Source: Escherichia coli (GTDB lineage: Bacteria; Pseudomonadota; Gammaproteobacteria; Enterobacterales; Enterobacteriaceae). From it: a DNA stretch of 64,000 bases. This document shows, piece after piece, positions 1 through 64,000 of the stretch (positions are counted from its first letter, which is position 1; every line of letters begins with the position of its first letter). The translations under genes and the position numbers were made by a program. The notes beneath the pieces were generated by a model. It saw nothing but the letters and a program-made list of their open reading frames with translations, had not been told where the DNA came from and made no database searches. Location of the stretch: assembly GCF_003991155.1 (NCBI RefSeq), contig NZ_CP031293.1, one strand, 5' to 3'.

Positions 1-729
1 GCGGCGCTTGTCGGCGGTCAGCAGGTCAGGTAAATCGAGGGTCAGAATGAGCCCGTTCAGCGGCTGACGGGCGCGCTTCTCTACCAGCCAGCCCAGGGCA
101 TGTTCCCATAACCGGCGGTGCAAAACATTTGCATCCGGCTGTTCACAGAGCGAGCCATCAATATCGAATATCACCGCCTGTTGCCCGACATGCGGGATGA
201 GATACAGGCGCGGCTCCGCCCCACGCACCGCTTCGGGGATATAAATTATGTCAGACGGAAAACCCTCGCGCAGCAGTGTCGTTTTGCCACTGCCCGCCGG
301 ACCGATAACCATATACCAGGGCAACTGCCACAGGTAGCGGCGGTTGTCGAGATGGCGTTGCAGGCGCAGTAACCAGCGGTCGAGGTAACGCTGCTGGGCG
401 TTCAGCTCCACGCTGAGCGGATCAACGGCCTCTTCGCGCTGCTGTTTTTGCTGTTTTTCAAGCTGTTGCAGGCGCTTCATTACCCGGACAGTAAGCCACA
501 CCAGGGCAATAATCCCCCATGCTGCCGTTGCCAGCCAGCGGTTAGCCAGTGGTTTGAGCCACTGTTCTTCATACAGCGTCCACGTCGGGCCTTTCCACCA
601 GATCCACACCAGCAGGAAAATCCACGCCAGTATCAGCAGCCAGAATGCAGAAACCTTAAACCGGGGCATCGCCGGGCGCAGGGCTGATTTGAGTCCGCTG
701 AATAGTCGGGGTGTTGGTAATCTGAACAC
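1..729 (-). CDS. tssM: TssM/IcmF-like T6SS membrane subunit, N-terminal part (continues beyond window start)
   Basis: Minus-strand frame open from GTG at 729 (GGAG 5 nt upstream) to position 1; translation contains Walker A GPAGSGKTT and an N-terminal hydrophobic segment. Absent from the ORF track because it has no stop in the window. Alternative ATG start at 669. Confidence 0.75.
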   Translation of the reverse strand, partial: MFRLPTPRLFSGLKSALRPAMPRFKVSAFWLLILAWIFLLVWIWWKGPTWTLYEEQWLKPLANRWLATAAWGIIALVWLTVRVMKRLQQLEKQQKQQREEAVDPLSVELNAQQRYLDRWLLRLQRHLDNRRYLWQLPWYMVIGPAGSGKTTLLREGFPSDIIYIPEAVRGAEPRLYLIPHVGQQAVIFDIDGSLCEQPDANVLHRRLWEHALGWLVEKRARQPLNGLILTLDLPDLLTADKRR

Positions 730-747
730 AAAAACTCCTGTTCTCTT

Positions 748-2176
748 TTATTGTTCTGCCGTGAATTTTTGTTCAAGCTGTTCAAGTAACGATGGCTCCC
801 AGTCGGCCACCATCATTTGCAACCCCATCCTGAACAACATCCGGTACTGCTGCTGCGCAAGCTGTACCAGCCCCGCCTCTTCCGTCAACTGGGCGGCAAG
901 GTACTGGCGGTGAAACTGATCGCGGGGATCGCCTTCGGGTAGCATGTCCAGATACCGCAGCGCCGCCTCCAGCCCCTGCTCAGCAAAACAGGCCCTGGCC
1001 GCCTGCGATTCCTCACCGGCCTGCGCAACCGGTGCCACTTTGCAGTCGGGCGAAGCGGACAGCCATTGTTTCGTCTGCTCACTGATAAACGGTGTGCGGT
1101 CATTAAACAGCAGCCCGGTAAGCTGGGGCAGGCGCTCAAGGAAGCGGGTGACCTCATCGCGGATGGCGTCTGCCACCTGTTTGTAACCCAGGCGCAGTGC
1201 CGTCTGTGCAGAAAGGCAGTGACCGTCCAGCCAGTAAGGAGCCAGCAGTACGCTTTTCTCCACCTGCTGCCACAGCGCCATATCCGCGCTGGCAAGCCGG
1301 GACTGGTAATCCGCCACCATATCGGCAGAAACCGCAGCCAGCGGGGTGCGTCCATCGCTTTCCACCTGGGGTGTACTGGTGATGTTCTGCCACAGCGCAT
1401 GGCGGCGCAGACGGTAGCCCTGCGGTGAGTCCGGCTGGCGTTCACATAAAATGGCCGCCACTTTTAACAGCGTGTCACGCCAGGCTTTGTCGTCGTGACT
1501 GTCAACCGTAACCTGGGGGGCCGGGACGGCAGGCGCCGTACTGGCGTTTTGCGAAGCAGCGGATACGGGAGCAGCAACGGTTTGCGCCAGTGTGCCGGTA
1601 TTTGCCGGAGAGGCCGGTGACACGGGCGCAGTACCATTAAACGCGCGCTGGTACAGGGCAAAAAGATCATCCGTCGCCTGTGCCAGTTCCGGGACGTTAT
1701 GCGACTGCCAGCACTGCGCCAGCTTTGCCAGTTCCCCCAGCAGCGCATCGCGCTGTGCCGTGGCTGCACTTTCCGCAAAAGACGTGACGCCCGCCTCAAA
1801 ACGTTTTATCACCTGACTGGCAAAGCGTTTTTTATGCGCCATATTCTGCGGCGCGGCCACCGCCCAGTAATGCTCCACATACAGCGCCAGCAGGCGCAAG
1901 GCCAGGAGCGGATCACCGGCATGTTGCAGGGTTCTCAGCAGATGCGCCAGCAGGCGAAAATCCTTACTCTCCGAAGCCAGAAGGACCAGCCCCCGGTGCT
2001 GGAGTTCAGGGATATCCAGCTGGCTGTGCGCCAGCGATCCCAGCTTGACAATCCCACCGTCGATATACTCCCAGTCCGGGTTATCGTCCTTCAGCGCTGA
2101 TGCCAGTTTCTCTTCCGGCAGGTTTTCCAGCAGGTGCGATACCCAGACATTCGGATCGCGTAAGTCCATTGCCATA
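748..2176 (-). CDS. tssA: TssA (ImpA N-terminal domain) T6SS protein
   Basis: ORF 748..2241; likely start MAMDLRDP at 2176 with GGAGA upstream; ImpA_N-like N-terminus; sits in the T6SS operon. Confidence 0.8.
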
Positions 2177-2179
2177 TTT

Positions 2180-2923
2180 TTATTCTCCCGCCCAGTGGCA
2201 GGCATCGCGCAGGGGTGCAATCGCCCCTGCCAGCCCGTCAATGTTAAAGGTCAGCTTTCCGGCGGCGTTGTCTGCGCCGGTATCCACCGTCAGCGTTTTT
2301 GCGCCAAATAACTGTTTAATTTCATCAATACCGGATAACCCCCGGCTGGACTCCAGCAGGGTGCCGTTCTCGCGTACAAACCAGTGGCTGCGTAATGCCC
2401 GGCTGTCAGCATTCAGGGTAACGGCGATATCATGGACATCCAGAGGGTGCATCAGCGCCACCTGCATCCGGGTAATATTGTCCACGCAACTGAACATCAG
2501 CACCGGGCGCGGCGGAACATGGCCGATAGCCGGGGTGGTTATCACCACCGTCGGGCGTTCCCCCGGCACCTGCGTCACCAGCAGCTCCGTGGTGTTGCCC
2601 TGGCGGCGTTTTTCCTGCTCTGTGGCGCGGGTCCAGGCTTCGCCCACAAAACCAGCTTTGACCAGCGCCCCGTCAAACCCTGACGGGGACAGCGGTTCCA
2701 GCAGGCGGTCATAGCAGTCAAGCCGCTCCAGCGCCGCAGACTCCCGCCGACAGGACTGCATGGCCTGTAACGTGGCTGTCGCATCCGGCGGTGTCGCTGT
2801 GGCGACAGCTACTGCCACACCGGCCATTGACGATGTTTCTGCGGGCGCGGCACTGGCGGGTAAGCCCGCCATCAGGCCCGCGATAAACCATCCTGTCTGC
2901 CGGAAAACGCGCAACCTGCTCAT
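2180..2923 (-). CDS. T6SS-associated secreted/periplasmic protein, VasI-like
   Basis: 247 aa with N-terminal signal peptide (hydrophobic stretch ending ASAAPA); start overlaps clpV stop; operon context. Confidence 0.5.
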   Translation of the reverse strand: MSRLRVFRQTGWFIAGLMAGLPASAAPAETSSMAGVAVAVATATPPDATATLQAMQSCRRESAALERLDCYDRLLEPLSPSGFDGALVKAGFVGEAWTRATEQEKRRQGNTTELLVTQVPGERPTVVITTPAIGHVPPRPVLMFSCVDNITRMQVALMHPLDVHDIAVTLNADSRALRSHWFVRENGTLLESSRGLSGIDEIKQLFGAKTLTVDTGADNAAGKLTFNIDGLAGAIAPLRDACHWAGE

Positions 2924-5658
2924 AAAACCGTTTCATCCTCTGTGACGGACTCGTCGTCCAGAGCATCTTCCACATCTGCTGTGAACGCGCCGTCTGCCGC
3001 CGACAGCCGAATCCGGGCAATCGCCGTGTTGGCTGCCATCTTCTGCAACAGCAGCAGGGAGAGCGGCGGCAGCATGTCGCCGTCAATGACCGATTCGAGC
3101 ATCCTCGCGCCGTTTTCCGCTCGGGTGACGCGGCTCATGATTTCGTCCGTCACTTCCGGTTCAATAATCACTTCTGCGCTAAAGCGGCTGCGCAGCACGT
3201 TATCCAGGCGGGTGAGTTTCCCGGCAATGATGGTGGCGAGTGTCTCTTTCGACAGCGGCAGGTACGGCACCACTTCCATACGCGCCAGCAGGGCAGGTTT
3301 AAAGAAGTCCGCCAGCACCGGATACAGGGCTTCCTGCATGGTTTCCGGGTCATCGGCATGTTCGACAATCACCTGGTAGCCGAGGTTGGAGGTGAGGAAG
3401 AAGACGATATTTTTGCAGTCAATCAGGCGGCCCTCACCGTCGGCCATCTCACCCTTGTCAAATGCCTGGTAGAACAGGTTGAGCACATCCGGGTGCGCTT
3501 TTTCCACTTCGTCGAGAAGTACCACCGAGTACGGTTTCTGGCGGATCGCTTCGGTCAGCACGCCGCCTTCGCCATAGCCGACATAGCCCGGAGGAGAACC
3601 AATCAGCCGCGAAACGGTGTGTTTTTCCTGAAACTCGGACATATTGATGGTGGTGAGGTACTGGCGACCGCCGTAGAGCAGCTCCGCCAGTTGCAGGACG
3701 GTTTCGGTTTTACCCACGCCGCTGGGGCCAGCCAGCAGGAACGCGCCAAGCGGACGTCCCGGACGGCGCAGGTCGGCGCGCGCGGTCAGCAGGTGTTTAT
3801 GCAGGCTGGCAATCGCCAGGTCCTGGCCTTTGATGGTGTCGCCCAGCCATACCGGCAGGTCGGTGATGACTGACATCTCATTCTGCGACAGGCGGTTAAG
3901 CGGCACACCGGTCCATTCGGCAATCACCGCCGCAATCTGTTTTTTATCGACATGCGGGGAAACCAGCAACCGGTCGTTATGCAGGGCGTCCAGTTCGGCA
4001 GTGAGCTGTGCCAGCCGCTGCACCGGGGAAACTGTTTCAGCGGTCTCTTCCGGCTGTACACTGCCAGCTTCATCAGCCGGTGTGGCACCGGTATTATCCT
4101 GCTCTGAATCTGGCGGCGTATCCACTACGACATCTGTGTCCTCTGCCACGCCCAGTAACTTCTGACGCAGCGCGATAATCTCCTGTACCAGCGTCTGTTG
4201 CTGATGCCAGGCGGCCTCCAGTTCATCCAGCGCCGTCAGCGTTTCATCATACTGCACCAGCACTTCGGTCATCCGTGTGGTGTCGGTACGCAGCCCGATG
4301 CGAAGCTCGCGCTCAAGCTGGCGAATTTCCGCCTCCTGCTGGTGGCTCAGGGTGGTCAGCGCCGAGATTTGCTTCGGTGGCGATGACAGGTTGATTGCCA
4401 CACGGGCGCAGGCGGTATCCAGCACATCAATGGCTTTGTCCGGCAACTGACGCCCGGAGAGATAACGCTCACTTAATGTCGCAGCGGCCTGCAAGGCGTC
4501 ATCATCAATCAGCACGCCGTGAGACTGTTCATAGACCGAAGAGAGGCCGCGCAGAATAATGGTGGCTTCGGCGGCACTGGGTTCGCTGACCTTCACCAAC
4601 TGGAAGCGGCGCGACAGGGCGGCATCTTTCTCAAAGTATTTTTTGTATTCGCTCCAGGTTGTGGCGGCGATGGTTTTCAGTTCGCCACGCGCCAGCGCCG
4701 GTTTGAGCAGGTTGGATATATCCAGCCCGCCCTGCTGGTTGCCCGCGCCAATCAGGGTGTGCGCTTCGTCAATAAACAGAATGACCGGCTCCGGGGACGA
4801 TATGACTTCCGCCATCAGCCCCTTGAAGCGTTTTTCAAACTCACCTTTCACCGACGCACCAGCCTGCAATGCGCCCAGGTCAAGGGTCATAATATCGGTG
4901 TTTTTCAGCTTGTCCGGCACCTGGCCTGTCACAATACGCAGCGCCAGCCCTTCAATCAGCGCGCTTTTTCCCACGCCTGCTTCGCCCACCACAACCGGGT
5001 TGTTTTTACGGCGGCGGCAGAGAATGTCGATCATCAGGTCAATTTCATGATCGCGGCACAGCACCGGGTCGAGCCTGCCGTTACGGGCATCTTCGGTCAT
5101 GTTTTTGGCGTAGCGGGCAAGCAGGGTGTCCCCTGTATCCACCACAACACTGACGGCCTTTTCGTCGACCCCCTGCATCGCGGTTTCTGCCGACTCGCGC
5201 GTCCACTGCGCAAAGTCCTGTTGCAGACGATCGCGGTTAATGCCGGTCAGCAGACGTGCGGCCACGCCGGGGACATAACGCAGTGGTGAATGCAGCAGGG
5301 CCAGCAGCAGTACACCGCCACGCAGTTCGCTGTGCTGCATCTCTGCGGAGGCCAGCAGCCCCCCCTCTTTCAGCCACTCGACCAGCATCGGGGAAAATGC
5401 CGGGTAATTGTCTGCTGTGCGCGACGTGGCGTAGTTCTCCACCGTCAGCGCCCGGCGAAGCTCATTCAGGTCGATGTCGGCCCGCTCAGAGATCACCCTT
5501 AAGTCGCTGCGCACTGATGCCAACATCTGCAACAGAACATGCGCCACCGTAATTTCCGATGCCTGCTGACTCATGCACTCCGCTGCCGCCGCTTCCAGCG
5601 CCTGGCGGGAAAACGGATTAAGATGTTTAACCAGTGAGGCCAGATTAATCTGGATCAT
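2920..5658 (-). CDS. clpV: ClpV/TssH AAA+ ATPase
   Basis: 912 aa; two AAA+ modules with Walker A GEAGVGKSA and GPSGVGKTE; Clp N-domain-like N-terminus. Confidence 0.9.
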   Translation of the reverse strand: MIQINLASLVKHLNPFSRQALEAAAAECMSQQASEITVAHVLLQMLASVRSDLRVISERADIDLNELRRALTVENYATSRTADNYPAFSPMLVEWLKEGGLLASAEMQHSELRGGVLLLALLHSPLRYVPGVAARLLTGINRDRLQQDFAQWTRESAETAMQGVDEKAVSVVVDTGDTLLARYAKNMTEDARNGRLDPVLCRDHEIDLMIDILCRRRKNNPVVVGEAGVGKSALIEGLALRIVTGQVPDKLKNTDIMTLDLGALQAGASVKGEFEKRFKGLMAEVISSPEPVILFIDEAHTLIGAGNQQGGLDISNLLKPALARGELKTIAATTWSEYKKYFEKDAALSRRFQLVKVSEPSAAEATIILRGLSSVYEQSHGVLIDDDALQAAATLSERYLSGRQLPDKAIDVLDTACARVAINLSSPPKQISALTTLSHQQEAEIRQLERELRIGLRTDTTRMTEVLVQYDETLTALDELEAAWHQQQTLVQEIIALRQKLLGVAEDTDVVVDTPPDSEQDNTGATPADEAGSVQPEETAETVSPVQRLAQLTAELDALHNDRLLVSPHVDKKQIAAVIAEWTGVPLNRLSQNEMSVITDLPVWLGDTIKGQDLAIASLHKHLLTARADLRRPGRPLGAFLLAGPSGVGKTETVLQLAELLYGGRQYLTTINMSEFQEKHTVSRLIGSPPGYVGYGEGGVLTEAIRQKPYSVVLLDEVEKAHPDVLNLFYQAFDKGEMADGEGRLIDCKNIVFFLTSNLGYQVIVEHADDPETMQEALYPVLADFFKPALLARMEVVPYLPLSKETLATIIAGKLTRLDNVLRSRFSAEVIIEPEVTDEIMSRVTRAENGARMLESVIDGDMLPPLSLLLLQKMAANTAIARIRLSAADGAFTADVEDALDDESVTEDETVL

Positions 5659-5669
5659 ATATTGTGTCC

Positions 5670-6488
5670 TTACCTGGCGAGCAGCCGGTTCAGTTGATGC
5701 AGAATATCCTGCGTCTGACTGTCCAGACGCAGCATGTAGAACAGATAAAACAATGCCAGTACCACCACGCCCCCCATCAGAACATGCTTTATGGTCAGGC
5801 GTTTCATTAACTGATAGCGCCCGCCCTGGGTCTTTTTGTCCTGGTGCAGTAATGGGAAGGGGGCATCGCCACGCAACGTATGCAGGACGTGGTGCAGACG
5901 GCGGTAGATCCGCTCAAACTCCCCCTGATCCTGGACGGCCACTTTGTAGCGCCCGCGAAATCCCAGCGAAAAACAGATAAAGATAAACTCCAGCAGATCC
6001 TGGTAGCGTTTTGGCTCACGGATCAGGCGCTCCAGCAGGATGAAGACCTTCTCCCCCCCCCAGGCTTCATTGTGGAAATGGACCAGCAGCGACTGTTTGA
6101 TCCACTCATTCTTGTTCGACCAGCCGTTACCCAGCGCAGCCTCATCGATAAAAGTGCACAGAACATAGCGAAAAGAGACGATCACGCCAGGCTCATAGCC
6201 CTGCTCCTGGAGTAACTGCTCCACTGCCTGAACGTCGGTCACAACCTGTGCAAAAAGATGTTCCGGCATGGTCTGACTGTTCATCCCGTCCAGGCGCATC
6301 ACCATCCCCAGTAACGGCGTGGCGGCATCGATCATCGGGTTCAGACTGTTACCGCGCAGGGGCAACCGGTACTGGCGGCTGGAAATATCGCCATCGCTGT
6401 CCGGCACCACGGTACTCTGCCTCTCCGGTATATTCCCCATAGCCAGATATTCATTTTCACCGGCTGGCAGGATGAACGGATCGTTCAT
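5670..6488 (-). CDS. tssL: TssL/DotU-family T6SS membrane protein
   Basis: 272 aa, C-terminal transmembrane helix (VLALFYLFYML), operon position between clpV and tssK. Confidence 0.8.
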   Translation of the reverse strand: MNDPFILPAGENEYLAMGNIPERQSTVVPDSDGDISSRQYRLPLRGNSLNPMIDAATPLLGMVMRLDGMNSQTMPEHLFAQVVTDVQAVEQLLQEQGYEPGVIVSFRYVLCTFIDEAALGNGWSNKNEWIKQSLLVHFHNEAWGGEKVFILLERLIREPKRYQDLLEFIFICFSLGFRGRYKVAVQDQGEFERIYRRLHHVLHTLRGDAPFPLLHQDKKTQGGRYQLMKRLTIKHVLMGGVVVLALFYLFYMLRLDSQTQDILHQLNRLLAR

Positions 6489-6492
6489 GGCC

Positions 6493-7836
6493 TTAACCTC
6501 TTATTGCCCACAGTTGTACCCCCAGATCCGGGAAAGTGCCGGAAATATGCAGCGCCAGTGCCCCGGCTTTCATCACGTCCTGCCAGGCAGCTACGCCCTT
6601 GTCGAGTTCGAAGTAAACATAACCGTCGTGATAGGGTAACTGGCGCGGCGCGGCGGTCCGTGGCGTCAGCGGCACGCCCGGCACCTGGACGCTGACCATA
6701 TCGCGGATTTTGTTGGTGGCGGCAATTTTTGACTGCTGGGTAAACTGGTGGATAAGCTGGCTGTGAGGCATTCGCGCACGCACCGCCAGAATAAAGGTGC
6801 CGGACTGCAACAGTGTAGGATCGTTAACGGTGGCGACATAAAACCCATCCGAGAAGACCAGCGGCAGGTTCTGCGCACGCGGCATCAGTACAGTATTGAG
6901 CGCCCGGCGCAGTTCCGGGATCACGGTACTGAATGAGTGGGTCAGATCGCGGTGACTGTACACCTCCACCGGACAGGGAAGACGGCTGTCCTCCGTGAAG
7001 GTCATCAGTTCACCCAGCAGGCGAACAAGATCCAGATAAAAGGTTTCCGGATGCAGGGTATGCAGGTGCGTGCGGTGAGTGAAGTGCATCTGGCTGCGGT
7101 TAAGCATCTGCAACATCATAAACTCGGCCACATCGGCAATGCCACTTTGCTCTGGCGAGCCAATACGCTTTGCCAGTTCGCTGGCGCGGTTGCTGATAAG
7201 CCCCTGCACATCACCGGCAAACCCGCTGAGTACCGGACTGACCCGGATGGCCTGACAGGTGGGAATAAAACTGTCGTCCAGCACCAGCGCGCCATTAGCC
7301 AGCTTGTCACGGATACGGCACAGCGGCAGCGTCACCATTGCGCTGAGATCATCCGCACCGCTGACAATTTTGGGTGCAAGTTGCCCGAGGACAATTTGCT
7401 GAACATCGCCATCATCAGAGTGCAAATCACGGACATCAGCACGGGCCAGGCGGTAACGCTCCGTCCCCTGCCCTGCGCTCTGACGTCCCTCAATTTCACA
7501 GGTAATATCGCTGATGACAGGCAGCGCCAGATAAATGTCATGGCTTCCGGGTTTTGAGAGATCAAGCGGCTGATACGGGACAGGAAGCTGATCCTGCTCC
7601 GGAATGCTGAACACCGTACCATCCGGCATACAGCCTGCTGCGTTGTCGAGCATGAGTTTTCCCTGGGCCAGCAGCTCGGTGTTAATCGACAATGACGTGA
7701 AGCCCCAGGCAAAATCATCCTGTGCGCTGATACGCTGGTTCAGCAAATACTCCTGGTTCCGCTGCTGTTGCTGAAAATGCTGCGGCAGGGCAAACAACCC
7801 TTCCTGCCAGATCACCCTGTTTTTCATGGTCGCCAT
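6493..7836 (-). CDS. tssK: TssK baseplate protein
   Basis: ORF 6493..7938; probable start MATMKNRVIWQEG at 7836 directly after tssJ stop. Confidence 0.8.
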   Translation of the reverse strand: MATMKNRVIWQEGLFALPQHFQQQQRNQEYLLNQRISAQDDFAWGFTSLSINTELLAQGKLMLDNAAGCMPDGTVFSIPEQDQLPVPYQPLDLSKPGSHDIYLALPVISDITCEIEGRQSAGQGTERYRLARADVRDLHSDDGDVQQIVLGQLAPKIVSGADDLSAMVTLPLCRIRDKLANGALVLDDSFIPTCQAIRVSPVLSGFAGDVQGLISNRASELAKRIGSPEQSGIADVAEFMMLQMLNRSQMHFTHRTHLHTLHPETFYLDLVRLLGELMTFTEDSRLPCPVEVYSHRDLTHSFSTVIPELRRALNTVLMPRAQNLPLVFSDGFYVATVNDPTLLQSGTFILAVRARMPHSQLIHQFTQQSKIAATNKIRDMVSVQVPGVPLTPRTAAPRQLPYHDGYVYFELDKGVAAWQDVMKAGALALHISGTFPDLGVQLWAIRG

Positions 7837-7838
7837 TG

Positions 7839-8372
7839 TCAGTTTTCCTCTTTTTTCATTTCGATACTGCTTTGCCTTACATGCACCAGCAAACGGTAGT
7901 GATGGCCTGTACCTTCCACCGCTTCGATTTGTTTCCATTCGGTCGCCTGGTCATCGGAGAAGTAGGCCACGACACCGATAAACTGCGTTTTCTCATCCAG
8001 CTTTACCGGCGGCAGGGTTTTAATGGTGTCCGGCAGCAGGTTAAAGTCCTGGTGGTCGATATAGTTTTTACCCAGCACATCCGGCAGCGGCGTACTGGCG
8101 ATCTGGTCATAGTCGGCTGCCTGCAACTTAGAGTCGTCGCTCATATAAATCAGTTGCACATCAACTGCCGCCGCCTCACCTTCTGCATTAATATTTGTGT
8201 CCGGCTCGGTCAGCAACGTGACCGTCACCTCTGAGGCCTGATCCGCCAGTTTCCCGACCTGAATATCCGGATTCTTGATCACCTGGCCGAGCTTTTTCAC
8301 TGTTTCGCAGCCTGTCAGGGTGAGGCTGAACAGCACCACCATCGTGCAGACGCGAAAGAAGCGCGCGGTCAT
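7839..8372 (-). CDS. tssJ: TssJ outer-membrane lipoprotein
   Basis: 177 aa; signal peptide with lipobox LTGC; T6SS context. Confidence 0.8.
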   Translation of the reverse strand: MTARFFRVCTMVVLFSLTLTGCETVKKLGQVIKNPDIQVGKLADQASEVTVTLLTEPDTNINAEGEAAAVDVQLIYMSDDSKLQAADYDQIASTPLPDVLGKNYIDHQDFNLLPDTIKTLPPVKLDEKTQFIGVVAYFSDDQATEWKQIEAVEGTGHHYRLLVHVRQSSIEMKKEEN

Positions 8373-9667
8373 GCTTCCGGCTCCCGCTGTTTCTCACGCA
8401 GTACCCGGTCATAGACCTGGGCATAGACTTCGTTAAACAGCATTTCAAATCCCTGCTGGCGATCGGACGCCAGTTCTTCGTAATAATGGCTGTACATCTG
8501 CCAGGCTCCGGCGGCGTCCAGCGGCTGGCGAAGTTCATGGCTGCGGCGGTACTGCACAAAACGGCGCATCAGGCTCTGTGGTGAAAACGCATCCAGCAGC
8601 ACGCGGAGCGACTCCACAATCGCCGCCCGGTTGGCCTCTTCGTGATGGCGGATATTGCGCAGGCTTTCGCTGACGGCGGCAGGGGCCGCCAGATGTACCG
8701 GGCTTTTGCCCTCTGCAAACATCACATCAAGCGCGGTGGCGTAATCCATGTTCAGCCGCAGCGGGTTATCTTCCAGCGGGCGCAAATGTTTATCCGACAG
8801 GCTGTTACGGTGCTGTTGTAGATCGAGTAACCCTTTTATTGCCGCCTGTAGGGTTCGTCCGGCCTCTTCGAGAAAACCATCCGCATCCTGCGAGTTGCGT
8901 ACAGCCAGGGTACTACCCAGCCCACGCAGTAGCGGGGTAACAGCAAGATGGAGTTGGGCGATGTCAGTCGGATTAACGGAATCATCATGCTTCTCCTGCG
9001 GATCGGGATACACCGGAGGCAGATCCATAAACGGTTTGTCGATCACACCATCCCTGACGGGAGCCGAAGAGCGGGTTGGGACGATCCCGGAGAGAGGATC
9101 ACCCGCCACCGTCAAACTTTCTGCCTGAAGCGCCTGCAACGGATCGGCTGAAAAACTGTTGGCCACGGTATCTGCAAGCTGGTGTCGCTGGGGCATACCT
9201 GGATATGCAGGCTGGCCGTCCGTTGTCAGCAATGAGTCCGCCAGACGATCACGGTTAGTGACGATAGTTTCAGGTGCTGCCATCTGTTCGCTGTAAGTGA
9301 TCAGTTTTCCTGTGTGGATAAACACCTTCAGCGCCAGTGCCCCCAGCACGATCTCGTCCCCCTGTCGCAGACGTACCAGCCCGGCATCCAGGGCAACCGG
9401 AGCCAGGTTAATCATCAGTCCTGTACCCAGACTCTTCAGACAAAATGCGCCGTCATGCACCACCACCTGGCAGGCACGACCGGCAACGGAACCGGCCCTG
9501 TCCTGTACCGGCCAGTGGCACTCAGGCAGGTTACCGATATCCCCGCCATCAGCAGTAAAGAGGCATTTTGCGGCACGTCCGCTCTCCAGTTCATTACCGT
9601 TCATCACCTGTAATGTCATTGAGAGCCGGGAGGACTGCGTTTTTTCTTCAGCCATATGCGATTCCAT
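8369..9667 (-). CDS. tagH: FHA-domain T6SS protein (TagH-like)
   Basis: ORF 8369..9841; probable start MESHMAEEK at 9667 just after tssG stop; forkhead-associated-like N-terminal region, Pro-rich linker. Confidence 0.65.
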   Translation of the reverse strand: MESHMAEEKTQSSRLSMTLQVMNGNELESGRAAKCLFTADGGDIGNLPECHWPVQDRAGSVAGRACQVVVHDGAFCLKSLGTGLMINLAPVALDAGLVRLRQGDEIVLGALALKVFIHTGKLITYSEQMAAPETIVTNRDRLADSLLTTDGQPAYPGMPQRHQLADTVANSFSADPLQALQAESLTVAGDPLSGIVPTRSSAPVRDGVIDKPFMDLPPVYPDPQEKHDDSVNPTDIAQLHLAVTPLLRGLGSTLAVRNSQDADGFLEEAGRTLQAAIKGLLDLQQHRNSLSDKHLRPLEDNPLRLNMDYATALDVMFAEGKSPVHLAAPAAVSESLRNIRHHEEANRAAIVESLRVLLDAFSPQSLMRRFVQYRRSHELRQPLDAAGAWQMYSHYYEELASDRQQGFEMLFNEVYAQVYDRVLREKQREPEA

Positions 9668-9671
9668 AAAA

Positions 9672-10715
9672 TTAATCCCTGATGTGAAGGGTGACGGAGG
9701 GCGGCGTTTTGGGCTGACCAATAAACGCCGTGCGTCCGATGCAGGAGCGGGAACGATCACCCAGCAGCATTCCTTTTGCCTGTTCCGGAGCCAGATCCAG
9801 CCGGAGATCCCAGGCAAACTGATCGCGCAACAGAAAGGCAATAAACATGGTCAGCGCCTGGTGGTTTTCGCCTTCCGGTAAAAACGAGAGATAGCACGCC
9901 ATGGAAAGATTACTTAACCGCAGCAGAAATTTTCCGCTGCGATCAGGTACTCTGGCACCCAGCGTAAAATTAACGCCAATGACGGAGCGCCCTGGTACGT
10001 ATCCGGCGGTTTTCTTTTTAGCATTACGCACGCCCAGCCGGTTCTGCTGGTCAGGCGCAATGACCACCTTTCGTAACTGCCAGCTTTCAATACTGACATC
10101 CGGCAGATCAAAGCAGTGGCTGACCAGGTTGCACACCACATCCGGCGAGCGCCCCGGCGTTGCCAGAATTCCGGCATACGCGAGCATTTTGCTGTGGTTG
10201 ATGGCAAGCCTGTCACGCACACTCTGGTTGCCCAGCCCAACCAGCGCATACATTCGCTGTGAAAAGACATCCGTCCCACCGTTGCGAAAACAGATGTAAT
10301 AGCGGTACTTACGCCAGGCATGGTAGGCAAATTGCGTCCAGCGGTGGCTGAACAGATCAAGAAATGCTTTCAGCCCTTCTTCATTCTGTGCGGATTCCCG
10401 CGCCATCCGATCCAGGTAATAACCGGGTAGCGGAGACTGGCCGCCGGAGAAACCGAGAAATTTTGTGGTCAGGGTAAACTGCCCGGAATCCCTGCGCTCA
10501 AGCGTGCTCAGGTCGCTACAGGGAAAGGCAATACTGGCGTCAGATTTAAACAGCGCCACTTCCTTTTCTGGCTCGGTGCGCAGGGACGGATCCTGATTCG
10601 GTGCACCATATCGGCGGTACAGTGATTCCATCAGCACATAAAAATTTATCCCGCGCACATCCGGGAGTATTCCCGTTCCCTCTATATCAGGGCGTGCTGG
10701 CCCGTATGTTGCCAT
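9672..10715 (-). CDS. tssG: TssG baseplate protein
   Basis: 347 aa, overlaps tssF 3' end, conserved operon position. Confidence 0.8.
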   Translation of the reverse strand: MATYGPARPDIEGTGILPDVRGINFYVLMESLYRRYGAPNQDPSLRTEPEKEVALFKSDASIAFPCSDLSTLERRDSGQFTLTTKFLGFSGGQSPLPGYYLDRMARESAQNEEGLKAFLDLFSHRWTQFAYHAWRKYRYYICFRNGGTDVFSQRMYALVGLGNQSVRDRLAINHSKMLAYAGILATPGRSPDVVCNLVSHCFDLPDVSIESWQLRKVVIAPDQQNRLGVRNAKKKTAGYVPGRSVIGVNFTLGARVPDRSGKFLLRLSNLSMACYLSFLPEGENHQALTMFIAFLLRDQFAWDLRLDLAPEQAKGMLLGDRSRSCIGRTAFIGQPKTPPSVTLHIRD

Positions 10716-12505
10716 TCCCAGGACTCCTGACTTTCCGTGTTAATAATTTTGAGGCAGTGAAATGAGTTGATGCTGGCATAAAGGGCAAAGAAGTATGAGA
10801 GCACCGTCCCCAGGAAATAGATCTCCCCCTCACAGACAAAGGGTGCGGGGTTAATCCACAGCGTGGTGGAGAGACCGCGGACCGGTATGCCTTTAAACAG
10901 GCGATCGACGGGACGGGATTCCATTTTTTCGATGGCATCCAGCTTCTGGGAGGAAAGCCGGGCCTGCTGCGGGTGATGAATGCCTGGTAAATCAAAAGTA
11001 CGCAGTACCTGAACCAGTGCTTCCCTGTCCAGCAGCGAGAGGTAGTTCAGGTTCATGCTTGAAATCAGCGACCAGTGCATATCACCATCCGTCACCGGGT
11101 ATAACGGGCGGGTTGGCCGGGTGACATTGCTGAAGGAAGCCACTGCCGGGTTTTTATTCACGGCTTCACAGATATCACCCACATGCAGTGACGCGGGCAA
11201 CATCCGGTTGGTGCATACCAGCGAGGCCGTGAACACTTCTCCGTCCAGTAGGGCCTGCTCCGGCAGGCTGCCATCAGCATGGACAAAGGCAATGGAATGA
11301 TCCAGTCCCCGGTGAAACAGTGACGTTTTTGTGCGGTGATGCCAGTAAACGACTTCACGCTGACGGCTGTACTCGATCTGGTGCTGAAAACCCTCAAATT
11401 CAGGCCAAAGGCGATACTTTTCCCCTTTGCTGACCGTTGGAAGTTTGCTGGAAACAGATTTTATCTGAAAAATATCATAGAACTCTGGATACTGTTGGCT
11501 GGCCGTTAATGGGTACTGTGGCGCACTGTCATCGGGCCTCACGGGTTCAGAATGATGGACAAACAGGTTCACTGCTGGTGTGCAATATGGACGAAGTGAA
11601 GCCTTACGCAGCTTAACATCCACCGGAAGAGGCAGATTAAAGTGCAGTCGTAGTGTAAAAGCATGGAGCGGGAAGCCTTTCGGCAACGGTGCAGCCTCCC
11701 GCAGATGAAAGAAGAAAAAGCTCTCCGGATAACAGAAATACTCCTGAAGTACACGGTAGCCATTATGTACGTTTTTCGGCCACGGCAGCAGCGCATCCTC
11801 CCGCTCAAATCCCGCAGCCTCAAGCCACAGATCCGGCAGCGCCACACGGTGATCTCCGGCTACCAGTTCCGCATCCATCAGACGCTCACTAAACCACAGA
11901 TAGAGTTGATGGCGGGTATAATCATCCTCATTTCCCAGCCAGAAGGAGAGCTTATTCAGATCCAGTTCACCGGGAGAAACGTTTCCCTCAGTGAAAAAAT
12001 CTATCTCAATGACACCTTCTTTGAGGGTACTGGTATTCCGTACATCCCTTACCATCAGGGGTTGTAGCCAGATATCACGCGCCAGTGTGAAATAGCAGTT
12101 CGGCAGTGCGGCTTTGTTATCATCATCGGTTAACGCCCCCCGAGCATAAGTTCGCATACTGCTGCCTGTCTGCGTTTTTATCAGCTCGTCGCGGTGTACC
12201 TGGACGGATGATTTCAGTTCCTTACGGGGTTGGTATTCAATCACTGCCATTGCCGGAACCGGGCGTAAATAGTTAGGCCACAACATATTAATCAGGCTAT
12301 GCGTAAATTCCGGGAATTCATCCTCCAGCTTTTGTCGCAAACCGCCCGAGAGAAACGCAAACGCCTCCATCAGGCGTTCCACATCAGGATCACCTTCCTT
12401 TTCAGCCAGAAAGCGGGCCAGATAAGGTTTCTCCTGTGACAGCAGCTTGCCAAGCTGACGTAGATAATCAAGCTCTTCTCGATAGTAACGTTCTTCGAAG
12501 GCCAT
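10682..12505 (-). CDS. tssF: TssF baseplate protein
   Basis: ORF 10682..12577; probable start MAFEERYYREELDYLRQLG at 12505 right after tssE stop. Confidence 0.85.
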   Translation of the reverse strand: MAFEERYYREELDYLRQLGKLLSQEKPYLARFLAEKEGDPDVERLMEAFAFLSGGLRQKLEDEFPEFTHSLINMLWPNYLRPVPAMAVIEYQPRKELKSSVQVHRDELIKTQTGSSMRTYARGALTDDDNKAALPNCYFTLARDIWLQPLMVRDVRNTSTLKEGVIEIDFFTEGNVSPGELDLNKLSFWLGNEDDYTRHQLYLWFSERLMDAELVAGDHRVALPDLWLEAAGFEREDALLPWPKNVHNGYRVLQEYFCYPESFFFFHLREAAPLPKGFPLHAFTLRLHFNLPLPVDVKLRKASLRPYCTPAVNLFVHHSEPVRPDDSAPQYPLTASQQYPEFYDIFQIKSVSSKLPTVSKGEKYRLWPEFEGFQHQIEYSRQREVVYWHHRTKTSLFHRGLDHSIAFVHADGSLPEQALLDGEVFTASLVCTNRMLPASLHVGDICEAVNKNPAVASFSNVTRPTRPLYPVTDGDMHWSLISSMNLNYLSLLDREALVQVLRTFDLPGIHHPQQARLSSQKLDAIEKMESRPVDRLFKGIPVRGLSTTLWINPAPFVCEGEIYFLGTVLSYFFALYASINSFHCLKIINTESQESWEWQHTGQHALI

Positions 12506-12509
12506 CAGA

Positions 12510-12938
12510 TTACTCCACACACCAATGCTGGTGGTTATCCAGCAAAATATCAAATTCCAGAACATCCTGTCGGTCACTGAAATCTATGTACGCTACAATA
12601 TGAAAACCTAGCTCCAGTGGCGCGTGCATTTCCTCTTCGGCAGCACTAACCACCACATCAGAAATGCGGGGTTCGTAACGCAGAATGCTATTTTTAATAG
12701 CCAGAATCATCCAGTCCCGGATGTTCATGGAGTCAGGGGAGCCATCATTAAAATCTACAATCCCAAGCTCCGGAGAACCGTGGCAACTACCAGAACGGGT
12801 GTTGAGTATATTGCGCAGGTTATTGCGAACAGAATGCAACAACGCCACCTTTGGACGTTGACGCGAAGAGGGATTTACCGCCTCACCAATACGCTCAAAC
12901 AAACTTCCTCCCGACTCCCGTTCCGTTACCATGCTCAC
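12510..12938 (-). CDS. tssE: TssE (gp25-like) baseplate protein
   Basis: 142 aa; ATGA overlap with tssC stop; gp25-like size and position. Confidence 0.8.
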   Translation of the reverse strand: MSMVTERESGGSLFERIGEAVNPSSRQRPKVALLHSVRNNLRNILNTRSGSCHGSPELGIVDFNDGSPDSMNIRDWMILAIKNSILRYEPRISDVVVSAAEEEMHAPLELGFHIVAYIDFSDRQDVLEFDILLDNHQHWCVE

Positions 12939-14419
12939 TCCTTGTCCAGACGTCCGACCAGGGATAATTCAAATGAAGCCCCCATGTATTTGAAGTGCGG
13001 ACGTACTGCGATATTGACCTGATACCAGCCCGGTTCACCTTCAACATCAGCAACTTCAATTTTTGCCTGGCGTAATGGCTTGCGGCTGCGAACTTCTGAA
13101 GGCGGGTTTTCCTGGTCAGCCACATACTGACGAATCCAGGTGTTTAACTCGCGTTCAAGATCTCCACGCTCTTTCCATGAACCCAACTGTTCACGCTGAA
13201 GCACTTTAATGTAATGCGCCAGCCTGTTGATAATGAACAGATAAGGAAGCTGAGTGCCCAGTTTGTAGTTAGTCTCGGCTTCTTTTCCTTCCGGCGTATT
13301 GGGGAATACTTTCGGCTTCTGTACTGAATTGGCGGAGAAAAATGCTGCATTGTCAGAGCCTTTACGCATAGTCAGAGTGATGAAACCCTGCTCTGCCAGC
13401 TCATACTCCCGTCTGTCGGTAATGAGAATTTCCGTCGGGACTTTAGCCTGAAGCTGGCCCATAGCCTCATATAAATGCACGGGCAAATCTTTTACAGCAC
13501 CACCACTTTGTGGACCGACAATATTCGGGCACCAGCGCGTTGACATGAAACTCTCAGCCATGTTTGCTGCCAGCAGAAACGCGGTGTTACCCCACAAATA
13601 GTGTTCGTGGTTTTTGCTGACATTTTCATGATAATTAAAGCTTTTCACCGGATTCTCATCAGGCGCATAAGGGTGACGCAACAGGAAACGCGGTGCTGTC
13701 AGACCGAGATTTCGGGAGTCTTCTGACTCACGCAGTGAACGCCATTTGGTGTAAGCCGGGCCTTCGAAAATGGCGGCAACATCCTTGATACCAGGAAGTT
13801 CGGTAAACGAATCCAGGCCAAAGAAATCAGGGGAAACGGAAGACAGGAACGGGCAGTGAGCCATCGCGCTGACTGCGCTGATATATTTCAGCAGCTTCAT
13901 ATCGGCGGCGGTATTATCGAAAGCGTAATTACCAATAACAGCGGCAACTGGCTCCCCACCAAACTGGCCGAAACCACTGGAATAAACATGCCGGTAGTAT
14001 CCTGACTGGGTAATTTCCGGAGCAAATTCAAAATCATCCAGCAGTTCTTCTTTGGTAGCATGCATCAGATGAATTTTGATGTTTTCGCGCGGATCGGCAT
14101 GGTCAACCAGCAGTTTCAGTGAACGCAGGAACGATTCCAGCTCCTGAAACTCCGGGGCATGGAGAATCAAATCCATTTGACGCCCCATGCGCTCATCGAT
14201 GTCAGCAATCATGCCATTGACGGCAAGAATATCGACGGACTCCGCCTCTTCATCACTTTGTAACAGCGCAGTGATAAAAGCAGTCACGCCCTGACGGGCA
14301 ATATCGTAGCTTTCTGATTCCGGTTTAAAACGAGTCTGCGCCATGATTTCATCCAGCAGGGTGGGCGCGGAGACCGGTGCAGCGGAAGCAGATACTTCCG
14401 GTAAGGTAGTTTCTGACAT
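12935..14419 (-). CDS. tssC: TssC/VipB contractile sheath large subunit
   Basis: ORF 12935..14470; probable start MSETTLPEV at 14419 with AAGGA RBS; ~494 aa. Confidence 0.9.
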   Translation of the reverse strand: MSETTLPEVSASAAPVSAPTLLDEIMAQTRFKPESESYDIARQGVTAFITALLQSDEEAESVDILAVNGMIADIDERMGRQMDLILHAPEFQELESFLRSLKLLVDHADPRENIKIHLMHATKEELLDDFEFAPEITQSGYYRHVYSSGFGQFGGEPVAAVIGNYAFDNTAADMKLLKYISAVSAMAHCPFLSSVSPDFFGLDSFTELPGIKDVAAIFEGPAYTKWRSLRESEDSRNLGLTAPRFLLRHPYAPDENPVKSFNYHENVSKNHEHYLWGNTAFLLAANMAESFMSTRWCPNIVGPQSGGAVKDLPVHLYEAMGQLQAKVPTEILITDRREYELAEQGFITLTMRKGSDNAAFFSANSVQKPKVFPNTPEGKEAETNYKLGTQLPYLFIINRLAHYIKVLQREQLGSWKERGDLERELNTWIRQYVADQENPPSEVRSRKPLRQAKIEVADVEGEPGWYQVNIAVRPHFKYMGASFELSLVGRLDKE

Positions 14420-14438
14420 ACTGAAGTCCTTGTACAAG

Positions 14439-14945
14439 TTATTTCCGGCCTGCGAGGCCCAGCTCTGCAATCAGTTGCTCACGGCTCTTTTCGTCATCAA
14501 GCAATGCCTGAAGTTGTGCACGGAACGCAGGGATATTGCCCATTGGCCCCCGAAGCGCCACCAATGCTTCGCGTAGTTCCAGCATTTTGCGCATCTCCGG
14601 CACCTGGGAGGCAATGTTGTCCGGAGAAAGATCGGCCAGCGAGCTGATTTTCAGATTTACGCTCATGCGCGTATCAGGCGTTTCGCTGAGAGCAGACGGA
14701 ACGGTGAAATCACGACCAATCCCTGCCTGATCCAGCACTGCGTTAAAGTTGTTGCGGTTGATGGCAACGGGCTGGCGCTCATCCAGTGGCGTGTTATCTG
14801 CATCACCTGTCAAATTGCCAGTAACCAACAGATTTAGCGGTAATTCCACTTCTGCTGTCTGATTCCCCGTTTTTGGCTTAAATTTAATATTTACTCTTTC
14901 TTTTGGGGCAATACTGCCACCACCGTCATTTCTTCTGCTGCTCAT
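14439..14945 (-). CDS. tssB: TssB/VipA sheath small subunit
   Basis: ORF 14439..15026; probable start MSSRRNDGGGS at 14945 (168 aa). Confidence 0.8.
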   Translation of the reverse strand: MSSRRNDGGGSIAPKERVNIKFKPKTGNQTAEVELPLNLLVTGNLTGDADNTPLDERQPVAINRNNFNAVLDQAGIGRDFTVPSALSETPDTRMSVNLKISSLADLSPDNIASQVPEMRKMLELREALVALRGPMGNIPAFRAQLQALLDDEKSREQLIAELGLAGRK

Positions 14946-15232
14946 AAGAATAATCCATAAGGTTATCATCCAGGCCATGAGCGCAGCATGTTCTGCATTT
15001 AAAAAATACAGCAAATACCAGCCCAATGGCAGTAAAAAAATAAAATTCTACACATTCATAGCGTCACATTCTACGCGCAGAAAAGCATTTGAAAAGAAAA
15101 TTTTCAAGGGGTATCCTTCCACGAAACAATAGGAACAACAAAAGACAAAGAAGCCTGAAACCATGCATGCCAAGCACGCAATGCCCAATAGTGAATTATG
15201 TAACTCATTGATTTTAGATCTTTGATCAAGAA

Positions 15233-15312
15233 ACATAAGGATTTCTTATGACTTACAGAATATATATAAATTCCGTGATTATAATTTGAAATAAAATAAG
15301 GATATCCTTATT
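15233..15312. promoter_or_regulatory. Divergent tssB/hcp promoter region with two ATAAGGAT-centred palindromes
   Basis: CATAAGGATTTCTTATG (15233..15249) and perfect 18-bp palindrome AATAAGGATATCCTTATT (15295..15312) in an AT-rich ~570 bp intergenic region. Confidence 0.35.
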
Positions 15313-15627
15313 TTTATCAAAGTGACAATTAAGAACAACAGAATATAATATATATTCATGATAAAGCCATGCCTTTTATAGATGGTGATTGAAAAACATT
15401 TACCAACCACTAGCGATCATCCACTCGTTGATTAAAGTTTAACTAAACAGAAAGTTTAAAATTTGTAAAAACAATTATTACGACAAGCGTTAATTCGCAT
15501 TGTCTGTAAATCAAGCACAGAGAAATGGTGTGGTTCTAGGCATGGACCGTATCGTTATCTGCCTGCCAGGGATTAATGGCAGGTCATCAGCAAGTTGTTG
15601 TTAAGAACATTCACAAGGAGTTTACAA

Positions 15628-16146
15628 ATGCCAACACCGTGTTATATCTCAATTACTGGTCAGACCCAGGGAAACATCACCGCAGGTGCATTTACTGCTG
15701 ATTCCGTCGGCAATATCTACGTGCAGGGCCATGAAGATGAAATGCTGGTGCAGGAATTCCTGCATAACGTCACCGTCCCGACGGACCCACAATCTGGCCA
15801 GCCAGCCGGACAGCGCGCTCACAAGCCATTTATCTTCACTGTGGCGCTGAACAAAGCAGTCCCCCTGCTGTACAACGCGCTGGCCTCCGGTGAAATGCTG
15901 CCTACCACTGAACTGCACTGGTGGCGTACCTCTGTGGAAGGCAAACAGGAACATTACTTCACTACCCGCCTGACAGACTCGACAATTGTTGATATGAAGT
16001 TGCATATGCCGCACTGCCAGGACCCGGCAAAACGCGAGTTCACCCAGTTACTCGAAGTTTCGCTGGCCTACCGCAAAATCGAGTGGGAACACGTTAAGTC
16101 AGGCACTTCTGGCGCTGACGACTGGCGTGCACCGCTGGAAGCATAA
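15628..16146 (+). CDS. hcp: Hcp (TssD) T6SS tube protein
   Basis: Start MPTPCYISITGQTQG at 15628 with AAGGAG RBS; 172 aa. Confidence 0.9.
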   Translation: MPTPCYISITGQTQGNITAGAFTADSVGNIYVQGHEDEMLVQEFLHNVTVPTDPQSGQPAGQRAHKPFIFTVALNKAVPLLYNALASGEMLPTTELHWWRTSVEGKQEHYFTTRLTDSTIVDMKLHMPHCQDPAKREFTQLLEVSLAYRKIEWEHVKSGTSGADDWRAPLEA

Positions 16147-16156
16147 GTTAAGACAA

Positions 16157-16190
16157 CAGCATCCGACCGTCTGGCCGGGTGCTGTTTTTG
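16157..16190 (+). terminator. Rho-independent terminator after hcp
   Basis: GC-rich hairpin (CAGCATCCG ... CGGGTGCTG) followed by TTTTTG. Confidence 0.5.
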
Positions 16191-16359
16191 TATTACACCG
16201 CAGGAAAAAAGGTTGTCAGTAAGGGGTTACGTTTTTACGGGAGATGGCGGATGCCGGATACTTCGGCGGTAGCGTGCCTGAAATCCAGCGTAACACTGTA
16301 CTGTCACAGCAACTGAACTGTGGAGTGTGTGTTTTCCTGTAAGCATCAGGGAGGTCTAA

Positions 16360-18348
16360 ATGTCATTAAAAGGATTGCGTTTTACGCTGAAAGTGGACGG
16401 CCAAAATGCGGACACCTTCGCCGTGGTAAATTTCTGGCTGATGCAGAATTTCTCGTTTCCATTTGTTATGGATGTAGATGTCGCCAGCAAGGAGTTTGGT
16501 ATTCAAGCAAATAGCTTGCTGGAAAAAAAAGCCACGCTGATCATCTGGCAGGGCCCCAAGGCGCTGCGTTATGTATCGGGTGTAATTGCCAGTTTCGGAA
16601 TGAAAGAAAACAATAACTGGCAGATGCAGTACCGCCTTCGTATCCAGCCACCTCTGTGGCGTAGCGGCCTACGCCAGAATTTCCGTATTTTTCAACAGCA
16701 AGATATTGCAACTATTTCAGCCACCTTACTGGATGAGAATGGTGTAACAGACTGGGAGCCATCCTTAAACAGTGAGCACCCTACTCGCGAGTTCTGCGTA
16801 CAGTATGGCGAAACGGACCTGGCATTTCTGTCACGGCTATGGGCAGAAGAAGGCATTTATTTTTATGATAAGTTAGCCCCGAACGGCCCGGATCAGAAAC
16901 TGACATTATGTGATGATGCAGCAGGTTTGTCGCCAATAGGAACCATTACCTTCAACCCAAATACCCGAACTGAAGCCGACAAGGAGTGCATCAATGCGTT
17001 TCATTACGAAGCTAATGTTCGTCCTTCATCAATACTGAGCAAAGACTACACCTTTAAAACCCCCGGCTGGGAAGGCAAATATATCCGACAGGGCGAGAAT
17101 CTGAACAACCAGTTTGAACAGTATGAAATCTATGACTACCCAGGACGTTTCAAGGATGAACAGCACGGGCAGGATTTTACCCGTTATCAGATGGATGGGT
17201 TGCGTAATGATGCGGAATTAGGCAGCGGTAGCAGCAATTCGCCGAGGCTATGGCCAGGAACCCGTTTCAAACTGGAGAACCATCCACAGAAAACCCTGAA
17301 CCGGGAATGGCAAGTGATCGGTAGCACACTAACGGGCGAACAGCCGCAGGCATTACATGGTAGCCAGGGTTACGGAACCTCGATGCATAACCAGTTTACT
17401 GTTATCCCGGCAGACCGTACCTGGCGTCCACAGCCAATGATGAAGCCAAAGGTAGATGGTCCACAAAGTGCCATTGTCACCGGTCCGGCTGGCGAGGAAA
17501 TTTTCTGCGATGAACATGGCCGGGTACGGGTGAAGTTTCACTGGGACAGAACCAAAACCAAAGATGAGAATAACTCCTGTTGGGTACGAGTGTCACAAGC
17601 CTGGGCTGGAGCCGGATTCGGCAACCTTGCCATTCCGCGTATAGACCAGGAAGTGATTGTCGATTTTCTTAACGGCGATCCCGACCAGCCCATCATCATG
17701 GGACGTACTTATCACCAGGATAACCGCTCTCCCGGTGGTCTGCCTGGCACCAAAACGCAGATGACTATCCGTTCAAAAACCTACAAAGGTGAGGGTTTTA
17801 ACGAACTACGTTTTGAGGATGCGACCAGTAACGAACAGCTTTATATGCACGCCCAGAAGGACATGGTGACAGAGGTACTGCATGACCGGACGACAACAGT
17901 GGATCACGACCATACCGAAACAGTGAAGAATAACCAGACGGTCACAGTAGTTGTTGGTCAGACGGTCAATGTGGGCAGTAAAAAAGAAGGCGGACACGAC
18001 CAGAAAGTGACGGTTGCCCACGACCAGACAGTCACGGTTCAGAACAACCAGACGCTGAATGTCACAGAAAAGCGTGAAAAAAATGTGGGTGGAGACCAGA
18101 AGGTCACTATCACTGGCGGCGATGATGAAACTGTCATGAAGTCGCAAAAGGTAACAGTAAAAGAAAACTATACGCTTGATGTCACCAAAGAAACGAAGAT
18201 TATTTCCGGCGAGTCGATTGAGCTTATCTGTGGCTCCTGCTCCCTGAAAATGGAAAAAGGTGGCAAGGTAACAATCTCCGGCTCAGAGTTTGATTTTACT
18301 GCTGGTGGCCTTGTGCATATCAACGGTAAAGACGTATTTATCAACTGA
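16360..18348 (+). CDS. vgrG: VgrG (TssI) spike protein, no C-terminal extension
   Basis: 662 aa; gp27/gp5-like; C-terminal beta-helical repeats (VTVAHDQTVTVQNNQTLNVTEKREKNVGGDQKVTITGGDDETV). Confidence 0.9.
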   Translation: MSLKGLRFTLKVDGQNADTFAVVNFWLMQNFSFPFVMDVDVASKEFGIQANSLLEKKATLIIWQGPKALRYVSGVIASFGMKENNNWQMQYRLRIQPPLWRSGLRQNFRIFQQQDIATISATLLDENGVTDWEPSLNSEHPTREFCVQYGETDLAFLSRLWAEEGIYFYDKLAPNGPDQKLTLCDDAAGLSPIGTITFNPNTRTEADKECINAFHYEANVRPSSILSKDYTFKTPGWEGKYIRQGENLNNQFEQYEIYDYPGRFKDEQHGQDFTRYQMDGLRNDAELGSGSSNSPRLWPGTRFKLENHPQKTLNREWQVIGSTLTGEQPQALHGSQGYGTSMHNQFTVIPADRTWRPQPMMKPKVDGPQSAIVTGPAGEEIFCDEHGRVRVKFHWDRTKTKDENNSCWVRVSQAWAGAGFGNLAIPRIDQEVIVDFLNGDPDQPIIMGRTYHQDNRSPGGLPGTKTQMTIRSKTYKGEGFNELRFEDATSNEQLYMHAQKDMVTEVLHDRTTTVDHDHTETVKNNQTVTVVVGQTVNVGSKKEGGHDQKVTVAHDQTVTVQNNQTLNVTEKREKNVGGDQKVTITGGDDETVMKSQKVTVKENYTLDVTKETKIISGESIELICGSCSLKMEKGGKVTISGSEFDFTAGGLVHINGKDVFIN

Positions 18349-18358
18349 GGCGTGAAAA

Positions 18359-19540
18359 ATGGAATTTCGTAATCTTACGCCGTTTTCAGTAATGCAATAT
18401 GCAATGGACGACAAACACAACGAGCGTCATTGTGTGGTCGCCATGAAAACCGGCTTCCGGCTGAAGCAGGACGAGAATGGTCAGTGGCAGGCACAACTGA
18501 TGGAAAACCCGCCATTGCCGCTCTGTGTGGAGGATGAGTATGCCGGGGAGATGAACACCTCTCCGGTACTGCGTGAAAGTGACCTTGCTCCTCTGAAACC
18601 CGCCTGTGACATCATCATCAACGGAACAGCTTATACGCCGGGAGGCGCTGCCGTGCCAGAAATGACGGCAGGCGTTCTTATGCTCTCATCGACAGGTGAG
18701 GTGCTGACAGACAAAAAACTGCGGATAACAGGCCAGCGTTTCTACAGGTACCAGCCGTTAATCCGCCAGTGGTATGAAACTGAACCGGAACCCTTCACCT
18801 CCCTGCCGCTTGACTACCGTTACGCTTTCGGCGGCGAATGCCGCGTGGAGGCAGGCAGCGAATATGCCAGCCGCGTCCCCGAAGAATATCGCCTGACCGA
18901 AGACCAGCGTCGGGAACACCCAAACCAGGAGAATCCACCACTGGCGCATATGGCCTGTCCGGTCAATCCACTCGGATTAGGCTATATGCAGCAGTGGTAT
19001 CTGCGGGCCTGTCAGGTTCAGCAGGTTGAAGCGCCCCGCATCATCGCCGTGGACAGCCCATTCACACTCAAACAGTTCACAGACTGTCTCGAAGGGAAAG
19101 CAGACTGGTTTGCCCCCGAATTTCAGCCAGCCGGTTTTGGCTGTATCGGGCGCGCCTGGCTGCCACGGTTATCTCTTGCTGGCACCTATGACCAGGAGTG
19201 GCTGGAAACACAACACCCCGACCTGCCGGATGATTTTGATTTTAACTACTGGAACTGCGCCCCGGATGACCAGCGCATCCCTTTTCCTCTGCCAGGACTG
19301 GGATTTGTACTGACGGGTTTTCGCCCGGAGGGCGATATCCGGTTCACCCTGCCCGCACATGAAGGACGCCTTCTGTTGCGCGCCATGAGCGGGCATCGAA
19401 TGCCATTACCCATGTTGCTGGATACGGTGGAAATCAATACTGACACCCTGACCGTGGCGCTGACCTGGCGCTTTCTGCTGCCCAACAGCACACCACCGGT
19501 GCGGGTACTGGAAGCCCGCTACAGAACAAGGAGCGCCTAA
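18359..19540 (+). CDS. DUF2169-family adaptor protein
   Basis: 393 aa between vgrG and PAAR-Rhs, the typical position for this adaptor family. Confidence 0.65.
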   Translation: MEFRNLTPFSVMQYAMDDKHNERHCVVAMKTGFRLKQDENGQWQAQLMENPPLPLCVEDEYAGEMNTSPVLRESDLAPLKPACDIIINGTAYTPGGAAVPEMTAGVLMLSSTGEVLTDKKLRITGQRFYRYQPLIRQWYETEPEPFTSLPLDYRYAFGGECRVEAGSEYASRVPEEYRLTEDQRREHPNQENPPLAHMACPVNPLGLGYMQQWYLRACQVQQVEAPRIIAVDSPFTLKQFTDCLEGKADWFAPEFQPAGFGCIGRAWLPRLSLAGTYDQEWLETQHPDLPDDFDFNYWNCAPDDQRIPFPLPGLGFVLTGFRPEGDIRFTLPAHEGRLLLRAMSGHRMPLPMLLDTVEINTDTLTVALTWRFLLPNSTPPVRVLEARYRTRSA

Positions 19541-19542
19541 GG

Positions 19543-22500
19543 ATGGCCGACAACTTTACAGCCCGTAAGCACGGACAATGGAAAGTCATCAGCACCAAAC
19601 CGGATGTCTGTAAAACACCACGCGGAGATTCCACACCGCCTGTCCCCTACCCTGTCACAGCCAATATGGCTGAAGCAGTGATGGTGGTGCAGTCGGTGAA
19701 GCTGAACGGCTGCCCGGCAGTGGTCCTAAACCAGAGCACCATCCCTCAGACAAAGGGCGATGCCGCAGGTGCGGCAAAAGGTGTCAGCAGCGGTACAGTG
19801 GGTGATGTCTGCGAGCCGCTGGACCACAGCGAGACAGTATTTTTTGGCGGCAAGCCGATACTGCGTCACCACGATGAGTTCTGGATGAACAGCCGTAACA
19901 CCATCGGCCTAATCGTGGGCCAGCCGCCACCGGCAGGCGTGCCTGCGGAAGAAGCGGACCCGCCGGATGAACCGGAGACGGAAGAAGAGGAAGAAAAGAG
20001 CAGCTGGCTGGACTGGGTGCAGACAGGACTGGATATTGCCGGGTTTGCACCGGGCTTTGGTTTTTTTGCCGATATGCTGAATGCGGGTATCAGCCTGGCG
20101 CGTGGTAATTATGCTGACGCGTTTATGTCTGTGGCGGCCTCACTTCCGGGGATAGGTGATGCGGCAGCGGCTGGCAGGATGGCAGTTAAAGGACGAAAAG
20201 CAGCAAAGGCGGCTAAAGAAGCCGCCGAACGAGCCGCAAAGAAAAAGCTGGAGAAGGAGGCGGCAATGCGCTCCCGTGCGCTGAGAAAAGCCCAGAAGAA
20301 AGCGGCAGCTAAAAAGAAAGGGGGTATCGTTAAGGGGAAAGCGAAAAATAACAAAGGCAAAGGTAAGGGTGCGGAAAGCAGTGATTGTACCAAACCCGGC
20401 GAACCCGTGGACGCCGGAACCGGCGACTTTCTCCAGCACTTCAGCGTTCTTTCCCTTCCCGGCTCACTTCCTCTCACGCTTTCCCGGTTTTACCGTTCTC
20501 AGGCACAACATGGCGGCATCTTTGGTCCCAAATGGACCGATGAATGGTCCGTATCCCTGAAGGTACACACTGACGGCAACCTGCACTTCACTGACGGTGA
20601 AGGGGTGGAACTGTACTACCCCATTCCGCAGGACGGCATTTTTGAGGGTGCAGCGAACTCCCGCCAGGCACACTACCGGCTGACGGGCGACATGAGCGGA
20701 GAACTGTCGTTGTCCGACCGCCGCACACAGCAGACACAGATTTTTTCTCAGGCAGGCACAGGTACTTATTTGCTGTCTGCCCTTCATGACAATTACGGCA
20801 ACCGGATTGATTTTATCCGCACGGACGGCCTGCTGACAGAAATCCGCCACAGCGACGGCTACACGCTCGCGCTTGCCTGGCTACAGCAGCAACTAATGAG
20901 CATTGACCTGGCAACACCGCGGCGTCAGCGCCTTGTCACCTGTCAGTACGATGATAATGGTTATCTGGCAGAGTGCGATACTTTCCAGTTTTCTCATCTG
21001 TGGCATGAATACACGACTGAAGGGTTTATGACCCGCTGGCGGGATACGGATAAAACCTGCGTGGATATCCGTTACGACCCGCAGGGGCGCGCCATCAGCA
21101 CCCTGTCAACCGAAGGCTATTACGACGACCGTTTTATCTATAACGATGAAGAGCACTGTACCACCTACGTGGATGCAGAAGGCGGCGAAACCCGTTACTG
21201 GTATAACGAAGACGGCCTGGTCACCCACAGCACCGACCCGCTGGGCCGTGAAGAGATTACAGTATGGGAAAACACGCAACTTCAGTCGCGCACCGACGCG
21301 CTGGGGCGTAAAACAGCGTATGAATATAACGATGAGGGCGATATCTGGCATGTTGCCCTGCCGGGCGGCTACAGCCTCTATTACGACTACAACGACGCCG
21401 GGCAGTTAACCCGCCTGACCCTGCCGGGCGACCAGGTATGGCTGTGGGACTACGACGATAAGGGCAGCATGGTCTGCCTGACCGACCCGCAGGGCCGGAA
21501 ACAGCAGTTCAGCTACAGCCAACAGGGTGATTTACTGGCGCGGATTATGCCGGGCGGAGCCACCTGGCGCTGGAGCCATGACGCCCTGCACCAGGTGCGC
21601 GAGACCACTGCGCCGGACGGCGGCGTCACGCAGACTGAACAGGATATGCTGGGCCGCCTGCTGAGTGTGAAAGACCCGCTGGGCTTCACCACGCAGTTCC
21701 GCCACAGCAAAACCCACGCTGGGCCGCTGGGCAGCGTGGAAGAAATTAACCGCCCGGATGGCGTGCGGGAACTGATGCGCCAGAACAGTGAAAAGCTGCC
21801 GGAGAGCTTCACCGATGGCGAAGGCAAAACCACCCGCTACGAATATGGTGCATTTGACCTGTTAACGGCAGTTATCCGCCCGGATGGTGAACGGCTGGAG
21901 TGCCGCTACGACAAGCTGACCCGCCTGACCGAAATCACCAACGCGGAAGGTGAGCACTACCGTCTGGAATATGATAAAGCCGGGCAGCTTATCGCGGAAA
22001 CCGACTTCACCGGGCGCACACTGACCTACAGCTACGATGCGGCAGGCCGCTGTACCCGCACCACCTTCCCGGACGGCACTCACCTGAACCGCCGCTACAA
22101 CGTGACCGACCAGGTAACGGACGAGGAAGTCACCCAGGGCGACAGCAACCGTACCCTGAGCGCCACCACCTTCCTCTATGACACGCTGTGCCGCCTGGTG
22201 GAGGCGAAAAACGATGATGCCATCGTTACGTATGAATATGACAGTGCCAGCAGGGTTGTGGCCGAGACAATCAACGGCAGGCGTACAGAATACAGTTACG
22301 ACAATAATCTCGACACAGTTTCACAGCGCACCACCGCAGGCATCACAGAGCACTTCACCCGCAACCTGATGGGCTATCTGACCACCTGGCAGATAGCCGA
22401 CCATGCCCCGCTGACATTTGAACATGACCTGCGCGGCATGGAAACGTCCCGACGCAGCGAGGCCGGGTTTTACCAGACGCTGGCTTACACCCGCACAGGA

Positions 22501-23961
22501 ATGCCAACGAAGCAGAATGCCGGGGACCACCGGGCCGGCTCGGATGAGCGGAATAAAAGCCTGAAGCGCCAGTGGCTGTATGACAAAGCGTATAATCTGA
22601 CCGCAATCGCCGACTCGCTGCGCGGCTCCATGTTCAACACCATCACGGCGAACGACCAGATAAGCCACGCCACCTGGACGGGTGATTCCAGTCAGTTTCC
22701 GCTGTGTGAGGAACTGTTCACTTACGACAAAAACCTGAACATCACCCGCCGCCAGACCCGGGTGAATGACATACTGGAAAGCGAAACGCACCAGCAGAAC
22801 CGGCATGGACGGGTGATATCAAGTGAGCATGAAGGCTGGCGGCACTCAACGCACCGCATCAATCCGCAGACAGGAAAACCGGAAGAAGGGAAATTTGTCC
22901 GGGTGGTGAACGCCCATAACGTCACCTGGAAATACGATGTTAACGGCAGGCTGATACAGAAGCTGGTCGATAAAGGCGGTTACCGACCGCTGGAATGGCG
23001 CTACAGATGGGACGCGCGCAGCCAGCTAACCGGGCTGGAAACCCCGGATGGTGAACGCTGGGAATACAAATACGACCCCTTCGGCAGGCGCATCAGCAAG
23101 CGCTGCACCAACCGCGACAAACCCGGTATGGATTTTCACTGGAATGGCGACCAGTTGACGGAGGAAATTCCGGTCGGCGCTGACAGTAGTCCTGATACTG
23201 AAAACAGCATCCGCTGGATATATGAGCCGGGAAGTTTTACACCGATTGCGCGTTATGAGAAGGGGCAACTGCATTATGCAGTGACGAACACGGTTGGCCG
23301 CGTACAGGAACTGCTGACAGAAAACGGCCTGATAGTCTGGAAAGGCAAGCAGCAGCTATGGGGCCGTGAGGAAGGCAGAAATAAGAAAGATGCGCCCACA
23401 TGCCGGTTACGTTTTCCGGGGCAGTACGAGGATGTGGAATCAGGGTTGTACTATAACCGGTTCCGGTACTATGATTGCGAGACAGGACAATATCTGTGTG
23501 CTGATCCGTCAGGATTGGACGGAGGGATTAATCCATATGGGTATGTGCATAATCCATTAGGGTGGGCAGACCCTTTTGGGCTAGCCAAAAAGAACGCTCA
23601 GAATACAGTTTTCAGATATCTGAGTGCAGACGATCGTATTCGATATGAGAATGGTCAAAGTTTATTACCTAAAGGTGAGTTTGGTTCAATAGTTGAACAT
23701 GTTGATGGAAAAAATACAGGACATATTTCTGCATCGCTTACCAAGTGTGCAGCTAAAATATTTGATTCGGGCAATGGGTATATAGAAATTGATGTTCAAA
23801 AAATTATCGACAGTGGTATATCATTTATTGATCACAAGAATGTTATGCAAGCGGTTCGTCGTAGCGGCTCTTTAACTAACAGGAGAGATGCCGAAAGAGC
23901 ACTAGAAGTTCTCTTCAAAGGTGAAATTCCCTTTGATGCAATTATTCGTCATGTTATATAA
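19543..23961 (+). CDS. rhs: PAAR-like/Rhs repeat effector with variable C-terminal toxin domain
   Basis: 1472 aa; N-terminal PAAR-like region, Lys/Ala-rich linker, YD repeats, core ending in DPSGLDGGINPYGYVHNPLGWADPFGL, then ~125 aa unique C-terminus. Confidence 0.9.
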   Translation: MADNFTARKHGQWKVISTKPDVCKTPRGDSTPPVPYPVTANMAEAVMVVQSVKLNGCPAVVLNQSTIPQTKGDAAGAAKGVSSGTVGDVCEPLDHSETVFFGGKPILRHHDEFWMNSRNTIGLIVGQPPPAGVPAEEADPPDEPETEEEEEKSSWLDWVQTGLDIAGFAPGFGFFADMLNAGISLARGNYADAFMSVAASLPGIGDAAAAGRMAVKGRKAAKAAKEAAERAAKKKLEKEAAMRSRALRKAQKKAAAKKKGGIVKGKAKNNKGKGKGAESSDCTKPGEPVDAGTGDFLQHFSVLSLPGSLPLTLSRFYRSQAQHGGIFGPKWTDEWSVSLKVHTDGNLHFTDGEGVELYYPIPQDGIFEGAANSRQAHYRLTGDMSGELSLSDRRTQQTQIFSQAGTGTYLLSALHDNYGNRIDFIRTDGLLTEIRHSDGYTLALAWLQQQLMSIDLATPRRQRLVTCQYDDNGYLAECDTFQFSHLWHEYTTEGFMTRWRDTDKTCVDIRYDPQGRAISTLSTEGYYDDRFIYNDEEHCTTYVDAEGGETRYWYNEDGLVTHSTDPLGREEITVWENTQLQSRTDALGRKTAYEYNDEGDIWHVALPGGYSLYYDYNDAGQLTRLTLPGDQVWLWDYDDKGSMVCLTDPQGRKQQFSYSQQGDLLARIMPGGATWRWSHDALHQVRETTAPDGGVTQTEQDMLGRLLSVKDPLGFTTQFRHSKTHAGPLGSVEEINRPDGVRELMRQNSEKLPESFTDGEGKTTRYEYGAFDLLTAVIRPDGERLECRYDKLTRLTEITNAEGEHYRLEYDKAGQLIAETDFTGRTLTYSYDAAGRCTRTTFPDGTHLNRRYNVTDQVTDEEVTQGDSNRTLSATTFLYDTLCRLVEAKNDDAIVTYEYDSASRVVAETINGRRTEYSYDNNLDTVSQRTTAGITEHFTRNLMGYLTTWQIADHAPLTFEHDLRGMETSRRSEAGFYQTLAYTRTGMPTKQNAGDHRAGSDERNKSLKRQWLYDKAYNLTAIADSLRGSMFNTITANDQISHATWTGDSSQFPLCEELFTYDKNLNITRRQTRVNDILESETHQQNRHGRVISSEHEGWRHSTHRINPQTGKPEEGKFVRVVNAHNVTWKYDVNGRLIQKLVDKGGYRPLEWRYRWDARSQLTGLETPDGERWEYKYDPFGRRISKRCTNRDKPGMDFHWNGDQLTEEIPVGADSSPDTENSIRWIYEPGSFTPIARYEKGQLHYAVTNTVGRVQELLTENGLIVWKGKQQLWGREEGRNKKDAPTCRLRFPGQYEDVESGLYYNRFRYYDCETGQYLCADPSGLDGGINPYGYVHNPLGWADPFGLAKKNAQNTVFRYLSADDRIRYENGQSLLPKGEFGSIVEHVDGKNTGHISASLTKCAAKIFDSGNGYIEIDVQKIIDSGISFIDHKNVMQAVRRSGSLTNRRDAERALEVLFKGEIPFDAIIRHVI

Positions 23962-23980
23962 AATAGGAAGGAGTGGAATA

Positions 23981-24274
23981 ATGCCTGCACTATCTGAGTA
24001 CTCGAATGTACACAACACTGTTTTTAATATTTTGATTTGTAAAGGATATCGATTGTGGCATGAAAAAAAACAAGAAAGATATTATGCCGAAAAAGATGGT
24101 TGGGATTTTGTAGCCAATAGCCCGTGTGCTCTCTTGGGGCTCATTGCTATTTATGAATATAAAAAACCCGATCATTATTATGAGTACTGGTGGAAAGATG
24201 AAGGATTACATTTAGAAAAAAACATTAGTGAAATCGCTCCTGAATATAACTCAATCATTTTAAAAAATAATTAG
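23981..24274 (+). CDS. Putative immunity protein for Rhs C-terminal toxin
   Basis: Start MPALSEYS at 23981 with AGGAAGGAG RBS, immediately after rhs stop; AT-rich small ORF. Confidence 0.5.
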   Translation: MPALSEYSNVHNTVFNILICKGYRLWHEKKQERYYAEKDGWDFVANSPCALLGLIAIYEYKKPDHYYEYWWKDEGLHLEKNISEIAPEYNSIILKNN

Positions 24275-24289
24275 TTGTATACTACTATG

Positions 24290-26030
24290 ATGATGACTCG
24301 GTAATAATAACAAACGAAACCCTCAACGGCAGACGGACGGAATATGGCCACGACGCAGAACAGGATTATGTCACCCGGCGCACCACCGCAGGCATTACGG
24401 AACGTTTCACCCGCGGGTTGATGGGTGAGCTGACATCGTGGCAGATAGCCGACCATGCGCCGCTGGCATTTGAATATGACCTGCGCGGCCAGGAAACATC
24501 CAGACAAAGCGAGGCCGGATTTTACCAGACGCAGGGCTACACGCAGACAGGAATGCTGACAACGCAGCGTTCGGGAAGCCAGGCAGAGCCGGAGGCGAAG
24601 AATAAAGACCTGCAACGCCAGTGGCTGTACGACCATGCGTATAACCTGACGATGATATCGGACACGCTGCGCGGGACGATGGTCAACAGCGTGACAGCGA
24701 ACGACCAGATAAGCCATGCCACCTGGACGGGCAGCAGTAATATGCCGATGAGTGAGGAACGCTTCCTCTACGACAAAAACCTGAATATCACCGCCGCCAG
24801 ACCTGGGTGAACGAGGTACTGGAGAGCGAGACACATCAGCAGCAACAGCATGGCCGGGTGGCGTCGCGTGGACACAAAGAATGGCGACACTCAACGCACC
24901 GGATTAACCCGGACACTGGCAAGCCGGAGGAAGGGAAATTTGTCCGGGTGGTCAACGCGCACGGTATCACCTGGAAGTACGATATTAACGGTCGTCTGGT
25001 GGAGAAGCTGGTCGATAAAGGTGGCTATCGCCCTCTCCAGTGGCGTTACAAATGGGATTCACGCAGCCAGTTGACCGGGCTGGAAACACCGGATGGTGAA
25101 CGCTGGGAGTATAAATACGACCCGTTCGGCAGGCGCATCAGCAAACGCTGTACCAGCCACGATAAACCCGGTATGGATTTTCACTGGAACGGCGACCAGT
25201 TGACGGAGGAAATTCCGGTTGGTGTGGATGGCAAACCGGAAGACGAAAACGCCATCCGCTGGATATACGAGCCGGGAGATTTCACGCCGTTTGCGCGTTA
25301 TGAGAAGGGGCAACTGAATTATGCGGTGACGGACACGGTTGGACGAGTACAGGAACTGCTGACCGAAGACGGCCTGATTGTCTGGAAAGGCAAGCAGCAG
25401 CTATGGGGACGTGAGGAAGGCATCAATAAGGGCGATGCACCCACCTGTCGGTTACGTTTTCCGGGGCAGTATGAGGACACAGAATCGGGACTGTACTATA
25501 ACCGGTTCCGGTACTATGATTGCGGGACGGGGCAGTATATCTCTTCAGATCCGATTGGGCTGAGAGGGGGAATAAAACCATATGGCTATGTTCATAGTCC
25601 ATTAAATTATATTGACCCATTAGGTTTAGCTAACGCTAAAGTTATAGATAATGTTTTGCATATTGTGGATAAATTTGGAGTAAATGGGGCTGCTCCTGAT
25701 ACTGCAGCATCCAGAGAATTGGCTGAGTTTGTAAAAAGATGGAACGAGCAGATAGTGGCGAATGGTGGTTCAATGGCCAGACGTTCTGTTTGTAAAGAAG
25801 TCAGAAAAGCAGCAAGTGAAGCCGCCGCTGCTGAGAGAAAACTTAACCCAAGTTTATATGCTAATGGTGAAGTGGCGGGGCATATTCCAGATGTTGGATG
25901 GGGTGGAAAAATTGATGGTCCGTTTATGCCGTTAAGTCCAAAAGTAAATTCTTATATTGGTGGGTTAACTCAAGCAGTGCCTGTTGGTACAACTTATACA
26001 TCGGTAAGAATAGTGGACATTATACTATGA
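24290..26030 (+). CDS. Orphan rhs C-terminal cassette 1 (core fragment + distinct toxin tip), frameshifted near 24793
   Basis: Nucleotide and protein similarity to 22270..23580 of the main rhs; 1-bp deletion (atcaccgccgccagac vs atcacccgccgccagac) breaks the frame; ORF 24807..26030 carries DPLGL followed by a different C-terminus. Confidence 0.75.
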
Positions 26031-26554
26031 AAAAATTAAAAGAATTGATTAACGATATTTTGGTTGATTTAAAAATAAATATAACGGAATTACCTGTCAC
26101 TTTACACAGCCATGATAAAGTACCCACGCTAAAAAAAGATTACTATAGAAATCTTAGCCCTATGCTAAAGGTTAGATTTGGTATGTTCTCTAGTTGGAAG
26201 AATGCAACACATGGGGATTGGCTTTCAATAGAAGAGATGATGGAAATTTGGCGTGATGATTTGGTAATAAATGACCGATTGTGGCGAATTAAGGAGAATC
26301 AGATAGCTGCTCGTAATAATTGGGACAATGATGCTTCTTCGCTTTTCAAAAATAATAGATTATCACTTTTTGCTGGAAGTGAGTCTACCTATGAACGAAT
26401 ATATCTGCTTTGGTTAGATAGTGAAATTGAACCTGAGATATGGGTATATGACTGCAATGGTGAATCGAGATATAAAAATCTAGAGTCTTATTTAAATGCA
26501 TATATAAATGACGATGTTAGTGCTAGTAATGAGTCATGGAGAGCCAAATACTGA
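26027..26554 (+). CDS. Putative immunity protein for orphan toxin 1
   Basis: 175 aa, ATGA overlap with toxin stop, AT-rich. Confidence 0.5.
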   Translation: MKKLKELINDILVDLKINITELPVTLHSHDKVPTLKKDYYRNLSPMLKVRFGMFSSWKNATHGDWLSIEEMMEIWRDDLVINDRLWRIKENQIAARNNWDNDASSLFKNNRLSLFAGSESTYERIYLLWLDSEIEPEIWVYDCNGESRYKNLESYLNAYINDDVSASNESWRAKY

Positions 26555-26704
26555 CGCAGCGACAGTCACCCAGTTAGAGTGAGAGCATGAAAAATATGTT
26601 TTTATACAATATTTTATCGCTATATTTTTGTCATCTGTTTTTGCGCGAAAATCACTCGACAATTTGCATGATATAACCAATTACTCATTAAATTTACCTG
26701 CAGC

Positions 26705-28310
26705 CTAGTAGGGCTGTCTGACCACCTGGCAGATAGCGGACCATGCCCCGCTGACATTTGAGCATGACCTGCGCGGCATGGAAACCTCCCGACGCAGCGG
26801 GGCCGGATTTTACCAGACGCTGGCTTACACGCGCACAGGGATGCCAGCGAAGCAGAATGCCGGGGACCACCAGGCCGGGCCGCATGAGCGAAATAAAAGC
26901 CTGGAGCGGGAATGGCTTTACGACAAAGCGTATAACCTGACCGCAATCGCCGACTCGCTGCGCGGCTCCATGTTCAACACCATCACGGCAAACGACCAGA
27001 TAAGCCACGCCACCTGGACGGGTGATTCCAGCCAGTTTCCGCTGTGCGAGGAGCTGTTCACTTACGATAAAAACCTGAACATCACCCGCCGCCAGACCCG
27101 TGTGAATAACGTCCTGGAAAGCGAAACGCACCAGCAACAGCAGCATGGCCGGGTGATATCCAGTGAGCATGAAGGCTGGCGGCACTCAACGCACCGCATC
27201 AATCCGCAGACAGGAAAACCGGAAGAAGGGAAATTTGTCCGGGTGGTGAATGCCCATAACATCACCTGGAAATACGATGTTAACGGCAGGCTGGTACAGA
27301 AGCTGGTCGATAAAGGTGGCTACCGCCCTCTCGAATGGCGCTACAGATGGGATGCAAGAAGCCAGCTAACCGGACTGGAAACCCCGGATGGCGAACGCTG
27401 GGAATATAAATACGACCCGTTTGGCAGGCGCATCAGCAAACGCTGCACCAACCGCGACAAACCCGGCATGGATTTTCACTGGAACGGCGACCAGCTAACG
27501 GAGGAAATTCCGGTTGGCGTTAACGGTAAACCGGAAGACGAAAACGCCATCCGCTGGATATACGAGCCGGGAGATTTCACGCCGTTTGCGCGTTATGAGA
27601 AGGGGCAACTGAATTATGCGGTGACGGACACGGTTGGACGAGTACAGGAACTGCTGACCGAAGACGGCCTGATTGTCTGGAAAGGCAAGCAGCAGCTATG
27701 GGGACGTGAGGAAGGCATCAATAAGGGCGATGCACCCACCTGTCGGTTACGTTTTCCGGGGCAGTATGAGGACACAGAATCGGGACTGTACTATAACCGG
27801 TTCCGGTACTATGATTGCGAGACGGGGCAGTATATCTCTTCAGATCCCATAGGATTACTTGGGGGGATAAATCCTTATGGATATGTTCGTAACTCGCTGG
27901 AATTGATTGACCCTTGGGGGCTAGACAGTAAACGCGCTCGACTCCTCAAACAAAAAGGATTCCAAGAACATCATATTATCAGCGATAAAAACAGCTTAAC
28001 CAAAAACCATCCATTGTTGAAGGCCGCGGCATACGACCTACAGAAAATGAAAAACAAGATTTTCTTACCTACAAAATGTGAACTTCATGCAACTCGATCC
28101 ATTCATAAAGGGAGGCATCAAAAAAAGGTAAGTGAAAACCTGGCAAATGAAATGGACAAAGTGTTAGAACACGGGAGAAAACATGGGTGGACGCAAAAAC
28201 AATACAGTGACGCACTTGACGAAATAGTTGCTAAAGAAAGAGCCCTCTTGAAATCTGGCCATAGAGCTTTAAATAAAAACAGACGTGCATGGTCTGTTTT
28301 ACTAACTTAA
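26705..28310 (+). CDS. Orphan rhs C-terminal cassette 2 with HNH/AHH-like nuclease tip
   Basis: Similarity to main rhs from ~22380 onward; core ends DPWGL; C-terminus has EHHIIS ... H ... H pattern resembling the AHH-type HNH nuclease toxin domain. Confidence 0.7.
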
Positions 28311-28322
28311 CAGAGAAAATAT

Positions 28323-28880
28323 ATGTATAGATGGACAATCCCAGAACAATATGCCAATAAGTATATTGGAGAATATCAATATGAATCTTTTGATTACTTA
28401 CTTTTTTCTCATAGCACACCAATTGAAAGAGTTGAGAATATCAATCCAGTCATTATCTACGCGATGCCCGATGAAATGATAAATAAATATGATTGCTTGC
28501 CAAATAGTTCATTGATCCCCGTAGTTAATGAACGACTAAAGGACTTCCTGGAAACACATGCCAAAGGTAATGTTGAGTTTCATAAAATAGACCTTCACAC
28601 GAACAATGGACTCAAAGATGGTTTTTATCTTTTGAATACACTCACAAAACTACCGTTAATTGATATGCAGCACTCTCATTGCCAGTATATTCCCGGAACA
28701 ACAGCGATCATGGGGTTTGAACAGGTTTTTTTTATTGAAGAGCCTCCGGAAGATTTTTGCATTGCACGATGCGCAGAATATTCATCTTATCTTATGTTAT
28801 CTGATTCATTAGTAAAAAAAATGAAAAAAGAAAAATTTAAAGGAATTTCATATTCGAAAGTTCCTGTTCACCGAGGTTAA
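28323..28880 (+). CDS. Putative immunity protein for orphan toxin 2
   Basis: 185 aa ORF 13 nt after the toxin stop; AT-rich. Confidence 0.5.
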   Translation: MYRWTIPEQYANKYIGEYQYESFDYLLFSHSTPIERVENINPVIIYAMPDEMINKYDCLPNSSLIPVVNERLKDFLETHAKGNVEFHKIDLHTNNGLKDGFYLLNTLTKLPLIDMQHSHCQYIPGTTAIMGFEQVFFIEEPPEDFCIARCAEYSSYLMLSDSLVKKMKKEKFKGISYSKVPVHRG

Positions 28881-28966
28881 AATAATTGGACATATAACAA
28901 ATATATTAAATCGGTAGCATCTCCAGGGAAGGATCATCGTATTCGTATGCCGTAGGCACGCCGTAA

Positions 28967-29360
28967 TCTGGTATAACGAAGACGGCCTGCTCACCCGCAG
29001 CACCGACCCGCTCGGTCGGGAAGAGATTACGGTATGGGAGAACACGCAACTCCAGTCACGCACCGATGCACTGGGGCGTAAAACAGCGTATGAATACAAC
29101 GATGAGGGCGATATCTGGCACGTCGCCCTGCCGGGTGGTTACAGTCTGTACTATGACTACAACGACGCCGGACAGTTAACCCGCCTGACCCTGCCGGGCG
29201 ACCAGGTATGGCAGTGGGATTACGACGATAAGGGCAGCATGGTCTGCCTGACCGACCCGCAGGGCCGGAAACAGCAGTTCAGCTACTGCGCACAGGGGGA
29301 TTTACTGGCGCGGATTATGCCGGGCGGAGCCACCTGGCGCTGGAGCCATGACGCCCCAGG
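28967..29360 (+). pseudogene. Internal rhs core fragment
   Basis: Translation WYNEDGLLTRSTDPLGREEITVWENTQLQSRTDALGRKTAYEYNDEGDIWHVALPGG matches the main rhs at ~21185..21585; no start or stop context. Confidence 0.8.
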
Positions 29361-29384
29361 GAACAGGGAAAGATCACGTAACGC

Positions 29385-30658
29385 TGCTTTTTTGTACTAA
29401 ATAATTCGCATTTTATGTTTAAAAATTGAGATATTCCTCATTACCTAAAGCTTTTTTTTATTGCTTATACATGATCAAATACTCCTTACATAATTAAGGA
29501 GAACAAAATGGAACTTAAAAAATTGATGGAACATATTTCTATTATCCCCGATTACAGACAAGCCTGGAAAGTGGAACATAAATTATCGGATATTCTACTG
29601 TTGACTATTTGTGCCGTTATTTCGGGTGCAGAAGGCTGGGAAGATATAGAGGATTTTGGGGAAACACATCTCGATTTTTTGAAGCAATATGGTGATTTTG
29701 ATAATGGTATTCCTGTTCACGATACCATTGCCAGAGTTGTATCCTGTATCAGTCCTGCAAAATTTCACGAGTGCTTTATTAACTGGATGCGTGACTGCCA
29801 TTCTTCAGATGATAAAGACGTCATTGCAATTGATGGAAAAACACTCCGGCATTCTTATGACAAGAGTCGCCGCAAGGGTGCGATTCATGTCATTAGTGCG
29901 TTCTCAACAATGCACAGTCTGGTCATCGGACAGATCAGGACGGATGAGAAATCCAATGAAATTACAGCTATCCCTGAACTTCTTAACATGCTGGATATTA
30001 AAGGAAAAATCATCACAACTGATGCGATGGGTTGCCAGAAAGATATTGCAGAGAAGATACAAAAACAGGGCGGTGATTATTTATTCGCTGTAAAAGGAAA
30101 TCAGGGGCTGCTTAATAAAGCCTTTGAGGAAAAATTTCCACTGAAAGAATTAAATAATCCAGAGCATGACAGTTACGCCATTAGTGAAAAGAGTCACGGC
30201 AGAGAAGAAATCCGTCTTCATATTGTTTGCGATGTCCCTGATGAACTTATTGATTTCACGTTTGAATGGAAAGGACTGAAGAAATTATGCGTGGCAGTCT
30301 CCTTTCGGTCAATAATAGCAGAACAAAAGAAAGAGCCAGAAATGACGGTCAGATATTATATCAGTTCTGCTGATTTAACCGCAGAGAAGTTCGCCACAGC
30401 AATCCGAAACCACTGGCACGTGGAGAATAAGCTGCACTGGCGTCTGGACGTGGTAATGAATGAAGACGACTGCAAAATAAGAAGAGGAAACGCAGCAGAA
30501 TTATTTTCAGGGATACGGCACATTGCTATTAATATTTTGACGAATGATAAGGTATTCAAGGCAGGGTTAAGACGTAAGATGCGAAAAGCAGCCATGGACA
30601 GAAACTATCTCGCGTCAGTCCTTGCGGGGAGCGGGCTTTCGTAATCTTGCCCTGGGGT
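29385..30658 (+). mobile_element. ISAs1-family (H-repeat) insertion sequence, copy 1
   Basis: Near-identical ~120 bp leader and 3' end shared with copy 2; contains intact transposase ORF; boundaries approximate. Confidence 0.7.
29508..30644 (+). CDS. ISAs1-family transposase (H-repeat-associated protein)
   Basis: 378 aa, recognisable H-rpt/ISAs1 transposase sequence ([18 protein letters not shown]...). Confidence 0.85.
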
Positions 30659-30813
30659 TTTGGGCTAACGAAATGGAAAATTTAACATAAATTTAATTCA
30701 TGCTCTTGCCCTGATTTCGGGCTGACATAATAGTGAAGATTTTAACACAAATTTAATTCATGTCCTCATCCCAGTATAGACTTTAATTTTATTTTTTTGA
30801 TAAGGTACTACAT

Positions 30814-31647
30814 ATGGCTTTCGTTTCTGCGTTAGTTAATTTGCGTTATGATTTAAACAAATATATTGTAGAGTTACGACGCATTTCAAATCTTGCCGCG
30901 ACATTTCTTATGGAAGATGATTTTATTAAGAATTTCTATCTTAATGAAGTTGAAATAAGCATAAATAATTATAATTTTAGATTCAATAACGAGCGAAACC
31001 CATTCAAGCAAAGGGAAATAGTTTTTGAACTTAAAGAAGAAGTTGAGTTGGAAAAAAAAGAATATGATATATTAAGAATGAAAGATCATGTTACTTATAT
31101 GGTAACTGATATGTTTGAAGAACAAGGCGTGTTAAAATATGTAAAAATATTTGGAGGGGTTGCTACAGGAGGAATAGAACTTTTCACTGCCTATGGGTAT
31201 TATCAATTGGGTAAAACATTACACCTTAGAAGATTACGTGGGATAGCAATTGTTTTTGCTTCTTATGGCGTTGATAATATATGGGAGTCAGTCTCTCCTT
31301 TGATTTTTGAAGAAGCGAATGCAGGGCCTCTTAGACGTGTTATTCGGGGAATTGCTGGTGAGTTTGGAATAAGTGAAGATGATTCTGATTTAGGGTATAG
31401 TTTTGTTGAATTTTCATTGTCCTTATATAATACTTTTAATGCAAGAAAATTGTTTCCGAATGAAAATAGGTTAGTTATAGGTGTGGGAAGAAAAAGGCCA
31501 GGGACTGGTAGGCTTTTTAATAATGTAAGCTGGGATTATGCATCTAAATGGTCAAAAATGAATACAAATATGAAGATTTGGAATTTAGGGTATAGCGCTT
31601 ATAAAGCCAAACTGGAATTTTATGATGAGAAATATAAATTTAAATAA
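30814..31647 (+). CDS. Hypothetical protein, AT-rich, between the two ISAs1 copies
   Basis: 277 aa ORF with two hydrophobic segments (YVKIFGGVATGGIELFTAYGYY; GIAIVFASYGV); no family recognised. Confidence 0.4.
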   Translation: MAFVSALVNLRYDLNKYIVELRRISNLAATFLMEDDFIKNFYLNEVEISINNYNFRFNNERNPFKQREIVFELKEEVELEKKEYDILRMKDHVTYMVTDMFEEQGVLKYVKIFGGVATGGIELFTAYGYYQLGKTLHLRRLRGIAIVFASYGVDNIWESVSPLIFEEANAGPLRRVIRGIAGEFGISEDDSDLGYSFVEFSLSLYNTFNARKLFPNENRLVIGVGRKRPGTGRLFNNVSWDYASKWSKMNTNMKIWNLGYSAYKAKLEFYDEKYKFK

Positions 31648-31723
31648 TATTTCACATTACGTACTTTTAAAAAAGTATAATTATTAGCCGGTTAATTCAA
31701 TTATATAACACAGCCTCATTGCG

Positions 31724-31966
31724 CTAAAATAAAATTCGTATACCAAGTTTTATCAGCTTTAACTGAGTGATGATCTTTACATTATTGTTTTTTGCATCTG
31801 AGCATAAAATCATGACACTAAATATTGAAAACACAGCAGACATAAAGAAAAAAGCGGCCCCTCTTTCCAAGAGGATTCCGAGAATGAAAGCAAAAAATGC
31901 CACTGCCGGAAACCATAGCGACAAAGCGTCTTTTGCAGAGTCATATATCACATCTATTAGTGTCAA
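31724..31966 (-). CDS. Hypothetical small membrane protein
   Basis: 80 aa ORF with two predicted transmembrane helices; coding status uncertain. Confidence 0.25.
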   Translation of the reverse strand: MTLIDVIYDSAKDALSLWFPAVAFFAFILGILLERGAAFFFMSAVFSIFSVMILCSDAKNNNVKIITQLKLIKLGIRILF

Positions 31967-32169
31967 ATCTTTAGTTAAATTTGGATGAAGAGTTTTTTAA
32001 TATTTTTAAAATTATGCCTAAGACTGAATAACTCGTTATATTTAAAACCGTTAGTAATAATTTTACGCCTTACTTTTTCCAGTTTCATTTATTATCACTC
32101 CTTGAGATCTTTAAATTATTATAGTGTATTTTTTAAGTGAGTCAATGCATCAGAGAAAGATCATCAGAA

Positions 32170-33445
32170 GAACTCTTTTTGTACTAAATAATTCGCATTT
32201 TATGTTTAAAAATTGAGATATTCCTCATTGTCTGAAGCTGTTTTTTATTGCTTATACATGATCAAATACTCCTTACATAATTAAGGAGAACAAAATGGAA
32301 CTTAAAAAATTGATGGAACATATTTCTATTATTCCCGATTACAGACAAGTCTGGAAAGTGGAACATAAATTGTCTGATATTCTACTGCTGACTATTTGTG
32401 CCGTTATTTCGGGTGCAGAAGGTTGGGAAGATATAGAGGATTTTGGGGAAACACATCTCGATTTTTTAAAACAATACGGTGATTTTGAAAATGGTATTCC
32501 TGTTCACGATACCATTGCCAGAGTTGTATCCTGTATCAGTCCTGCAAAATTTCACGAGTGCTTTATTAACTGGATGCGTGACTGCCATTCTTCAGATGAT
32601 AAAGACGTCATCGTAATTGATGGAAAAACACTCTGGCATTATTATGACAAGAGTCGCCGCAAGGGAGCGATTCATGTCATTAGTGCGTTCTCAACAATGC
32701 ACAGTCTGGTCATCGGACAGATCAAGACGGATGAGAAATCCAATGAGATTACAGCTATCCCAGAACTTCTTAACATGCTGGATATTAAAGGAAAAATCAT
32801 CACAACTGATGCGATGGGTTGCCAGAAAGATATTGCAGAGAAGATACAAAACAGGGAGGTGATTATTTATTCGCTGTAAAAGGAAACCAGGGGCGGCTAA
32901 ATAAAGCCTTCGAGGAAAAATTTCCGCTGAAAGAATTAAATAATCCAGAGCATGACAGTTACGCAATGAGTGAAAAGAGTCACGGCAGAGAAGAAATCCG
33001 TCTTCACATTGTTTGCGATGTCCCTGATGAACTTATTGATTTCACGTTTGAATGGAAAGGTCTGAAGAAATTATGCGTGGCAGTCTCCTTTCGGTCAATA
33101 ATAGCAGAACAAAAGAAAGAGCCAGAAATGACGGTCAGATATTATATCAGTTCTGCTGATTTAACCGCAGAGAAGTTCGCCACAGCAATCCGAAACCACT
33201 GGCACGTGGAGAATAAGCTGCACTGGCGTCTGGACGTGGTAATGAATGAAGACGACTGCAAAATAAGAAGAGGAAACGCCGCAGAATTATTTTCAGGGAT
33301 ACGGCACATCGCTATTAATATTTTAACGAATGATAAGGTATTCAAGGCAGGGTTAAGACGTAAGATGCGAAAAGCTGCCATGGACAGAAACTATCTCGCG
33401 TCAGTCCTTGCGGGGAGCGGGCTTTCGTAATCTTTCCCTGGAGTG
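32170..33445 (+). mobile_element. ISAs1-family insertion sequence, copy 2 (transposase frameshifted)
   Basis: Same leader and ends as copy 1; direct orientation; boundaries approximate. Confidence 0.7.
32295..33430 (+). pseudogene. ISAs1-family transposase, frameshifted
   Basis: Split into ORFs 32295..32879 and 32819..33430; 1-bp deletion in an A-run near 32850 relative to copy 1 (acaaaaacagggcgg vs acaaaacagggagg). Confidence 0.8.
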
Positions 33446-35448
33446 AGTATTTTGATTTACTGAAATATCTTATTAGAAACGGATATATTGATGAAACATA
33501 TAATGACTATATAACATATTTCTATGAAAACAGTTTAAACCGGAGTGACAAAGCTTTTTTAAGAAGTATTTCCGATAAAAAAGGGAAAGATTTTTCTTAT
33601 GCTTTGAATAACCCCTCATTAATAGCAAGTCGATTACAACTTTATGATTATAGCCAGCAAGAAACGTTAAATTTTGATTTGTTGGATCACCTCTTGGATT
33701 CATTGACTCAACATACAACACAACTTAAGACATTTATATCTCAACTGAAAAAAGATAAAAATCTCCGATTTATTAAAGAGTACATGGACACTGAACGTAA
33801 TATTTCAAGGTTAATCCCTTTATTAAATCAGCAGTGGAGTGATTTTTTTCAATTGATGTTGAATGAAAAATTATATACACAACAACAAATAAAATCATAT
33901 TCCCTGGACAGTCTTTATTTTTCAAATCAAGACACTTTATTAAAAGTCAACCATAATGGCTGTCTATCACAGTATATATCTGAACATAAAACATATCTAA
34001 ATATAGAACAGCCTCAAATTCAAATGCTAATAGATAAGTTTAAATGTTTAGATATTTTATTTAAGAATTTATCATATAACAACTCAGAAGCATCTTTATT
34101 TTCAGCCGTATATAAAGAGTCACTTTATGAACTTAATTATCATAATTTAAAAGAGCTTATTTGCTATGAATACAAATGTGCAGACGAAGATAAAATCAAA
34201 CACCAAAACTTCACCATATTACTAAGCAATGCATCAACATATCTTTATAAAAAGATAGATAAAAATATCGAAAAATATATAGCTATAGTTCTCGAAAATT
34301 GTGAGAATAGTATAGCTGATGCTGAAAATGCAGTTGTTGTAATTATTAATAAATCAGGAATTGATGAGGAAATAAAAAAATCATACATAGCAAAACTCAA
34401 TAATAGATTGAGTGACTTAAGTAAAATAGATGAATCAAATATGTGGTCTTACTTATTAGACCAACGAAAAATAGAGTATACTGCTGAGAATATTATTTTT
34501 TATTTTTCTCAGCATAGTGAATTAGATGAAACAATAATTAAATTTATAGATAGCGAAAAATCTATTACACTAGACTATTATAGTGGGTTTACAGACGATA
34601 TCAAAGAGAGATTTTTCGACAAGGTCATCATTTGTGAACAAATTAGCGATAACAAATACTTCGAGATATTATCTTCATTAGACTATTGCTATGAATCATT
34701 TGATATATCCGGTTTGCAGGATGCGAAGATAAAAGTACTTATCGACACTAATATAATTCGAATGTCCATTCTGAATCTAGAGTTTCTAAGAACTACATAT
34801 CCTAATAACCTTATGCATTATATAAATAAAAATATAATCGACTATATTAAACTACAGACAGGTGAATCTGCTGTTAGTGACACAAATGAAATTTTGAACG
34901 TCTTAGAATTAGATATTGATGATTCACAAAAAGAAAAGCTATCAATGATAGTAGATACTCCAATCTCTATTCAAAATAATAAATACTCAACTCTCTTTAA
35001 GAAACACATCCTCACAAATAAATTAGATATAAATGACATCCCTTATCTCATAGAAAATTATGGCACATTAGTAGCACTTCAATCGACAATTCTAATCATT
35101 TTAAGTGGTCACGTCAATGAGGTAAAAGATCATGCTGATAAATTATCGATTAACTTGTTAGAGGTCTTAATAAAGGATGCTCATTTTATCCATGATGATA
35201 ATGTAGAATTATTTGTAAAGCAGATAACTAACATGAATAAAATACAAATCAAGAAGTTTCTAAAACTGATTAATTCTTCTGAGTTAACTATCTTATTAGA
35301 TAAAAAATTGGCATCGATAAAAATAAGCTCGTCTAATGAAAAAATACTTAAGAGTTTCATAACAAATGGATTAATAAAATCCTACAGCCAAAGTACTGAA
35401 GATCCTGAATCATACATAATAGATTTCCCTGAGGAGTTTCTTGATTAA
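33439..35448 (+). CDS. AT-rich hypothetical protein, probably 5'-truncated at the ISAs1 end
   Basis: Frame open from the IS junction (33439) to 35448 (669 codons); no in-frame ATG in the first ~110 codons; Asn/Lys/Ile/Tyr-rich; no family recognised. Confidence 0.5.
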   Translation, partial: WSEYFDLLKYLIRNGYIDETYNDYITYFYENSLNRSDKAFLRSISDKKGKDFSYALNNPSLIASRLQLYDYSQQETLNFDLLDHLLDSLTQHTTQLKTFISQLKKDKNLRFIKEYMDTERNISRLIPLLNQQWSDFFQLMLNEKLYTQQQIKSYSLDSLYFSNQDTLLKVNHNGCLSQYISEHKTYLNIEQPQIQMLIDKFKCLDILFKNLSYNNSEASLFSAVYKESLYELNYHNLKELICYEYKCADEDKIKHQNFTILLSNASTYLYKKIDKNIEKYIAIVLENCENSIADAENAVVVIINKSGIDEEIKKSYIAKLNNRLSDLSKIDESNMWSYLLDQRKIEYTAENIIFYFSQHSELDETIIKFIDSEKSITLDYYSGFTDDIKERFFDKVIICEQISDNKYFEILSSLDYCYESFDISGLQDAKIKVLIDTNIIRMSILNLEFLRTTYPNNLMHYINKNIIDYIKLQTGESAVSDTNEILNVLELDIDDSQKEKLSMIVDTPISIQNNKYSTLFKKHILTNKLDINDIPYLIENYGTLVALQSTILIILSGHVNEVKDHADKLSINLLEVLIKDAHFIHDDNVELFVKQITNMNKIQIKKFLKLINSSELTILLDKKLASIKISSSNEKILKSFITNGLIKSYSQSTEDPESYIIDFPEEFLD

Positions 35449-35493
35449 TGCTAATCTTTAACAAGATGTCATAAATACACTTCAACAAAGAAA

Positions 35494-35526
35494 AAACCAC
35501 CAGCATCTCAATTGCTGGTGGTTTTT
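35494..35526 (+). terminator. Rho-independent terminator
   Basis: AAAAAACCACCAGCA-loop-TGCTGGTGGTTTTTC hairpin with T-tract. Confidence 0.6.
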
Positions 35527-35582
35527 CTTCTCCTAATTATCAGGAATCACCTCACGTAGCGGTCGGATGCAGTAGAAAAATT

Positions 35583-35676
35583 GGTGGTCATTCTGGTGGT
35601 CTTGACAATCTCGATTTTTTGTTTTAGCTTACCAATCAGCCAGTTAATGGCTACGGCGATCCCAGTCAGAGGAGCC
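35583..35676 (+). repeat. Island-end repeat copy 1, ending in the tRNA-Asn 3'-terminal 15-mer
   Basis: ~94 bp near-identical to 48837..48930 and to the reverse complement of 63231..63325; ends CCAGTCAGAGGAGCC, matching the tRNA-Asn acceptor/T-arm 3' end. Confidence 0.8.
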
Positions 35677-35682
35677 CAATTT

Positions 35683-35714
35683 CTGAAAAACCCGCTTTTA
35701 TAGCGGGCTTTTCG
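35683..35714 (-). terminator. Terminator downstream of cbl
   Basis: GCCCGCT-ATAAAAG-AGCGGGT hairpin followed by T-run on the minus strand. Confidence 0.5.
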
Positions 35715-36665
35715 CTATATCTGATAATCAATTTCCTCTTCACTGTTTTCCATCACCTGGCGCTTGATATCCTCAACTGACAGTCCTGCATTACAAAGTT
35801 CCAGAAAGCGCCAGACATAGTTACGTTGAAGTTGCCCTCGCTTCAGTCCCAACCAGACAGTATTAGCATCGAAAAGATGCCTCGTATCCAGACGGATTAA
35901 ATTCTTTTCCTCTTGTTCACCACTGGATTGTTCGGCAACTAATCCGATCCCCAGCCCAAGAGCAACATAGGTTTTAATGACATCAGAATCCTGCGCACTT
36001 AATACAATATCTGCCAGCAAACCTTTGCGGGCAAATGCGTCATCAATACGTGAGCGCCCCGTAATCCCCTGTCGGTAAGTAATTAACGGCCACTTCGCTA
36101 TTGATTCCAGCGTCAACGGTGTAATTTGCGTCAAGGGATGATCGAGTGGAACAAGCAAACTATGGTGCCAACGAAACCACGGGAAGGCGACGAGCTGCGG
36201 GTCATTACTCAAACGCTCGCTGGCGATACCAATATCAGCTTCGCCATTTTGCAACAACGTCGCAATTTCCTGTGGTGTACCCTGGATTAGCTCCAGCCGA
36301 ACCTCCGGGAAAAGTTCGCGAAAAGCTTTAATGACCTCAGGCAAGCTATAACGTGCCTGAGTATGCGTCGTTGCAATAGTGAGAACGCCAGACGTATCGT
36401 TGGTAAACAGGTCTGCAAGCCGACGAACATTACTGGCTTCATTCAGAATACGTTCTGCAATGACCAGTAATGCTTTGCCCGGTTCAGTCATGCCCAGCAG
36501 TCGCTTACCTCGTCGAACAAATATTTCGATGCCAAGTTCATCCTCCAGTTCCCGAATATGACGGCTAACGCCTGACTGTGAGGTAAAAAGCATATTCGCA
36601 ACCTCTGTCAGGTTGTAATCCTGACGTGCAGCCTCGCGGATTATCTTTAGTTGTTGGAAATTCAC
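35715..36665 (-). CDS. cbl: LysR-family regulator Cbl (CysB-like)
   Basis: 316 aa; sequence recognised as E. coli Cbl (MNFQQLKIIREAARQDYNLTEVANMLFTSQSGVSRHIRELE...). Confidence 0.9.
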   Translation of the reverse strand: MNFQQLKIIREAARQDYNLTEVANMLFTSQSGVSRHIRELEDELGIEIFVRRGKRLLGMTEPGKALLVIAERILNEASNVRRLADLFTNDTSGVLTIATTHTQARYSLPEVIKAFRELFPEVRLELIQGTPQEIATLLQNGEADIGIASERLSNDPQLVAFPWFRWHHSLLVPLDHPLTQITPLTLESIAKWPLITYRQGITGRSRIDDAFARKGLLADIVLSAQDSDVIKTYVALGLGIGLVAEQSSGEQEEKNLIRLDTRHLFDANTVWLGLKRGQLQRNYVWRFLELCNAGLSVEDIKRQVMENSEEEIDYQI

Positions 36666-36766
36666 GGTAAACTCCGGGCAGTTCAGATATCCCGTTATTG
36701 TTAAAGTCTAATGCCCGGCATAACAAATAATAAAAACCCGCATCTTATTCCATCCCGATATAACGC

Positions 36767-37684
36767 TTAGCTCACCAATTGCCACTGCCTTTTTTCCATC
36801 ACTGGAGAATTCATCACTGACATTAACAACTCTTTCACTGCTTGCGCCTGTGGTGATAAGTTCGCTCTGGCGGGTAAATTTAATGACAAAGAGAGACTCA
36901 TGGAAGGAGTGGTAATGCGTGACATCCAACCATTTACTGCGCCACATAACGAACGCGCGGCCGATTCGGGTAATACTGCAACGCCCATGCCGCTGGCAAT
37001 CGCTGCGGTAAGCGTGGCAATAGACTCAATTTCACCAATGACTTTTGCCGTGAGTCGCCGTAGGGAAAAAGCCTCATCAACACGAAGTCTAATAGCACTG
37101 TAATCACTTGGGAGAAAAAGGTTCATTTGCGCAATAGCATTAACATCAACGCTTTGCCCCGGGCAATCTTGAGTTCCTACCAGAAAAAGATCTTCTTTCA
37201 GTAAAGCCTGACTGGATACACCAGCCACAGGGGAATGCTCATAAATCACCGCCATATCGAGTTGGTGATTTATCAGTTTTTCGTTAAGTACTGCACCGCT
37301 ATTTTCATGAAGATAAATAACGACCTCCGGGAATTCAGCGCGAACCGCCTGTAATAAGGGCATGGTGATGGATGACGCAGCGGTTCCTGGCGCAAAGCCA
37401 ATCGAGACTTGCCCCGATAATGCCTGACCAACGTTATGCACCGCCAGTTGGGCCTGCTCACACTGACGTAAAATGGCCCGCGCATGGGTATAGAGAATTT
37501 TTCCGGCGTCAGTTGGCGTAACACCCCGTTTTGTGCGAATCAAAAGTTGTTGATTTAACTCACCTTCCAGTGTGGCAACCTGCTGACTGAGCGCTGGTTG
37601 TGCGATATGCAATACTTCAGCAGCCTGGGTCAGGCTACCAATATCTACAATTTTTACGAAGTATTTCAGGCGTCTGAAGTTCAT
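36767..37684 (-). CDS. nac: LysR-family nitrogen assimilation control protein Nac
   Basis: Start MNFRRLKYFVKIVDIGSLTQAAEVLHIAQPALSQQ at 37684 (305 aa); recognised as Nac. Confidence 0.9.
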   Translation of the reverse strand: MNFRRLKYFVKIVDIGSLTQAAEVLHIAQPALSQQVATLEGELNQQLLIRTKRGVTPTDAGKILYTHARAILRQCEQAQLAVHNVGQALSGQVSIGFAPGTAASSITMPLLQAVRAEFPEVVIYLHENSGAVLNEKLINHQLDMAVIYEHSPVAGVSSQALLKEDLFLVGTQDCPGQSVDVNAIAQMNLFLPSDYSAIRLRVDEAFSLRRLTAKVIGEIESIATLTAAIASGMGVAVLPESAARSLCGAVNGWMSRITTPSMSLSLSLNLPARANLSPQAQAVKELLMSVMNSPVMEKRQWQLVS

Positions 37685-37738
37685 GTTGCCTCCGGTTTTT
37701 AAGAATCGGCCCAAGTGCCGCCATTACTTACAACCAGA

Positions 37739-37754
37739 TTGCAAGATGCTTGCC
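37739..37754 (-). promoter_or_regulatory. sigma54 (-24/-12) promoter for nac
   Basis: Minus-strand TGGCAAGCATCTTGCA matches TGGCAC-N5-TTGCA with correct GG-to-GC spacing, ~55 nt upstream of the nac start. Confidence 0.6.
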
Positions 37755-37870
37755 AGTTTTATTTTGGCGTTGATGTACAAGCTAACCAACTGTCAAATAA
37801 GAGATTATGATAGTTTTGTCACTCGATCTTTTTATTAGAACTCGCGTTCTCTGCCCCAAGACATAAAGGT

Positions 37871-37887
37871 ATGCACCACGATGGTTC
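37871..37887. promoter_or_regulatory. Putative NtrC enhancer half-palindrome upstream of nac
   Basis: TGCACCACGATGGTTCA resembles the TGCACC-N5-GGTGCA NtrC site consensus. Confidence 0.3.
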
Positions 37888-38008
37888 ATTACCAAAAAGA
37901 TTGAAAGCTCACCATTTTGTCGAAATTGGCAGCAAACAAACAAAAAAATGCATTTCACCCTTTGACATCACCATGCACTGCCATTAATATGCGCCCCGTT
38001 CACACGAT

Positions 38009-38084
38009 TCCTCTGTAGTTCAGTCGGTAGAACGGCGGACTGTTAATCCGTATGTCACTGGTTCGAGTCCAGTCAGAGGAGCCA
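38009..38084 (+). tRNA. asnV: tRNA-Asn (anticodon GTT)
   Basis: 76 nt TCCTCTGTAGTTCAGTCGGTAGAACGGCGGACTGTTAATCCGTATGTCACTGGTTCGAGTCCAGTCAGAGGAGCCA; cloverleaf consistent, anticodon GTT at 38042..38044; gene symbol inferred from position next to nac. Confidence 0.9.
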
Positions 38085-38250
38085 AATTTTAGTCTTGAGA
38101 CATCTCTATAAGTCTCAGGATAGTTAAAAAACAAGAACTTATCTTTACCCGGTTGTCTCGCAAGAGGCTGCTGGGTTTCTTGACATCCATAGTTTTTAGG
38201 GGCCTAATCAGGGGCCTCACGGTTCGGTGAGCAAACGGAGCCCCCACGCT

Positions 38251-39513
38251 ATGGCATTAACAGACACCGCTATTCGCAAGACTAAACCCTCTGACAAACC
38301 CTTCAAAATGACGGACAGTTCTGGACTGTACCTGTTGATCAAACCTAACGGCTCAAAACTCTGGTATATGAAGTACCGCATCGACGGCAAAGAGAAGAAA
38401 CTGGCCTTTGGCCCCTACCCGGAGATCTCCCTGTTGCAGGCTCGCCGCCTGCGCGAAACAGCACGCAATAACATTCATGCAGGCGTCGATCCGGCTGCGG
38501 TGAAGCAAACCGAGAAACAGAAGAGGAAAAACGGGCAGACGTTCAGCCAGATCGCCATCAACTGGCATAGCGAGCATAAACGCTGGTCTGAGCATTACGC
38601 GAAAACGGTTATGCGCAGGCTGGAAATGTACGTTTTCCCGGATATCGGGGATCGCCTTATCGAGGAGATCGAAACGGAGGATTTGTTATTCACGTTGCGC
38701 AAGGTAGAGAGTAAAGGCTTTCTGGAAATCACCGCGCGGCTGAAAAACTACGTCACCGATATCATGCACTACGCGATGAAAAAGAAACTGCTCAAAGCGA
38801 ACCCGGCGCTGTATCTGGACGGTGAGTTTGCCGCGCCAGAAACCAGTCACTACCCGGCCCTGTCGCTGGACAAATTGCCTGAGCTTTTAACCCGGACGGA
38901 TAGCTACTGCGGCAGGCTGCTGACAAAATACGCGCTTAAGCTGTCGCTGATTTTTTTTGTGCGCTCCAGCGAACTACGCTTTGCGCGCTGGAGTGAGATC
39001 GACTGGCAGCAGAAGTTATGGATAATCCCGGAAGAGCGCGAACAGATCGAAAACGTGCGCTTCTCTTACCGGGGGTCGAAAATGAAAATCCAGCACATTG
39101 TGCCGCTGTCGGATCAGGCGATTGCGATACTGAAACAGATCGAGGCCCTCTCCGGGCATCTGGCCTTTATTTTTCCCGGCGAATACGACCAGGACAAGTG
39201 CATGAGCGACAACACCGTCAACAAGGCGCTGCGCGTGATGGGTTACGACACCAAAAAGGATATCTGCGGGCATGGCTTCCGGGCAATGGCCTGTAGTGCG
39301 CTGAGCGAATCGGGATTATGGAGCAAAGAAGCCATTGAAAAGCAGATGAGCCACCAGGAAAGAAACAGCGTCCGTGCTGCCTATATTCACAAGGCTGAAT
39401 ATCTGGAGGAACGGATCGAGATGATGCAGTGGTGGTCAGATTATCTTGATGCAAACAGTGACGGGTATGTCTCGGCTTACCAGTATGCCCGCCGCCTAAA
39501 ACAGGCGTCGTAA
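38251..39513 (+). CDS. int: P4-like tyrosine integrase
   Basis: ORF 38227..39513; probable start MALTDTAIRKTKP at 38251; phage-integrase family features; lies directly 3' of the tRNA. Confidence 0.85.
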   Translation: MALTDTAIRKTKPSDKPFKMTDSSGLYLLIKPNGSKLWYMKYRIDGKEKKLAFGPYPEISLLQARRLRETARNNIHAGVDPAAVKQTEKQKRKNGQTFSQIAINWHSEHKRWSEHYAKTVMRRLEMYVFPDIGDRLIEEIETEDLLFTLRKVESKGFLEITARLKNYVTDIMHYAMKKKLLKANPALYLDGEFAAPETSHYPALSLDKLPELLTRTDSYCGRLLTKYALKLSLIFFVRSSELRFARWSEIDWQQKLWIIPEEREQIENVRFSYRGSKMKIQHIVPLSDQAIAILKQIEALSGHLAFIFPGEYDQDKCMSDNTVNKALRVMGYDTKKDICGHGFRAMACSALSESGLWSKEAIEKQMSHQERNSVRAAYIHKAEYLEERIEMMQWWSDYLDANSDGYVSAYQYARRLKQAS

Positions 39514-39636
39514 GTTAACAAAGCATCAGAGGGGGAAAAGGTATATTCCCCCTTTGTGCGTTTCAAATGTCGATGCTGACTGTAGCTTTTAAACTAAATT
39601 ACTGGATAAAAAGTAGCTTTTAAGCTACTATCTTTT

Positions 39637-39954
39637 ATGAAAACGATAAAGACCTACATAACTGCCGACGGGCGAGATCTGTATGCAGAGTTTTTTAAAG
39701 GGTTACGCGACCCCATCGCGAAGGCAAAGATCGCTTCCCGGATCAACCGGATGGCTTCGGACAATTTTGGCGACCATAAGCCCTGCCGGGAAGGTGTCTG
39801 GGAACTCAGGATAGATCAAGGGGCTGGGTATCGGGTTTATTACAGCCTGGTGGATGGAGAAGTCGTCCTGTTGATTCTGGCTGGCGACAAGCGTACGCAG
39901 GATGCAGATATAGATGAGGCTATTCGCTGCCTCAAAGACTATTTGAAGAGGTGA
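39637..39954 (+). CDS. RelE/ParE-superfamily toxin, HigB-like
   Basis: 105 aa; 3 nt before the antitoxin-like gene; toxin-first order typical of HigBA. Confidence 0.6.
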   Translation: MKTIKTYITADGRDLYAEFFKGLRDPIAKAKIASRINRMASDNFGDHKPCREGVWELRIDQGAGYRVYYSLVDGEVVLLILAGDKRTQDADIDEAIRCLKDYLKR

Positions 39955-39957
39955 TGT

Positions 39958-40266
39958 ATGGCGAAAGAACGTTTATATGATGATGTCATGGTGGAAGCGC
40001 TCCGGGAAGATCCTGCTTTTGCTCAGGCCTATCTGCATCAGGCATTTCTGGATATGGATGAAGATGGCGGTCAGGAAGCTTTTTTACTCGCGTTACGCCA
40101 TGTTGTTGAAGCGCGGGGAGGAATGGCGACGGTTGCCCAGAAAGCCGGTGTATCGCGTGAATCACTGTACCGCACGCTCTCCCCGACCGGCAACCCGACA
40201 CTGAAAACACTCCGCAGCGTCGTCCACGCCGCAGGTTTTCAGTTCTCTGCGCTGGCAAGTGCCTGA
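39958..40266 (+). CDS. HigA-like antitoxin (HTH)
   Basis: 102 aa; sequence resembles addiction-module antidote proteins (GVSRESLYRTLSPTGNPTLKTL helix-turn-helix region). Confidence 0.6.
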   Translation: MAKERLYDDVMVEALREDPAFAQAYLHQAFLDMDEDGGQEAFLLALRHVVEARGGMATVAQKAGVSRESLYRTLSPTGNPTLKTLRSVVHAAGFQFSALASA

Positions 40267-40388
40267 GTAGTTTTACATTTTGCAGCGATAATATAAATTG
40301 TAAATCATAATCCCTCCGTTGCTCTGTTCTGAGCAACGGATTACTTTGCATATTATCTGCTTTGCTAATCCATCAATTTTTAATTACC

Positions 40389-40682
40389 TTACATGGAAGC
40401 AACATACTCCATTAAATTATCTAATAAAAAATCAACCTTACTTATACCTTCATTTACATTATCGGCATAGATAAGTTCTACGAGCTTCATCCAACTTAAA
40501 TTGGAACGTACATTGTATTGTAAAAGGAGCCACTCTCTAAATCCCTCTAACATTTTACCGTCAAAGGAAAAATCCATCCCTAGTATAAAAGCCACAGTGT
40601 TTTCATAGTTATTTTCAAGTAGATACATATCGATATGCTTCTTAAAAAAAACAATTTTTTTTAGGAGGATATTTTTATTCAT
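40389..40682 (-). CDS. Putative immunity protein for orphan rhs toxin
   Basis: 97 aa, start 3 nt after the toxin stop, AT-rich. Confidence 0.5.
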   Translation of the reverse strand: MNKNILLKKIVFFKKHIDMYLLENNYENTVAFILGMDFSFDGKMLEGFREWLLLQYNVRSNLSWMKLVELIYADNVNEGISKVDFLLDNLMEYVASM

Positions 40683-40684
40683 AA

Positions 40685-41400
40685 TTAAAATCCAAAATTG
40701 ATTGCATCAGGATATTGCCATAACTCTTTATATTCTTGTAATGGTAAACCGTCTGAGCCAGTAAAGGCATCATAAACCCGACCATCTTTTACTACAACGT
40801 CGTGATATGCCCAACCGGGATTCGTGCCTCTGTATTTACCTAATGAAGGAGCTCCGAAATCAGGTCTAATTCTTGCAATATCACCACCGATTTTCTTTTG
40901 TACCCACAATGCAAAATCTTCACAACCATTCCAGTTCTCAGAATTTTTAATATCCGCAGCCTTCCATACACAATCAGCGTTAAGGCCTAATGGATCAATC
41001 CAATTTAACGGATCTTTGACGTAACTGTATGGATTAATACCTCCCAACACCCCGGTTGGATCTGCCGAAATATACTGCGCAGTATCAGGATCATAGTACC
41101 GGAACCGGTTATAGTACAGTCCTGATTCGGCATCTTCATACTGCCCCGGAAAACGCAGGCGGCAGTCAGGTGCATCATCCCTGTTCCTGCCTTCTTCCCG
41201 GCCCCAGAGCTGTTGTTTTCCCCGCCAGACAATGGTGCCGCCCTCGGTCAGCAGTTCCTGGACACGGCCGACCGTATCCGTCACCGCGTAATGCAACAAG
41301 CCTTTCTCATAACGCGCCAGCGGTGTAAAACTTCCCGGTTCGTATATCCAGCGGATGGCGTTTTCATCATCTGGCTTGCCGTCCTGGCTGACCGGAATTT
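40685..41400 (-). CDS. Orphan rhs C-terminal cassette with Cys/His/Asp-containing toxin tip
   Basis: ORF 40685..41299, rhs-core similarity extends to ~41400; DPLGL motif then a unique ~95 aa C-terminus. Confidence 0.7.
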
Positions 41401-41442
41401 CTTGGTTAGATGACCGTCAGTTAAATGGATATTATCATTCCA

Positions 41443-41784
41443 TTAAAAATCGGAATGATCCATATATTCTATATGCTCATCAGAAAGTCCATCTGGATAT
41501 AACTCTCTTGGATAATCACTATCTAAAATTGCTAGGAAGTTATTTATAGTATTTTCCAATGCCTCATCTACTGTTTTTCCCCAGCCAATAGCACCTTCGG
41601 GACAATCATCAAATTTCCGTTTAATCATTACATTTGTAATCCCCATGTAACTCCCATCCTGAGACTCTCGTATTTTTATTTTTACTTTTGCGCTAGGGAT
41701 AACACCAAACATCCAAATTACAAACTCGGCTTCAACTTTCTCTACTTTAGATACACTGCGTATTTTCATTTGATGCCAGCCCAT
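41443..41784 (-). CDS. Putative immunity protein for Rhs2 toxin
   Basis: ATG start MGWHQMKIRSV at 41784 with AGAGGA RBS, 11 nt after the Rhs2 stop. Confidence 0.5.
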   Translation of the reverse strand: MGWHQMKIRSVSKVEKVEAEFVIWMFGVIPSAKVKIKIRESQDGSYMGITNVMIKRKFDDCPEGAIGWGKTVDEALENTINNFLAILDSDYPRELYPDGLSDEHIEYMDHSDF

Positions 41785-41794
41785 ATCTTTTCCT

Positions 41795-44700
41795 CTATAA
41801 ACGACCAAAAGAGACAATTTCCCCTGTATCTACCGCAACATCAATATATCTTCCGTTCTTTCTATATCTCCACACATTTTCAGTATAACCAGAAACTTTG
41901 GTTGGTTTTATTCTTCTCAAGTTCTCAGAAAAAACCTTAGCTTTATTTAGATATTGCTCTACCGTTTCTGCACCAACTTCACGACCATGTTTTCTGAAGT
42001 GCTCCAGTAATGACTCTGCCGGAGTATCCCAACTTCCTTTACTCCATAGTTTTTTACAATTTACTTCTTGCAGGAATGCAAATAATGCCGATAAACCTAA
42101 AGGGTCAATATAACTAAATGGGTTCTGTACATATGAATATGGATTTAATCCCCCAAGTAACCCAATGGGATCTGCCGAAATATACTGCGCCGTATCAGGA
42201 TCATAGTACCTGAACCGGTTATAGTACAGTCCTGATTCCGTATCTTCGTACTGCCCCGGAAAACGCAGGCGGCAGTCAGGCGCATCATCCTTGTTTCTGC
42301 CTTCTTCCCGGCCCCAAAGTTGCTGTTTTCCCCGCCAGACAATCGTGCCGTCTTCGGTCAGCAACTCCTGGACACGACCGACCGTATCCGTCACCGCGTA
42401 ATGCAGCAAGCCTTTCTCATAACGTGCCAGCGGTGTAAAACTTCCCGGTTCATATATCCAGCGAATGGCATTTTCATATTCTGGTTTGCCATCAGTACCA
42501 ACAGGAATTTCTTCGGTTAACTGATCGCCATTCCAGTGGAAATCCATTCCGGACTTATCACGGTTGGTACACCGTTTGCTGATGCGCCTGCCAAACGGGT
42601 CGTATTTATACTCCCAGCGTTCCCCCTCCGGCGTTTCAAGCCCGGTAAGCTGACTTCTGGCATCCCAGCGATAGCGCCATTCGAGCGGACGATAGCCGCC
42701 TTTATCGACCAGTTTCTCCACCAGGCGACCATTAGCATCGTACGTCCAGGTAATATTGTGCTCATTCACCACCCGGACAAATTTTCCCTCTTCCGGCTTT
42801 CCTGTGTCCGGGTTGATGCGGTGTGTCTGATGCCGCCAGCCTTTGTGCTCTCTGGAAACAACTCTTCCATGCCGCAACTGCTGGTGTGTCTCGCTTTCCA
42901 GCACCTCATTTACCCATGTCTGGCGGCGGGCAATATTCAGGTTTTTGTCATAAGTGAACAGTTCCTCACACAGCGGAAACTCCCGGGAATCGCCCGTCCA
43001 GGTGGCATGGCTTACCTGGTCGTTAACCGTCATATTGTTGAAGGCTGATCCCCGCAGCGAGTCTGATATTACCGTCAGGTTGTACGCCTTGTCATACAGC
43101 CACTGGCGCTCCAGGCTTTTGTTCCGTTCGTACGGCCCGGCCTGGTGGTCCCCGGCATTCTGCTTCGCTGGCATCCCTGTGCGCGTGTATGCCAGCGTCT
43201 GGTAAAACCCGGCCTCGCTCCGCCTGGACGTTTCCAGGCCGCGCAGGTCGTGCTCAAATGTCAGCGGGGCATGGTCCGCTATCTGCCAGGATGCCAGATG
43301 CCCCATCAGGTTTCGGGTAAAGCGTTCTGTGATACCTGCTGTGGTGCGCTGTGTGACCGTATCCAGGTCAGGGTCGTAACGGTATTCTGTGCGCCTGCCG
43401 TTCAGCGTTTCGGCAACAATCTGGTTTGCATCGTTATATTCAAATGTAACGGTGGCATCGTCATTCTTCGCTTCCACCAGACGACGCTGCGTGTCGTAAC
43501 GAAATGTGGTGACACTCAGAGTTCGGTCACTGTTGCCCTGTGTGACTTCCTCGTCCGTCACCTGGTCATTCACGTTGTAGCGGCGGTTAAGGTGAGTGCC
43601 GTCCGGGAAGCTGGTGCGAATACAACGCCCGACGGCATCGTAGGTGTAGTTCAGCGTGCGTCCGGTGAAGTCTGTTTCTGCTACAAGCTGCCCGGCTTTA
43701 TCATATTTAAGACGGTAGCGCTCGCCTTCGGCGTTGGTAATTTCGGTCAGGCGGGTCAGTTTATCGTAGCGACACGCCAGCCGCTCGCCGTCAGGACGCA
43801 CCAGAGCCGTGAGCAGATCGAATGCACCGTATTCGTAACGGGTGGTTTTGCCCTCGCCATCGGTAAAGCTTTCCGGTAGCTTTTCGCTGTTCTGGCGCAT
43901 CAGTTCCCGCACGCCGTCCGGGCGCTGGATTTCTTCCACGCAGCCCTGTGGCCCGGCGTGGATTTTGCTGTGACGAAACTGCGTGGTGAAGCCAAGTGGG
44001 TCTTTCACACTTAACAGTCGGCCCAGCATATCCTGTTCGGTCTGCGTGATGCCGCCGTCTGGCGCAACAGTCTCGCGCACCTGATGCAGGGCGTCATGAC
44101 TCCAGCACCAGGTGGCCCCGCCCGGCAGAATCCGTGCAAGCAAATCACCCTGTTCACTGTAGCTGAACTGCTGTTTCCGGCCCTGAGGGTCGATCAGGCT
44201 GATTATGCTGCCCCGATCATCATAGACCCATTGCCACGCCTGATTATCAGTTGTCGACAGCCGGGTTAACTGACCGGTATCATTATACTCGTAGAACAGG
44301 CCATAGCCGCCCGGCAGGGCAACCTGGATAACCTCACCTTCCCGGTTATAGCGGTACGCCGTGGTACGCCCCAGCGCATCGGTGCGTGACTGAAGCCGGG
44401 CATTATTCCAGACGGTAATTTCTTCCCGCCCCAGCGGATCGATACAGCGGGTGACCAGGCCGTCCTCGTTATACCAGTAACGGGTTTCGCCCCCTTCTGC
44501 ATCCAGGTAGGTGGTGCATTTTTCATCATCGTTATAGATAAAGCGGTCATCGAAGTAGCCTTCCGTTGACAGTGTGCTGACAGCGCGCCCCTGCGGATCA
44601 TAGCGGATATCCACACAGGTTTTGTCCGTATCCCGCCAGCGGGTCATAAAGCCTTCTGATGTGTACTCATGCCATAAATGCGAGAACTGGAAGGTATCGC

Positions 44701-45985
44701 ATTCTGCCATAAAACCATTGTCATCATACTGGCAGGTCACAAGACGCTGACGCTGCGGCGTTGCCAGGTCAATGCTCATCAGCTGAGCCTGTTGCCAGGC
44801 AAGGGCGAGCATATAGCCATCGCTGTGACGGATTTCTGTCAGCAGACCATCAGTGCGGATAAAATCAATCCGGTTGCCATAATTATCGAAGACAGCGGAC
44901 AACCGCCAGACGCCATTGCCTGCCGGGGAAAAGAGCTGTGTCTGCTGCGAACGGCGATCGAAAACGCTCACGCCATCGCGCAGGCTTCCCGTCAGCCGGT
45001 AGTACGCCTGGCGTGAGTTCACTGCACCGCGAAAGATACCGTCCTGCGGCAGGCGGTAATACAGTACAACGCCTTCACTGTCGGTAAAATGCAGCCGGTT
45101 ACCCTGTATCGTCAGCGACGCTGACCACTCATCGGTCCATTTCGGGCCGAAAATCCCGGTCCCCCTGGCCTGTGAGCGGTAAAAACGCGAGAGCGTCAGC
45201 GGCAGGGAACCCGGCAGCGAAAGCACGCTGAAATGCTGGAGAAAATCGCCGGTGCCAATATCCACAGGCTCACCGGGTTTGGTGCACAACTGAGCACCAA
45301 CACATTTACTCTGATCACCAGTTCCCTCGGTTTCACCTTTAATATTTGCGCCATCCTGGCCTTCGGGTATGACATCATCCGCCAACTTTTCTGCGTCACT
45401 GACAACATCGTCTGCTTTGTTTACCTTCAGCAGATCGGCGGTGAATTTCCCCGCCGCTGCTTCTTCTCGTGCCAGTTTACTGGCAGTCCGCATCGCTCTA
45501 AGACCCACGAACCCGCCTCGGGCCAGACCATATCCTCCCAGCGCCAGCGAGCCATGGTCATAAATCATGCCGCCAATTTCCTGGTTCCTGTTGCTCATTT
45601 CCAGACGGTACATGTCCAGATTGAAATCTCCCGCATGCTCCCGGAGATCTCCGCCCATGTTGTACATATCCTCGCCAATATCATCCATGCCCATCGCAGA
45701 AAGCATGGCGCCGTTCATCTGCATTTCTCCGGCATACTGCATGGTGGCCCCCTGGCCTATCATCGTCGCCATATCCGGGAACTGGTTCCAGAATGCTTTG
45801 GCAGCACCAATAGCCAAATCAAGCTGGACTGCCGAAGCTTCAATTTTCGCCCGACTTTCATCCATCTGGATCATCAACATCATGTCCCAGATACTTTGCT
45901 CTTCTTTTGTTTCTGGCTCTGGCGCAGGGTCAGCTTCGCTGGCGGAAATAGCGGCTTCAGGGGGCTGACCGATAATTAAACCCGT
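41795..45985 (-). CDS. rhs: Rhs repeat effector 2, 5'-truncated by the IS3-family element
   Basis: ORF 41795..45883; frame stays open upstream to the IS end (~45985) and encodes ...GLIIGQPPEAAISASEADPAPEPETKEE, matching the linker after the PAAR domain of Rhs1; YD repeats; DPIGLLGGLNPYSYVQNPFSYIDPLGL then a unique C-terminus. Confidence 0.85.
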   Translation of the reverse strand, partial: TGLIIGQPPEAAISASEADPAPEPETKEEQSIWDMMLMIQMDESRAKIEASAVQLDLAIGAAKAFWNQFPDMATMIGQGATMQYAGEMQMNGAMLSAMGMDDIGEDMYNMGGDLREHAGDFNLDMYRLEMSNRNQEIGGMIYDHGSLALGGYGLARGGFVGLRAMRTASKLAREEAAAGKFTADLLKVNKADDVVSDAEKLADDVIPEGQDGANIKGETEGTGDQSKCVGAQLCTKPGEPVDIGTGDFLQHFSVLSLPGSLPLTLSRFYRSQARGTGIFGPKWTDEWSASLTIQGNRLHFTDSEGVVLYYRLPQDGIFRGAVNSRQAYYRLTGSLRDGVSVFDRRSQQTQLFSPAGNGVWRLSAVFDNYGNRIDFIRTDGLLTEIRHSDGYMLALAWQQAQLMSIDLATPQRQRLVTCQYDDNGFMAECDTFQFSHLWHEYTSEGFMTRWRDTDKTCVDIRYDPQGRAVSTLSTEGYFDDRFIYNDDEKCTTYLDAEGGETRYWYNEDGLVTRCIDPLGREEITVWNNARLQSRTDALGRTTAYRYNREGEVIQVALPGGYGLFYEYNDTGQLTRLSTTDNQAWQWVYDDRGSIISLIDPQGRKQQFSYSEQGDLLARILPGGATWCWSHDALHQVRETVAPDGGITQTEQDMLGRLLSVKDPLGFTTQFRHSKIHAGPQGCVEEIQRPDGVRELMRQNSEKLPESFTDGEGKTTRYEYGAFDLLTALVRPDGERLACRYDKLTRLTEITNAEGERYRLKYDKAGQLVAETDFTGRTLNYTYDAVGRCIRTSFPDGTHLNRRYNVNDQVTDEEVTQGNSDRTLSVTTFRYDTQRRLVEAKNDDATVTFEYNDANQIVAETLNGRRTEYRYDPDLDTVTQRTTAGITERFTRNLMGHLASWQIADHAPLTFEHDLRGLETSRRSEAGFYQTLAYTRTGMPAKQNAGDHQAGPYERNKSLERQWLYDKAYNLTVISDSLRGSAFNNMTVNDQVSHATWTGDSREFPLCEELFTYDKNLNIARRQTWVNEVLESETHQQLRHGRVVSREHKGWRHQTHRINPDTGKPEEGKFVRVVNEHNITWTYDANGRLVEKLVDKGGYRPLEWRYRWDARSQLTGLETPEGERWEYKYDPFGRRISKRCTNRDKSGMDFHWNGDQLTEEIPVGTDGKPEYENAIRWIYEPGSFTPLARYEKGLLHYAVTDTVGRVQELLTEDGTIVWRGKQQLWGREEGRNKDDAPDCRLRFPGQYEDTESGLYYNRFRYYDPDTAQYISADPIGLLGGLNPYSYVQNPFSYIDPLGLSALFAFLQEVNCKKLWSKGSWDTPAESLLEHFRKHGREVGAETVEQYLNKAKVFSENLRRIKPTKVSGYTENVWRYRKNGRYIDVAVDTGEIVSFGRL

Positions 45986-45992
45986 CGTATTA

Positions 45993-47244
<1,252 letters not shown>

Positions 47245-47493
47245 CCACTACACATAGCAAGGGGAAAAGGTGGATGGGAGCCAACTAAGTTACAAAATTT
47301 TGATCCTGAATTTGGCAGAAAACTACAAGCAATAAATAACGCGTTAAGGAATGGACGGATAGAATTTGCTCATGCACAGGTTTTTTTACGCAATGATGGC
47401 TCTGTTAATGCTGCAGTAGGCATTGGTAGCGGAATACAGTGGAATACCTGGTAATAATAGTATGTGTATATAACGAATAAAGGAGTCCATTTT

Positions 47494-48426
47494 ATGGCAG
47501 CAAGCAAAACAAAAAACAGACTGGAAAAAATGCTTCCTCGCGTTTATAGCTGGGCACAGAGCGGCAGCCAATCAGTAACCGCCCCTGAGTTTAACTATAT
47601 GGAACAATATATTAATGGTCAATCTGAACTTTTCATGGCATTAATTCATTTATATGGACTTGGCATGAGTGAAGCTGCATTAAGCTTACTGGAAGCCAAA
47701 CAGTCTATGGCTTCTTCTGTTATCCATATGAGTTATGGATTCTCTCGAATGCTTCATTCTGATGGCATTAATATATTGAGTTTAAAAGAAAGCAAGGCAA
47801 CTATTACTTCAGGCTTGGATTTCGTCACACATAGTATGCTTGGAGCAATTGCGCTGGGTATGCCCGCTCTGACGAAAAAATTTCACCAGATTGTTTTTAC
47901 TGCTCTTGAGAAAGGGTATGGCATTGTAAATGCGCATGAAGATCCTGGCCCAGAAACTTTACGCTATGCTGCTATGGGACTTTCCATCATTAATGACTGG
48001 CTACAGATCCCCCTGGATTTAGATAAGCTGGGACTGCCACGCGATCCGGCCTGGGGGCTTCTGGTCAAACACTGGAATAACCCTGATCCCGTTAAATTAC
48101 AATCGGTTCTGTATGATGCCTGTGATATCCATATAGAACGTATCGCGTTAACAGAACGTGAAGTTTATACCGGTAACTTTGAATTTGGCTCTCCGTTTGA
48201 AGCCGTTCACCCAACAGAGATTCTGGCGGTATTGCGCCTGAGAGACATGCTGAATCTGCCCAATCCGACATTAGACCATCCGCTGATGAACACACCTTAT
48301 GCCCAAATCACCACCACTCCGGGCCAGGTCACTCAGCCGGACAGTCTGCTAGAAACCTTTCTGGCTAAGGCCCGTGAACGGGATCCAGAGGTCATGGCCG
48401 AATGGGATCGGGTTCAGGTGGATTAA
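47494..48426 (+). CDS. Hypothetical protein (possible immunity or adaptor)
   Basis: ORF 47464..48426; probable start MAASKTKNRLEK at 47494 with AAAGGAG RBS; no family recognised. Confidence 0.5.
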   Translation: MAASKTKNRLEKMLPRVYSWAQSGSQSVTAPEFNYMEQYINGQSELFMALIHLYGLGMSEAALSLLEAKQSMASSVIHMSYGFSRMLHSDGINILSLKESKATITSGLDFVTHSMLGAIALGMPALTKKFHQIVFTALEKGYGIVNAHEDPGPETLRYAAMGLSIINDWLQIPLDLDKLGLPRDPAWGLLVKHWNNPDPVKLQSVLYDACDIHIERIALTEREVYTGNFEFGSPFEAVHPTEILAVLRLRDMLNLPNPTLDHPLMNTPYAQITTTPGQVTQPDSLLETFLAKARERDPEVMAEWDRVQVD

Positions 48427-48453
48427 TTTGGTACTGGATACAAAGGATAGATA

Positions 48454-48717
48454 ATGAAACCATTAATAACGCTTGGGGATAAAACATCTCATGGTGGTGT
48501 TGTAATTAGTGCCAGTGCAAATTTTTTGCATGAGGGACAGCCTGTCGCCTGTGATGGTGACCAGGTAACTTGTCCGATAGAAGGCCATGGGCCAGCAAAA
48601 ATCATAGCATCTGGACAGGGGTTTTCTATAAATGGGAAACAGGCTGCACATGATGGCGATAAAACAACCTGTGGGGCAACGCTGATAGCCAGTCATTTTA
48701 TTGTGCGTCATAAGTAA
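48454..48717 (+). CDS. Stand-alone PAAR-domain protein
   Basis: 87 aa with three PAAR-like motifs (LGDKTSHGG; CDGDQVTC; HDGDKTTCG). Confidence 0.8.
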   Translation: MKPLITLGDKTSHGGVVISASANFLHEGQPVACDGDQVTCPIEGHGPAKIIASGQGFSINGKQAAHDGDKTTCGATLIASHFIVRHK

Positions 48718-48836
48718 CTAATACCAAAATAACTCTATGATTAAAAAGGCTGATATATATGCTGGAAGTAGACAGACTACCGGAAACAGTACGACGGTGA
48801 CAGGGTGAACCAAAGGGTTAGGCGCATTTTAAAAAG

Positions 48837-48930
48837 GTGGTCATTCTGGTGGTCTTGACAAACTCGATTTTTTGTTTTAGCTTATCAATCAGCCTGTTAA
48901 AGGCTAAGGCGATCCCAGTCAGAGGAGCAA
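48837..48930 (+). repeat. Island-end repeat copy 2 with tRNA-Asn 3'-end 14-mer (probable attR of the asnV island)
   Basis: Near-identical to 35583..35676; ends CCAGTCAGAGGAGC (one mismatch to the tRNA 3' end after that). Confidence 0.8.
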
Positions 48931-49243
48931 AATTCTAAAAATTCGCTTTTTTAGCGCAATATCACTGACCTTAGTTGAGCATTGCTTTTTAATGGATAGC
49001 GGGTTTTTGACATCTTAAGCGCCCTCGACCTTTATGGTTGAGGGCGTTTTGCTATGAACGCCATCACCATTTTCCCCTCGATTATAAAACTTGAGTAATT
49101 CAGTAGTCTCCCCTCTTGCAACTCACACCCAAAACTGCTTAACGAAAAGTTATTAATTTTCAATCATATTGCTATCAGGATTTATATTTTTTCGCTGTGC
49201 TAGAAAGGGCGCATTTATGTTAGCTCGTTCAGGGAAGGTAAGC

Positions 49244-57223
<7,980 letters not shown>

Positions 57224-57244
57224 TTTTCCGCTATAATTTCTTAA

Positions 57245-57273
57245 AGAGTGCTCCATTCGGGGCACTCTTTTTT
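57245..57273 (+). terminator. Rho-independent terminator after yeeJ
   Basis: AGAGTGCTCC-ATTC-GGGGCACTCT followed by TTTTT. Confidence 0.7.
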
Positions 57274-57483
57274 ACATTCCCTCTACAGAACTTGCCCTTC
57301 TCTCACAGAAAATGAATAAATAAAAATGCGATACCGCCAGATTCGCGTTCGGTGTGACTATGGTTGTATCCGGTGAGTACAGCTTTGATCCAAAGGCTGG
57401 CTTCTGTGATGATTAACCAGCCTCAGGGTATTGATGACACCACCGTTCATAACAGATCGGCATTACTTTGCATACGTACTGCT

Positions 57484-58536
57484 TCATATTCTCGCCAAAA
57501 CACTTTTTAATGCCTTTGCGAATTCATCCAGACTTATATTGTCAATTTTTTGCCCAACGACGACTGACTCCGAAACATCGGCCATTGCTGGCCATCGCGT
57601 TTTGTAATCAGCATAAATTGCAACAACGGGGGTATTATAGGCACTTGCCATATGTAATATTGAGGTGTCAGGAGTTATTGCGATATAAGCATCTTTTATG
57701 ATTGCTGCTGAACGTTTAATCGAGGGTGATAAGGATAAACGGTAGACATTATTATAACAATCCACTAACACCCTGGCTTTTTCTTCCCCTTTTGGTCCAT
57801 GAACGATCACTATTGGTATATCTGTTTCACTTTGAATTTTTTCTATTATATTTTCTGCAATCGATAATAAAAATGTACGTTCCTGCGAGCTACCTTCTAA
57901 ATTAAGCGCAATGTAAGATCCTAACGATCGCATTTCCTCGCGCACCTCATCGAGTACATCCTTACTTAGTGGCAATTCATATATTGGCCTGACTGCTGGA
58001 AAACCCGCCTCACGCATCATAAATGCCCATGTCATGGGCACAGGAGCCCGGAGATTCTGATCCATCCGGGACGCGCTCTTACACAAAGGGGAATAGCACT
58101 TCATGGTTAAACCAACAACCTGAAAATTCGTTTTTGCTTTCAACTGACTGATAAATATCATCGTTTTCAGGTTCTTTTTACGCATCGCCTCTATACAAAG
58201 ATCCGGCGTACCGTATTGCTGTGTTATGTTCTTCGCTAAATCTTTTATTTCTTTTAATGTTGCGTGATCCTGCATAGTCATTGTGACTAATGTTAATTTA
58301 GTCTGTTCAAGTTTGAGCGCGTTAAAGACTTCTAAATTAATTGTCGACGTAACAATTAAAAGATGCTTAATTTTATGCAATTCAAGCGCCCTAATAACTG
58401 GAAAGATGGCCATAGCATCGCCAATCTGATCGGGAATATGGATAACAACAAACTCTGTTTTTTCAATATTGAAATTAAAAGCTTTATAATCGTAGTAACT
58501 AAATGCAATACGTCTCAACAATGATGCTAAAAACAT
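57484..58536 (-). CDS. yeeL: Glycosyltransferase family 9 (heptosyltransferase-like) protein, YeeL
   Basis: ORF 57484..58599, probable start MFLASLLRRIAF at 58536; uninterrupted. Confidence 0.7.
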   Translation of the reverse strand: MFLASLLRRIAFSYYDYKAFNFNIEKTEFVVIHIPDQIGDAMAIFPVIRALELHKIKHLLIVTSTINLEVFNALKLEQTKLTLVTMTMQDHATLKEIKDLAKNITQQYGTPDLCIEAMRKKNLKTMIFISQLKAKTNFQVVGLTMKCYSPLCKSASRMDQNLRAPVPMTWAFMMREAGFPAVRPIYELPLSKDVLDEVREEMRSLGSYIALNLEGSSQERTFLLSIAENIIEKIQSETDIPIVIVHGPKGEEKARVLVDCYNNVYRLSLSPSIKRSAAIIKDAYIAITPDTSILHMASAYNTPVVAIYADYKTRWPAMADVSESVVVGQKIDNISLDEFAKALKSVLARI

Positions 58537-58850
58537 AACTAACCCCGCTTCCCTACTGGTTATAATGCAATGCAGTTTATCAGACTCATCAGGGCGCAAT
58601 TTTGTGCATATGCGGACTTTTATGTTTCATATCTCGAATCTGTGGATCCTCTGCTTAATCCTTAAACAACACCAGCAACTCCTGCGCTTTCATCTACCAT
58701 CGAATTTTTCATGTTGCCGTTAATCAGCCATAAAATCATTTGCAGATGCGCTCTGTCGAGGTAGTCTCATAAGGTTCGTTTATAGATCGACGGCAATGTG
58801 AGTTACCTTTTCCATACTAATTATAAAAAGACAGTACAAACAGGATCATT

Positions 58851-60167
58851 ATGGACTCCACGCTCATCTCCACTCGTCCCGATGAAGGGACGCTTTCGTT
58901 AAGTCGCGCCCGACGAGCTGCGTTAGGCAGTTTCGCTGGTGCCGTCGTCGACTGGTATGATTTTTTACTCTATGGCATTACCGCCGCACTGGTGTTTAAT
59001 CGCGAGTTTTTCCCGCAAGTAAGCCCGGCTATGGGAACGCTCGCCGCATTTGCCACCTTTGGTGTCGGATTCCTGTTCCGTCCGCTCGGCGGTGTCATTT
59101 TCGGTCACTTTGGCGACCGACTGGGACGTAAGCGCATGTTAATGCTGACCGTCTGGATGATGGGTATCGCGACAGCCTTGATTGGTATTCTTCCTTCATT
59201 CTCGACTATTGGGTGGTGGGCCCCCATTTTACTGGTGACGCTGCGTGCCATTCAGGGATTTGCCGTCGGCGGCGAATGGGGAGGCGCGGCGTTACTTTCC
59301 GTTGAAAGTGCACCGAAAAATAAAAAAGCCTTTTACAGTAGCGGTGTACAAGTTGGCTACGGAGTAGGTTTACTGCTTTCGACAGGACTGGTTTCATTGA
59401 TCAGTATGATGACGACTGACGAACAGTTTTTAAGCTGGGGCTGGCGGATTCCTTTCCTGTTTAGCATCGTACTGGTACTGGGGGCATTGTGGGTGCGTAA
59501 TGGCATGGAGGAGTCCGCGGAATTTGAACAACAGCAACATAATCAAGCGGCCGCGAAAAAACGCATCCCGGTTATCGAAGCACTATTACGACATCCCGGT
59601 GCTTTCCTGAAGATTATTGCGCTACGACTGTGCGAGTTGCTGACGATGTACATCGTTACCGCCTTTGCACTTAATTATTCAACCCAGAATATGGGGTTAC
59701 CGCGCGAACTTTTCCTTAATATTGGTTTGCTGGTCGGTGGATTAAGCTGCCTGACAATTCCCTGTTTTGCCTGGCTTGCCGATCGTTTTGGTCGCCGCAG
59801 GGTTTATATCACAGGCGCGTTGATCGGAACGTTGAGCGCATTTCCTTTCTTTATGGCGCTTGAAGCACAATCTATTTTCTGGATAGTTTTCTTCTCCATA
59901 ATGCTGGCAAACATTGCGCATGACATGGTGGTGTGCGTGCAACAACCGATGTTTACCGAAATGTTTGGTGCCAGTTATCGCTATAGTGGCGCTGGAGTCG
60001 GATATCAGGTTGCCAGTGTGGTTGGCGGTGGATTTACACCTTTTATTGCCGCTGCACTCATCACTTACTTTGCCGGGAACTGGCATAGCGTCGCTATTTA
60101 TTTGCTGGCTGGATGCCTGATTTCCGCAATGACCGCTTTGTTGATGAAAGACAATCAACGCGCTTAA
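58851..60167 (+). CDS. shiA: Shikimate transporter (MFS)
   Basis: 438 aa, 12-TM major facilitator; recognised as ShiA. Confidence 0.9.
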   Translation: MDSTLISTRPDEGTLSLSRARRAALGSFAGAVVDWYDFLLYGITAALVFNREFFPQVSPAMGTLAAFATFGVGFLFRPLGGVIFGHFGDRLGRKRMLMLTVWMMGIATALIGILPSFSTIGWWAPILLVTLRAIQGFAVGGEWGGAALLSVESAPKNKKAFYSSGVQVGYGVGLLLSTGLVSLISMMTTDEQFLSWGWRIPFLFSIVLVLGALWVRNGMEESAEFEQQQHNQAAAKKRIPVIEALLRHPGAFLKIIALRLCELLTMYIVTAFALNYSTQNMGLPRELFLNIGLLVGGLSCLTIPCFAWLADRFGRRRVYITGALIGTLSAFPFFMALEAQSIFWIVFFSIMLANIAHDMVVCVQQPMFTEMFGASYRYSGAGVGYQVASVVGGGFTPFIAAALITYFAGNWHSVAIYLLAGCLISAMTALLMKDNQRA

Positions 60168-60268
60168 TAGCCTGGCGAAGATCATCCGATCTTCGCCTTA
60201 CACTTTTGTTTCACATTCCTGTGACATACTATCGGAAGTGCGGTAATTGTATGGAACAGGAGACACAC

Positions 60269-61723
60269 ATGAATAATAAGGGCTCCGGTCTGACCCCAGC
60301 TCAGGCACTGGATAAACTCGACGCGCTGTATGAGCAATCTGTAGTCGCATTACGCAACGCCATTGGCAAATATATTAGAAGTGGCGAATTACCTGATGAA
60401 AACGCCCGCAAACAAGGTCTTTTTGTCTATCCATCACTGACCGTAACCTGGGACGGTAGCACAACCAATCCCCCCAAAACGCGCGCATTTGGTCGTTTTA
60501 CTCACGCAGGCAGCTACACCACCACGATTACTCGCCCTACTCTCTTTCGTTCGTATCTTAATGAACAACTTACGTTGCTGTATCAGGATTATGGTGCGCA
60601 TATCTCGGTGCAACCCTCGCAGCATGAAATCCCTTATCCTTATGTCATCGATGGCTCTGAATTGACACTTGATCGCTCAATGAGCGCTGGGTTAACTCGC
60701 TACTTCCCGACAACAGAACTGGCGCAAATTGGCGATGAAACTGCAGACGGCATTTATCATCCAACTGAATTCTCCCCGCTATCGCATTTTGATGCGCGCC
60801 GCGTCGATTTTTCCCTCGCGCGGTTGCGCCATTATACCGGTACGCCAGTTGAACATTTTCAGCCGTTCGTCTTGTTTACCAACTACACACGTTATGTGGA
60901 TGAATTCGTTCGTTGGGGATGCAGCCAGATCCTCGATCCTGATAGTCCCTACATTGCCCTTTCTTGTGCTGGCGGGAACTGGATCACCGCCGAAACCGAA
61001 GCGCCAGAAGAAGCCATTTCCGACCTTGCATGGAAAAAACACCAGATGCCAGCATGGCATTTAATTACCGCCGATGGTCAGGGTATTACTCTGGTGAATA
61101 TTGGCGTGGGACCGTCAAATGCTAAAACCATCTGCGATCATCTGGCGGTGCTACGCCCGGATGTCTGGTTGATGATTGGTCACTGTGGTGGCTTACGTGA
61201 AAGCCAGGCCATTGGAGATTATGTACTTGCACACGCTTATTTACGCGATGACCACGTTCTTGATGCGGTACTGCCGCCCGATATTCCTATTCCGAGCATT
61301 GCTGAAGTGCAACGTGCGCTTTATGACGCTACCAAGTTAGTCAGCGGCAGGCCCGGAGAGGAAGTTAAACAGAGGCTACGTACTGGCACTGTGGTAACCA
61401 CAGATGACAGGAACTGGGAATTACGTTACTCAGCTTCTGCACTTCGTTTTAACTTAAGCCGGGCCGTAGCAATTGATATGGAAAGTGCAACCATTGCCGC
61501 GCAAGGATATCGTTTCCGCGTGCCATACGGGACACTACTGTGTGTTTCAGATAAACCGTTGCATGGTGAGATTAAACTTCCCGGTCAGGCTAACCGTTTT
61601 TATGAAGGCGCTATTTCCGAACACCTGCAAATTGGCATTCGGGCGATCGATTTGCTGCGCGCAGAAGGCGACCGACTGCATTCACGTAAATTACGAACCT
61701 TTAATGAACCGCCGTTCCGGTAA
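60269..61723 (+). CDS. amn: AMP nucleosidase
   Basis: Start MNNKGSGLTPAQALDKLDALYEQ at 60269 with AGGAG RBS (484 aa); recognised as Amn. Confidence 0.9.
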   Translation: MNNKGSGLTPAQALDKLDALYEQSVVALRNAIGKYIRSGELPDENARKQGLFVYPSLTVTWDGSTTNPPKTRAFGRFTHAGSYTTTITRPTLFRSYLNEQLTLLYQDYGAHISVQPSQHEIPYPYVIDGSELTLDRSMSAGLTRYFPTTELAQIGDETADGIYHPTEFSPLSHFDARRVDFSLARLRHYTGTPVEHFQPFVLFTNYTRYVDEFVRWGCSQILDPDSPYIALSCAGGNWITAETEAPEEAISDLAWKKHQMPAWHLITADGQGITLVNIGVGPSNAKTICDHLAVLRPDVWLMIGHCGGLRESQAIGDYVLAHAYLRDDHVLDAVLPPDIPIPSIAEVQRALYDATKLVSGRPGEEVKQRLRTGTVVTTDDRNWELRYSASALRFNLSRAVAIDMESATIAAQGYRFRVPYGTLLCVSDKPLHGEIKLPGQANRFYEGAISEHLQIGIRAIDLLRAEGDRLHSRKLRTFNEPPFR

Positions 61724-61782
61724 TAAGTTCTGTTCCTTTTTATCAGGAATAGATGTGAAGGATTTAGTAAGTCATCCAGCAA

Positions 61783-61808
61783 ATAGCCTGCAATAAAGCA
61801 GGCTGTTT
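61783..61808 (+). terminator. Rho-independent terminator after amn
   Basis: AGCCTGC-AATAAA-GCAGGCT hairpin followed by T-rich tail. Confidence 0.6.
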
Positions 61809-62064
61809 GCTTCCTGGGGCGGATACGAGTTTTATTATAGCCTTAATGATTTCCATATATTAAAAGCAAGTATGCTTTCAAAACACAATTATAAAAAAAT
61901 CCGCCAACGACATTAGTTTTTATGAGATTAAATATAATATTATGGCTTTAGAATATTTTTATTTCTAATAGACGAGATTTTTCCTGTTATGATATAATAT
62001 GCCGAATTAACACATGTTAACGATTTACCAGTAATGTAAATAAATTTTCGAGGAGATCATTCCA

Positions 62065-62781
62065 GTGGGACGTAAATGGGCCAATATTGTTGCTAAAAAA
62101 ACGGCTAAAGACGGTGCAACGTCTAAAATTTATGCAAAATTCGGTGTAGAAATCTATGCTGCTGCTAAACAAGGTGAACCCGATCCAGAATTAAACACAT
62201 CTTTAAAATTCGTTATTGAACGAGCAAAGCAGGCACAAGTTCCAAAGCATGTTATTGATAAAGCAATTGATAAAGCCAAAGGCGGCGGAGATGAAACGTT
62301 CGTGCAGGGCCGTTATGAAGGCTTTGGTCCTAATGGCTCAATGATTATCGCCGAGACCTTGACTTCAAATGTTAACCGTACGATTGCTAACGTTCGCACA
62401 ATTTTCAATAAAAAAGGCGGCAATATCGGAGCGGCAGGTTCTGTCAGCTATATGTTTGACAATACGGGTGTGATTGTATTTAAAGGAACAGACCCTGACC
62501 ATATTTTTGAAATTTTACTTGAAGCTGAAGTTGATGTTCGTGATGTGACTGAAGAAGAAGGTAATATTGTTATTTATACTGAACCTACTGACCTTCATAA
62601 AGGAATCGCGGCTCTAAAAGCAGCTGGAATCACTGAGTTCTCAACAACAGAATTAGAAATGATTGCTCAATCTGAAGTTGAGCTTTCCCCAGAAGATTTA
62701 GAAATCTTTGAAGGGCTTGTTGATGCCCTTGAAGATGACGACGATGTTCAAAAAGTTTATCATAACGTCGCAAATCTCTAA
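62065..62781 (+). CDS. yeeN: YebC/PmpR-family transcriptional regulator YeeN
   Basis: 238 aa; GTG start with GAGGAG RBS; recognised as YeeN. Confidence 0.85.
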
Positions 62782-62793
62782 TTATATTTTAAA

Positions 62794-62823
62794 GAAATCT
62801 GTCTTTATGGCAGATTTCTTTAA
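62794..62823 (+). terminator. Rho-independent terminator after yeeN
   Basis: AGAAATCTG-loop-CAGATTTCT followed by TTTAAT. Confidence 0.6.
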
Positions 62824-62839
62824 TCTCATATAATTCTTA

Positions 62840-63130
62840 TAAAGAATATAATATCCAGCTCGTCATATTGATTATAAAACCCACGCTCCCAGAGAAATAA
62901 TATTTATTAAAATTCCAGGCCTTCTTTTTCTGATTACAGAAGGCAAAGTGGCAATTACGTATAGTTTCCCGATAAAGACGTGACAGCAACATCCCGCATA
63001 AGGCATTTTTCTCTTTATCTTTGTACGGTGCTTCATGGAACAGAGTTTTTGACCTTGCGAATCGTGATGTCTGTTGGGGGGCAATTTGCTCACTGAAGCG
63101 TGAGACTCGATTAAGCACACGAAACACAGA
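62840..63130 (-). pseudogene. Decayed integrase 5' remnant next to the tRNA-flank sequence
   Basis: Reverse complement of 62990..63228 resembles the asnV-to-int leader and the first int codons (ttcagtgagcaaattgcccccca / acagacatcacgattcgcaaggtc vs ttcggtgagcaaacggagccccca / acagacaccgctattcgcaagact); frame broken. Confidence 0.4.
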
Positions 63131-63230
63131 AATCAAAAAACCCGGTCACTTTTTTACAAGGTAACCGGGTAAAAATGATTTTATTTTTTAACTGTCTTGA
63201 GACTCATAGAGATGTCTCAAAACTAAAATT

Positions 63231-63325
63231 TGGCTCCTCTGACTGGGATCGCCGTAGCCTTTAACAGGCTGATTGATAAGCTAAAACAAAAAATCGAGTT
63301 TGTCAAGACCACCAGACTGACCACC
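63231..63325 (-). repeat. Island-end repeat copy 3 with truncated tRNA-Asn 3' end (pseudo-tRNA / attR)
   Basis: Reverse complement matches copies 1 and 2; 63231..63246 is the tRNA 3' 16-mer; it is followed on the minus strand by the same flank that follows asnV (aattttagt[c/t]ttgagacatctc). Confidence 0.8.
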
Positions 63326-63496
63326 ATTTTTATTAGCGTATATTTTCGCTATGGGCATACTGTCTATTCATTTAACACATGCACGTCTTATTAGAGCGAA
63401 AAGTGTACATTTCAAAAATGCTTTAATAGGATTTCTAGCTATGATGCTAAAGTATCACTACTTTTATGGATATAAACTAGACAGGAATGATGTGTT

Positions 63497-64000
63497 ATGA
63501 AGTCCAGATTTGGACCAAATGGGGTGCATTTATTCGACCGAAATACAGGTCTGAACGTCCTCCTGGAGGAGTTACGCCCAAAGGAATCTGTTTGGTCCAT
63601 TTCTCCACGCCAGGTCTCGATTGCACTTACCAATCTTTGTGACCTTCGCTGCGCACATTGTTTTGCGCCCAAGCATAAGGCATTGCTACATACTGACCAA
63701 GTGCTTACTTGGTTAAAAGAACTGGATACTGAAGGATGCCTCGGTATCGGATTTGGTGGTGGAGAACCAACACTGCATCCTGATTTCGTCGAAATATGTA
63801 AACGGGCTGCTGGGGAAACTCATCTTGCAGTCACATTTACGACTCATGGTCACCGTCTGACCCAGCCATTGGTTAAAAAACTCAAAGGCTCGATCCACTT
63901 TGCGCGCATTAGCGTTGACGGGATAGGTCATACCTACGAAGAACAACGTGGAAGGCAGTTTTCAAGTTTACTCAGAGGCATTGAGTCGATCGCGAAATTG
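63497..64000 (+). CDS. Radical SAM domain protein, N-terminal part (continues beyond window end)
   Basis: ATG at 63497; frame open to the window end; CDLRCAHC (CxxxCxxC) cluster motif and GGGEP glycine-rich motif. Confidence 0.65.
   Translation, partial: MKSRFGPNGVHLFDRNTGLNVLLEELRPKESVWSISPRQVSIALTNLCDLRCAHCFAPKHKALLHTDQVLTWLKELDTEGCLGIGFGGGEPTLHPDFVEICKRAAGETHLAVTFTTHGHRLTQPLVKKLKGSIHFARISVDGIGHTYEEQRGRQFSSLLRGIESIAKL

Follow-up and report, generated by a model that had tools for sequence, protein, structure and literature searches.

The region to the right of an IS3-family insertion sequence, at the end of a tRNA-Asn island, is read here (with a probability of about 0.8) as the distal part of a mobile auxiliary cassette of the T6SS, in which an orphan immunity gene and a spare PAAR gene are left over after IS3-associated deletions. 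The island lies in the window, which is the whole stretch of 64,000 nucleotides that was analysed. It formerly contained two T6SS weapons, both of which have been disarmed by the IS3 element. Two 'hypothetical' features of the genome thereby gain a clear history. Of the weaponry, a spare spike tip and a gene that is likely an antidote are left. The features of the island on which the analysis is based are listed below; all are on the + strand except the Rhs gene.

38009..38084, + strand: tRNA-Asn gene, at which the island integrated and which bounds it on the left (ARAGORN; RefSeq)
41795..45992, - strand: Rhs toxin gene, 5'-truncated by the IS (frame open up to the IS)
45995..47252, + strand: IS3-family insertion sequence, orfA/orfB with programmed frameshift (NF033516; inverted repeats; RefSeq)
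47253..47454, + strand: effector 3' remnant, 66 codons and stop (identity to E. coli L005; translation; alignment to the Salmonella C-terminus)
47480-47485, + strand: Shine-Dalgarno motif (AAGGAG) of the 310-aa gene, with a spacing of 8 nt to the ATG (read from the sequence)
47494..48426, + strand: intact 310-aa gene, predicted cognate (orphan) immunity protein
48454..48717, + strand: stand-alone 87-aa PAAR gene (spike tip), last of the cassette (Pfam PF05488)
48912..48930, + strand: imperfect copy of the tRNA-Asn 3' end, attR-like (pattern search; 16/19 bases match, 0 expected by chance)

The gene fragment, the 310-aa ORF and the PAAR gene of the original prediction are all present where they had been placed.

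The IS3 element and the genes truncated at its ends

OrfB of the insertion sequence scores 264 bits against NF033516 (cut-off 160 bits), and the programmed frameshift in the transposase is annotated by RefSeq. The terminal inverted repeats of 30 nt (45991-46020 and 47227-47256) are 83% complementary; the ends of the element are ambiguous by 2 bp. The element sits between two unrelated 5'-truncated genes. One of these is the Rhs toxin gene, which lacks its first 119 codons, that is, the PAAR-like domain; an intact PAAR-like Rhs protein of 1517 aa is found in L007, with 418 bp more between the Rhs gene and the IS. No target-site duplication is present at the IS, as the left flank, ...GTATTA(TG), and the right flank, (CA)TAGCAAGG, are not repeats. 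Also, three junction variants around the IS are found in E. coli. A simple insertion is ruled out by these two observations together, and the IS therefore marks deletions. The suggestion that the locus had been disrupted by the IS is correct in this sense: the disruption is an IS-associated deletion rather than a simple insertion, and the Rhs gene on the other side has been cut too.

The second truncated gene is a T6SS effector gene of ~617 aa, which breaks off at the right end of the element. From position 47253 (CATAGCAAGG...) the window is a base-for-base match to the effector 3' end of E. coli GCA_033744675.1 until the end of the alignment at 47500, and the wider blast match to that contig is 99.4% identical. 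The stop codon is at 47452-47454, in the reading frame given originally, and the translation (IARGKGGWEPTK...GIQWNTW) aligns to the C-terminus of a 606-aa Salmonella effector. The fragment had been described as a C-terminal piece of 59 codons whose 5' part is lost; the description stands, and the length is corrected to 66 codons, since homology begins at 47253. The remnant has no start codon and lacks the whole catalytic core. Its coding content is limited to the final helices and strands of the effector's C-terminal domain, and of the conserved residues only Q582 is kept (E424, D460, E508 and K510 are missing). When 58 in-frame codons of it were scanned with NCBIfam, nothing matched.

Intact cassettes in related bacteria

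The search for homologues of the fragment and of the 310-aa protein, which had been put forward as a check, led to intact loci in Salmonella, a draft E. coli, Serratia and P. aeruginosa. The homologue search found 37 full-length homologues of the effector to which the remnant belongs, far above chance. Two outcomes had been named beforehand as contrary to an effector-immunity-PAAR locus, a housekeeping-family match of the 310-aa protein and a fragment with no homologues; the 310-aa protein has no Pfam match, and the fragment has these 37 homologues.

The order of genes in the intact cassettes is VgrG, a short DUF4123 adaptor, a partner of ~280 aa, an effector of ~606-640 aa, one to three homologues of the 310-aa protein, and PAAR. 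This order is found in four genera: Salmonella (L002), E. coli draft sequence (L006, L005), Serratia (L009) and P. aeruginosa (L010). The E. coli ONI83 contigs L006 and L005 abut, giving a full-length effector gene; an intact effector is also encoded by Salmonella GCA_023178815.1. The VgrG and DUF4123 genes are present in L002, L006, L009 and L010 and absent at the window locus, where the IS abuts the effector stub; the locus is therefore a remnant and not a working VgrG/DUF4123/effector/immunity/PAAR cassette. The IS3-associated deletions took the genes for VgrG and both adaptors, along with ~90% of the effector gene, and left the 310-aa gene and the PAAR gene intact behind a 66-codon effector tail without E, D and ExK. 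The original prediction of the remains of a separate effector-immunity-PAAR locus is borne out by these comparisons, in which intact versions exist and the fragment is the effector C-terminus. Concerning the two proteins at the adaptor position, the PADLOC scan gave no match. By analogy with Tap and with TecT/co-TecT, this split adaptor would load the effector onto the VgrG-PAAR spike.

The effector family

Based on the family alignment (A2), E424, D460, E508-x-K510 and Q582 are invariant in 25 effector sequences. In the AF2 model of the effector, E424 is on the helix 408-433, D460 is at the start of the strand 461-464, E508 and K510 are in the strand 504-513 and Q582 is in the strand 576-585. 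The conserved E, D and ExK, together with Q, are found in the alpha-beta-beta-beta-alpha order in the intact effector family. The pattern 'E, D, ExK, Q' is the signature of Tox-REase-1, the immunity proteins of which are Imm-PA2201 and Imm49 (Zhang et al. 2012, PMC3482391). From this residue pattern, the C-terminal domain of the effector is predicted to be a PD-(D/E)xK nuclease, which would cut nucleic acid in the cytoplasm of the target cell.

For the intact effector, scans with Pfam and PADLOC gave no match, and a Foldseek search of the PDB with the model of the full-length protein had no hit at E<=0.001; the effector upstream of the 310-aa homologue shows E..D..ExK..Q yet matches no Pfam toxin model. 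It is conceivable, if unlikely, that the effector is not a nuclease and that E, D and ExK have a structural role or take part in a different chemistry; in that case, too, the 310-aa protein would be an immunity protein, directed against another activity. Relatives of the toxin domain were seen only on the cargo effector and, remotely, on Rhs proteins. A word-indexed profile search with the effector C-terminus for Rhs/CdiA fusions yielded truncated family members alone and no close fusions. Many other genomes hold C-terminal stubs of the same effector (126-405 aa), and arrays of immunity paralogues are found as well.

The 310-aa protein: family and predicted fold

The same 310-aa ORF is present in RefSeq as the hypothetical protein WP_197706531.1, and the AAGGAG upstream of it is also kept in E. 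coli L005. The protein has 175 homologues at E<=1e-3, and its family comprises 805 cluster representatives at the same threshold; every family-invariant residue of the alignment is present in it. The domain libraries that were searched do not cover this family. The Pfam scan of the 310-aa protein, which would have reported DUF1910, DUF1911 and Imm49, found nothing even at E<=10, and the NCBIfam and PADLOC scans gave no match. Pfam on 40 sampled members, both close and remote, assigned no family at E<=0.001. In the sequence and profile searches of the PDB with both proteins and both alignments nothing was significant, and only Bcl-2 and Rpo11 appeared, at chance level. The name Imm49 (= DUF556) was considered and dropped, as no model matches and the sole support is the name of one UniRef cluster (P0096, 'Immunity protein 49').

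The predicted structure is all-alpha (pLDDT 89.5, pTM 0.91). The model has the two-domain all-alpha fold of the immunity protein PA2201 (PDB 2FEF), which is also the nearest fold; this is a structural likeness only, at 6% identity.

Immunity protein or adaptor

From gene order and the predicted fold, the best reading of the 310-aa protein is that of an immunity protein cognate to the lost effector, and not that of an adaptor. This reading is favoured by the gene's constant place behind the effector gene and by its occurrence in tandem copies. In the intact cassettes the homologue is always directly after the effector gene, this downstream position and co-occurrence being seen in four genera, and there are one to three tandem paralogues per cassette (the E. 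coli copies are 81-86% identical). It is favoured also because distant relatives are encoded after Rhs toxins that show the same motifs. One remote relative is directly after an Rhs protein and another overlaps the end of a cut upstream ORF; the C-termini upstream of both carry GxxGE..D..ExK. These toxin C-termini gave E=0.003 and 0.0007 in hhalign, with the motifs in register, and no match in the Pfam scan. Of the two roles proposed originally, immunity protein or effector adaptor, the first is much better backed than the second, by position, tandem copies, PA2201-like fold and Rhs neighbours.

The 310-aa gene is immediately 5' of the PAAR gene in every cassette, as might be expected of an adaptor or chaperone that joins the effector to the adjacent PAAR, like TecT with PAAR4; however, the PAAR protein has only 87 aa, of which Pfam covers residues 7-79, leaving no extension for an adaptor to grasp, and remote relatives that directly follow an Rhs toxin have no adjoining PAAR gene. 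PAAR-directed adaptors are known (PMC11582642), but the intact cassettes already contain the DUF4123 protein and its ~280-aa partner between VgrG and the effector. The protein is helical, like many chaperones, yet its nearest fold belongs to an immunity protein, and arrays of two to three diverged copies are typical for immunity genes and not for adaptors. We consider an adaptor role very improbable and keep to the immunity reading, according to which the all-alpha 310-aa protein would bind and block the toxin domain in the cytoplasm of the producer and its kin.

The PAAR gene and the resident T6SS

The 87-aa protein matches the full Pfam domain PAAR_motif (PF05488, E=5e-24, model positions 1-70 of 70) and NCBIfam NF033420 at E=9.5e-8, which is under the cut-off of that model. 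RefSeq names the product a PAAR domain-containing protein. A PAAR protein of 87-88 aa is found at the equivalent position in L002, L005, L009 and L010. The resident T6SS is located 25-47 kb upstream within the window, which contains the TssA, ClpV, TssL, TssK, TagH, TssG, TssF, TssC and VgrG genes. The resident VgrG (16360-18348) shares only 58% identity with the VgrG of the cassettes and diverges from it after about residue 500. The 87-aa PAAR protein could act as a spare tip for this resident system.

The island, its distribution and selection

The integrase gene is next after the tRNA-Asn gene, and the attR-like copy at 48912..48930 is likely the right boundary of an island of ~10.9 kb which starts at tRNA-Asn. 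The module is carried by 26 of the 5,426 complete E. coli genomes, in all cases in the decayed form and with the same right junction; a distant-mode search of these complete genomes for diverged alleles added none to the 26. In the family comparisons the immunity and PAAR genes appear to be under purifying selection: dN/dS is 0.05-0.27 for the former and, vs Salmonella, 0.045 for the latter. Within the orphan state there is no evidence of selection, because the 26 carriers are 100% identical here over 1.5 kb.

This identity means that the arrangement may be young, and it bears on whether the module is a functionless relic, with the 310-aa and PAAR genes unexpressed and persisting through a recent deletion and a clonal lineage. 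The immunity gene, however, differs from the E. coli ONI83 copy by six synonymous changes and one non-synonymous change, and the carriers come from varied sources (cattle, chicken, dog, mink, pig, humans, wastewater). A scan of 47100-49200 for promoters and terminators predicted no terminator and, on the + strand from the IS to the 310-aa gene, no sigma-70-like promoter; a missing promoter would fit a relic, but read-through or an outward IS promoter may serve the genes. That other strains of the same island type (PK12) lack the module altogether also speaks for a relic; against it, both ORFs are full length, with ribosome-binding sites and all family-invariant residues, and T6SS immunity genes in an orphan state have been documented (PMC6688995). 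A relic has, in our view, a small chance of being the right description. In the preferred reading, the 310-aa gene would now act as an orphan immunity gene, protecting against neighbours which still fire the effector.

A broader reading, which we hold tentatively and at somewhat less than even odds, is that the 310-aa protein belongs to a large uncovered immunity superfamily, a remote structural cousin of PoNi, whose partners form an unrecognised PD-(D/E)xK clade (carried as VgrG cargo via a split DUF4123 adaptor, or on Rhs tips), and that E. coli keeps it against toxin-carrying Salmonella, Serratia and E. coli neighbours. The effector (~620 aa) and immunity (~310 aa) families are found in Salmonella, Serratia, Pseudomonas, Burkholderia, Pectobacterium and others. 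They have no Pfam, NCBIfam or PADLOC models, and their description would improve the annotation of T6SS effectors. The decayed locus in E. coli further offers a natural setting in which to ask whether orphan immunity genes guard against attack by other species. Decay of this type is ordinary and leaves the general understanding of T6SS effector-immunity systems unchanged.

Comparison with known systems

The closest likeness considered is to PoNe/PoNi (equivalent to Tox-REase-1/Imm-PA2201); the DUF1910+DUF1911 fold is that of PoNi, experimentally proven as immunity to the PoNe PD-(D/E)xK DNases (Jana et al. 2019, PMC6688995). Common traits are a toxin (here a predicted one) with PD-(D/E)xK-type E, D, ExK and Q, an all-alpha immunity gene (likewise predicted here) immediately 3' of the toxin, with a predicted fold nearest to PA2201 (2FEF), the structural prototype of DUF1910+DUF1911/PoNi, linkage to T6SS VgrG modules, and the occurrence of orphan immunity copies. 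In contrast to PoNe/PoNi, the effector and immunity proteins here match no Pfam model down to E=10, the identity to PA2201 is 6%, and the effector is a stand-alone cargo protein of ~620 aa with its own N-terminal region.

A second comparison concerns TseT-TsiT with TecT/co-TecT and PAAR4 of the P. aeruginosa H2-T6SS (Burkinshaw et al. 2018, summarised in PMC11582642 and PMC7376260), for which a split DUF4123 adaptor is described (PMC11582642). Both have a cargo effector of nuclease type and a dedicated immunity gene (each predicted here), a small PAAR gene in the cassette, and a short DUF4123 protein with a second adaptor-like gene just 5' (the split adaptor). TseT is assigned to Tox-REase-5. 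The family Tox-REase-5 is paired with Imm52 (Zhang et al., PMC3482391). We rejected membership of our locus in the TseT/TsiT group, with which it has only the split-adaptor arrangement in common: Pfam gives no REase-5 match, and the two PAAR proteins differ in type. Unlike in the TseT system, the PAAR gene is the last gene here, its 87-aa product has no C-terminal extension, and a VgrG gene heads the cassette; tethering to VgrG, as for the Tap proteins, is therefore likelier. At the window locus, both adaptors and VgrG have been lost by deletion.

Orphan modules of Rhs/CdiA systems and immunity arrays also contain an intact immunity gene beside a catalytically dead 3' toxin stub. There are two differences from the Rhs/CdiA orphan modules: the stub results from an IS3-associated deletion and not from displacement by incoming toxin-immunity cassettes, and the PAAR gene is kept here alongside the immunity gene.

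Gene order of the intact cassette

The analysed module lies next to an IS3-family element, and its three genes are as follows:

47253-47454, plus strand, 3' remnant of an effector gene
47494-48426, plus strand, gene of the 310-aa protein
48454-48717, plus strand, PAAR gene

It had been proposed that these are the remains of a separate effector-immunity-PAAR locus disrupted by the IS. This guess was correct: in the contigs that encode homologues of the 310-aa protein, intact cassettes were located in Salmonella, E. coli, Serratia and P. aeruginosa. One gene order is common to Salmonella enterica (L002-L004), E. coli ONI83 (contigs L006 and L005 of a draft assembly), Serratia marcescens (L009) and P. 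aeruginosa (L010).

Genes of the intact cassette, in order
Gene 1: VgrG, 675-685 aa
Gene 2: short protein of 192-197 aa in the DUF4123 position (Pfam DUF4123 match in three of four loci; none on record for Serratia L009)
Gene 3: protein of 270-282 aa, without Pfam match
Gene 4: effector of 606-638 aa, without Pfam match
Gene 5: one to three homologues of the 310-aa protein, ~305-312 aa
Gene 6: PAAR, 87-88 aa

By this shared order, a conserved auxiliary T6SS module ends with the PAAR gene, the 310-aa gene stands where an immunity gene classically does, and the fragment is the tail of the effector. Also, a gene of 287-294 aa with Phage_int_SAM_2/Integrase_1 domains is found near the cassette in three loci (Salmonella L002, 1-329; E. 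coli L006, 181-1065; Serratia L009, 11366-12229); this nearby integrase gene suggests that the cassette is itself mobile as its own small unit.

The effector family and its remnant

The 37 effector homologues are all named "hypothetical" and have no precomputed Pfam domain, and a Pfam scan of the intact effector gave no match even at E<=10. In the C-terminal ~215 residues, the invariant motifs of a 25-member alignment are G-x-x-G-E-E (E424), N-x-S-x-x-G-x-D (D460), PPPP, E508-x-K510-T-x-L-G and H580-x-Q582. The AlphaFold model (mean pLDDT 71; C-terminal domain mostly 70-90) places the invariant residues in helix 408-433, just ahead of strand 461-464, in strand 504-513 and in strand 576-585; as modelled, their order is that expected for a PD-(D/E)xK nuclease core. 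The signature of Tox-REase-1 is "E, D, ExK, Q", and its listed immunity proteins are Imm-PA2201 and Imm49 (Zhang et al., PMC3482391). Invariant motifs, modelled placement and this signature together make nuclease the most likely predicted activity.

At the N-terminus, most full-length effectors open with the conserved motif P-x-P...C-x-x-C...GVPF (alignment columns 28-37). Next come long hydrophobic helices that are poorly modelled (residues ~170-300 in the Salmonella protein, whose start codon as used here leaves out the CxxC motif). The region may serve in loading or in membrane translocation.

The short frame next to the IS had rightly been read as a piece of a gene with a missing 5' part: it forms the 3' end of a genuine gene, whose frame runs on upstream in L005. 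From 47253 the window equals the start of L005, base for base, until the alignment ends. The end of L006 and the start of L005 abut exactly, giving a full-length effector gene that matches the 606-aa Salmonella protein across the join. The remnant comprises 66 codons (IARGKGG WEPTK...GIQWNTW, stop codon at 47452-47454) and not 59, a count that left out the first seven. It begins after the ExK strand and therefore cannot be active.

The orfB stop of the IS3 element (TGA, 47242-47244) is in frame with the remnant, with this one stop standing between transposase and 66-codon tail, probably by coincidence. In Pseudomonas, Burkholderia, Yersinia pseudotuberculosis and metagenomes, many genomes encode proteins of 126-405 aa (P0155-P0183) that match the effector in its C-terminal part only. 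Since some of these are labelled partial or lie on very short contigs, gene truncation need not explain them all; even so, truncated toxin stubs seem to be common in this family.

The 310-aa protein

The ORF at 47494-48426 is real, as predicted: AAGGAG lies 8 nt ahead of the ATG and the ORF is annotated by RefSeq. The protein has no Pfam, NCBIfam or PADLOC match. Of the two roles originally offered for it, immunity protein or effector adaptor, position, copy number, remote relatives, likely cytoplasmic location and selection point to the first and not the second. A homologue directly follows the effector in every intact cassette, where both adaptor positions, between VgrG and effector, are already occupied. 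E. coli L005 contains three copies in tandem, with 99.7, 81.6 and 86.1% identity to the protein of the window; Serratia L009 also contains three, and several Pseudomonas contigs carry several paralogues.

A profile search with the family against 1.84 billion representatives gave 805 matches at E<=1e-3. One remote relative lies directly after a 1582-aa Rhs protein, and a second overlaps the 3' end of the ORF before it, which the contig edge truncates. The C-termini upstream of both read GxxGE...GxDL...E-V-K...W and align to the effector profile with motifs in register (hhalign E=0.003 and 0.0007). Because the N-terminus, read by eye, has no hydrophobic signal-like stretch, the protein is likely cytoplasmic, as would suit an immunity protein whose toxin acts in that compartment.

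The dN/dS of the gene against its relatives is 0.05-0.27, with six synonymous changes and one non-synonymous change relative to the ONI83 copy. That the module is a young, silent relic seems unlikely; in its favour, promoter prediction gave no sigma-70-like site between the IS and the 310-aa gene. As an immunity gene, the 310-aa gene would protect against neighbours firing this effector.

None of 40 sampled family members has a Pfam match, and membership of DUF1911 or Imm49 is therefore ruled out on sequence criteria. The family would resemble PoNi in its way of working, yet it cannot be filed there. What is mildly new is that neither the effector family nor the large immunity family has a name or a model in Pfam, NCBIfam or PADLOC; together they look like a remote PoNe/PoNi-like pair that relies on a split DUF4123 adaptor.

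PAAR gene and delivery

The predicted 87-aa PAAR protein is borne out at 48454-48717 with a complete domain (PF05488, E=5e-24, model positions 1-70 of 70). DUF4123 adaptors are two-lobed, the N-terminal lobe binding the spike and the C-terminal lobe the effector; in the TseT system the two lobes are separate genes, TecT and co-TecT (Colautti et al., PMC11582642). In the intact relatives, the ~195-aa DUF4123 protein and its ~280-aa partner appear to match this split layout. The cassette PAAR differs from PAAR4 of the TseT system in having no extension past the domain, and a VgrG gene heads the cassette; tethering of the effector to VgrG would thus be more likely in these relatives. The VgrG, DUF4123 and ~280-aa partner genes do not survive in the window, which contains the following T6SS genes:

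748-18348, core set TssA, ClpV/TssH, TssL, TssK, TagH, TssG, TssF and TssC (minus strand) and VgrG (plus strand)
16360-18348, plus strand, resident VgrG

Given this resident set, the PAAR protein could still cap a spike. The resident and cassette VgrGs are 58% identical and diverge after about residue 500. The resident VgrG is followed, on the plus strand, by a 393-aa ORF (18359-19540, without NCBIfam match) and a 1472-aa ORF (19543-23961), which recall, in layout alone, the DUF2169 and PAAR-like-Rhs pair of the sister island L008.

IS junctions and decay

The IS ends are IS911-like (TGTAGTGGCAC...), with inverted repeats of 30 nt, and no target-site duplication was found at the flanks. The window stretch 47245-48760 is present at 100% identity in 26 of 5,426 complete E. 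coli genomes; the query included the last IS bases, which matched fully in all 26. No intact or diverged copy turned up in complete E. coli genomes: a distant-mode search with the immunity gene returned only the same 26, with one 100% identical copy each.

No stop interrupts the Rhs frame (41795-45992, minus strand) before it reaches the IS end. Two of the 26 carriers, one of them L007, have a complete Rhs gene of 1517 aa whose N-terminal domain is PAAR-like; their IS lies 418 bp further from it, and the right junction is unchanged. The window and 24 carriers have lost the first 119 codons (the PAAR-like domain); RefSeq annotates the truncated Rhs as a 1362-aa protein from an internal ATG. At the left junction (45986-45999), two bases (TG) stand between the Rhs sequence and TGTAGTGG, accounted for neither by the intact Rhs sequence nor by the L007 junction (10100-10119, ...AATAC directly followed by TGTAGTGG); the exact end of the IS can be placed only to within 2 bp. 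PK12 (L015) has the same truncated Rhs protein (WP_077252459.1) beside the IS, and to its right a truncated DUF2169 gene and other island genes replace the cassette remnant. In L008, an IS-free relative, DUF2169 is directly upstream of Rhs.

These three junction combinations show serial IS3-associated deletions, via recombination between copies or adjacent deletion. Lost in these deletions were the DUF2169 accessory gene and the genes in between, VgrG, the two adaptor genes and some 90% of the effector gene. As genome decay goes, it is ordinary for a T6SS effector gene to be cut by an IS while its immunity and PAAR genes survive. Right of Rhs, the sister islands (L015 7768-12699, L008 10049-14701) contain DUF2169, ash, HTH and HigA genes and a 294-aa 'integrase domain' gene.

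Island setting

The window is part of an E. coli chromosome. In NZ_CP048609 the stretch 47245-48760 sits between a tRNA-Asn gene and a giant Ig-like adhesin gene, after which come shiA and amn. The island in the window contains, in order:

38009-38084, tRNA-Asn gene, island start
tyrosine integrase
RelE/ParE toxin-antitoxin pair
40389-41299, minus strand, orphan Rhs C-terminal piece (204 aa, starting in the conserved core end), then a 97-aa ORF
41443-41817, 124-aa ORF belonging to the main Rhs gene
41795-45992, minus strand, large Rhs gene
45995-47252, plus strand, IS3-family element
effector remnant, 310-aa gene and PAAR gene

An imperfect copy of the tRNA-Asn 3' end (16/19 bases; pattern search, 0 expected by chance) at 48912-48930, 195 bp past the PAAR gene and ahead of the adhesin gene, is likely the right end of an island of ~10.9 kb. 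The orphan Rhs piece and its 97-aa ORF form a displaced toxin/immunity pair, which lies downstream of the main Rhs gene and the 124-aa ORF. Apart from the tRNA gene itself there are three such imperfect copies (35659-35677, 48912-48930 and 63231-63249, minus strand), which suggest several successive island integrations at Asn-tRNA sites in the region.

Follow-up and report, generated by a model that had tools for sequence, protein, structure and literature searches.

Intact yeeL in Escherichia coli encodes a predicted family 9 glycosyltransferase that may act on lipopolysaccharide

The yeeL locus

The window analyzed here, a stretch of 64,000 nucleotides of Escherichia coli DNA (NZ_CP031293.1), matches the chromosome of E. 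coli CREC-544 (NZ_CP024826.1) at 100% identity and carries yeeL between yeeJ and shiA (Table 1), outside the waa locus, as is the case in every Enterobacterales context that we examined. In an ORF scan, the yeeL reading frame runs uninterrupted on the minus strand from an ATG at 58536 to a stop codon at 57484-57486, and the intact ORF of 350 amino acids described in an earlier sequence-only reading of this DNA is thereby borne out. A TTG further upstream (58599), which would give a protein of 371 amino acids, was dropped as a start; we place the start at the ATG because the N-termini of 30 homologs meet there, PGAP has the same 1053-nt CDS, and an SD-like GCGGGG, read from the sequence, lies 6 nt before it (58543-58548, minus strand). 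A consensus scan upstream of the gene yielded no convincing sigma-70 promoter. The G+C content of yeeL is 38.6%, against about 49% for the remainder of the window, and this low value suggests possible silencing by H-NS.

RefSeq already contains the intact gene: the CREC-544 entry for YeeL, named "glycosyltransferase family 9 protein" by PGAP, carries the accession given in Table 1, and exactly this protein is present on 210 contigs of the protein collection. The neighboring yeeJ measures 7980 nt here versus 7077 nt in K-12, a difference of +903 nt, and a long, UMN026-type yeeJ variant with an extra 906 bp has been described (PMC5595812).

Table 1. Coordinates of the features at the yeeL locus, counted from the first letter of the window
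Feature	Position	Strand	Remarks
yeeJ, inverse autotransporter adhesin, intact, long (UMN026-type) variant	49244..57223	plus	ORF and PGAP CDS, 7980 nt
Terminator-like hairpin, 12-bp stem and T-run	57243..57270	plus	Just after yeeJ, between the convergent yeeJ and yeeL
yeeL CDS, intact	57484..58536	minus	350 aa plus stop; GT9-family GT-B glycosyltransferase (predicted), RefSeq WP_063117475.1
Codons 290-295 of yeeL, D-T-S-I-L-H	57652..57669	minus	Predicted nucleotide-sugar binding motif, corresponding to WaaC D261-T262-G263...H266
Codon 235 of yeeL	57832..57834	minus	CAA (Gln) here, TAA in K-12 (Q235*); codon-by-codon comparison
Codons Gly39-Asp40 of yeeL, motif IPDQIGDAM after the first beta strand	58417..58422	minus	Proposed catalytic base
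Divergent intergenic region yeeL/shiA, 314 bp	58537..58850		Contains the SD-like GCGGGG; from sequence
shiA, shikimate transporter	58851..60167	plus	Divergent from yeeL; conserved syntenic partner in Escherichia and Pseudocitrobacter

Elsewhere in the window, we observe a complete type VI secretion cluster, with tss genes at about 1-14945, Hcp at 15628-16146, and VgrG at 16360-18348, followed by PAAR/Rhs effector-immunity modules (about 19543-29000), cbl/nac, and tRNA-Asn (38009-38084). Past the tRNA gene lie an integrase (38251-39513) and a RelE/ParE toxin-antitoxin pair (39637-40266), and further on Rhs genes (41795-45883), an IS3 element, and, immediately ahead of yeeJ, a PAAR gene (48454-48717). 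With this content of T6SS, Rhs, and integrase genes in positions 1-48717, the asn-tRNA region is heavily remodelled in this strain.

Comparison with K-12 and prevalence in E. coli

The yeeL ortholog of K-12, likewise situated between yeeJ and shiA, has the same length of 1053 nt, but the MG1655 annotation marks it as a pseudogene with an "internal stop." Gene-to-gene alignment shows no gaps over the 1053 nt and 41 nucleotide differences, with 18 amino-acid substitutions and a TAA at codon 235, where the window has CAA; this nonsense change, Q235*, is the only disabling change of the K-12 gene relative to the window. The sequence-only reading had described K-12 yeeL as a split pseudogene and proposed an alignment with it, and this description proves correct, with the K-12 disruption absent here. 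The K-12 fragment of 234 amino acids is a UniRef entry of its own, "Putative uncharacterized protein YeeL."

The same reading implied that an intact yeeL would be rare, a point that does not hold: an intact yeeL is what most E. coli have, and it is subject to purifying selection. Of 5426 complete E. coli genomes, 5283 (97%) contain the locus, in 4924 of them with at least 80% of the query covered. At 90% identity, the intact protein falls in a cluster of 10,923 sequences, partial ones included. Among 15 sampled genomes, mostly spread across the ranking of yeeL matches in complete genomes and with integrity taken from PGAP, yeeL is intact in 12 (about 80%), across phylogroups, and has an "internal stop" in the other 3, all K-12-like. 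An 81-mer centered on the K-12 TAA, searched as an exact match in the 5426 complete genomes, is found in about 765 of them and occurs with at least one mismatch in 3792; the exact 81-mer is carried by derivatives of K-12, by strain C, and by further isolates, both wild and clinical. Elsewhere the gene has been disrupted by IS1 or IS5-family elements, truncated or reduced to partial copies (many of these in Shigella sonnei), or deleted.

In pairwise comparisons, dN/dS is 0.17-0.33 for most E. coli alleles and 0.06-0.11 from one genus to another, a distance at which dS is saturated; since these values lie well below 1, the gene is kept by selection. It is K-12, and not this strain, that is the exception for yeeL: the intact gene is probably the ancestral form, with K-12 and its relatives bearing the derived nonsense allele Q235*.

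Protein family, predicted fold, and conserved residues

YeeL matches the Pfam family PF01075 (Glyco_transf_9) with 30.9 bits (cut-off, 22; E = 2.2e-7) over residues 208-321 only, and the heptosyltransferase-like assignment of the sequence-only reading stands at the level of GT9 and no further. With the match confined to the C-terminal lobe, the acceptor-binding lobe of YeeL is divergent. Furthermore, the protein scores far below the NCBIfam equivalog cut-offs for LPS core heptosyltransferases I, II, and III and RfaQ, namely TIGR02193 (37 bits versus 185.3), TIGR02195 (19.7 versus 134.6), TIGR02201 (17.2 versus 170.2), and RfaQ (NF007742; 15.8 versus 467). An AlphaFold model based on 30 homologs (pLDDT, 86.6; pTM, 0.85) is confident except for loop 141-162 and predicts a GT-B fold that is made up of two Rossmann-like lobes and is most similar to GT9 enzymes of solved structure; it begins with a helix (residues 2-13) followed by a regular beta-alpha-beta lobe. 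A PDB search with the single YeeL sequence returned nothing at E <= 1, and a profile search of PDB sequences matched WaaC (E = 7.5e-4) and WaaF (E = 0.038).

Across 30 family members, the residues G39, D40, R220, D290, T291, and H295 are invariant. Judging by motif position and by the WaaC literature, we take Asp40 to be the counterpart of WaaC Asp13, and the profile alignment puts D290, T291, and H295 on the VDTGLSH stretch of WaaC (2gt1, residues 260-266). The two lobes differ in net charge, with +9 for the N-lobe and -5 for the C-lobe. Cysteines are found only at positions 114, 147, 152, and 260, and C260, the sole cysteine of the C-lobe, is not conserved in the family. Based on these predictions, YeeL is plausibly an active cytoplasmic GT-B enzyme of the GT9 type, belonging to an unassigned subfamily.

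Loop 141-162 (about 58051-58116, minus strand) has a pLDDT below 50, yet it belongs to the most highly conserved segments of the family, with C147, C152, D159, Q160, and R163-P167 conserved in or near it and W170 just past it. Together with the conserved C114, this loop could form an acceptor-binding lid or a metal site.

Synteny and horizontal origin

The YeeL family occurs in only 22 genomes of our species-level scan, from the genera Escherichia, Hafnia, Pseudocitrobacter, Erwinia, Pantoea, Rosenbergiella, and Litchfieldella, together with a MAG labelled Nanosynbacter, whose copy, at 97% identity to that of E. coli, has the appearance of E. coli DNA. In Pseudocitrobacter and several non-coli Escherichia lineages, we observe the order mtfA - tRNA-Asn - yeeL - shiA - amn, with yeeL 50-380 bp from tRNA-Asn and yeeJ absent, and in E. 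coli proper yeeJ, or in other strains the HPI or Rhs/T6SS islands, lies between tRNA-Asn and yeeL. The adjacency to yeeJ would be secondary, with yeeJ, HPI, or Rhs/T6SS lying between tRNA-Asn and a yeeL that was there before. Tblastn with YeeJ found a YeeJ-like gene only in loci of E. coli-type sequence (the Nanosynbacter MAG included) and none within 10 kb of YeeL homologs outside E. coli.

Elsewhere the gene sits in varied surroundings. The E. albertii homolog lies between a tonB-position gene and yciA, that of one further genome between maeB and eut genes, and those of Erwinia, Pantoea, and Rosenbergiella beside MFS, LysR, or Tli4 genes. In Hafnia paralvei ATCC 29927 (L021, 9989-14884), the homolog lies about 1 kb from a cluster of gtrA, a gtrB-like GT2 gene, and GtrII; this is a cluster for O-antigen glucosylation, usually phage-derived, and an S24-peptidase-like ORF stands between it and the yeeL homolog. 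In 9 of 10 enterobacterial loci, the window among them, the G+C content of yeeL is 4-17 points under that of its flanks, Rosenbergiella being the exception. In Litchfieldella, the yeeL-like gene is inside an LPS cluster and equals its flanks in G+C.

One homolog is carried by a prophage. In Erwinia aphidicola (CP188307.1; L004, 8329-12397), it lies at 10001-11134 inside a P2-like prophage, on the opposite strand, with a G+C content of 42.5% versus 59% in the flanks, and it occupies the position between tail-fibre gene H and sheath gene FI, the slot of the Z/fun moron in P2. A phage origin of yeeL was nevertheless set aside, as tblastn against 50,697 phage records (INPHARED) and a scan of IMG/VR returned no phage copy; the Erwinia copy may therefore be a one-off. 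The PADLOC library of defense systems gave no match to YeeL. PHROGs contains one family, phrog_27389, of unannotated function, which is essentially full-length YeeL (E = 1e-227, 350/350 positions) and is uninformative because the family is YeeL itself; it probably stems from an over-extended prophage boundary or from a rare prophage copy like that of Erwinia. An nr entry of 353 amino acids (P0074) labelled "glutathione transporter [Rattus norvegicus]" shares 75% identity with YeeL across 88% of its length and looks like bacterial, E. coli-type DNA deposited as rat cDNA; it may be the retracted RsGshT clone.

The states of yeeJ and yeeL vary among the 15 sampled E. coli genomes: both genes are intact in 3, only yeeL in 9, and only yeeJ in 3, so that an intact yeeJ is the minority state (6 of 15). 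In the 9 genomes with only yeeL intact, yeeJ has been reduced to a remnant next to the HPI, interrupted by IS1203, or hit by frameshifts or stop codons. We dropped the pairing of dead yeeL with intact yeeJ (3/3) as a negative association, as these three genomes are all K-12-like; at 95.1-95.3% identity to the query and with an internal stop, they probably represent one clade and one event, the codon itself having been read in K-12 only. In the strains with the HPI, the yersiniabactin island (L014, L015, L052, L053, and L055), a yeeJ remnant of about 3 kb lies between fyuA and yeeL and consists of a 750-bp beta-domain ORF and a frameshifted Ig-like fragment, and yeeL is intact in all five. In E. 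coli strain 1613 (L046, 10552-13181), it is shiA, beside yeeL, that is split by IS1203; the YeeL protein of this strain equals that of the sampled O157:H7 strain, and in O157:H7 F7508 the IS1203 family splits yeeJ. The yeeJ/yeeL/shiA region is a local IS hotspot.

Distant relatives and a possible role in LPS synthesis

A HMMER search of 1.8 billion representatives recovered 33 YeeL relatives at E < 1e-30. We checked the gene context of five of the best full-length relatives, at 32-37% identity, four of which were informative, the fifth (P0110) being on a 1.6-kb contig with no usable context. All four informative relatives (E = 1e-65 to 1e-81) are found in LPS core or O-antigen-ligase clusters. 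In Litchfieldella (Halomonadaceae; L037), a kinase of the Kdo/WaaP family is directly upstream and GT4 genes stand on both sides; the neighbors of P0108 are a second GT9 gene, a GT4, two GT2, two Wzy_C, and an ABC1-like kinase gene; those of P0109 are an epimerase, GT2, Wzy_C, and GT4; and P0112 lies two genes from a Wzy_C gene in a cluster that also has Bac_transf, WecG-type, GT4, and flippase genes. In addition, in one relative that is 25% identical to YeeL (P0135), a Wzy_C (O-antigen ligase) domain and a YeeL-like domain are fused in a single protein.

Based on these contexts, we consider it somewhat more probable than otherwise that YeeL is an orphan, horizontally acquired enzyme from a small subfamily of GT9 and is directed at LPS. 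The protein would have descended from an LPS core glycosyltransferase that turned into a mobile stand-alone gene in Enterobacterales, and its acceptor would most likely be a lipid-linked oligosaccharide, either the LPS core or one related to it. If YeeL works like WaaC and WaaF, the positively charged N-terminal lobe (+9) may bind this acceptor on the inner side of the cytoplasmic membrane, where the invariant Asp40 would activate the acceptor hydroxyl, and the C-terminal lobe (R220, D290-T291...H295) would hold the nucleotide sugar, with ADP-heptose as the putative donor expected by default for GT9. The inferred LPS role draws on the gene context of relatives that are only 32-37% identical to YeeL. 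To our knowledge, all linkages in the E. coli R1-R4 and K-12 core structures are assigned to waa genes, with no obvious vacant step, which counts against an LPS role or implies that yeeL expression is low or conditional. A search of the literature for yeeL, judged by titles, found no experiment on YeeL function; the titles are mostly on metabolic engineering or unrelated subjects.

Alternative explanations

The sequence-only reading had suggested, as a speculation, that YeeL might glycosylate YeeJ in the manner of the autotransporter heptosyltransferases, and the convergent orientation, uncoupled integrity, synteny without yeeJ, and absence of BAHT features leave this suggestion unsupported. 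A dedicated enzyme of this kind would attach heptose to Ser/Thr residues of the passenger in the cytoplasm before export, like Aah for AIDA-I and TibC for TibA. The two genes, however, are convergent and not co-transcribed, a terminator-like hairpin separates them, and their integrity is uncoupled, with yeeL intact beside a dead yeeJ in 9/15 genomes and the opposite in 3/15. The yeeL locus is present in 97% of genomes versus 40% for intact yeeJ (PMC5595812), and yeeL keeps its synteny in Pseudocitrobacter and other Escherichia lineages that have no yeeJ, no YeeJ-like gene lying within 10 kb of any homolog outside E. coli. K-12, in which YeeJ was displayed and assayed for biofilm, is a natural yeeL null, and in this background YeeJ is surface-exposed and promotes biofilm formation (PMC5595812). 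The YeeJ study mentions neither yeeL nor glycosylation (PMC5595812), and YeeJ is absent from the main text of an ETEC O-glycoproteome paper. On the protein side, the YeeL profile search of PDB sequences did not retrieve TibC even at E <= 10; the four-Cys iron finger, N-terminal beta-barrel, and thumb are missing from YeeL; and YeeJ is a type Ve protein with Ig-like domains and not a beta-helical type Va SAAT. A dedicated YeeJ glycosyltransferase is hence very improbable, and glycosylation of YeeJ by YeeL is disfavoured rather than refuted. It is just as hard to credit that YeeL is a new, non-BAHT type of protein-directed glycosyltransferase for YeeJ or other surface proteins; if it were, YeeJ would be the first glycosylated inverse (type Ve) autotransporter, again with K-12 as natural null.

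Two further readings leave the gene product unconnected to YeeJ. YeeL may be active on an acceptor other than the LPS core or YeeJ, be it another lipid-linked glycan (ECA, O-unit, or capsule), a small molecule, or another protein. An N-lobe too divergent for Pfam and NCBIfam would fit such an acceptor, as would the position of yeeL, which in every Enterobacterales context examined lies away from the waa locus, and the conserved loop 141-162, with Cys147, Cys152, and a pLDDT below 50, could mark an unusual acceptor site; but the four informative distant relatives stand in LPS core or ligase clusters, one relative is fused to a WaaL-like domain, and the nearest solved structures are LPS heptosyltransferases, so that we regard another acceptor as rather unlikely, though worth keeping in view. 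Alternatively, yeeL could be intact but silent here, a cryptic, poorly expressed acquired gene that is nearing decay and whose integrity carries no phenotypic meaning. Its low G+C content relative to the rest of the window, the lack of a consensus promoter in our scan, and its repeated loss (K-12-lineage nonsense, IS1 and IS5-family insertion, truncation, including in S. sonnei, and deletion) agree with silence. A dN/dS well below 1 within the species and of 0.06-0.11 between genera, however, indicates long-term purifying selection, every catalytic-motif residue is kept, and about 80% of the sampled genomes, from various phylogroups, have an intact yeeL, including genomes in which yeeJ has decayed, which makes silence improbable. 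An LPS-directed enzyme remains the reading that we prefer.

Significance and comparison with known systems

The intact yeeL of this strain is the normal E. coli allele and carries little weight as a discovery. As for several surface-related genes, K-12 is the exception, so that knowledge gained in K-12 says nothing on the role of YeeL. If the LPS activity is real, about 80% of sampled E. coli would carry an enzyme that modifies the core or a glycolipid and that has escaped study because it is missing from the model strain, and this enzyme could affect recognition of phage receptors and sensitivity to serum or antimicrobial peptides. The lead is modest and testable, with K-12 as the natural null for a widely conserved putative surface-glycan enzyme.

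Compared with the autotransporter heptosyltransferases, yeeL differs in both gene arrangement and protein features. It is convergent with the gene of a type Ve adhesin, whereas a BAHT gene is upstream of, and co-oriented with, that of a type Va (SAAT) adhesin; aah-aidA and tibC-tibA are co-oriented operons. The pairing of yeeL with yeeJ is absent outside E. coli, and within E. coli the integrity of the two genes is uncoupled. The YeeL chain has 350 amino acids versus 381 residues in the solved TibC (PDB 4rap). TibC has an iron finger formed by four conserved cysteines in a C-lobe insertion (C339, C342, C358, and C370), as well as an N-terminal beta-barrel domain and a beta-hairpin thumb insertion (PMC4358343). 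The iron finger is absent in YeeL, which has only the nonconserved Cys260 in its C-lobe, and the secondary-structure string of the YeeL model predicts neither an extra barrel nor a protruding hairpin.

Among solved structures, the closest to YeeL are those of WaaC (HepI; 2gt1/2h1f) and WaaF (HepII; 1psw), both in CAZy family GT9, but identity is only 12%, the N-lobe of YeeL is unrecognised by Pfam, and yeeL is not in the waa cluster. A GT9 protein of Veillonella parvula, solved as a structural-genomics target (PDB 3tov), is 14% identical to YeeL; we know of no function assigned to it either, and the match adds nothing on the function of YeeL. The relatives in LPS clusters, from Litchfieldella and the metagenomic sequences P0108, P0109, and P0112, are homologous over the full length and of the same length as YeeL, and they are embedded among genes for a WaaP-like kinase, a WaaL-like ligase, and GT2/GT4 enzymes with a host-like G+C content, unlike the enterobacterial yeeL clade, in which an isolated gene of low G+C content is found in varied contexts.

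What the first reader, a model, noticed from the sequence alone, without database searches (positions are those of the whole stretch)
62840..64000. Integrase remnant and truncated tRNA-Asn followed by the start of a radical SAM gene
Between yeeN and the window end lie a decayed integrase 5' fragment, the inverted island-end repeat with the tRNA 3' 16-mer, and then a radical SAM ORF (CDLRCAHC and GGGEP motifs) running off the window. The repeat orientation implies that the radical SAM gene is the terminal gene of another tRNA-Asn-associated island, so tandem island accretion and decay have occurred here. Radical SAM enzymes in islands can belong to peptide-maturation or antiviral systems, but the partial gene cannot be classified.
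Basis: partly seen in the sequence, partly recalled or inferred. Interest (0 to 1): 0.4.

Follow-up and report, generated by a model that had tools for sequence, protein, structure and literature searches.

The report
Island edge carrying known Avs2 antiphage operon
This stretch is the far edge of an 18-kb genomic island inserted in the E. coli tRNA gene asnW, and the radical SAM gene that runs off the window is avap1, the first gene of the three-gene Avap1-Avap2-Avs2 antiphage operon described in Klebsiella in 2024, so it is real but ordinary.

Summary

- **tRNA fragment.** 63231-63246 is the last 16 nt of tRNA-Asn, reverse-complemented, at the position where K-12 asnW begins. It is part of a 20-nt direct repeat whose partner lies 18 kb away at the intact asnW.
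- **Integrase remnant.** The 450 bp between yeeN and this repeat is core E. coli DNA, about 95% identical to K-12. Its tRNA-proximal 190 nt is 80% identical to the spacer plus first 14 codons of a P4-type integrase gene beside another tRNA-Asn in the window. So a small integrase 5' fossil exists. It is detectable in DNA but not in protein searches.
- **Radical SAM ORF.** The ORF from 63497 is the first gene of a radical SAM, DUF6375 and 1352-aa STAND NTPase operon. I read the rest in a genome that differs from the window at 2 of 21,219 positions.

The three proteins are 94%, 98% and 96% identical to Klebsiella pneumoniae proteins of the same lengths. They match the KpAvs2 operon (Avap1-Avap2-Avs2) of Bechon et al. 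2024, an abortive-infection antiphage system. Only 25 of 5426 complete E. coli genomes carry the operon.

The biochemical role of Avap1 is still open.

The parts
62065..62781 (+). yeeN (YebC/PmpR family regulator). Core gene that marks the chromosomal flank.
   Evidence: ORF; annotated yeeN in STEFF_1 and K-12.
62782..63226 (.). Core yeeN-asnW intergenic region, present in essentially all E. coli.
   Evidence: Aligns with K-12 over its whole length with few differences. 5421 of 5426 genomes match part of the query 62782-64000. No Pfam hit in any frame and no Rfam hit above gathering score.
63041..63230 (-). Fossil of the tRNA-proximal end of an older island. It comprises the tRNA-to-integrase spacer and integrase codons about 4-14 (coding part about 63041-63075), with the start codon deleted.
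   Evidence: 151 of 188 nt identical to window 38085-38293, score 115 against a shuffle maximum of 29. K-12 has the same stub (score 116). The K-12 asnU and asnV flanks do not (scores 16-20) (alignment).
63006..63036 (-). Possible second integrase fragment (codons about 40-50), colinear with the first after a deletion of about 74 nt.
   Evidence: 24 of 31 identical to 38368-38399; 12 of 300 shuffles score as high, so this is marginal.
63227..63246 (-). 20-nt direct repeat at the distal end of the asnW island. 63231-63246 is the last 16 nt of tRNA-Asn.
   Evidence: The partner repeat is at the 3' end of intact asnW, 18 kb away (L001 38485-38500).
63247..63332 (.). Island-end arm of about 85 bp, shared with other islands that carry different cargo.
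   Evidence: About 90% identical in strain LH85-a, where an Rhs/TPR island follows. Found in 142 of 5426 genomes, whereas the sequence beyond it is found in only 23.
63333..63496 (+). Cassette-specific upstream region of avap1, with AGGA 10 nt before the ATG. A weak promoter-like site at 63317-63344 overlaps its start.
   Evidence: Sequence. Promoter scan found 4 sites against 2.3 expected, which is not significant. The region occurs only in the 23 genomes that carry this copy.
63497..64000 (+). avap1, codons 1-168 of 305. This is the radical SAM protein of the Avap1-Avap2-Avs2 antiphage operon. CxxxCxxC is at 63638-63661 and the GGE motif at 63755-63769.
   Evidence: Full gene and operon in L001. 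94% identical to the K. pneumoniae protein. Operon described in PMC11564622.

Best explanation
The interval is the distal junction of an ~18-kb genomic island integrated into the 3' end of the tRNA gene asnW.

Shown here:
- Integration duplicated 20 nt, including the last 16 nt of the tRNA. It moved the intact asnW, with the island's now-inactivated P4-type integrase, 18 kb away.
- The duplicate lies next to the old chromosomal flank. That flank already held the stub of an earlier island: the spacer plus the first codons of an integrase gene.
- The first cargo gene inside the new island is avap1. It is followed by avap2 (DUF6375, start overlapping the avap1 stop by 4 nt) and a 1352-aa Avs2-type STAND NTPase.

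Inferred from experiments on the Klebsiella operon (KpAvs2; Bechon et al. 2024); Klebsiella proteins 94-98% identical to these were found here, but the KpAvs2 sequence itself was not available:
- The C-terminal sensor of Avs2 binds a phage protein (large terminase, Ksap1 or Ksap2).
- The NTPase domain (Walker A lysine K337) drives activation.
- The N-terminal Mrr-like nuclease (K71) degrades DNA, so the infected cell stops growing before phage are released (abortive infection).
- Avap2 binds Avs2 constitutively and is needed for defence.
- Avap1 is needed against some phages (T2) but not others (SECphi18).

The chemistry of Avap1 is unknown.
For: Island structure:
- The window and STEFF_1 differ at 2 of 21,219 nt.
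- Repeats lie at L001 20450-20465 and 38485-38500. The integrase pseudogene has an internal stop and lies next to asnW, followed by yeeO.
- K-12 has asnW exactly where the 16-mer lies.

Operon identity:
- Pfam gives Radical_SAM and DUF6375 (E 9e-60).
- PADLOC gives Avs2 at E 7.5e-116.
- The solved Avs2 structure 9o4e matches at E 2e-36.
- K71 and K337 are present and the length is 1352 aa, as in KpAvs2.
- The proteins are 96%, 94% and 98% identical to K. pneumoniae proteins.
- The published description of the three-gene operon and its phenotypes is PMC11564622.

Conservation of the cassette:
- The same gene order is found in Xanthomonas, Burkholderia and Dickeya.
- It is found in 74 of 74 species-representative loci with enough downstream DNA.
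- Two of these loci (L070, L074) are genomes shown in the paper's Fig. 1B.

Sporadic distribution: 25 of 5426 E. coli genomes.
Against: - Only the first 168 codons of avap1 are in the window. The rest of the operon is read from a near-identical genome, not from the window's own source.
- The NCBIfam Avs2 equivalog model scores 276 bits against a cut-off of 1000. This is a divergent Avs2 subfamily, not the type Avs2.
- I could not obtain the exact KpAvs2 sequence, because no supplements are held. Identity to the tested protein is inferred from Klebsiella proteins in the same 90% cluster.
- No expression or phage data exist for this E. coli copy, and 2 of the 25 carrier genomes have IS100 inserted in the Avs2 gene.
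Confidence: 0.9

Rival explanations
1. The radical SAM protein is a prokaryotic viperin (pVip) that makes chain-terminating ddh-nucleotides, with the STAND protein as an unrelated neighbour.
Against: - The hits cover only the generic radical SAM core (profile positions 2-150 of 257).
- The NF038283 score is 58.5 against a cut-off of 180.
- Bechon et al. detected no pVip-type nucleotides and saw no NTP pocket in their model.
- The gene is always followed by DUF6375 and Avs2, in 74 of 74 loci.
Confidence: 0.04
2. The radical SAM gene belongs to a peptide natural-product (RiPP) maturation cluster carried by the island.
For: The closest solved structures by sequence and by fold are the RiPP maturases SkfB, SuiB and PqqE. 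The best NCBIfam hit is the mycofactocin maturase core.
Against: - Only the three cluster cysteines are conserved, so there is no SPASM or twitch auxiliary cluster.
- All family-specific NCBIfam scores are far below their cut-offs.
- No precursor-peptide, transporter or protease genes were seen in any of the loci inspected. The invariable neighbours are DUF6375 and a STAND NTPase.
Confidence: 0.03
3. The integrase-like stretch in the yeeN-asnW spacer is not an island fossil. It is only a flank that was copied together with a tRNA-Asn gene during duplication of the asn tRNA genes, or it is chance similarity.
For: Protein-level tests are not significant. Only about 11 codons are clearly recognisable. 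The asn tRNA genes in this region do recombine: the cbl-nac module is relocated in this strain.
Against: - The DNA similarity runs for 190-209 nt at 80% identity, far above shuffles, and continues across the integrase start into the reading frame.
- The K-12 asnU and asnV downstream flanks share none of it (scores 16-20).
- A copied flank containing an integrase 5' end would still derive from an island.
Confidence: 0.1
4. The radical SAM gene is a conserved core-genome gene with no island features.
For: None found.
Against: It is present in 25 of 5426 complete E. coli genomes. It is flanked by tRNA-derived direct repeats with an integrase at the other end. K-12 has asnW directly at this position.
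Confidence: 0.01

Closest known systems
KpAvs2 operon (Avap1-Avap2-Avs2) of Klebsiella pneumoniae S_15PV, Bechon et al. 2024, Nat Commun 15:9860 (PMC11564622)
   Same: - Same three genes in the same order.
- A radical SAM protein, a DUF6375 protein and a 1352-aa protein with an Mrr-like nuclease, a STAND NTPase and a C-terminal sensor.
- K71 and K337 at the positions mutated in the paper.
- 94%, 98% and 96% identity to K. pneumoniae proteins of identical length.
   Different: - The host is E. coli.
- The location is the distal end of an asnW island.
- This copy has not been tested.
- The exact sequence of the tested KpAvs2 was not available for comparison.
Single-gene Avs2 (AVAST type 2; for example EcAvs2, PDB 9o4e)
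   Same: STAND NTPase with a terminase-sensing type of C-terminal domain. PADLOC Avs2 E 7.5e-116 and 9o4e E 2e-36 over residues 331-964.
   Different: - The NCBIfam Avs2 equivalog score is far below its cut-off (276 against 1000).
- It has two accessory genes.
- According to the paper it gives only weak defence on its own.
Prokaryotic viperins (pVip)
   Different: It fails the viperin family cut-off. No ddh-nucleotides were reported for the ortholog. It is always coupled to DUF6375 and a STAND protein.
RiPP radical SAM maturases SkfB and SuiB
   Different: No auxiliary Fe-S cysteines and no precursor peptide gene. A protein substrate is only a hypothesis.
tRNA-Asn-associated islands of E. coli with P4-type integrases, such as the pks island at asnW and the HPI at asnT (from general knowledge, not tested here)
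   Same: Integration at the 3' end of an asn tRNA gene, short direct repeats derived from the tRNA, and an integrase adjacent to the tRNA.
   Different: - The cargo is Rhs/T6SS fragments, toxin-antitoxin genes and the Avs2 operon.
- The integrase is a pseudogene.
- The island is only 18 kb.

Membership tests
Radical SAM superfamily (PF04055) | CxxxCxxC motif that binds the [4Fe-4S] cluster | tested here: met
   C48, C52 and C55 (CDLRCAHC, nt 63638-63661) are invariant in 42 diverse homologs.
Radical SAM superfamily (PF04055) | Pfam score above the gathering threshold, and the GGE SAM-binding motif | tested here: met
   57.3 bits against 29.5. G88, G89 and E90 are invariant.
Avap1 of the KpAvs2-type operon | Radical SAM gene immediately upstream of a DUF6375 (Avap2) gene and an Avs2 gene, on the same strand | tested here: met
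   L001 20716-21633, 21630-22037 and 22052-26110. The same order is found in 74 of 74 loci from other species. This lies outside the window and was read from a genome differing at 2 of 21,219 nt.
Avap1 of the KpAvs2-type operon | Close sequence relationship to the Klebsiella proteins | tested here: met
   94% (Avap1), 98% (Avap2) and 96% (Avs2) identity to K. pneumoniae proteins of equal length.
Avap1 of the KpAvs2-type operon | Confers phage resistance by abortive infection | not testable with these tools
   Shown only for the Klebsiella operon expressed in E. coli.
Avs2 (AVAST type 2) | Match to Avs2 profiles | tested here: inconclusive
   PADLOC Avs2 E 7.5e-116 over residues 2-963 and PDB 9o4e E 2e-36. 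NCBIfam NF041813 gives 276 bits against a cut-off of 1000. It belongs to the broad Avs2 family but not to the curated equivalog.
Avs2 (AVAST type 2) | Walker A lysine of the STAND NTPase and an N-terminal nuclease lysine | tested here: met
   GEGKS with K337, and QCK with K71. The N-terminus matches the Avs4 nuclease N-terminus at E 5.7e-5.
Prokaryotic viperin (pVip) | Score above the viperin family cut-off, with coverage of the C-terminal nucleotide-binding part | tested here: not met
   NF038283 gives 58.5 against 180. The PADLOC pVip hit covers profile positions 2-150 of 257 only.
Prokaryotic viperin (pVip) | Produces 3'-deoxy-3',4'-didehydro nucleotides | not testable with these tools
   Reported as not detected for the Klebsiella operon.
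SPASM/twitch radical SAM peptide maturases | C-terminal cysteine-rich motif that binds auxiliary Fe-S cluster(s) | tested here: not met
   Only C48, C52 and C55 are conserved among 42 homologs.
SPASM/twitch radical SAM peptide maturases | Overall fold similarity | tested here: met
tRNA-integrated genomic island | Direct repeats derived from the tRNA 3' end at both ends, with the integrase next to the intact tRNA | tested here: met
   20-nt repeats 18,035 nt apart. The P4-type integrase gene is at L001 37061-38323 but has an internal stop.
tRNA-integrated genomic island | Sporadic presence, with an empty site in other strains | tested here: met
   23 of 5426 genomes carry this configuration. 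K-12 shows the empty site.

The most novel reading that the evidence does not exclude
Avap1 may be a protein-modifying radical SAM enzyme rather than a small-molecule synthase. Its substrate would be the invariant, probably flexible N-terminal tail of Avap2 (MKIWxGYGSEHSxNLVxIGxF) or Avs2 itself. In that reading the Avap1-Avap2 pair is a portable regulatory module that can be attached to different effectors.

Leads:
- The best structural matches of Avap1 are the RiPP maturases SkfB and SuiB.
- avap1 and avap2 overlap by 4 nt and co-occur in every locus examined.
- The pair also occurs in reversed order next to a membrane Macro-like protein and an ART toxin domain, with no STAND gene within 4.6 kb (L011).
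- The first 15 residues of Avap2 are its most conserved part (mean 0.87; W4, H11, S12, G19 and F21 invariant in 84 sequences, including the STAND-less variant).
- Those first 12 residues fall in a low-confidence stretch of the fusion model that also includes the artificial linker.

Against:
- A linker-fused AlphaFold2 model gave no confident complex (pTM 0.62).
- Avap1 is dispensable for defence against SECphi18 although Avap2 is required.
Probability: 0.15. Interest if true: 0.6.

Novelty: already known. Interest (0 to 1): 0.2.

Why it matters
It matters little beyond annotation.

- The E. coli genes currently labelled 'radical SAM protein', 'DUF6375 family protein' and 'hypothetical' or 'NACHT domain-containing protein' can be named avap1, avap2 and an Avs2-type sensor.
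- asnW can be added to the places where E. coli keeps defence cargo.
- The unannotated integrase stub in the K-12 yeeN-asnW spacer shows that asnW has been used repeatedly as an integration site.

The remaining scientific question is what Avap1 does chemically. That question belongs to the whole Avap1 family and is not made easier by this particular locus.

Tried and rejected
1. **Protein-level search for the integrase remnant.** None of these was significant: tblastn with two P4-type integrases, Smith-Waterman per frame with shuffles, and Pfam on all six frames. Only the DNA alignment to another tRNA-integrase junction showed the remnant.
2. **Rfam on 61700-64000.** Nothing came near a gathering score.
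3. **Promoter and terminator scan of 62700-63600.** Four promoter-like sites against 2.3 expected, and no terminators.
4. **Obtaining the KpAvs2 sequence from the paper.** No supplements are held. I used Klebsiella members of the same 90% cluster instead.
5. **Later papers mentioning KpAvs2.** They say nothing about the accessory genes.
6. **Viperin, SPASM maturase, MoaA and other named radical SAM subfamilies.** All scores are far below the curated cut-offs.
7. **The first genome scan.** The 42-sequence alignment had no stretch conserved enough to search with. I repeated it with 11 closer sequences.
8. **Avap1-linker-Avap2 fusion modelled with AlphaFold2 on 27 paired sequences.** pTM was 0.62, so no confident complex. 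This is a crude test and counts as inconclusive-to-negative.
9. **DUF6375 against solved structures.** No relative was found.

Full report
**What is in the sequence**

The window is E. coli chromosome. shiA, amn and yeeN end at 62781.

One tRNA gene is predicted in the window, tRNA-Asn at 38009-38084 on the + strand. Its last 16 nt recur in reverse complement at 63231-63246. With up to one mismatch the 16-mer occurs four times in the window and never in 100 shuffles.

An ORF opens at 63497 and is still open at 64000. It contains CDLRCAHC (aa 48-55) and GGGEP (aa 87-91).

**The spacer between yeeN and the repeat is core DNA that holds a small integrase fossil**

In K-12, yeeN is followed after 452 bp by asnW on the minus strand. 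The window's 62782-63246 aligns with that K-12 stretch with few differences, up to and including the first 16 nt of asnW. After that the two sequences diverge.

I first tested the 'integrase remnant' at protein level, with no significant result:
- tblastn with two P4-type integrases gave E values of 0.1-2, and 24 of 100 shuffles did as well.
- Per-frame Smith-Waterman scores were unremarkable.
- Pfam found nothing in six frames.

The best local match, however, was TDITIRKVKNS against the integrase N-terminus TDTAIRKTKPS, so I compared DNA. The reverse complement of 63230..63041 aligns with 38085-38293. That target is the 166-nt spacer after the tRNA-Asn at 38009 plus the first 14 codons of the integrase gene starting at 38251. 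The alignment has 151 of 188 positions identical and scores 115 against a maximum of 29 in 200 shuffles. About 12 nt including the ATG are deleted.

K-12 carries the same stub (score 116). The downstream flanks of K-12 asnU and asnV do not (scores 16-20). A second colinear piece, 63036-63006 against integrase codons about 40-50, is marginal.

It is the fossil of an earlier element at asnW.

**The repeat marks the far end of a younger island**

The 1219 nt from 62782 to 64000 are 100% identical in 23 of 5426 complete E. coli genomes. One of them, STEFF_1 (locus L001), differs from the window at 2 of 21,219 shared positions, so I used it to read downstream.

The 16-mer, which is part of a 20-nt repeat AATTTGGCTCCTCTGACTGG, recurs 18,035 nt further on as the 3' end of the intact asnW, followed by yeeO. 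Between the repeats lie:
- the radical SAM gene, a DUF6375 gene and a 1352-aa gene;
- Rhs fragments, an IS3 element and a DUF2169 fragment;
- small regulator and antitoxin genes;
- an integrase-domain gene;
- next to the tRNA, a P4-type integrase gene with an internal stop.

The first ~85 bp inside the repeat are shared with other islands carrying different cargo. This arm is present in 142 genomes. The sequence from about 63333 onward occurs only in the 23 genomes with this copy.

**What the radical SAM gene is**

Full length, it encodes 305 aa and scores above the Pfam Radical_SAM threshold. The next gene, which overlaps it by 4 nt, is DUF6375 at E 9e-60.

The third protein matches:
- PADLOC Avs2 models at E 7.5e-116;
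- the solved Avs2 structure 9o4e at E 2e-36;
- the Avs4 nuclease N-terminus weakly, over its first ~118 residues.

A text search for DUF6375 led to Bechon et al. 2024 (PMC11564622). They describe exactly this operon in Klebsiella pneumoniae: Avap1 (radical SAM), Avap2 (DUF6375) and KpAvs2 (1352 aa, comprising an Mrr-like nuclease, a STAND NTPase and a C-terminal sensor). Their findings are:
- The operon protects E. coli by abortive infection with DNA degradation.
- K71A and K337A abolish defence.
- Avap2 binds Avs2 and is required.
- Avap1 is needed against T2 but not SECphi18.
- No viperin-type nucleotides were found.

The E. coli protein has lysines at positions 71 and 337 and the same length. 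The three E. coli proteins fall in the same 90% clusters as K. pneumoniae proteins and are 96%, 94% and 98% identical to them.

The cassette is conserved in Xanthomonas, Burkholderia and Dickeya, where it sits beside a CBASS system. A scan of one genome per species found 173 genomes with a relative. Of the best 80 loci, all 74 with enough downstream DNA have the order radical SAM, DUF6375, Avs2-like. The other six are cut by contig ends. Two of those loci are genomes pictured in the paper.

In E. coli the operon is rare, in 25 of 5426 genomes. Two of those copies are interrupted by IS100.

**Subfamily of the radical SAM protein**

All curated subfamily models score far below their cut-offs, including viperin at 58.5 against 180. 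The PADLOC pVip hit covers only the generic core.

Across 42 homologs down to 25% identity, only the three cluster cysteines are conserved, so there is no SPASM or twitch auxiliary cluster. Additional invariant positions are G18, P37, T115, T116, R137 and S139.

This suggests, but does not show, a peptide or protein substrate. A linker fusion of Avap1 and Avap2 modelled on 27 paired sequences gave pTM 0.62, so no confident complex was predicted.

The most conserved part of Avap2 is its N-terminal 15 residues. The Avap2-Avap1 pair also occurs, in reversed order, next to Macro-like and ART-toxin genes with no STAND gene in the remaining 4.6 kb of the contig downstream. These are leads for the function of Avap1, which the held literature leaves open.

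**Verdict**

The gene can be classified as avap1 of the published Avs2 operon. The feature is already known, and interest is low.

Noticed in passing
window 35662-38084; L001 38661-41219; L002 (K-12): The cbl-nac module sits left of the tRNA-Asn at 38009, whereas in K-12 it lies between asnU and asnV. In STEFF_1, yeeO is followed by a tRNA-Asn and then directly by ldtA. This fits excision of cbl-nac by recombination between asn tRNA genes and re-insertion at asnT. A one-mismatch copy of the tRNA 3' 16-mer at 35662-35677 lies 38 bp from the cbl 3' end, the same distance as from asnU in K-12.
   Followed up: partly
window 1-35677 (L008 1-35448): A complete type VI secretion gene cluster (tssA-M, Hcp, VgrG, PAAR/Rhs effectors and immunity genes, ISAs1 copies) ends at the degenerate tRNA-Asn repeat at 35662. 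It looks like a large island at another asn tRNA gene.
   Followed up: no
window 38085-48930: A second tRNA-Asn island of about 10.8 kb. It has an apparently intact P4-type integrase (38251-39513), a RelE/ParE toxin-antitoxin pair, Rhs fragments, IS3 and a PAAR gene. It ends at a one-mismatch copy of the 16-mer at 48915-48930, just before yeeJ.
   Followed up: partly
H31 (NZ_CP195049.1) and H51 (NZ_CP024826.1): In two of the 25 E. coli genomes with the operon, an IS100 (istA/istB) is inserted within the operon region. The Avs2 gene is annotated there as two hypothetical proteins, so the system is probably inactivated.
   Followed up: no
L011 1790-4486; L012: A divergent pair (33% identity to Avap1) has the order DUF6375 then radical SAM. 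It is followed by a 293-aa membrane protein with a weak ThsA_Macro hit and a 128-aa Tox-ART-HYD1 protein. There is no STAND NTPase in the remaining 4.6 kb, so the pair may work with other effectors.
   Followed up: partly
Avap2 (L001 21630-22037), residues 1-21: The N-terminal motif MKIWxGYGSEHSxNLVxIGxF is the most conserved part of DUF6375. W4, H11, S12, G19 and F21 are invariant in 84 sequences. The first 12 residues fall in a low-confidence stretch of the fusion model that also includes the linker.
   Followed up: partly
L007 732-5044: In Dickeya oryzae the operon lies next to a CBASS system (SMODS cyclase, E1-like ThiF, JAB, SAVED effector) and a PIN-domain gene. This is a typical defence island.
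   Followed up: no
L001 27484-28008 (minus strand): A 174-aa island protein with a DGRHR motif reminiscent of ParB/sulfiredoxin-like domains. It has no hit in Pfam, NCBIfam or PADLOC. It sits beside a 171-aa protein downstream of an Rhs toxin fragment.
   Followed up: no
Avap1 family: The whole cassette is unusually uniform across distant hosts. Avap1 is 79-88%, Avap2 74-82% and Avs2 about 77% identical between E. coli and Xanthomonas, Burkholderia and Dickeya. The C-terminal sensor part is the least conserved, at 70-72%. This points to recent horizontal spread.
   Followed up: partly
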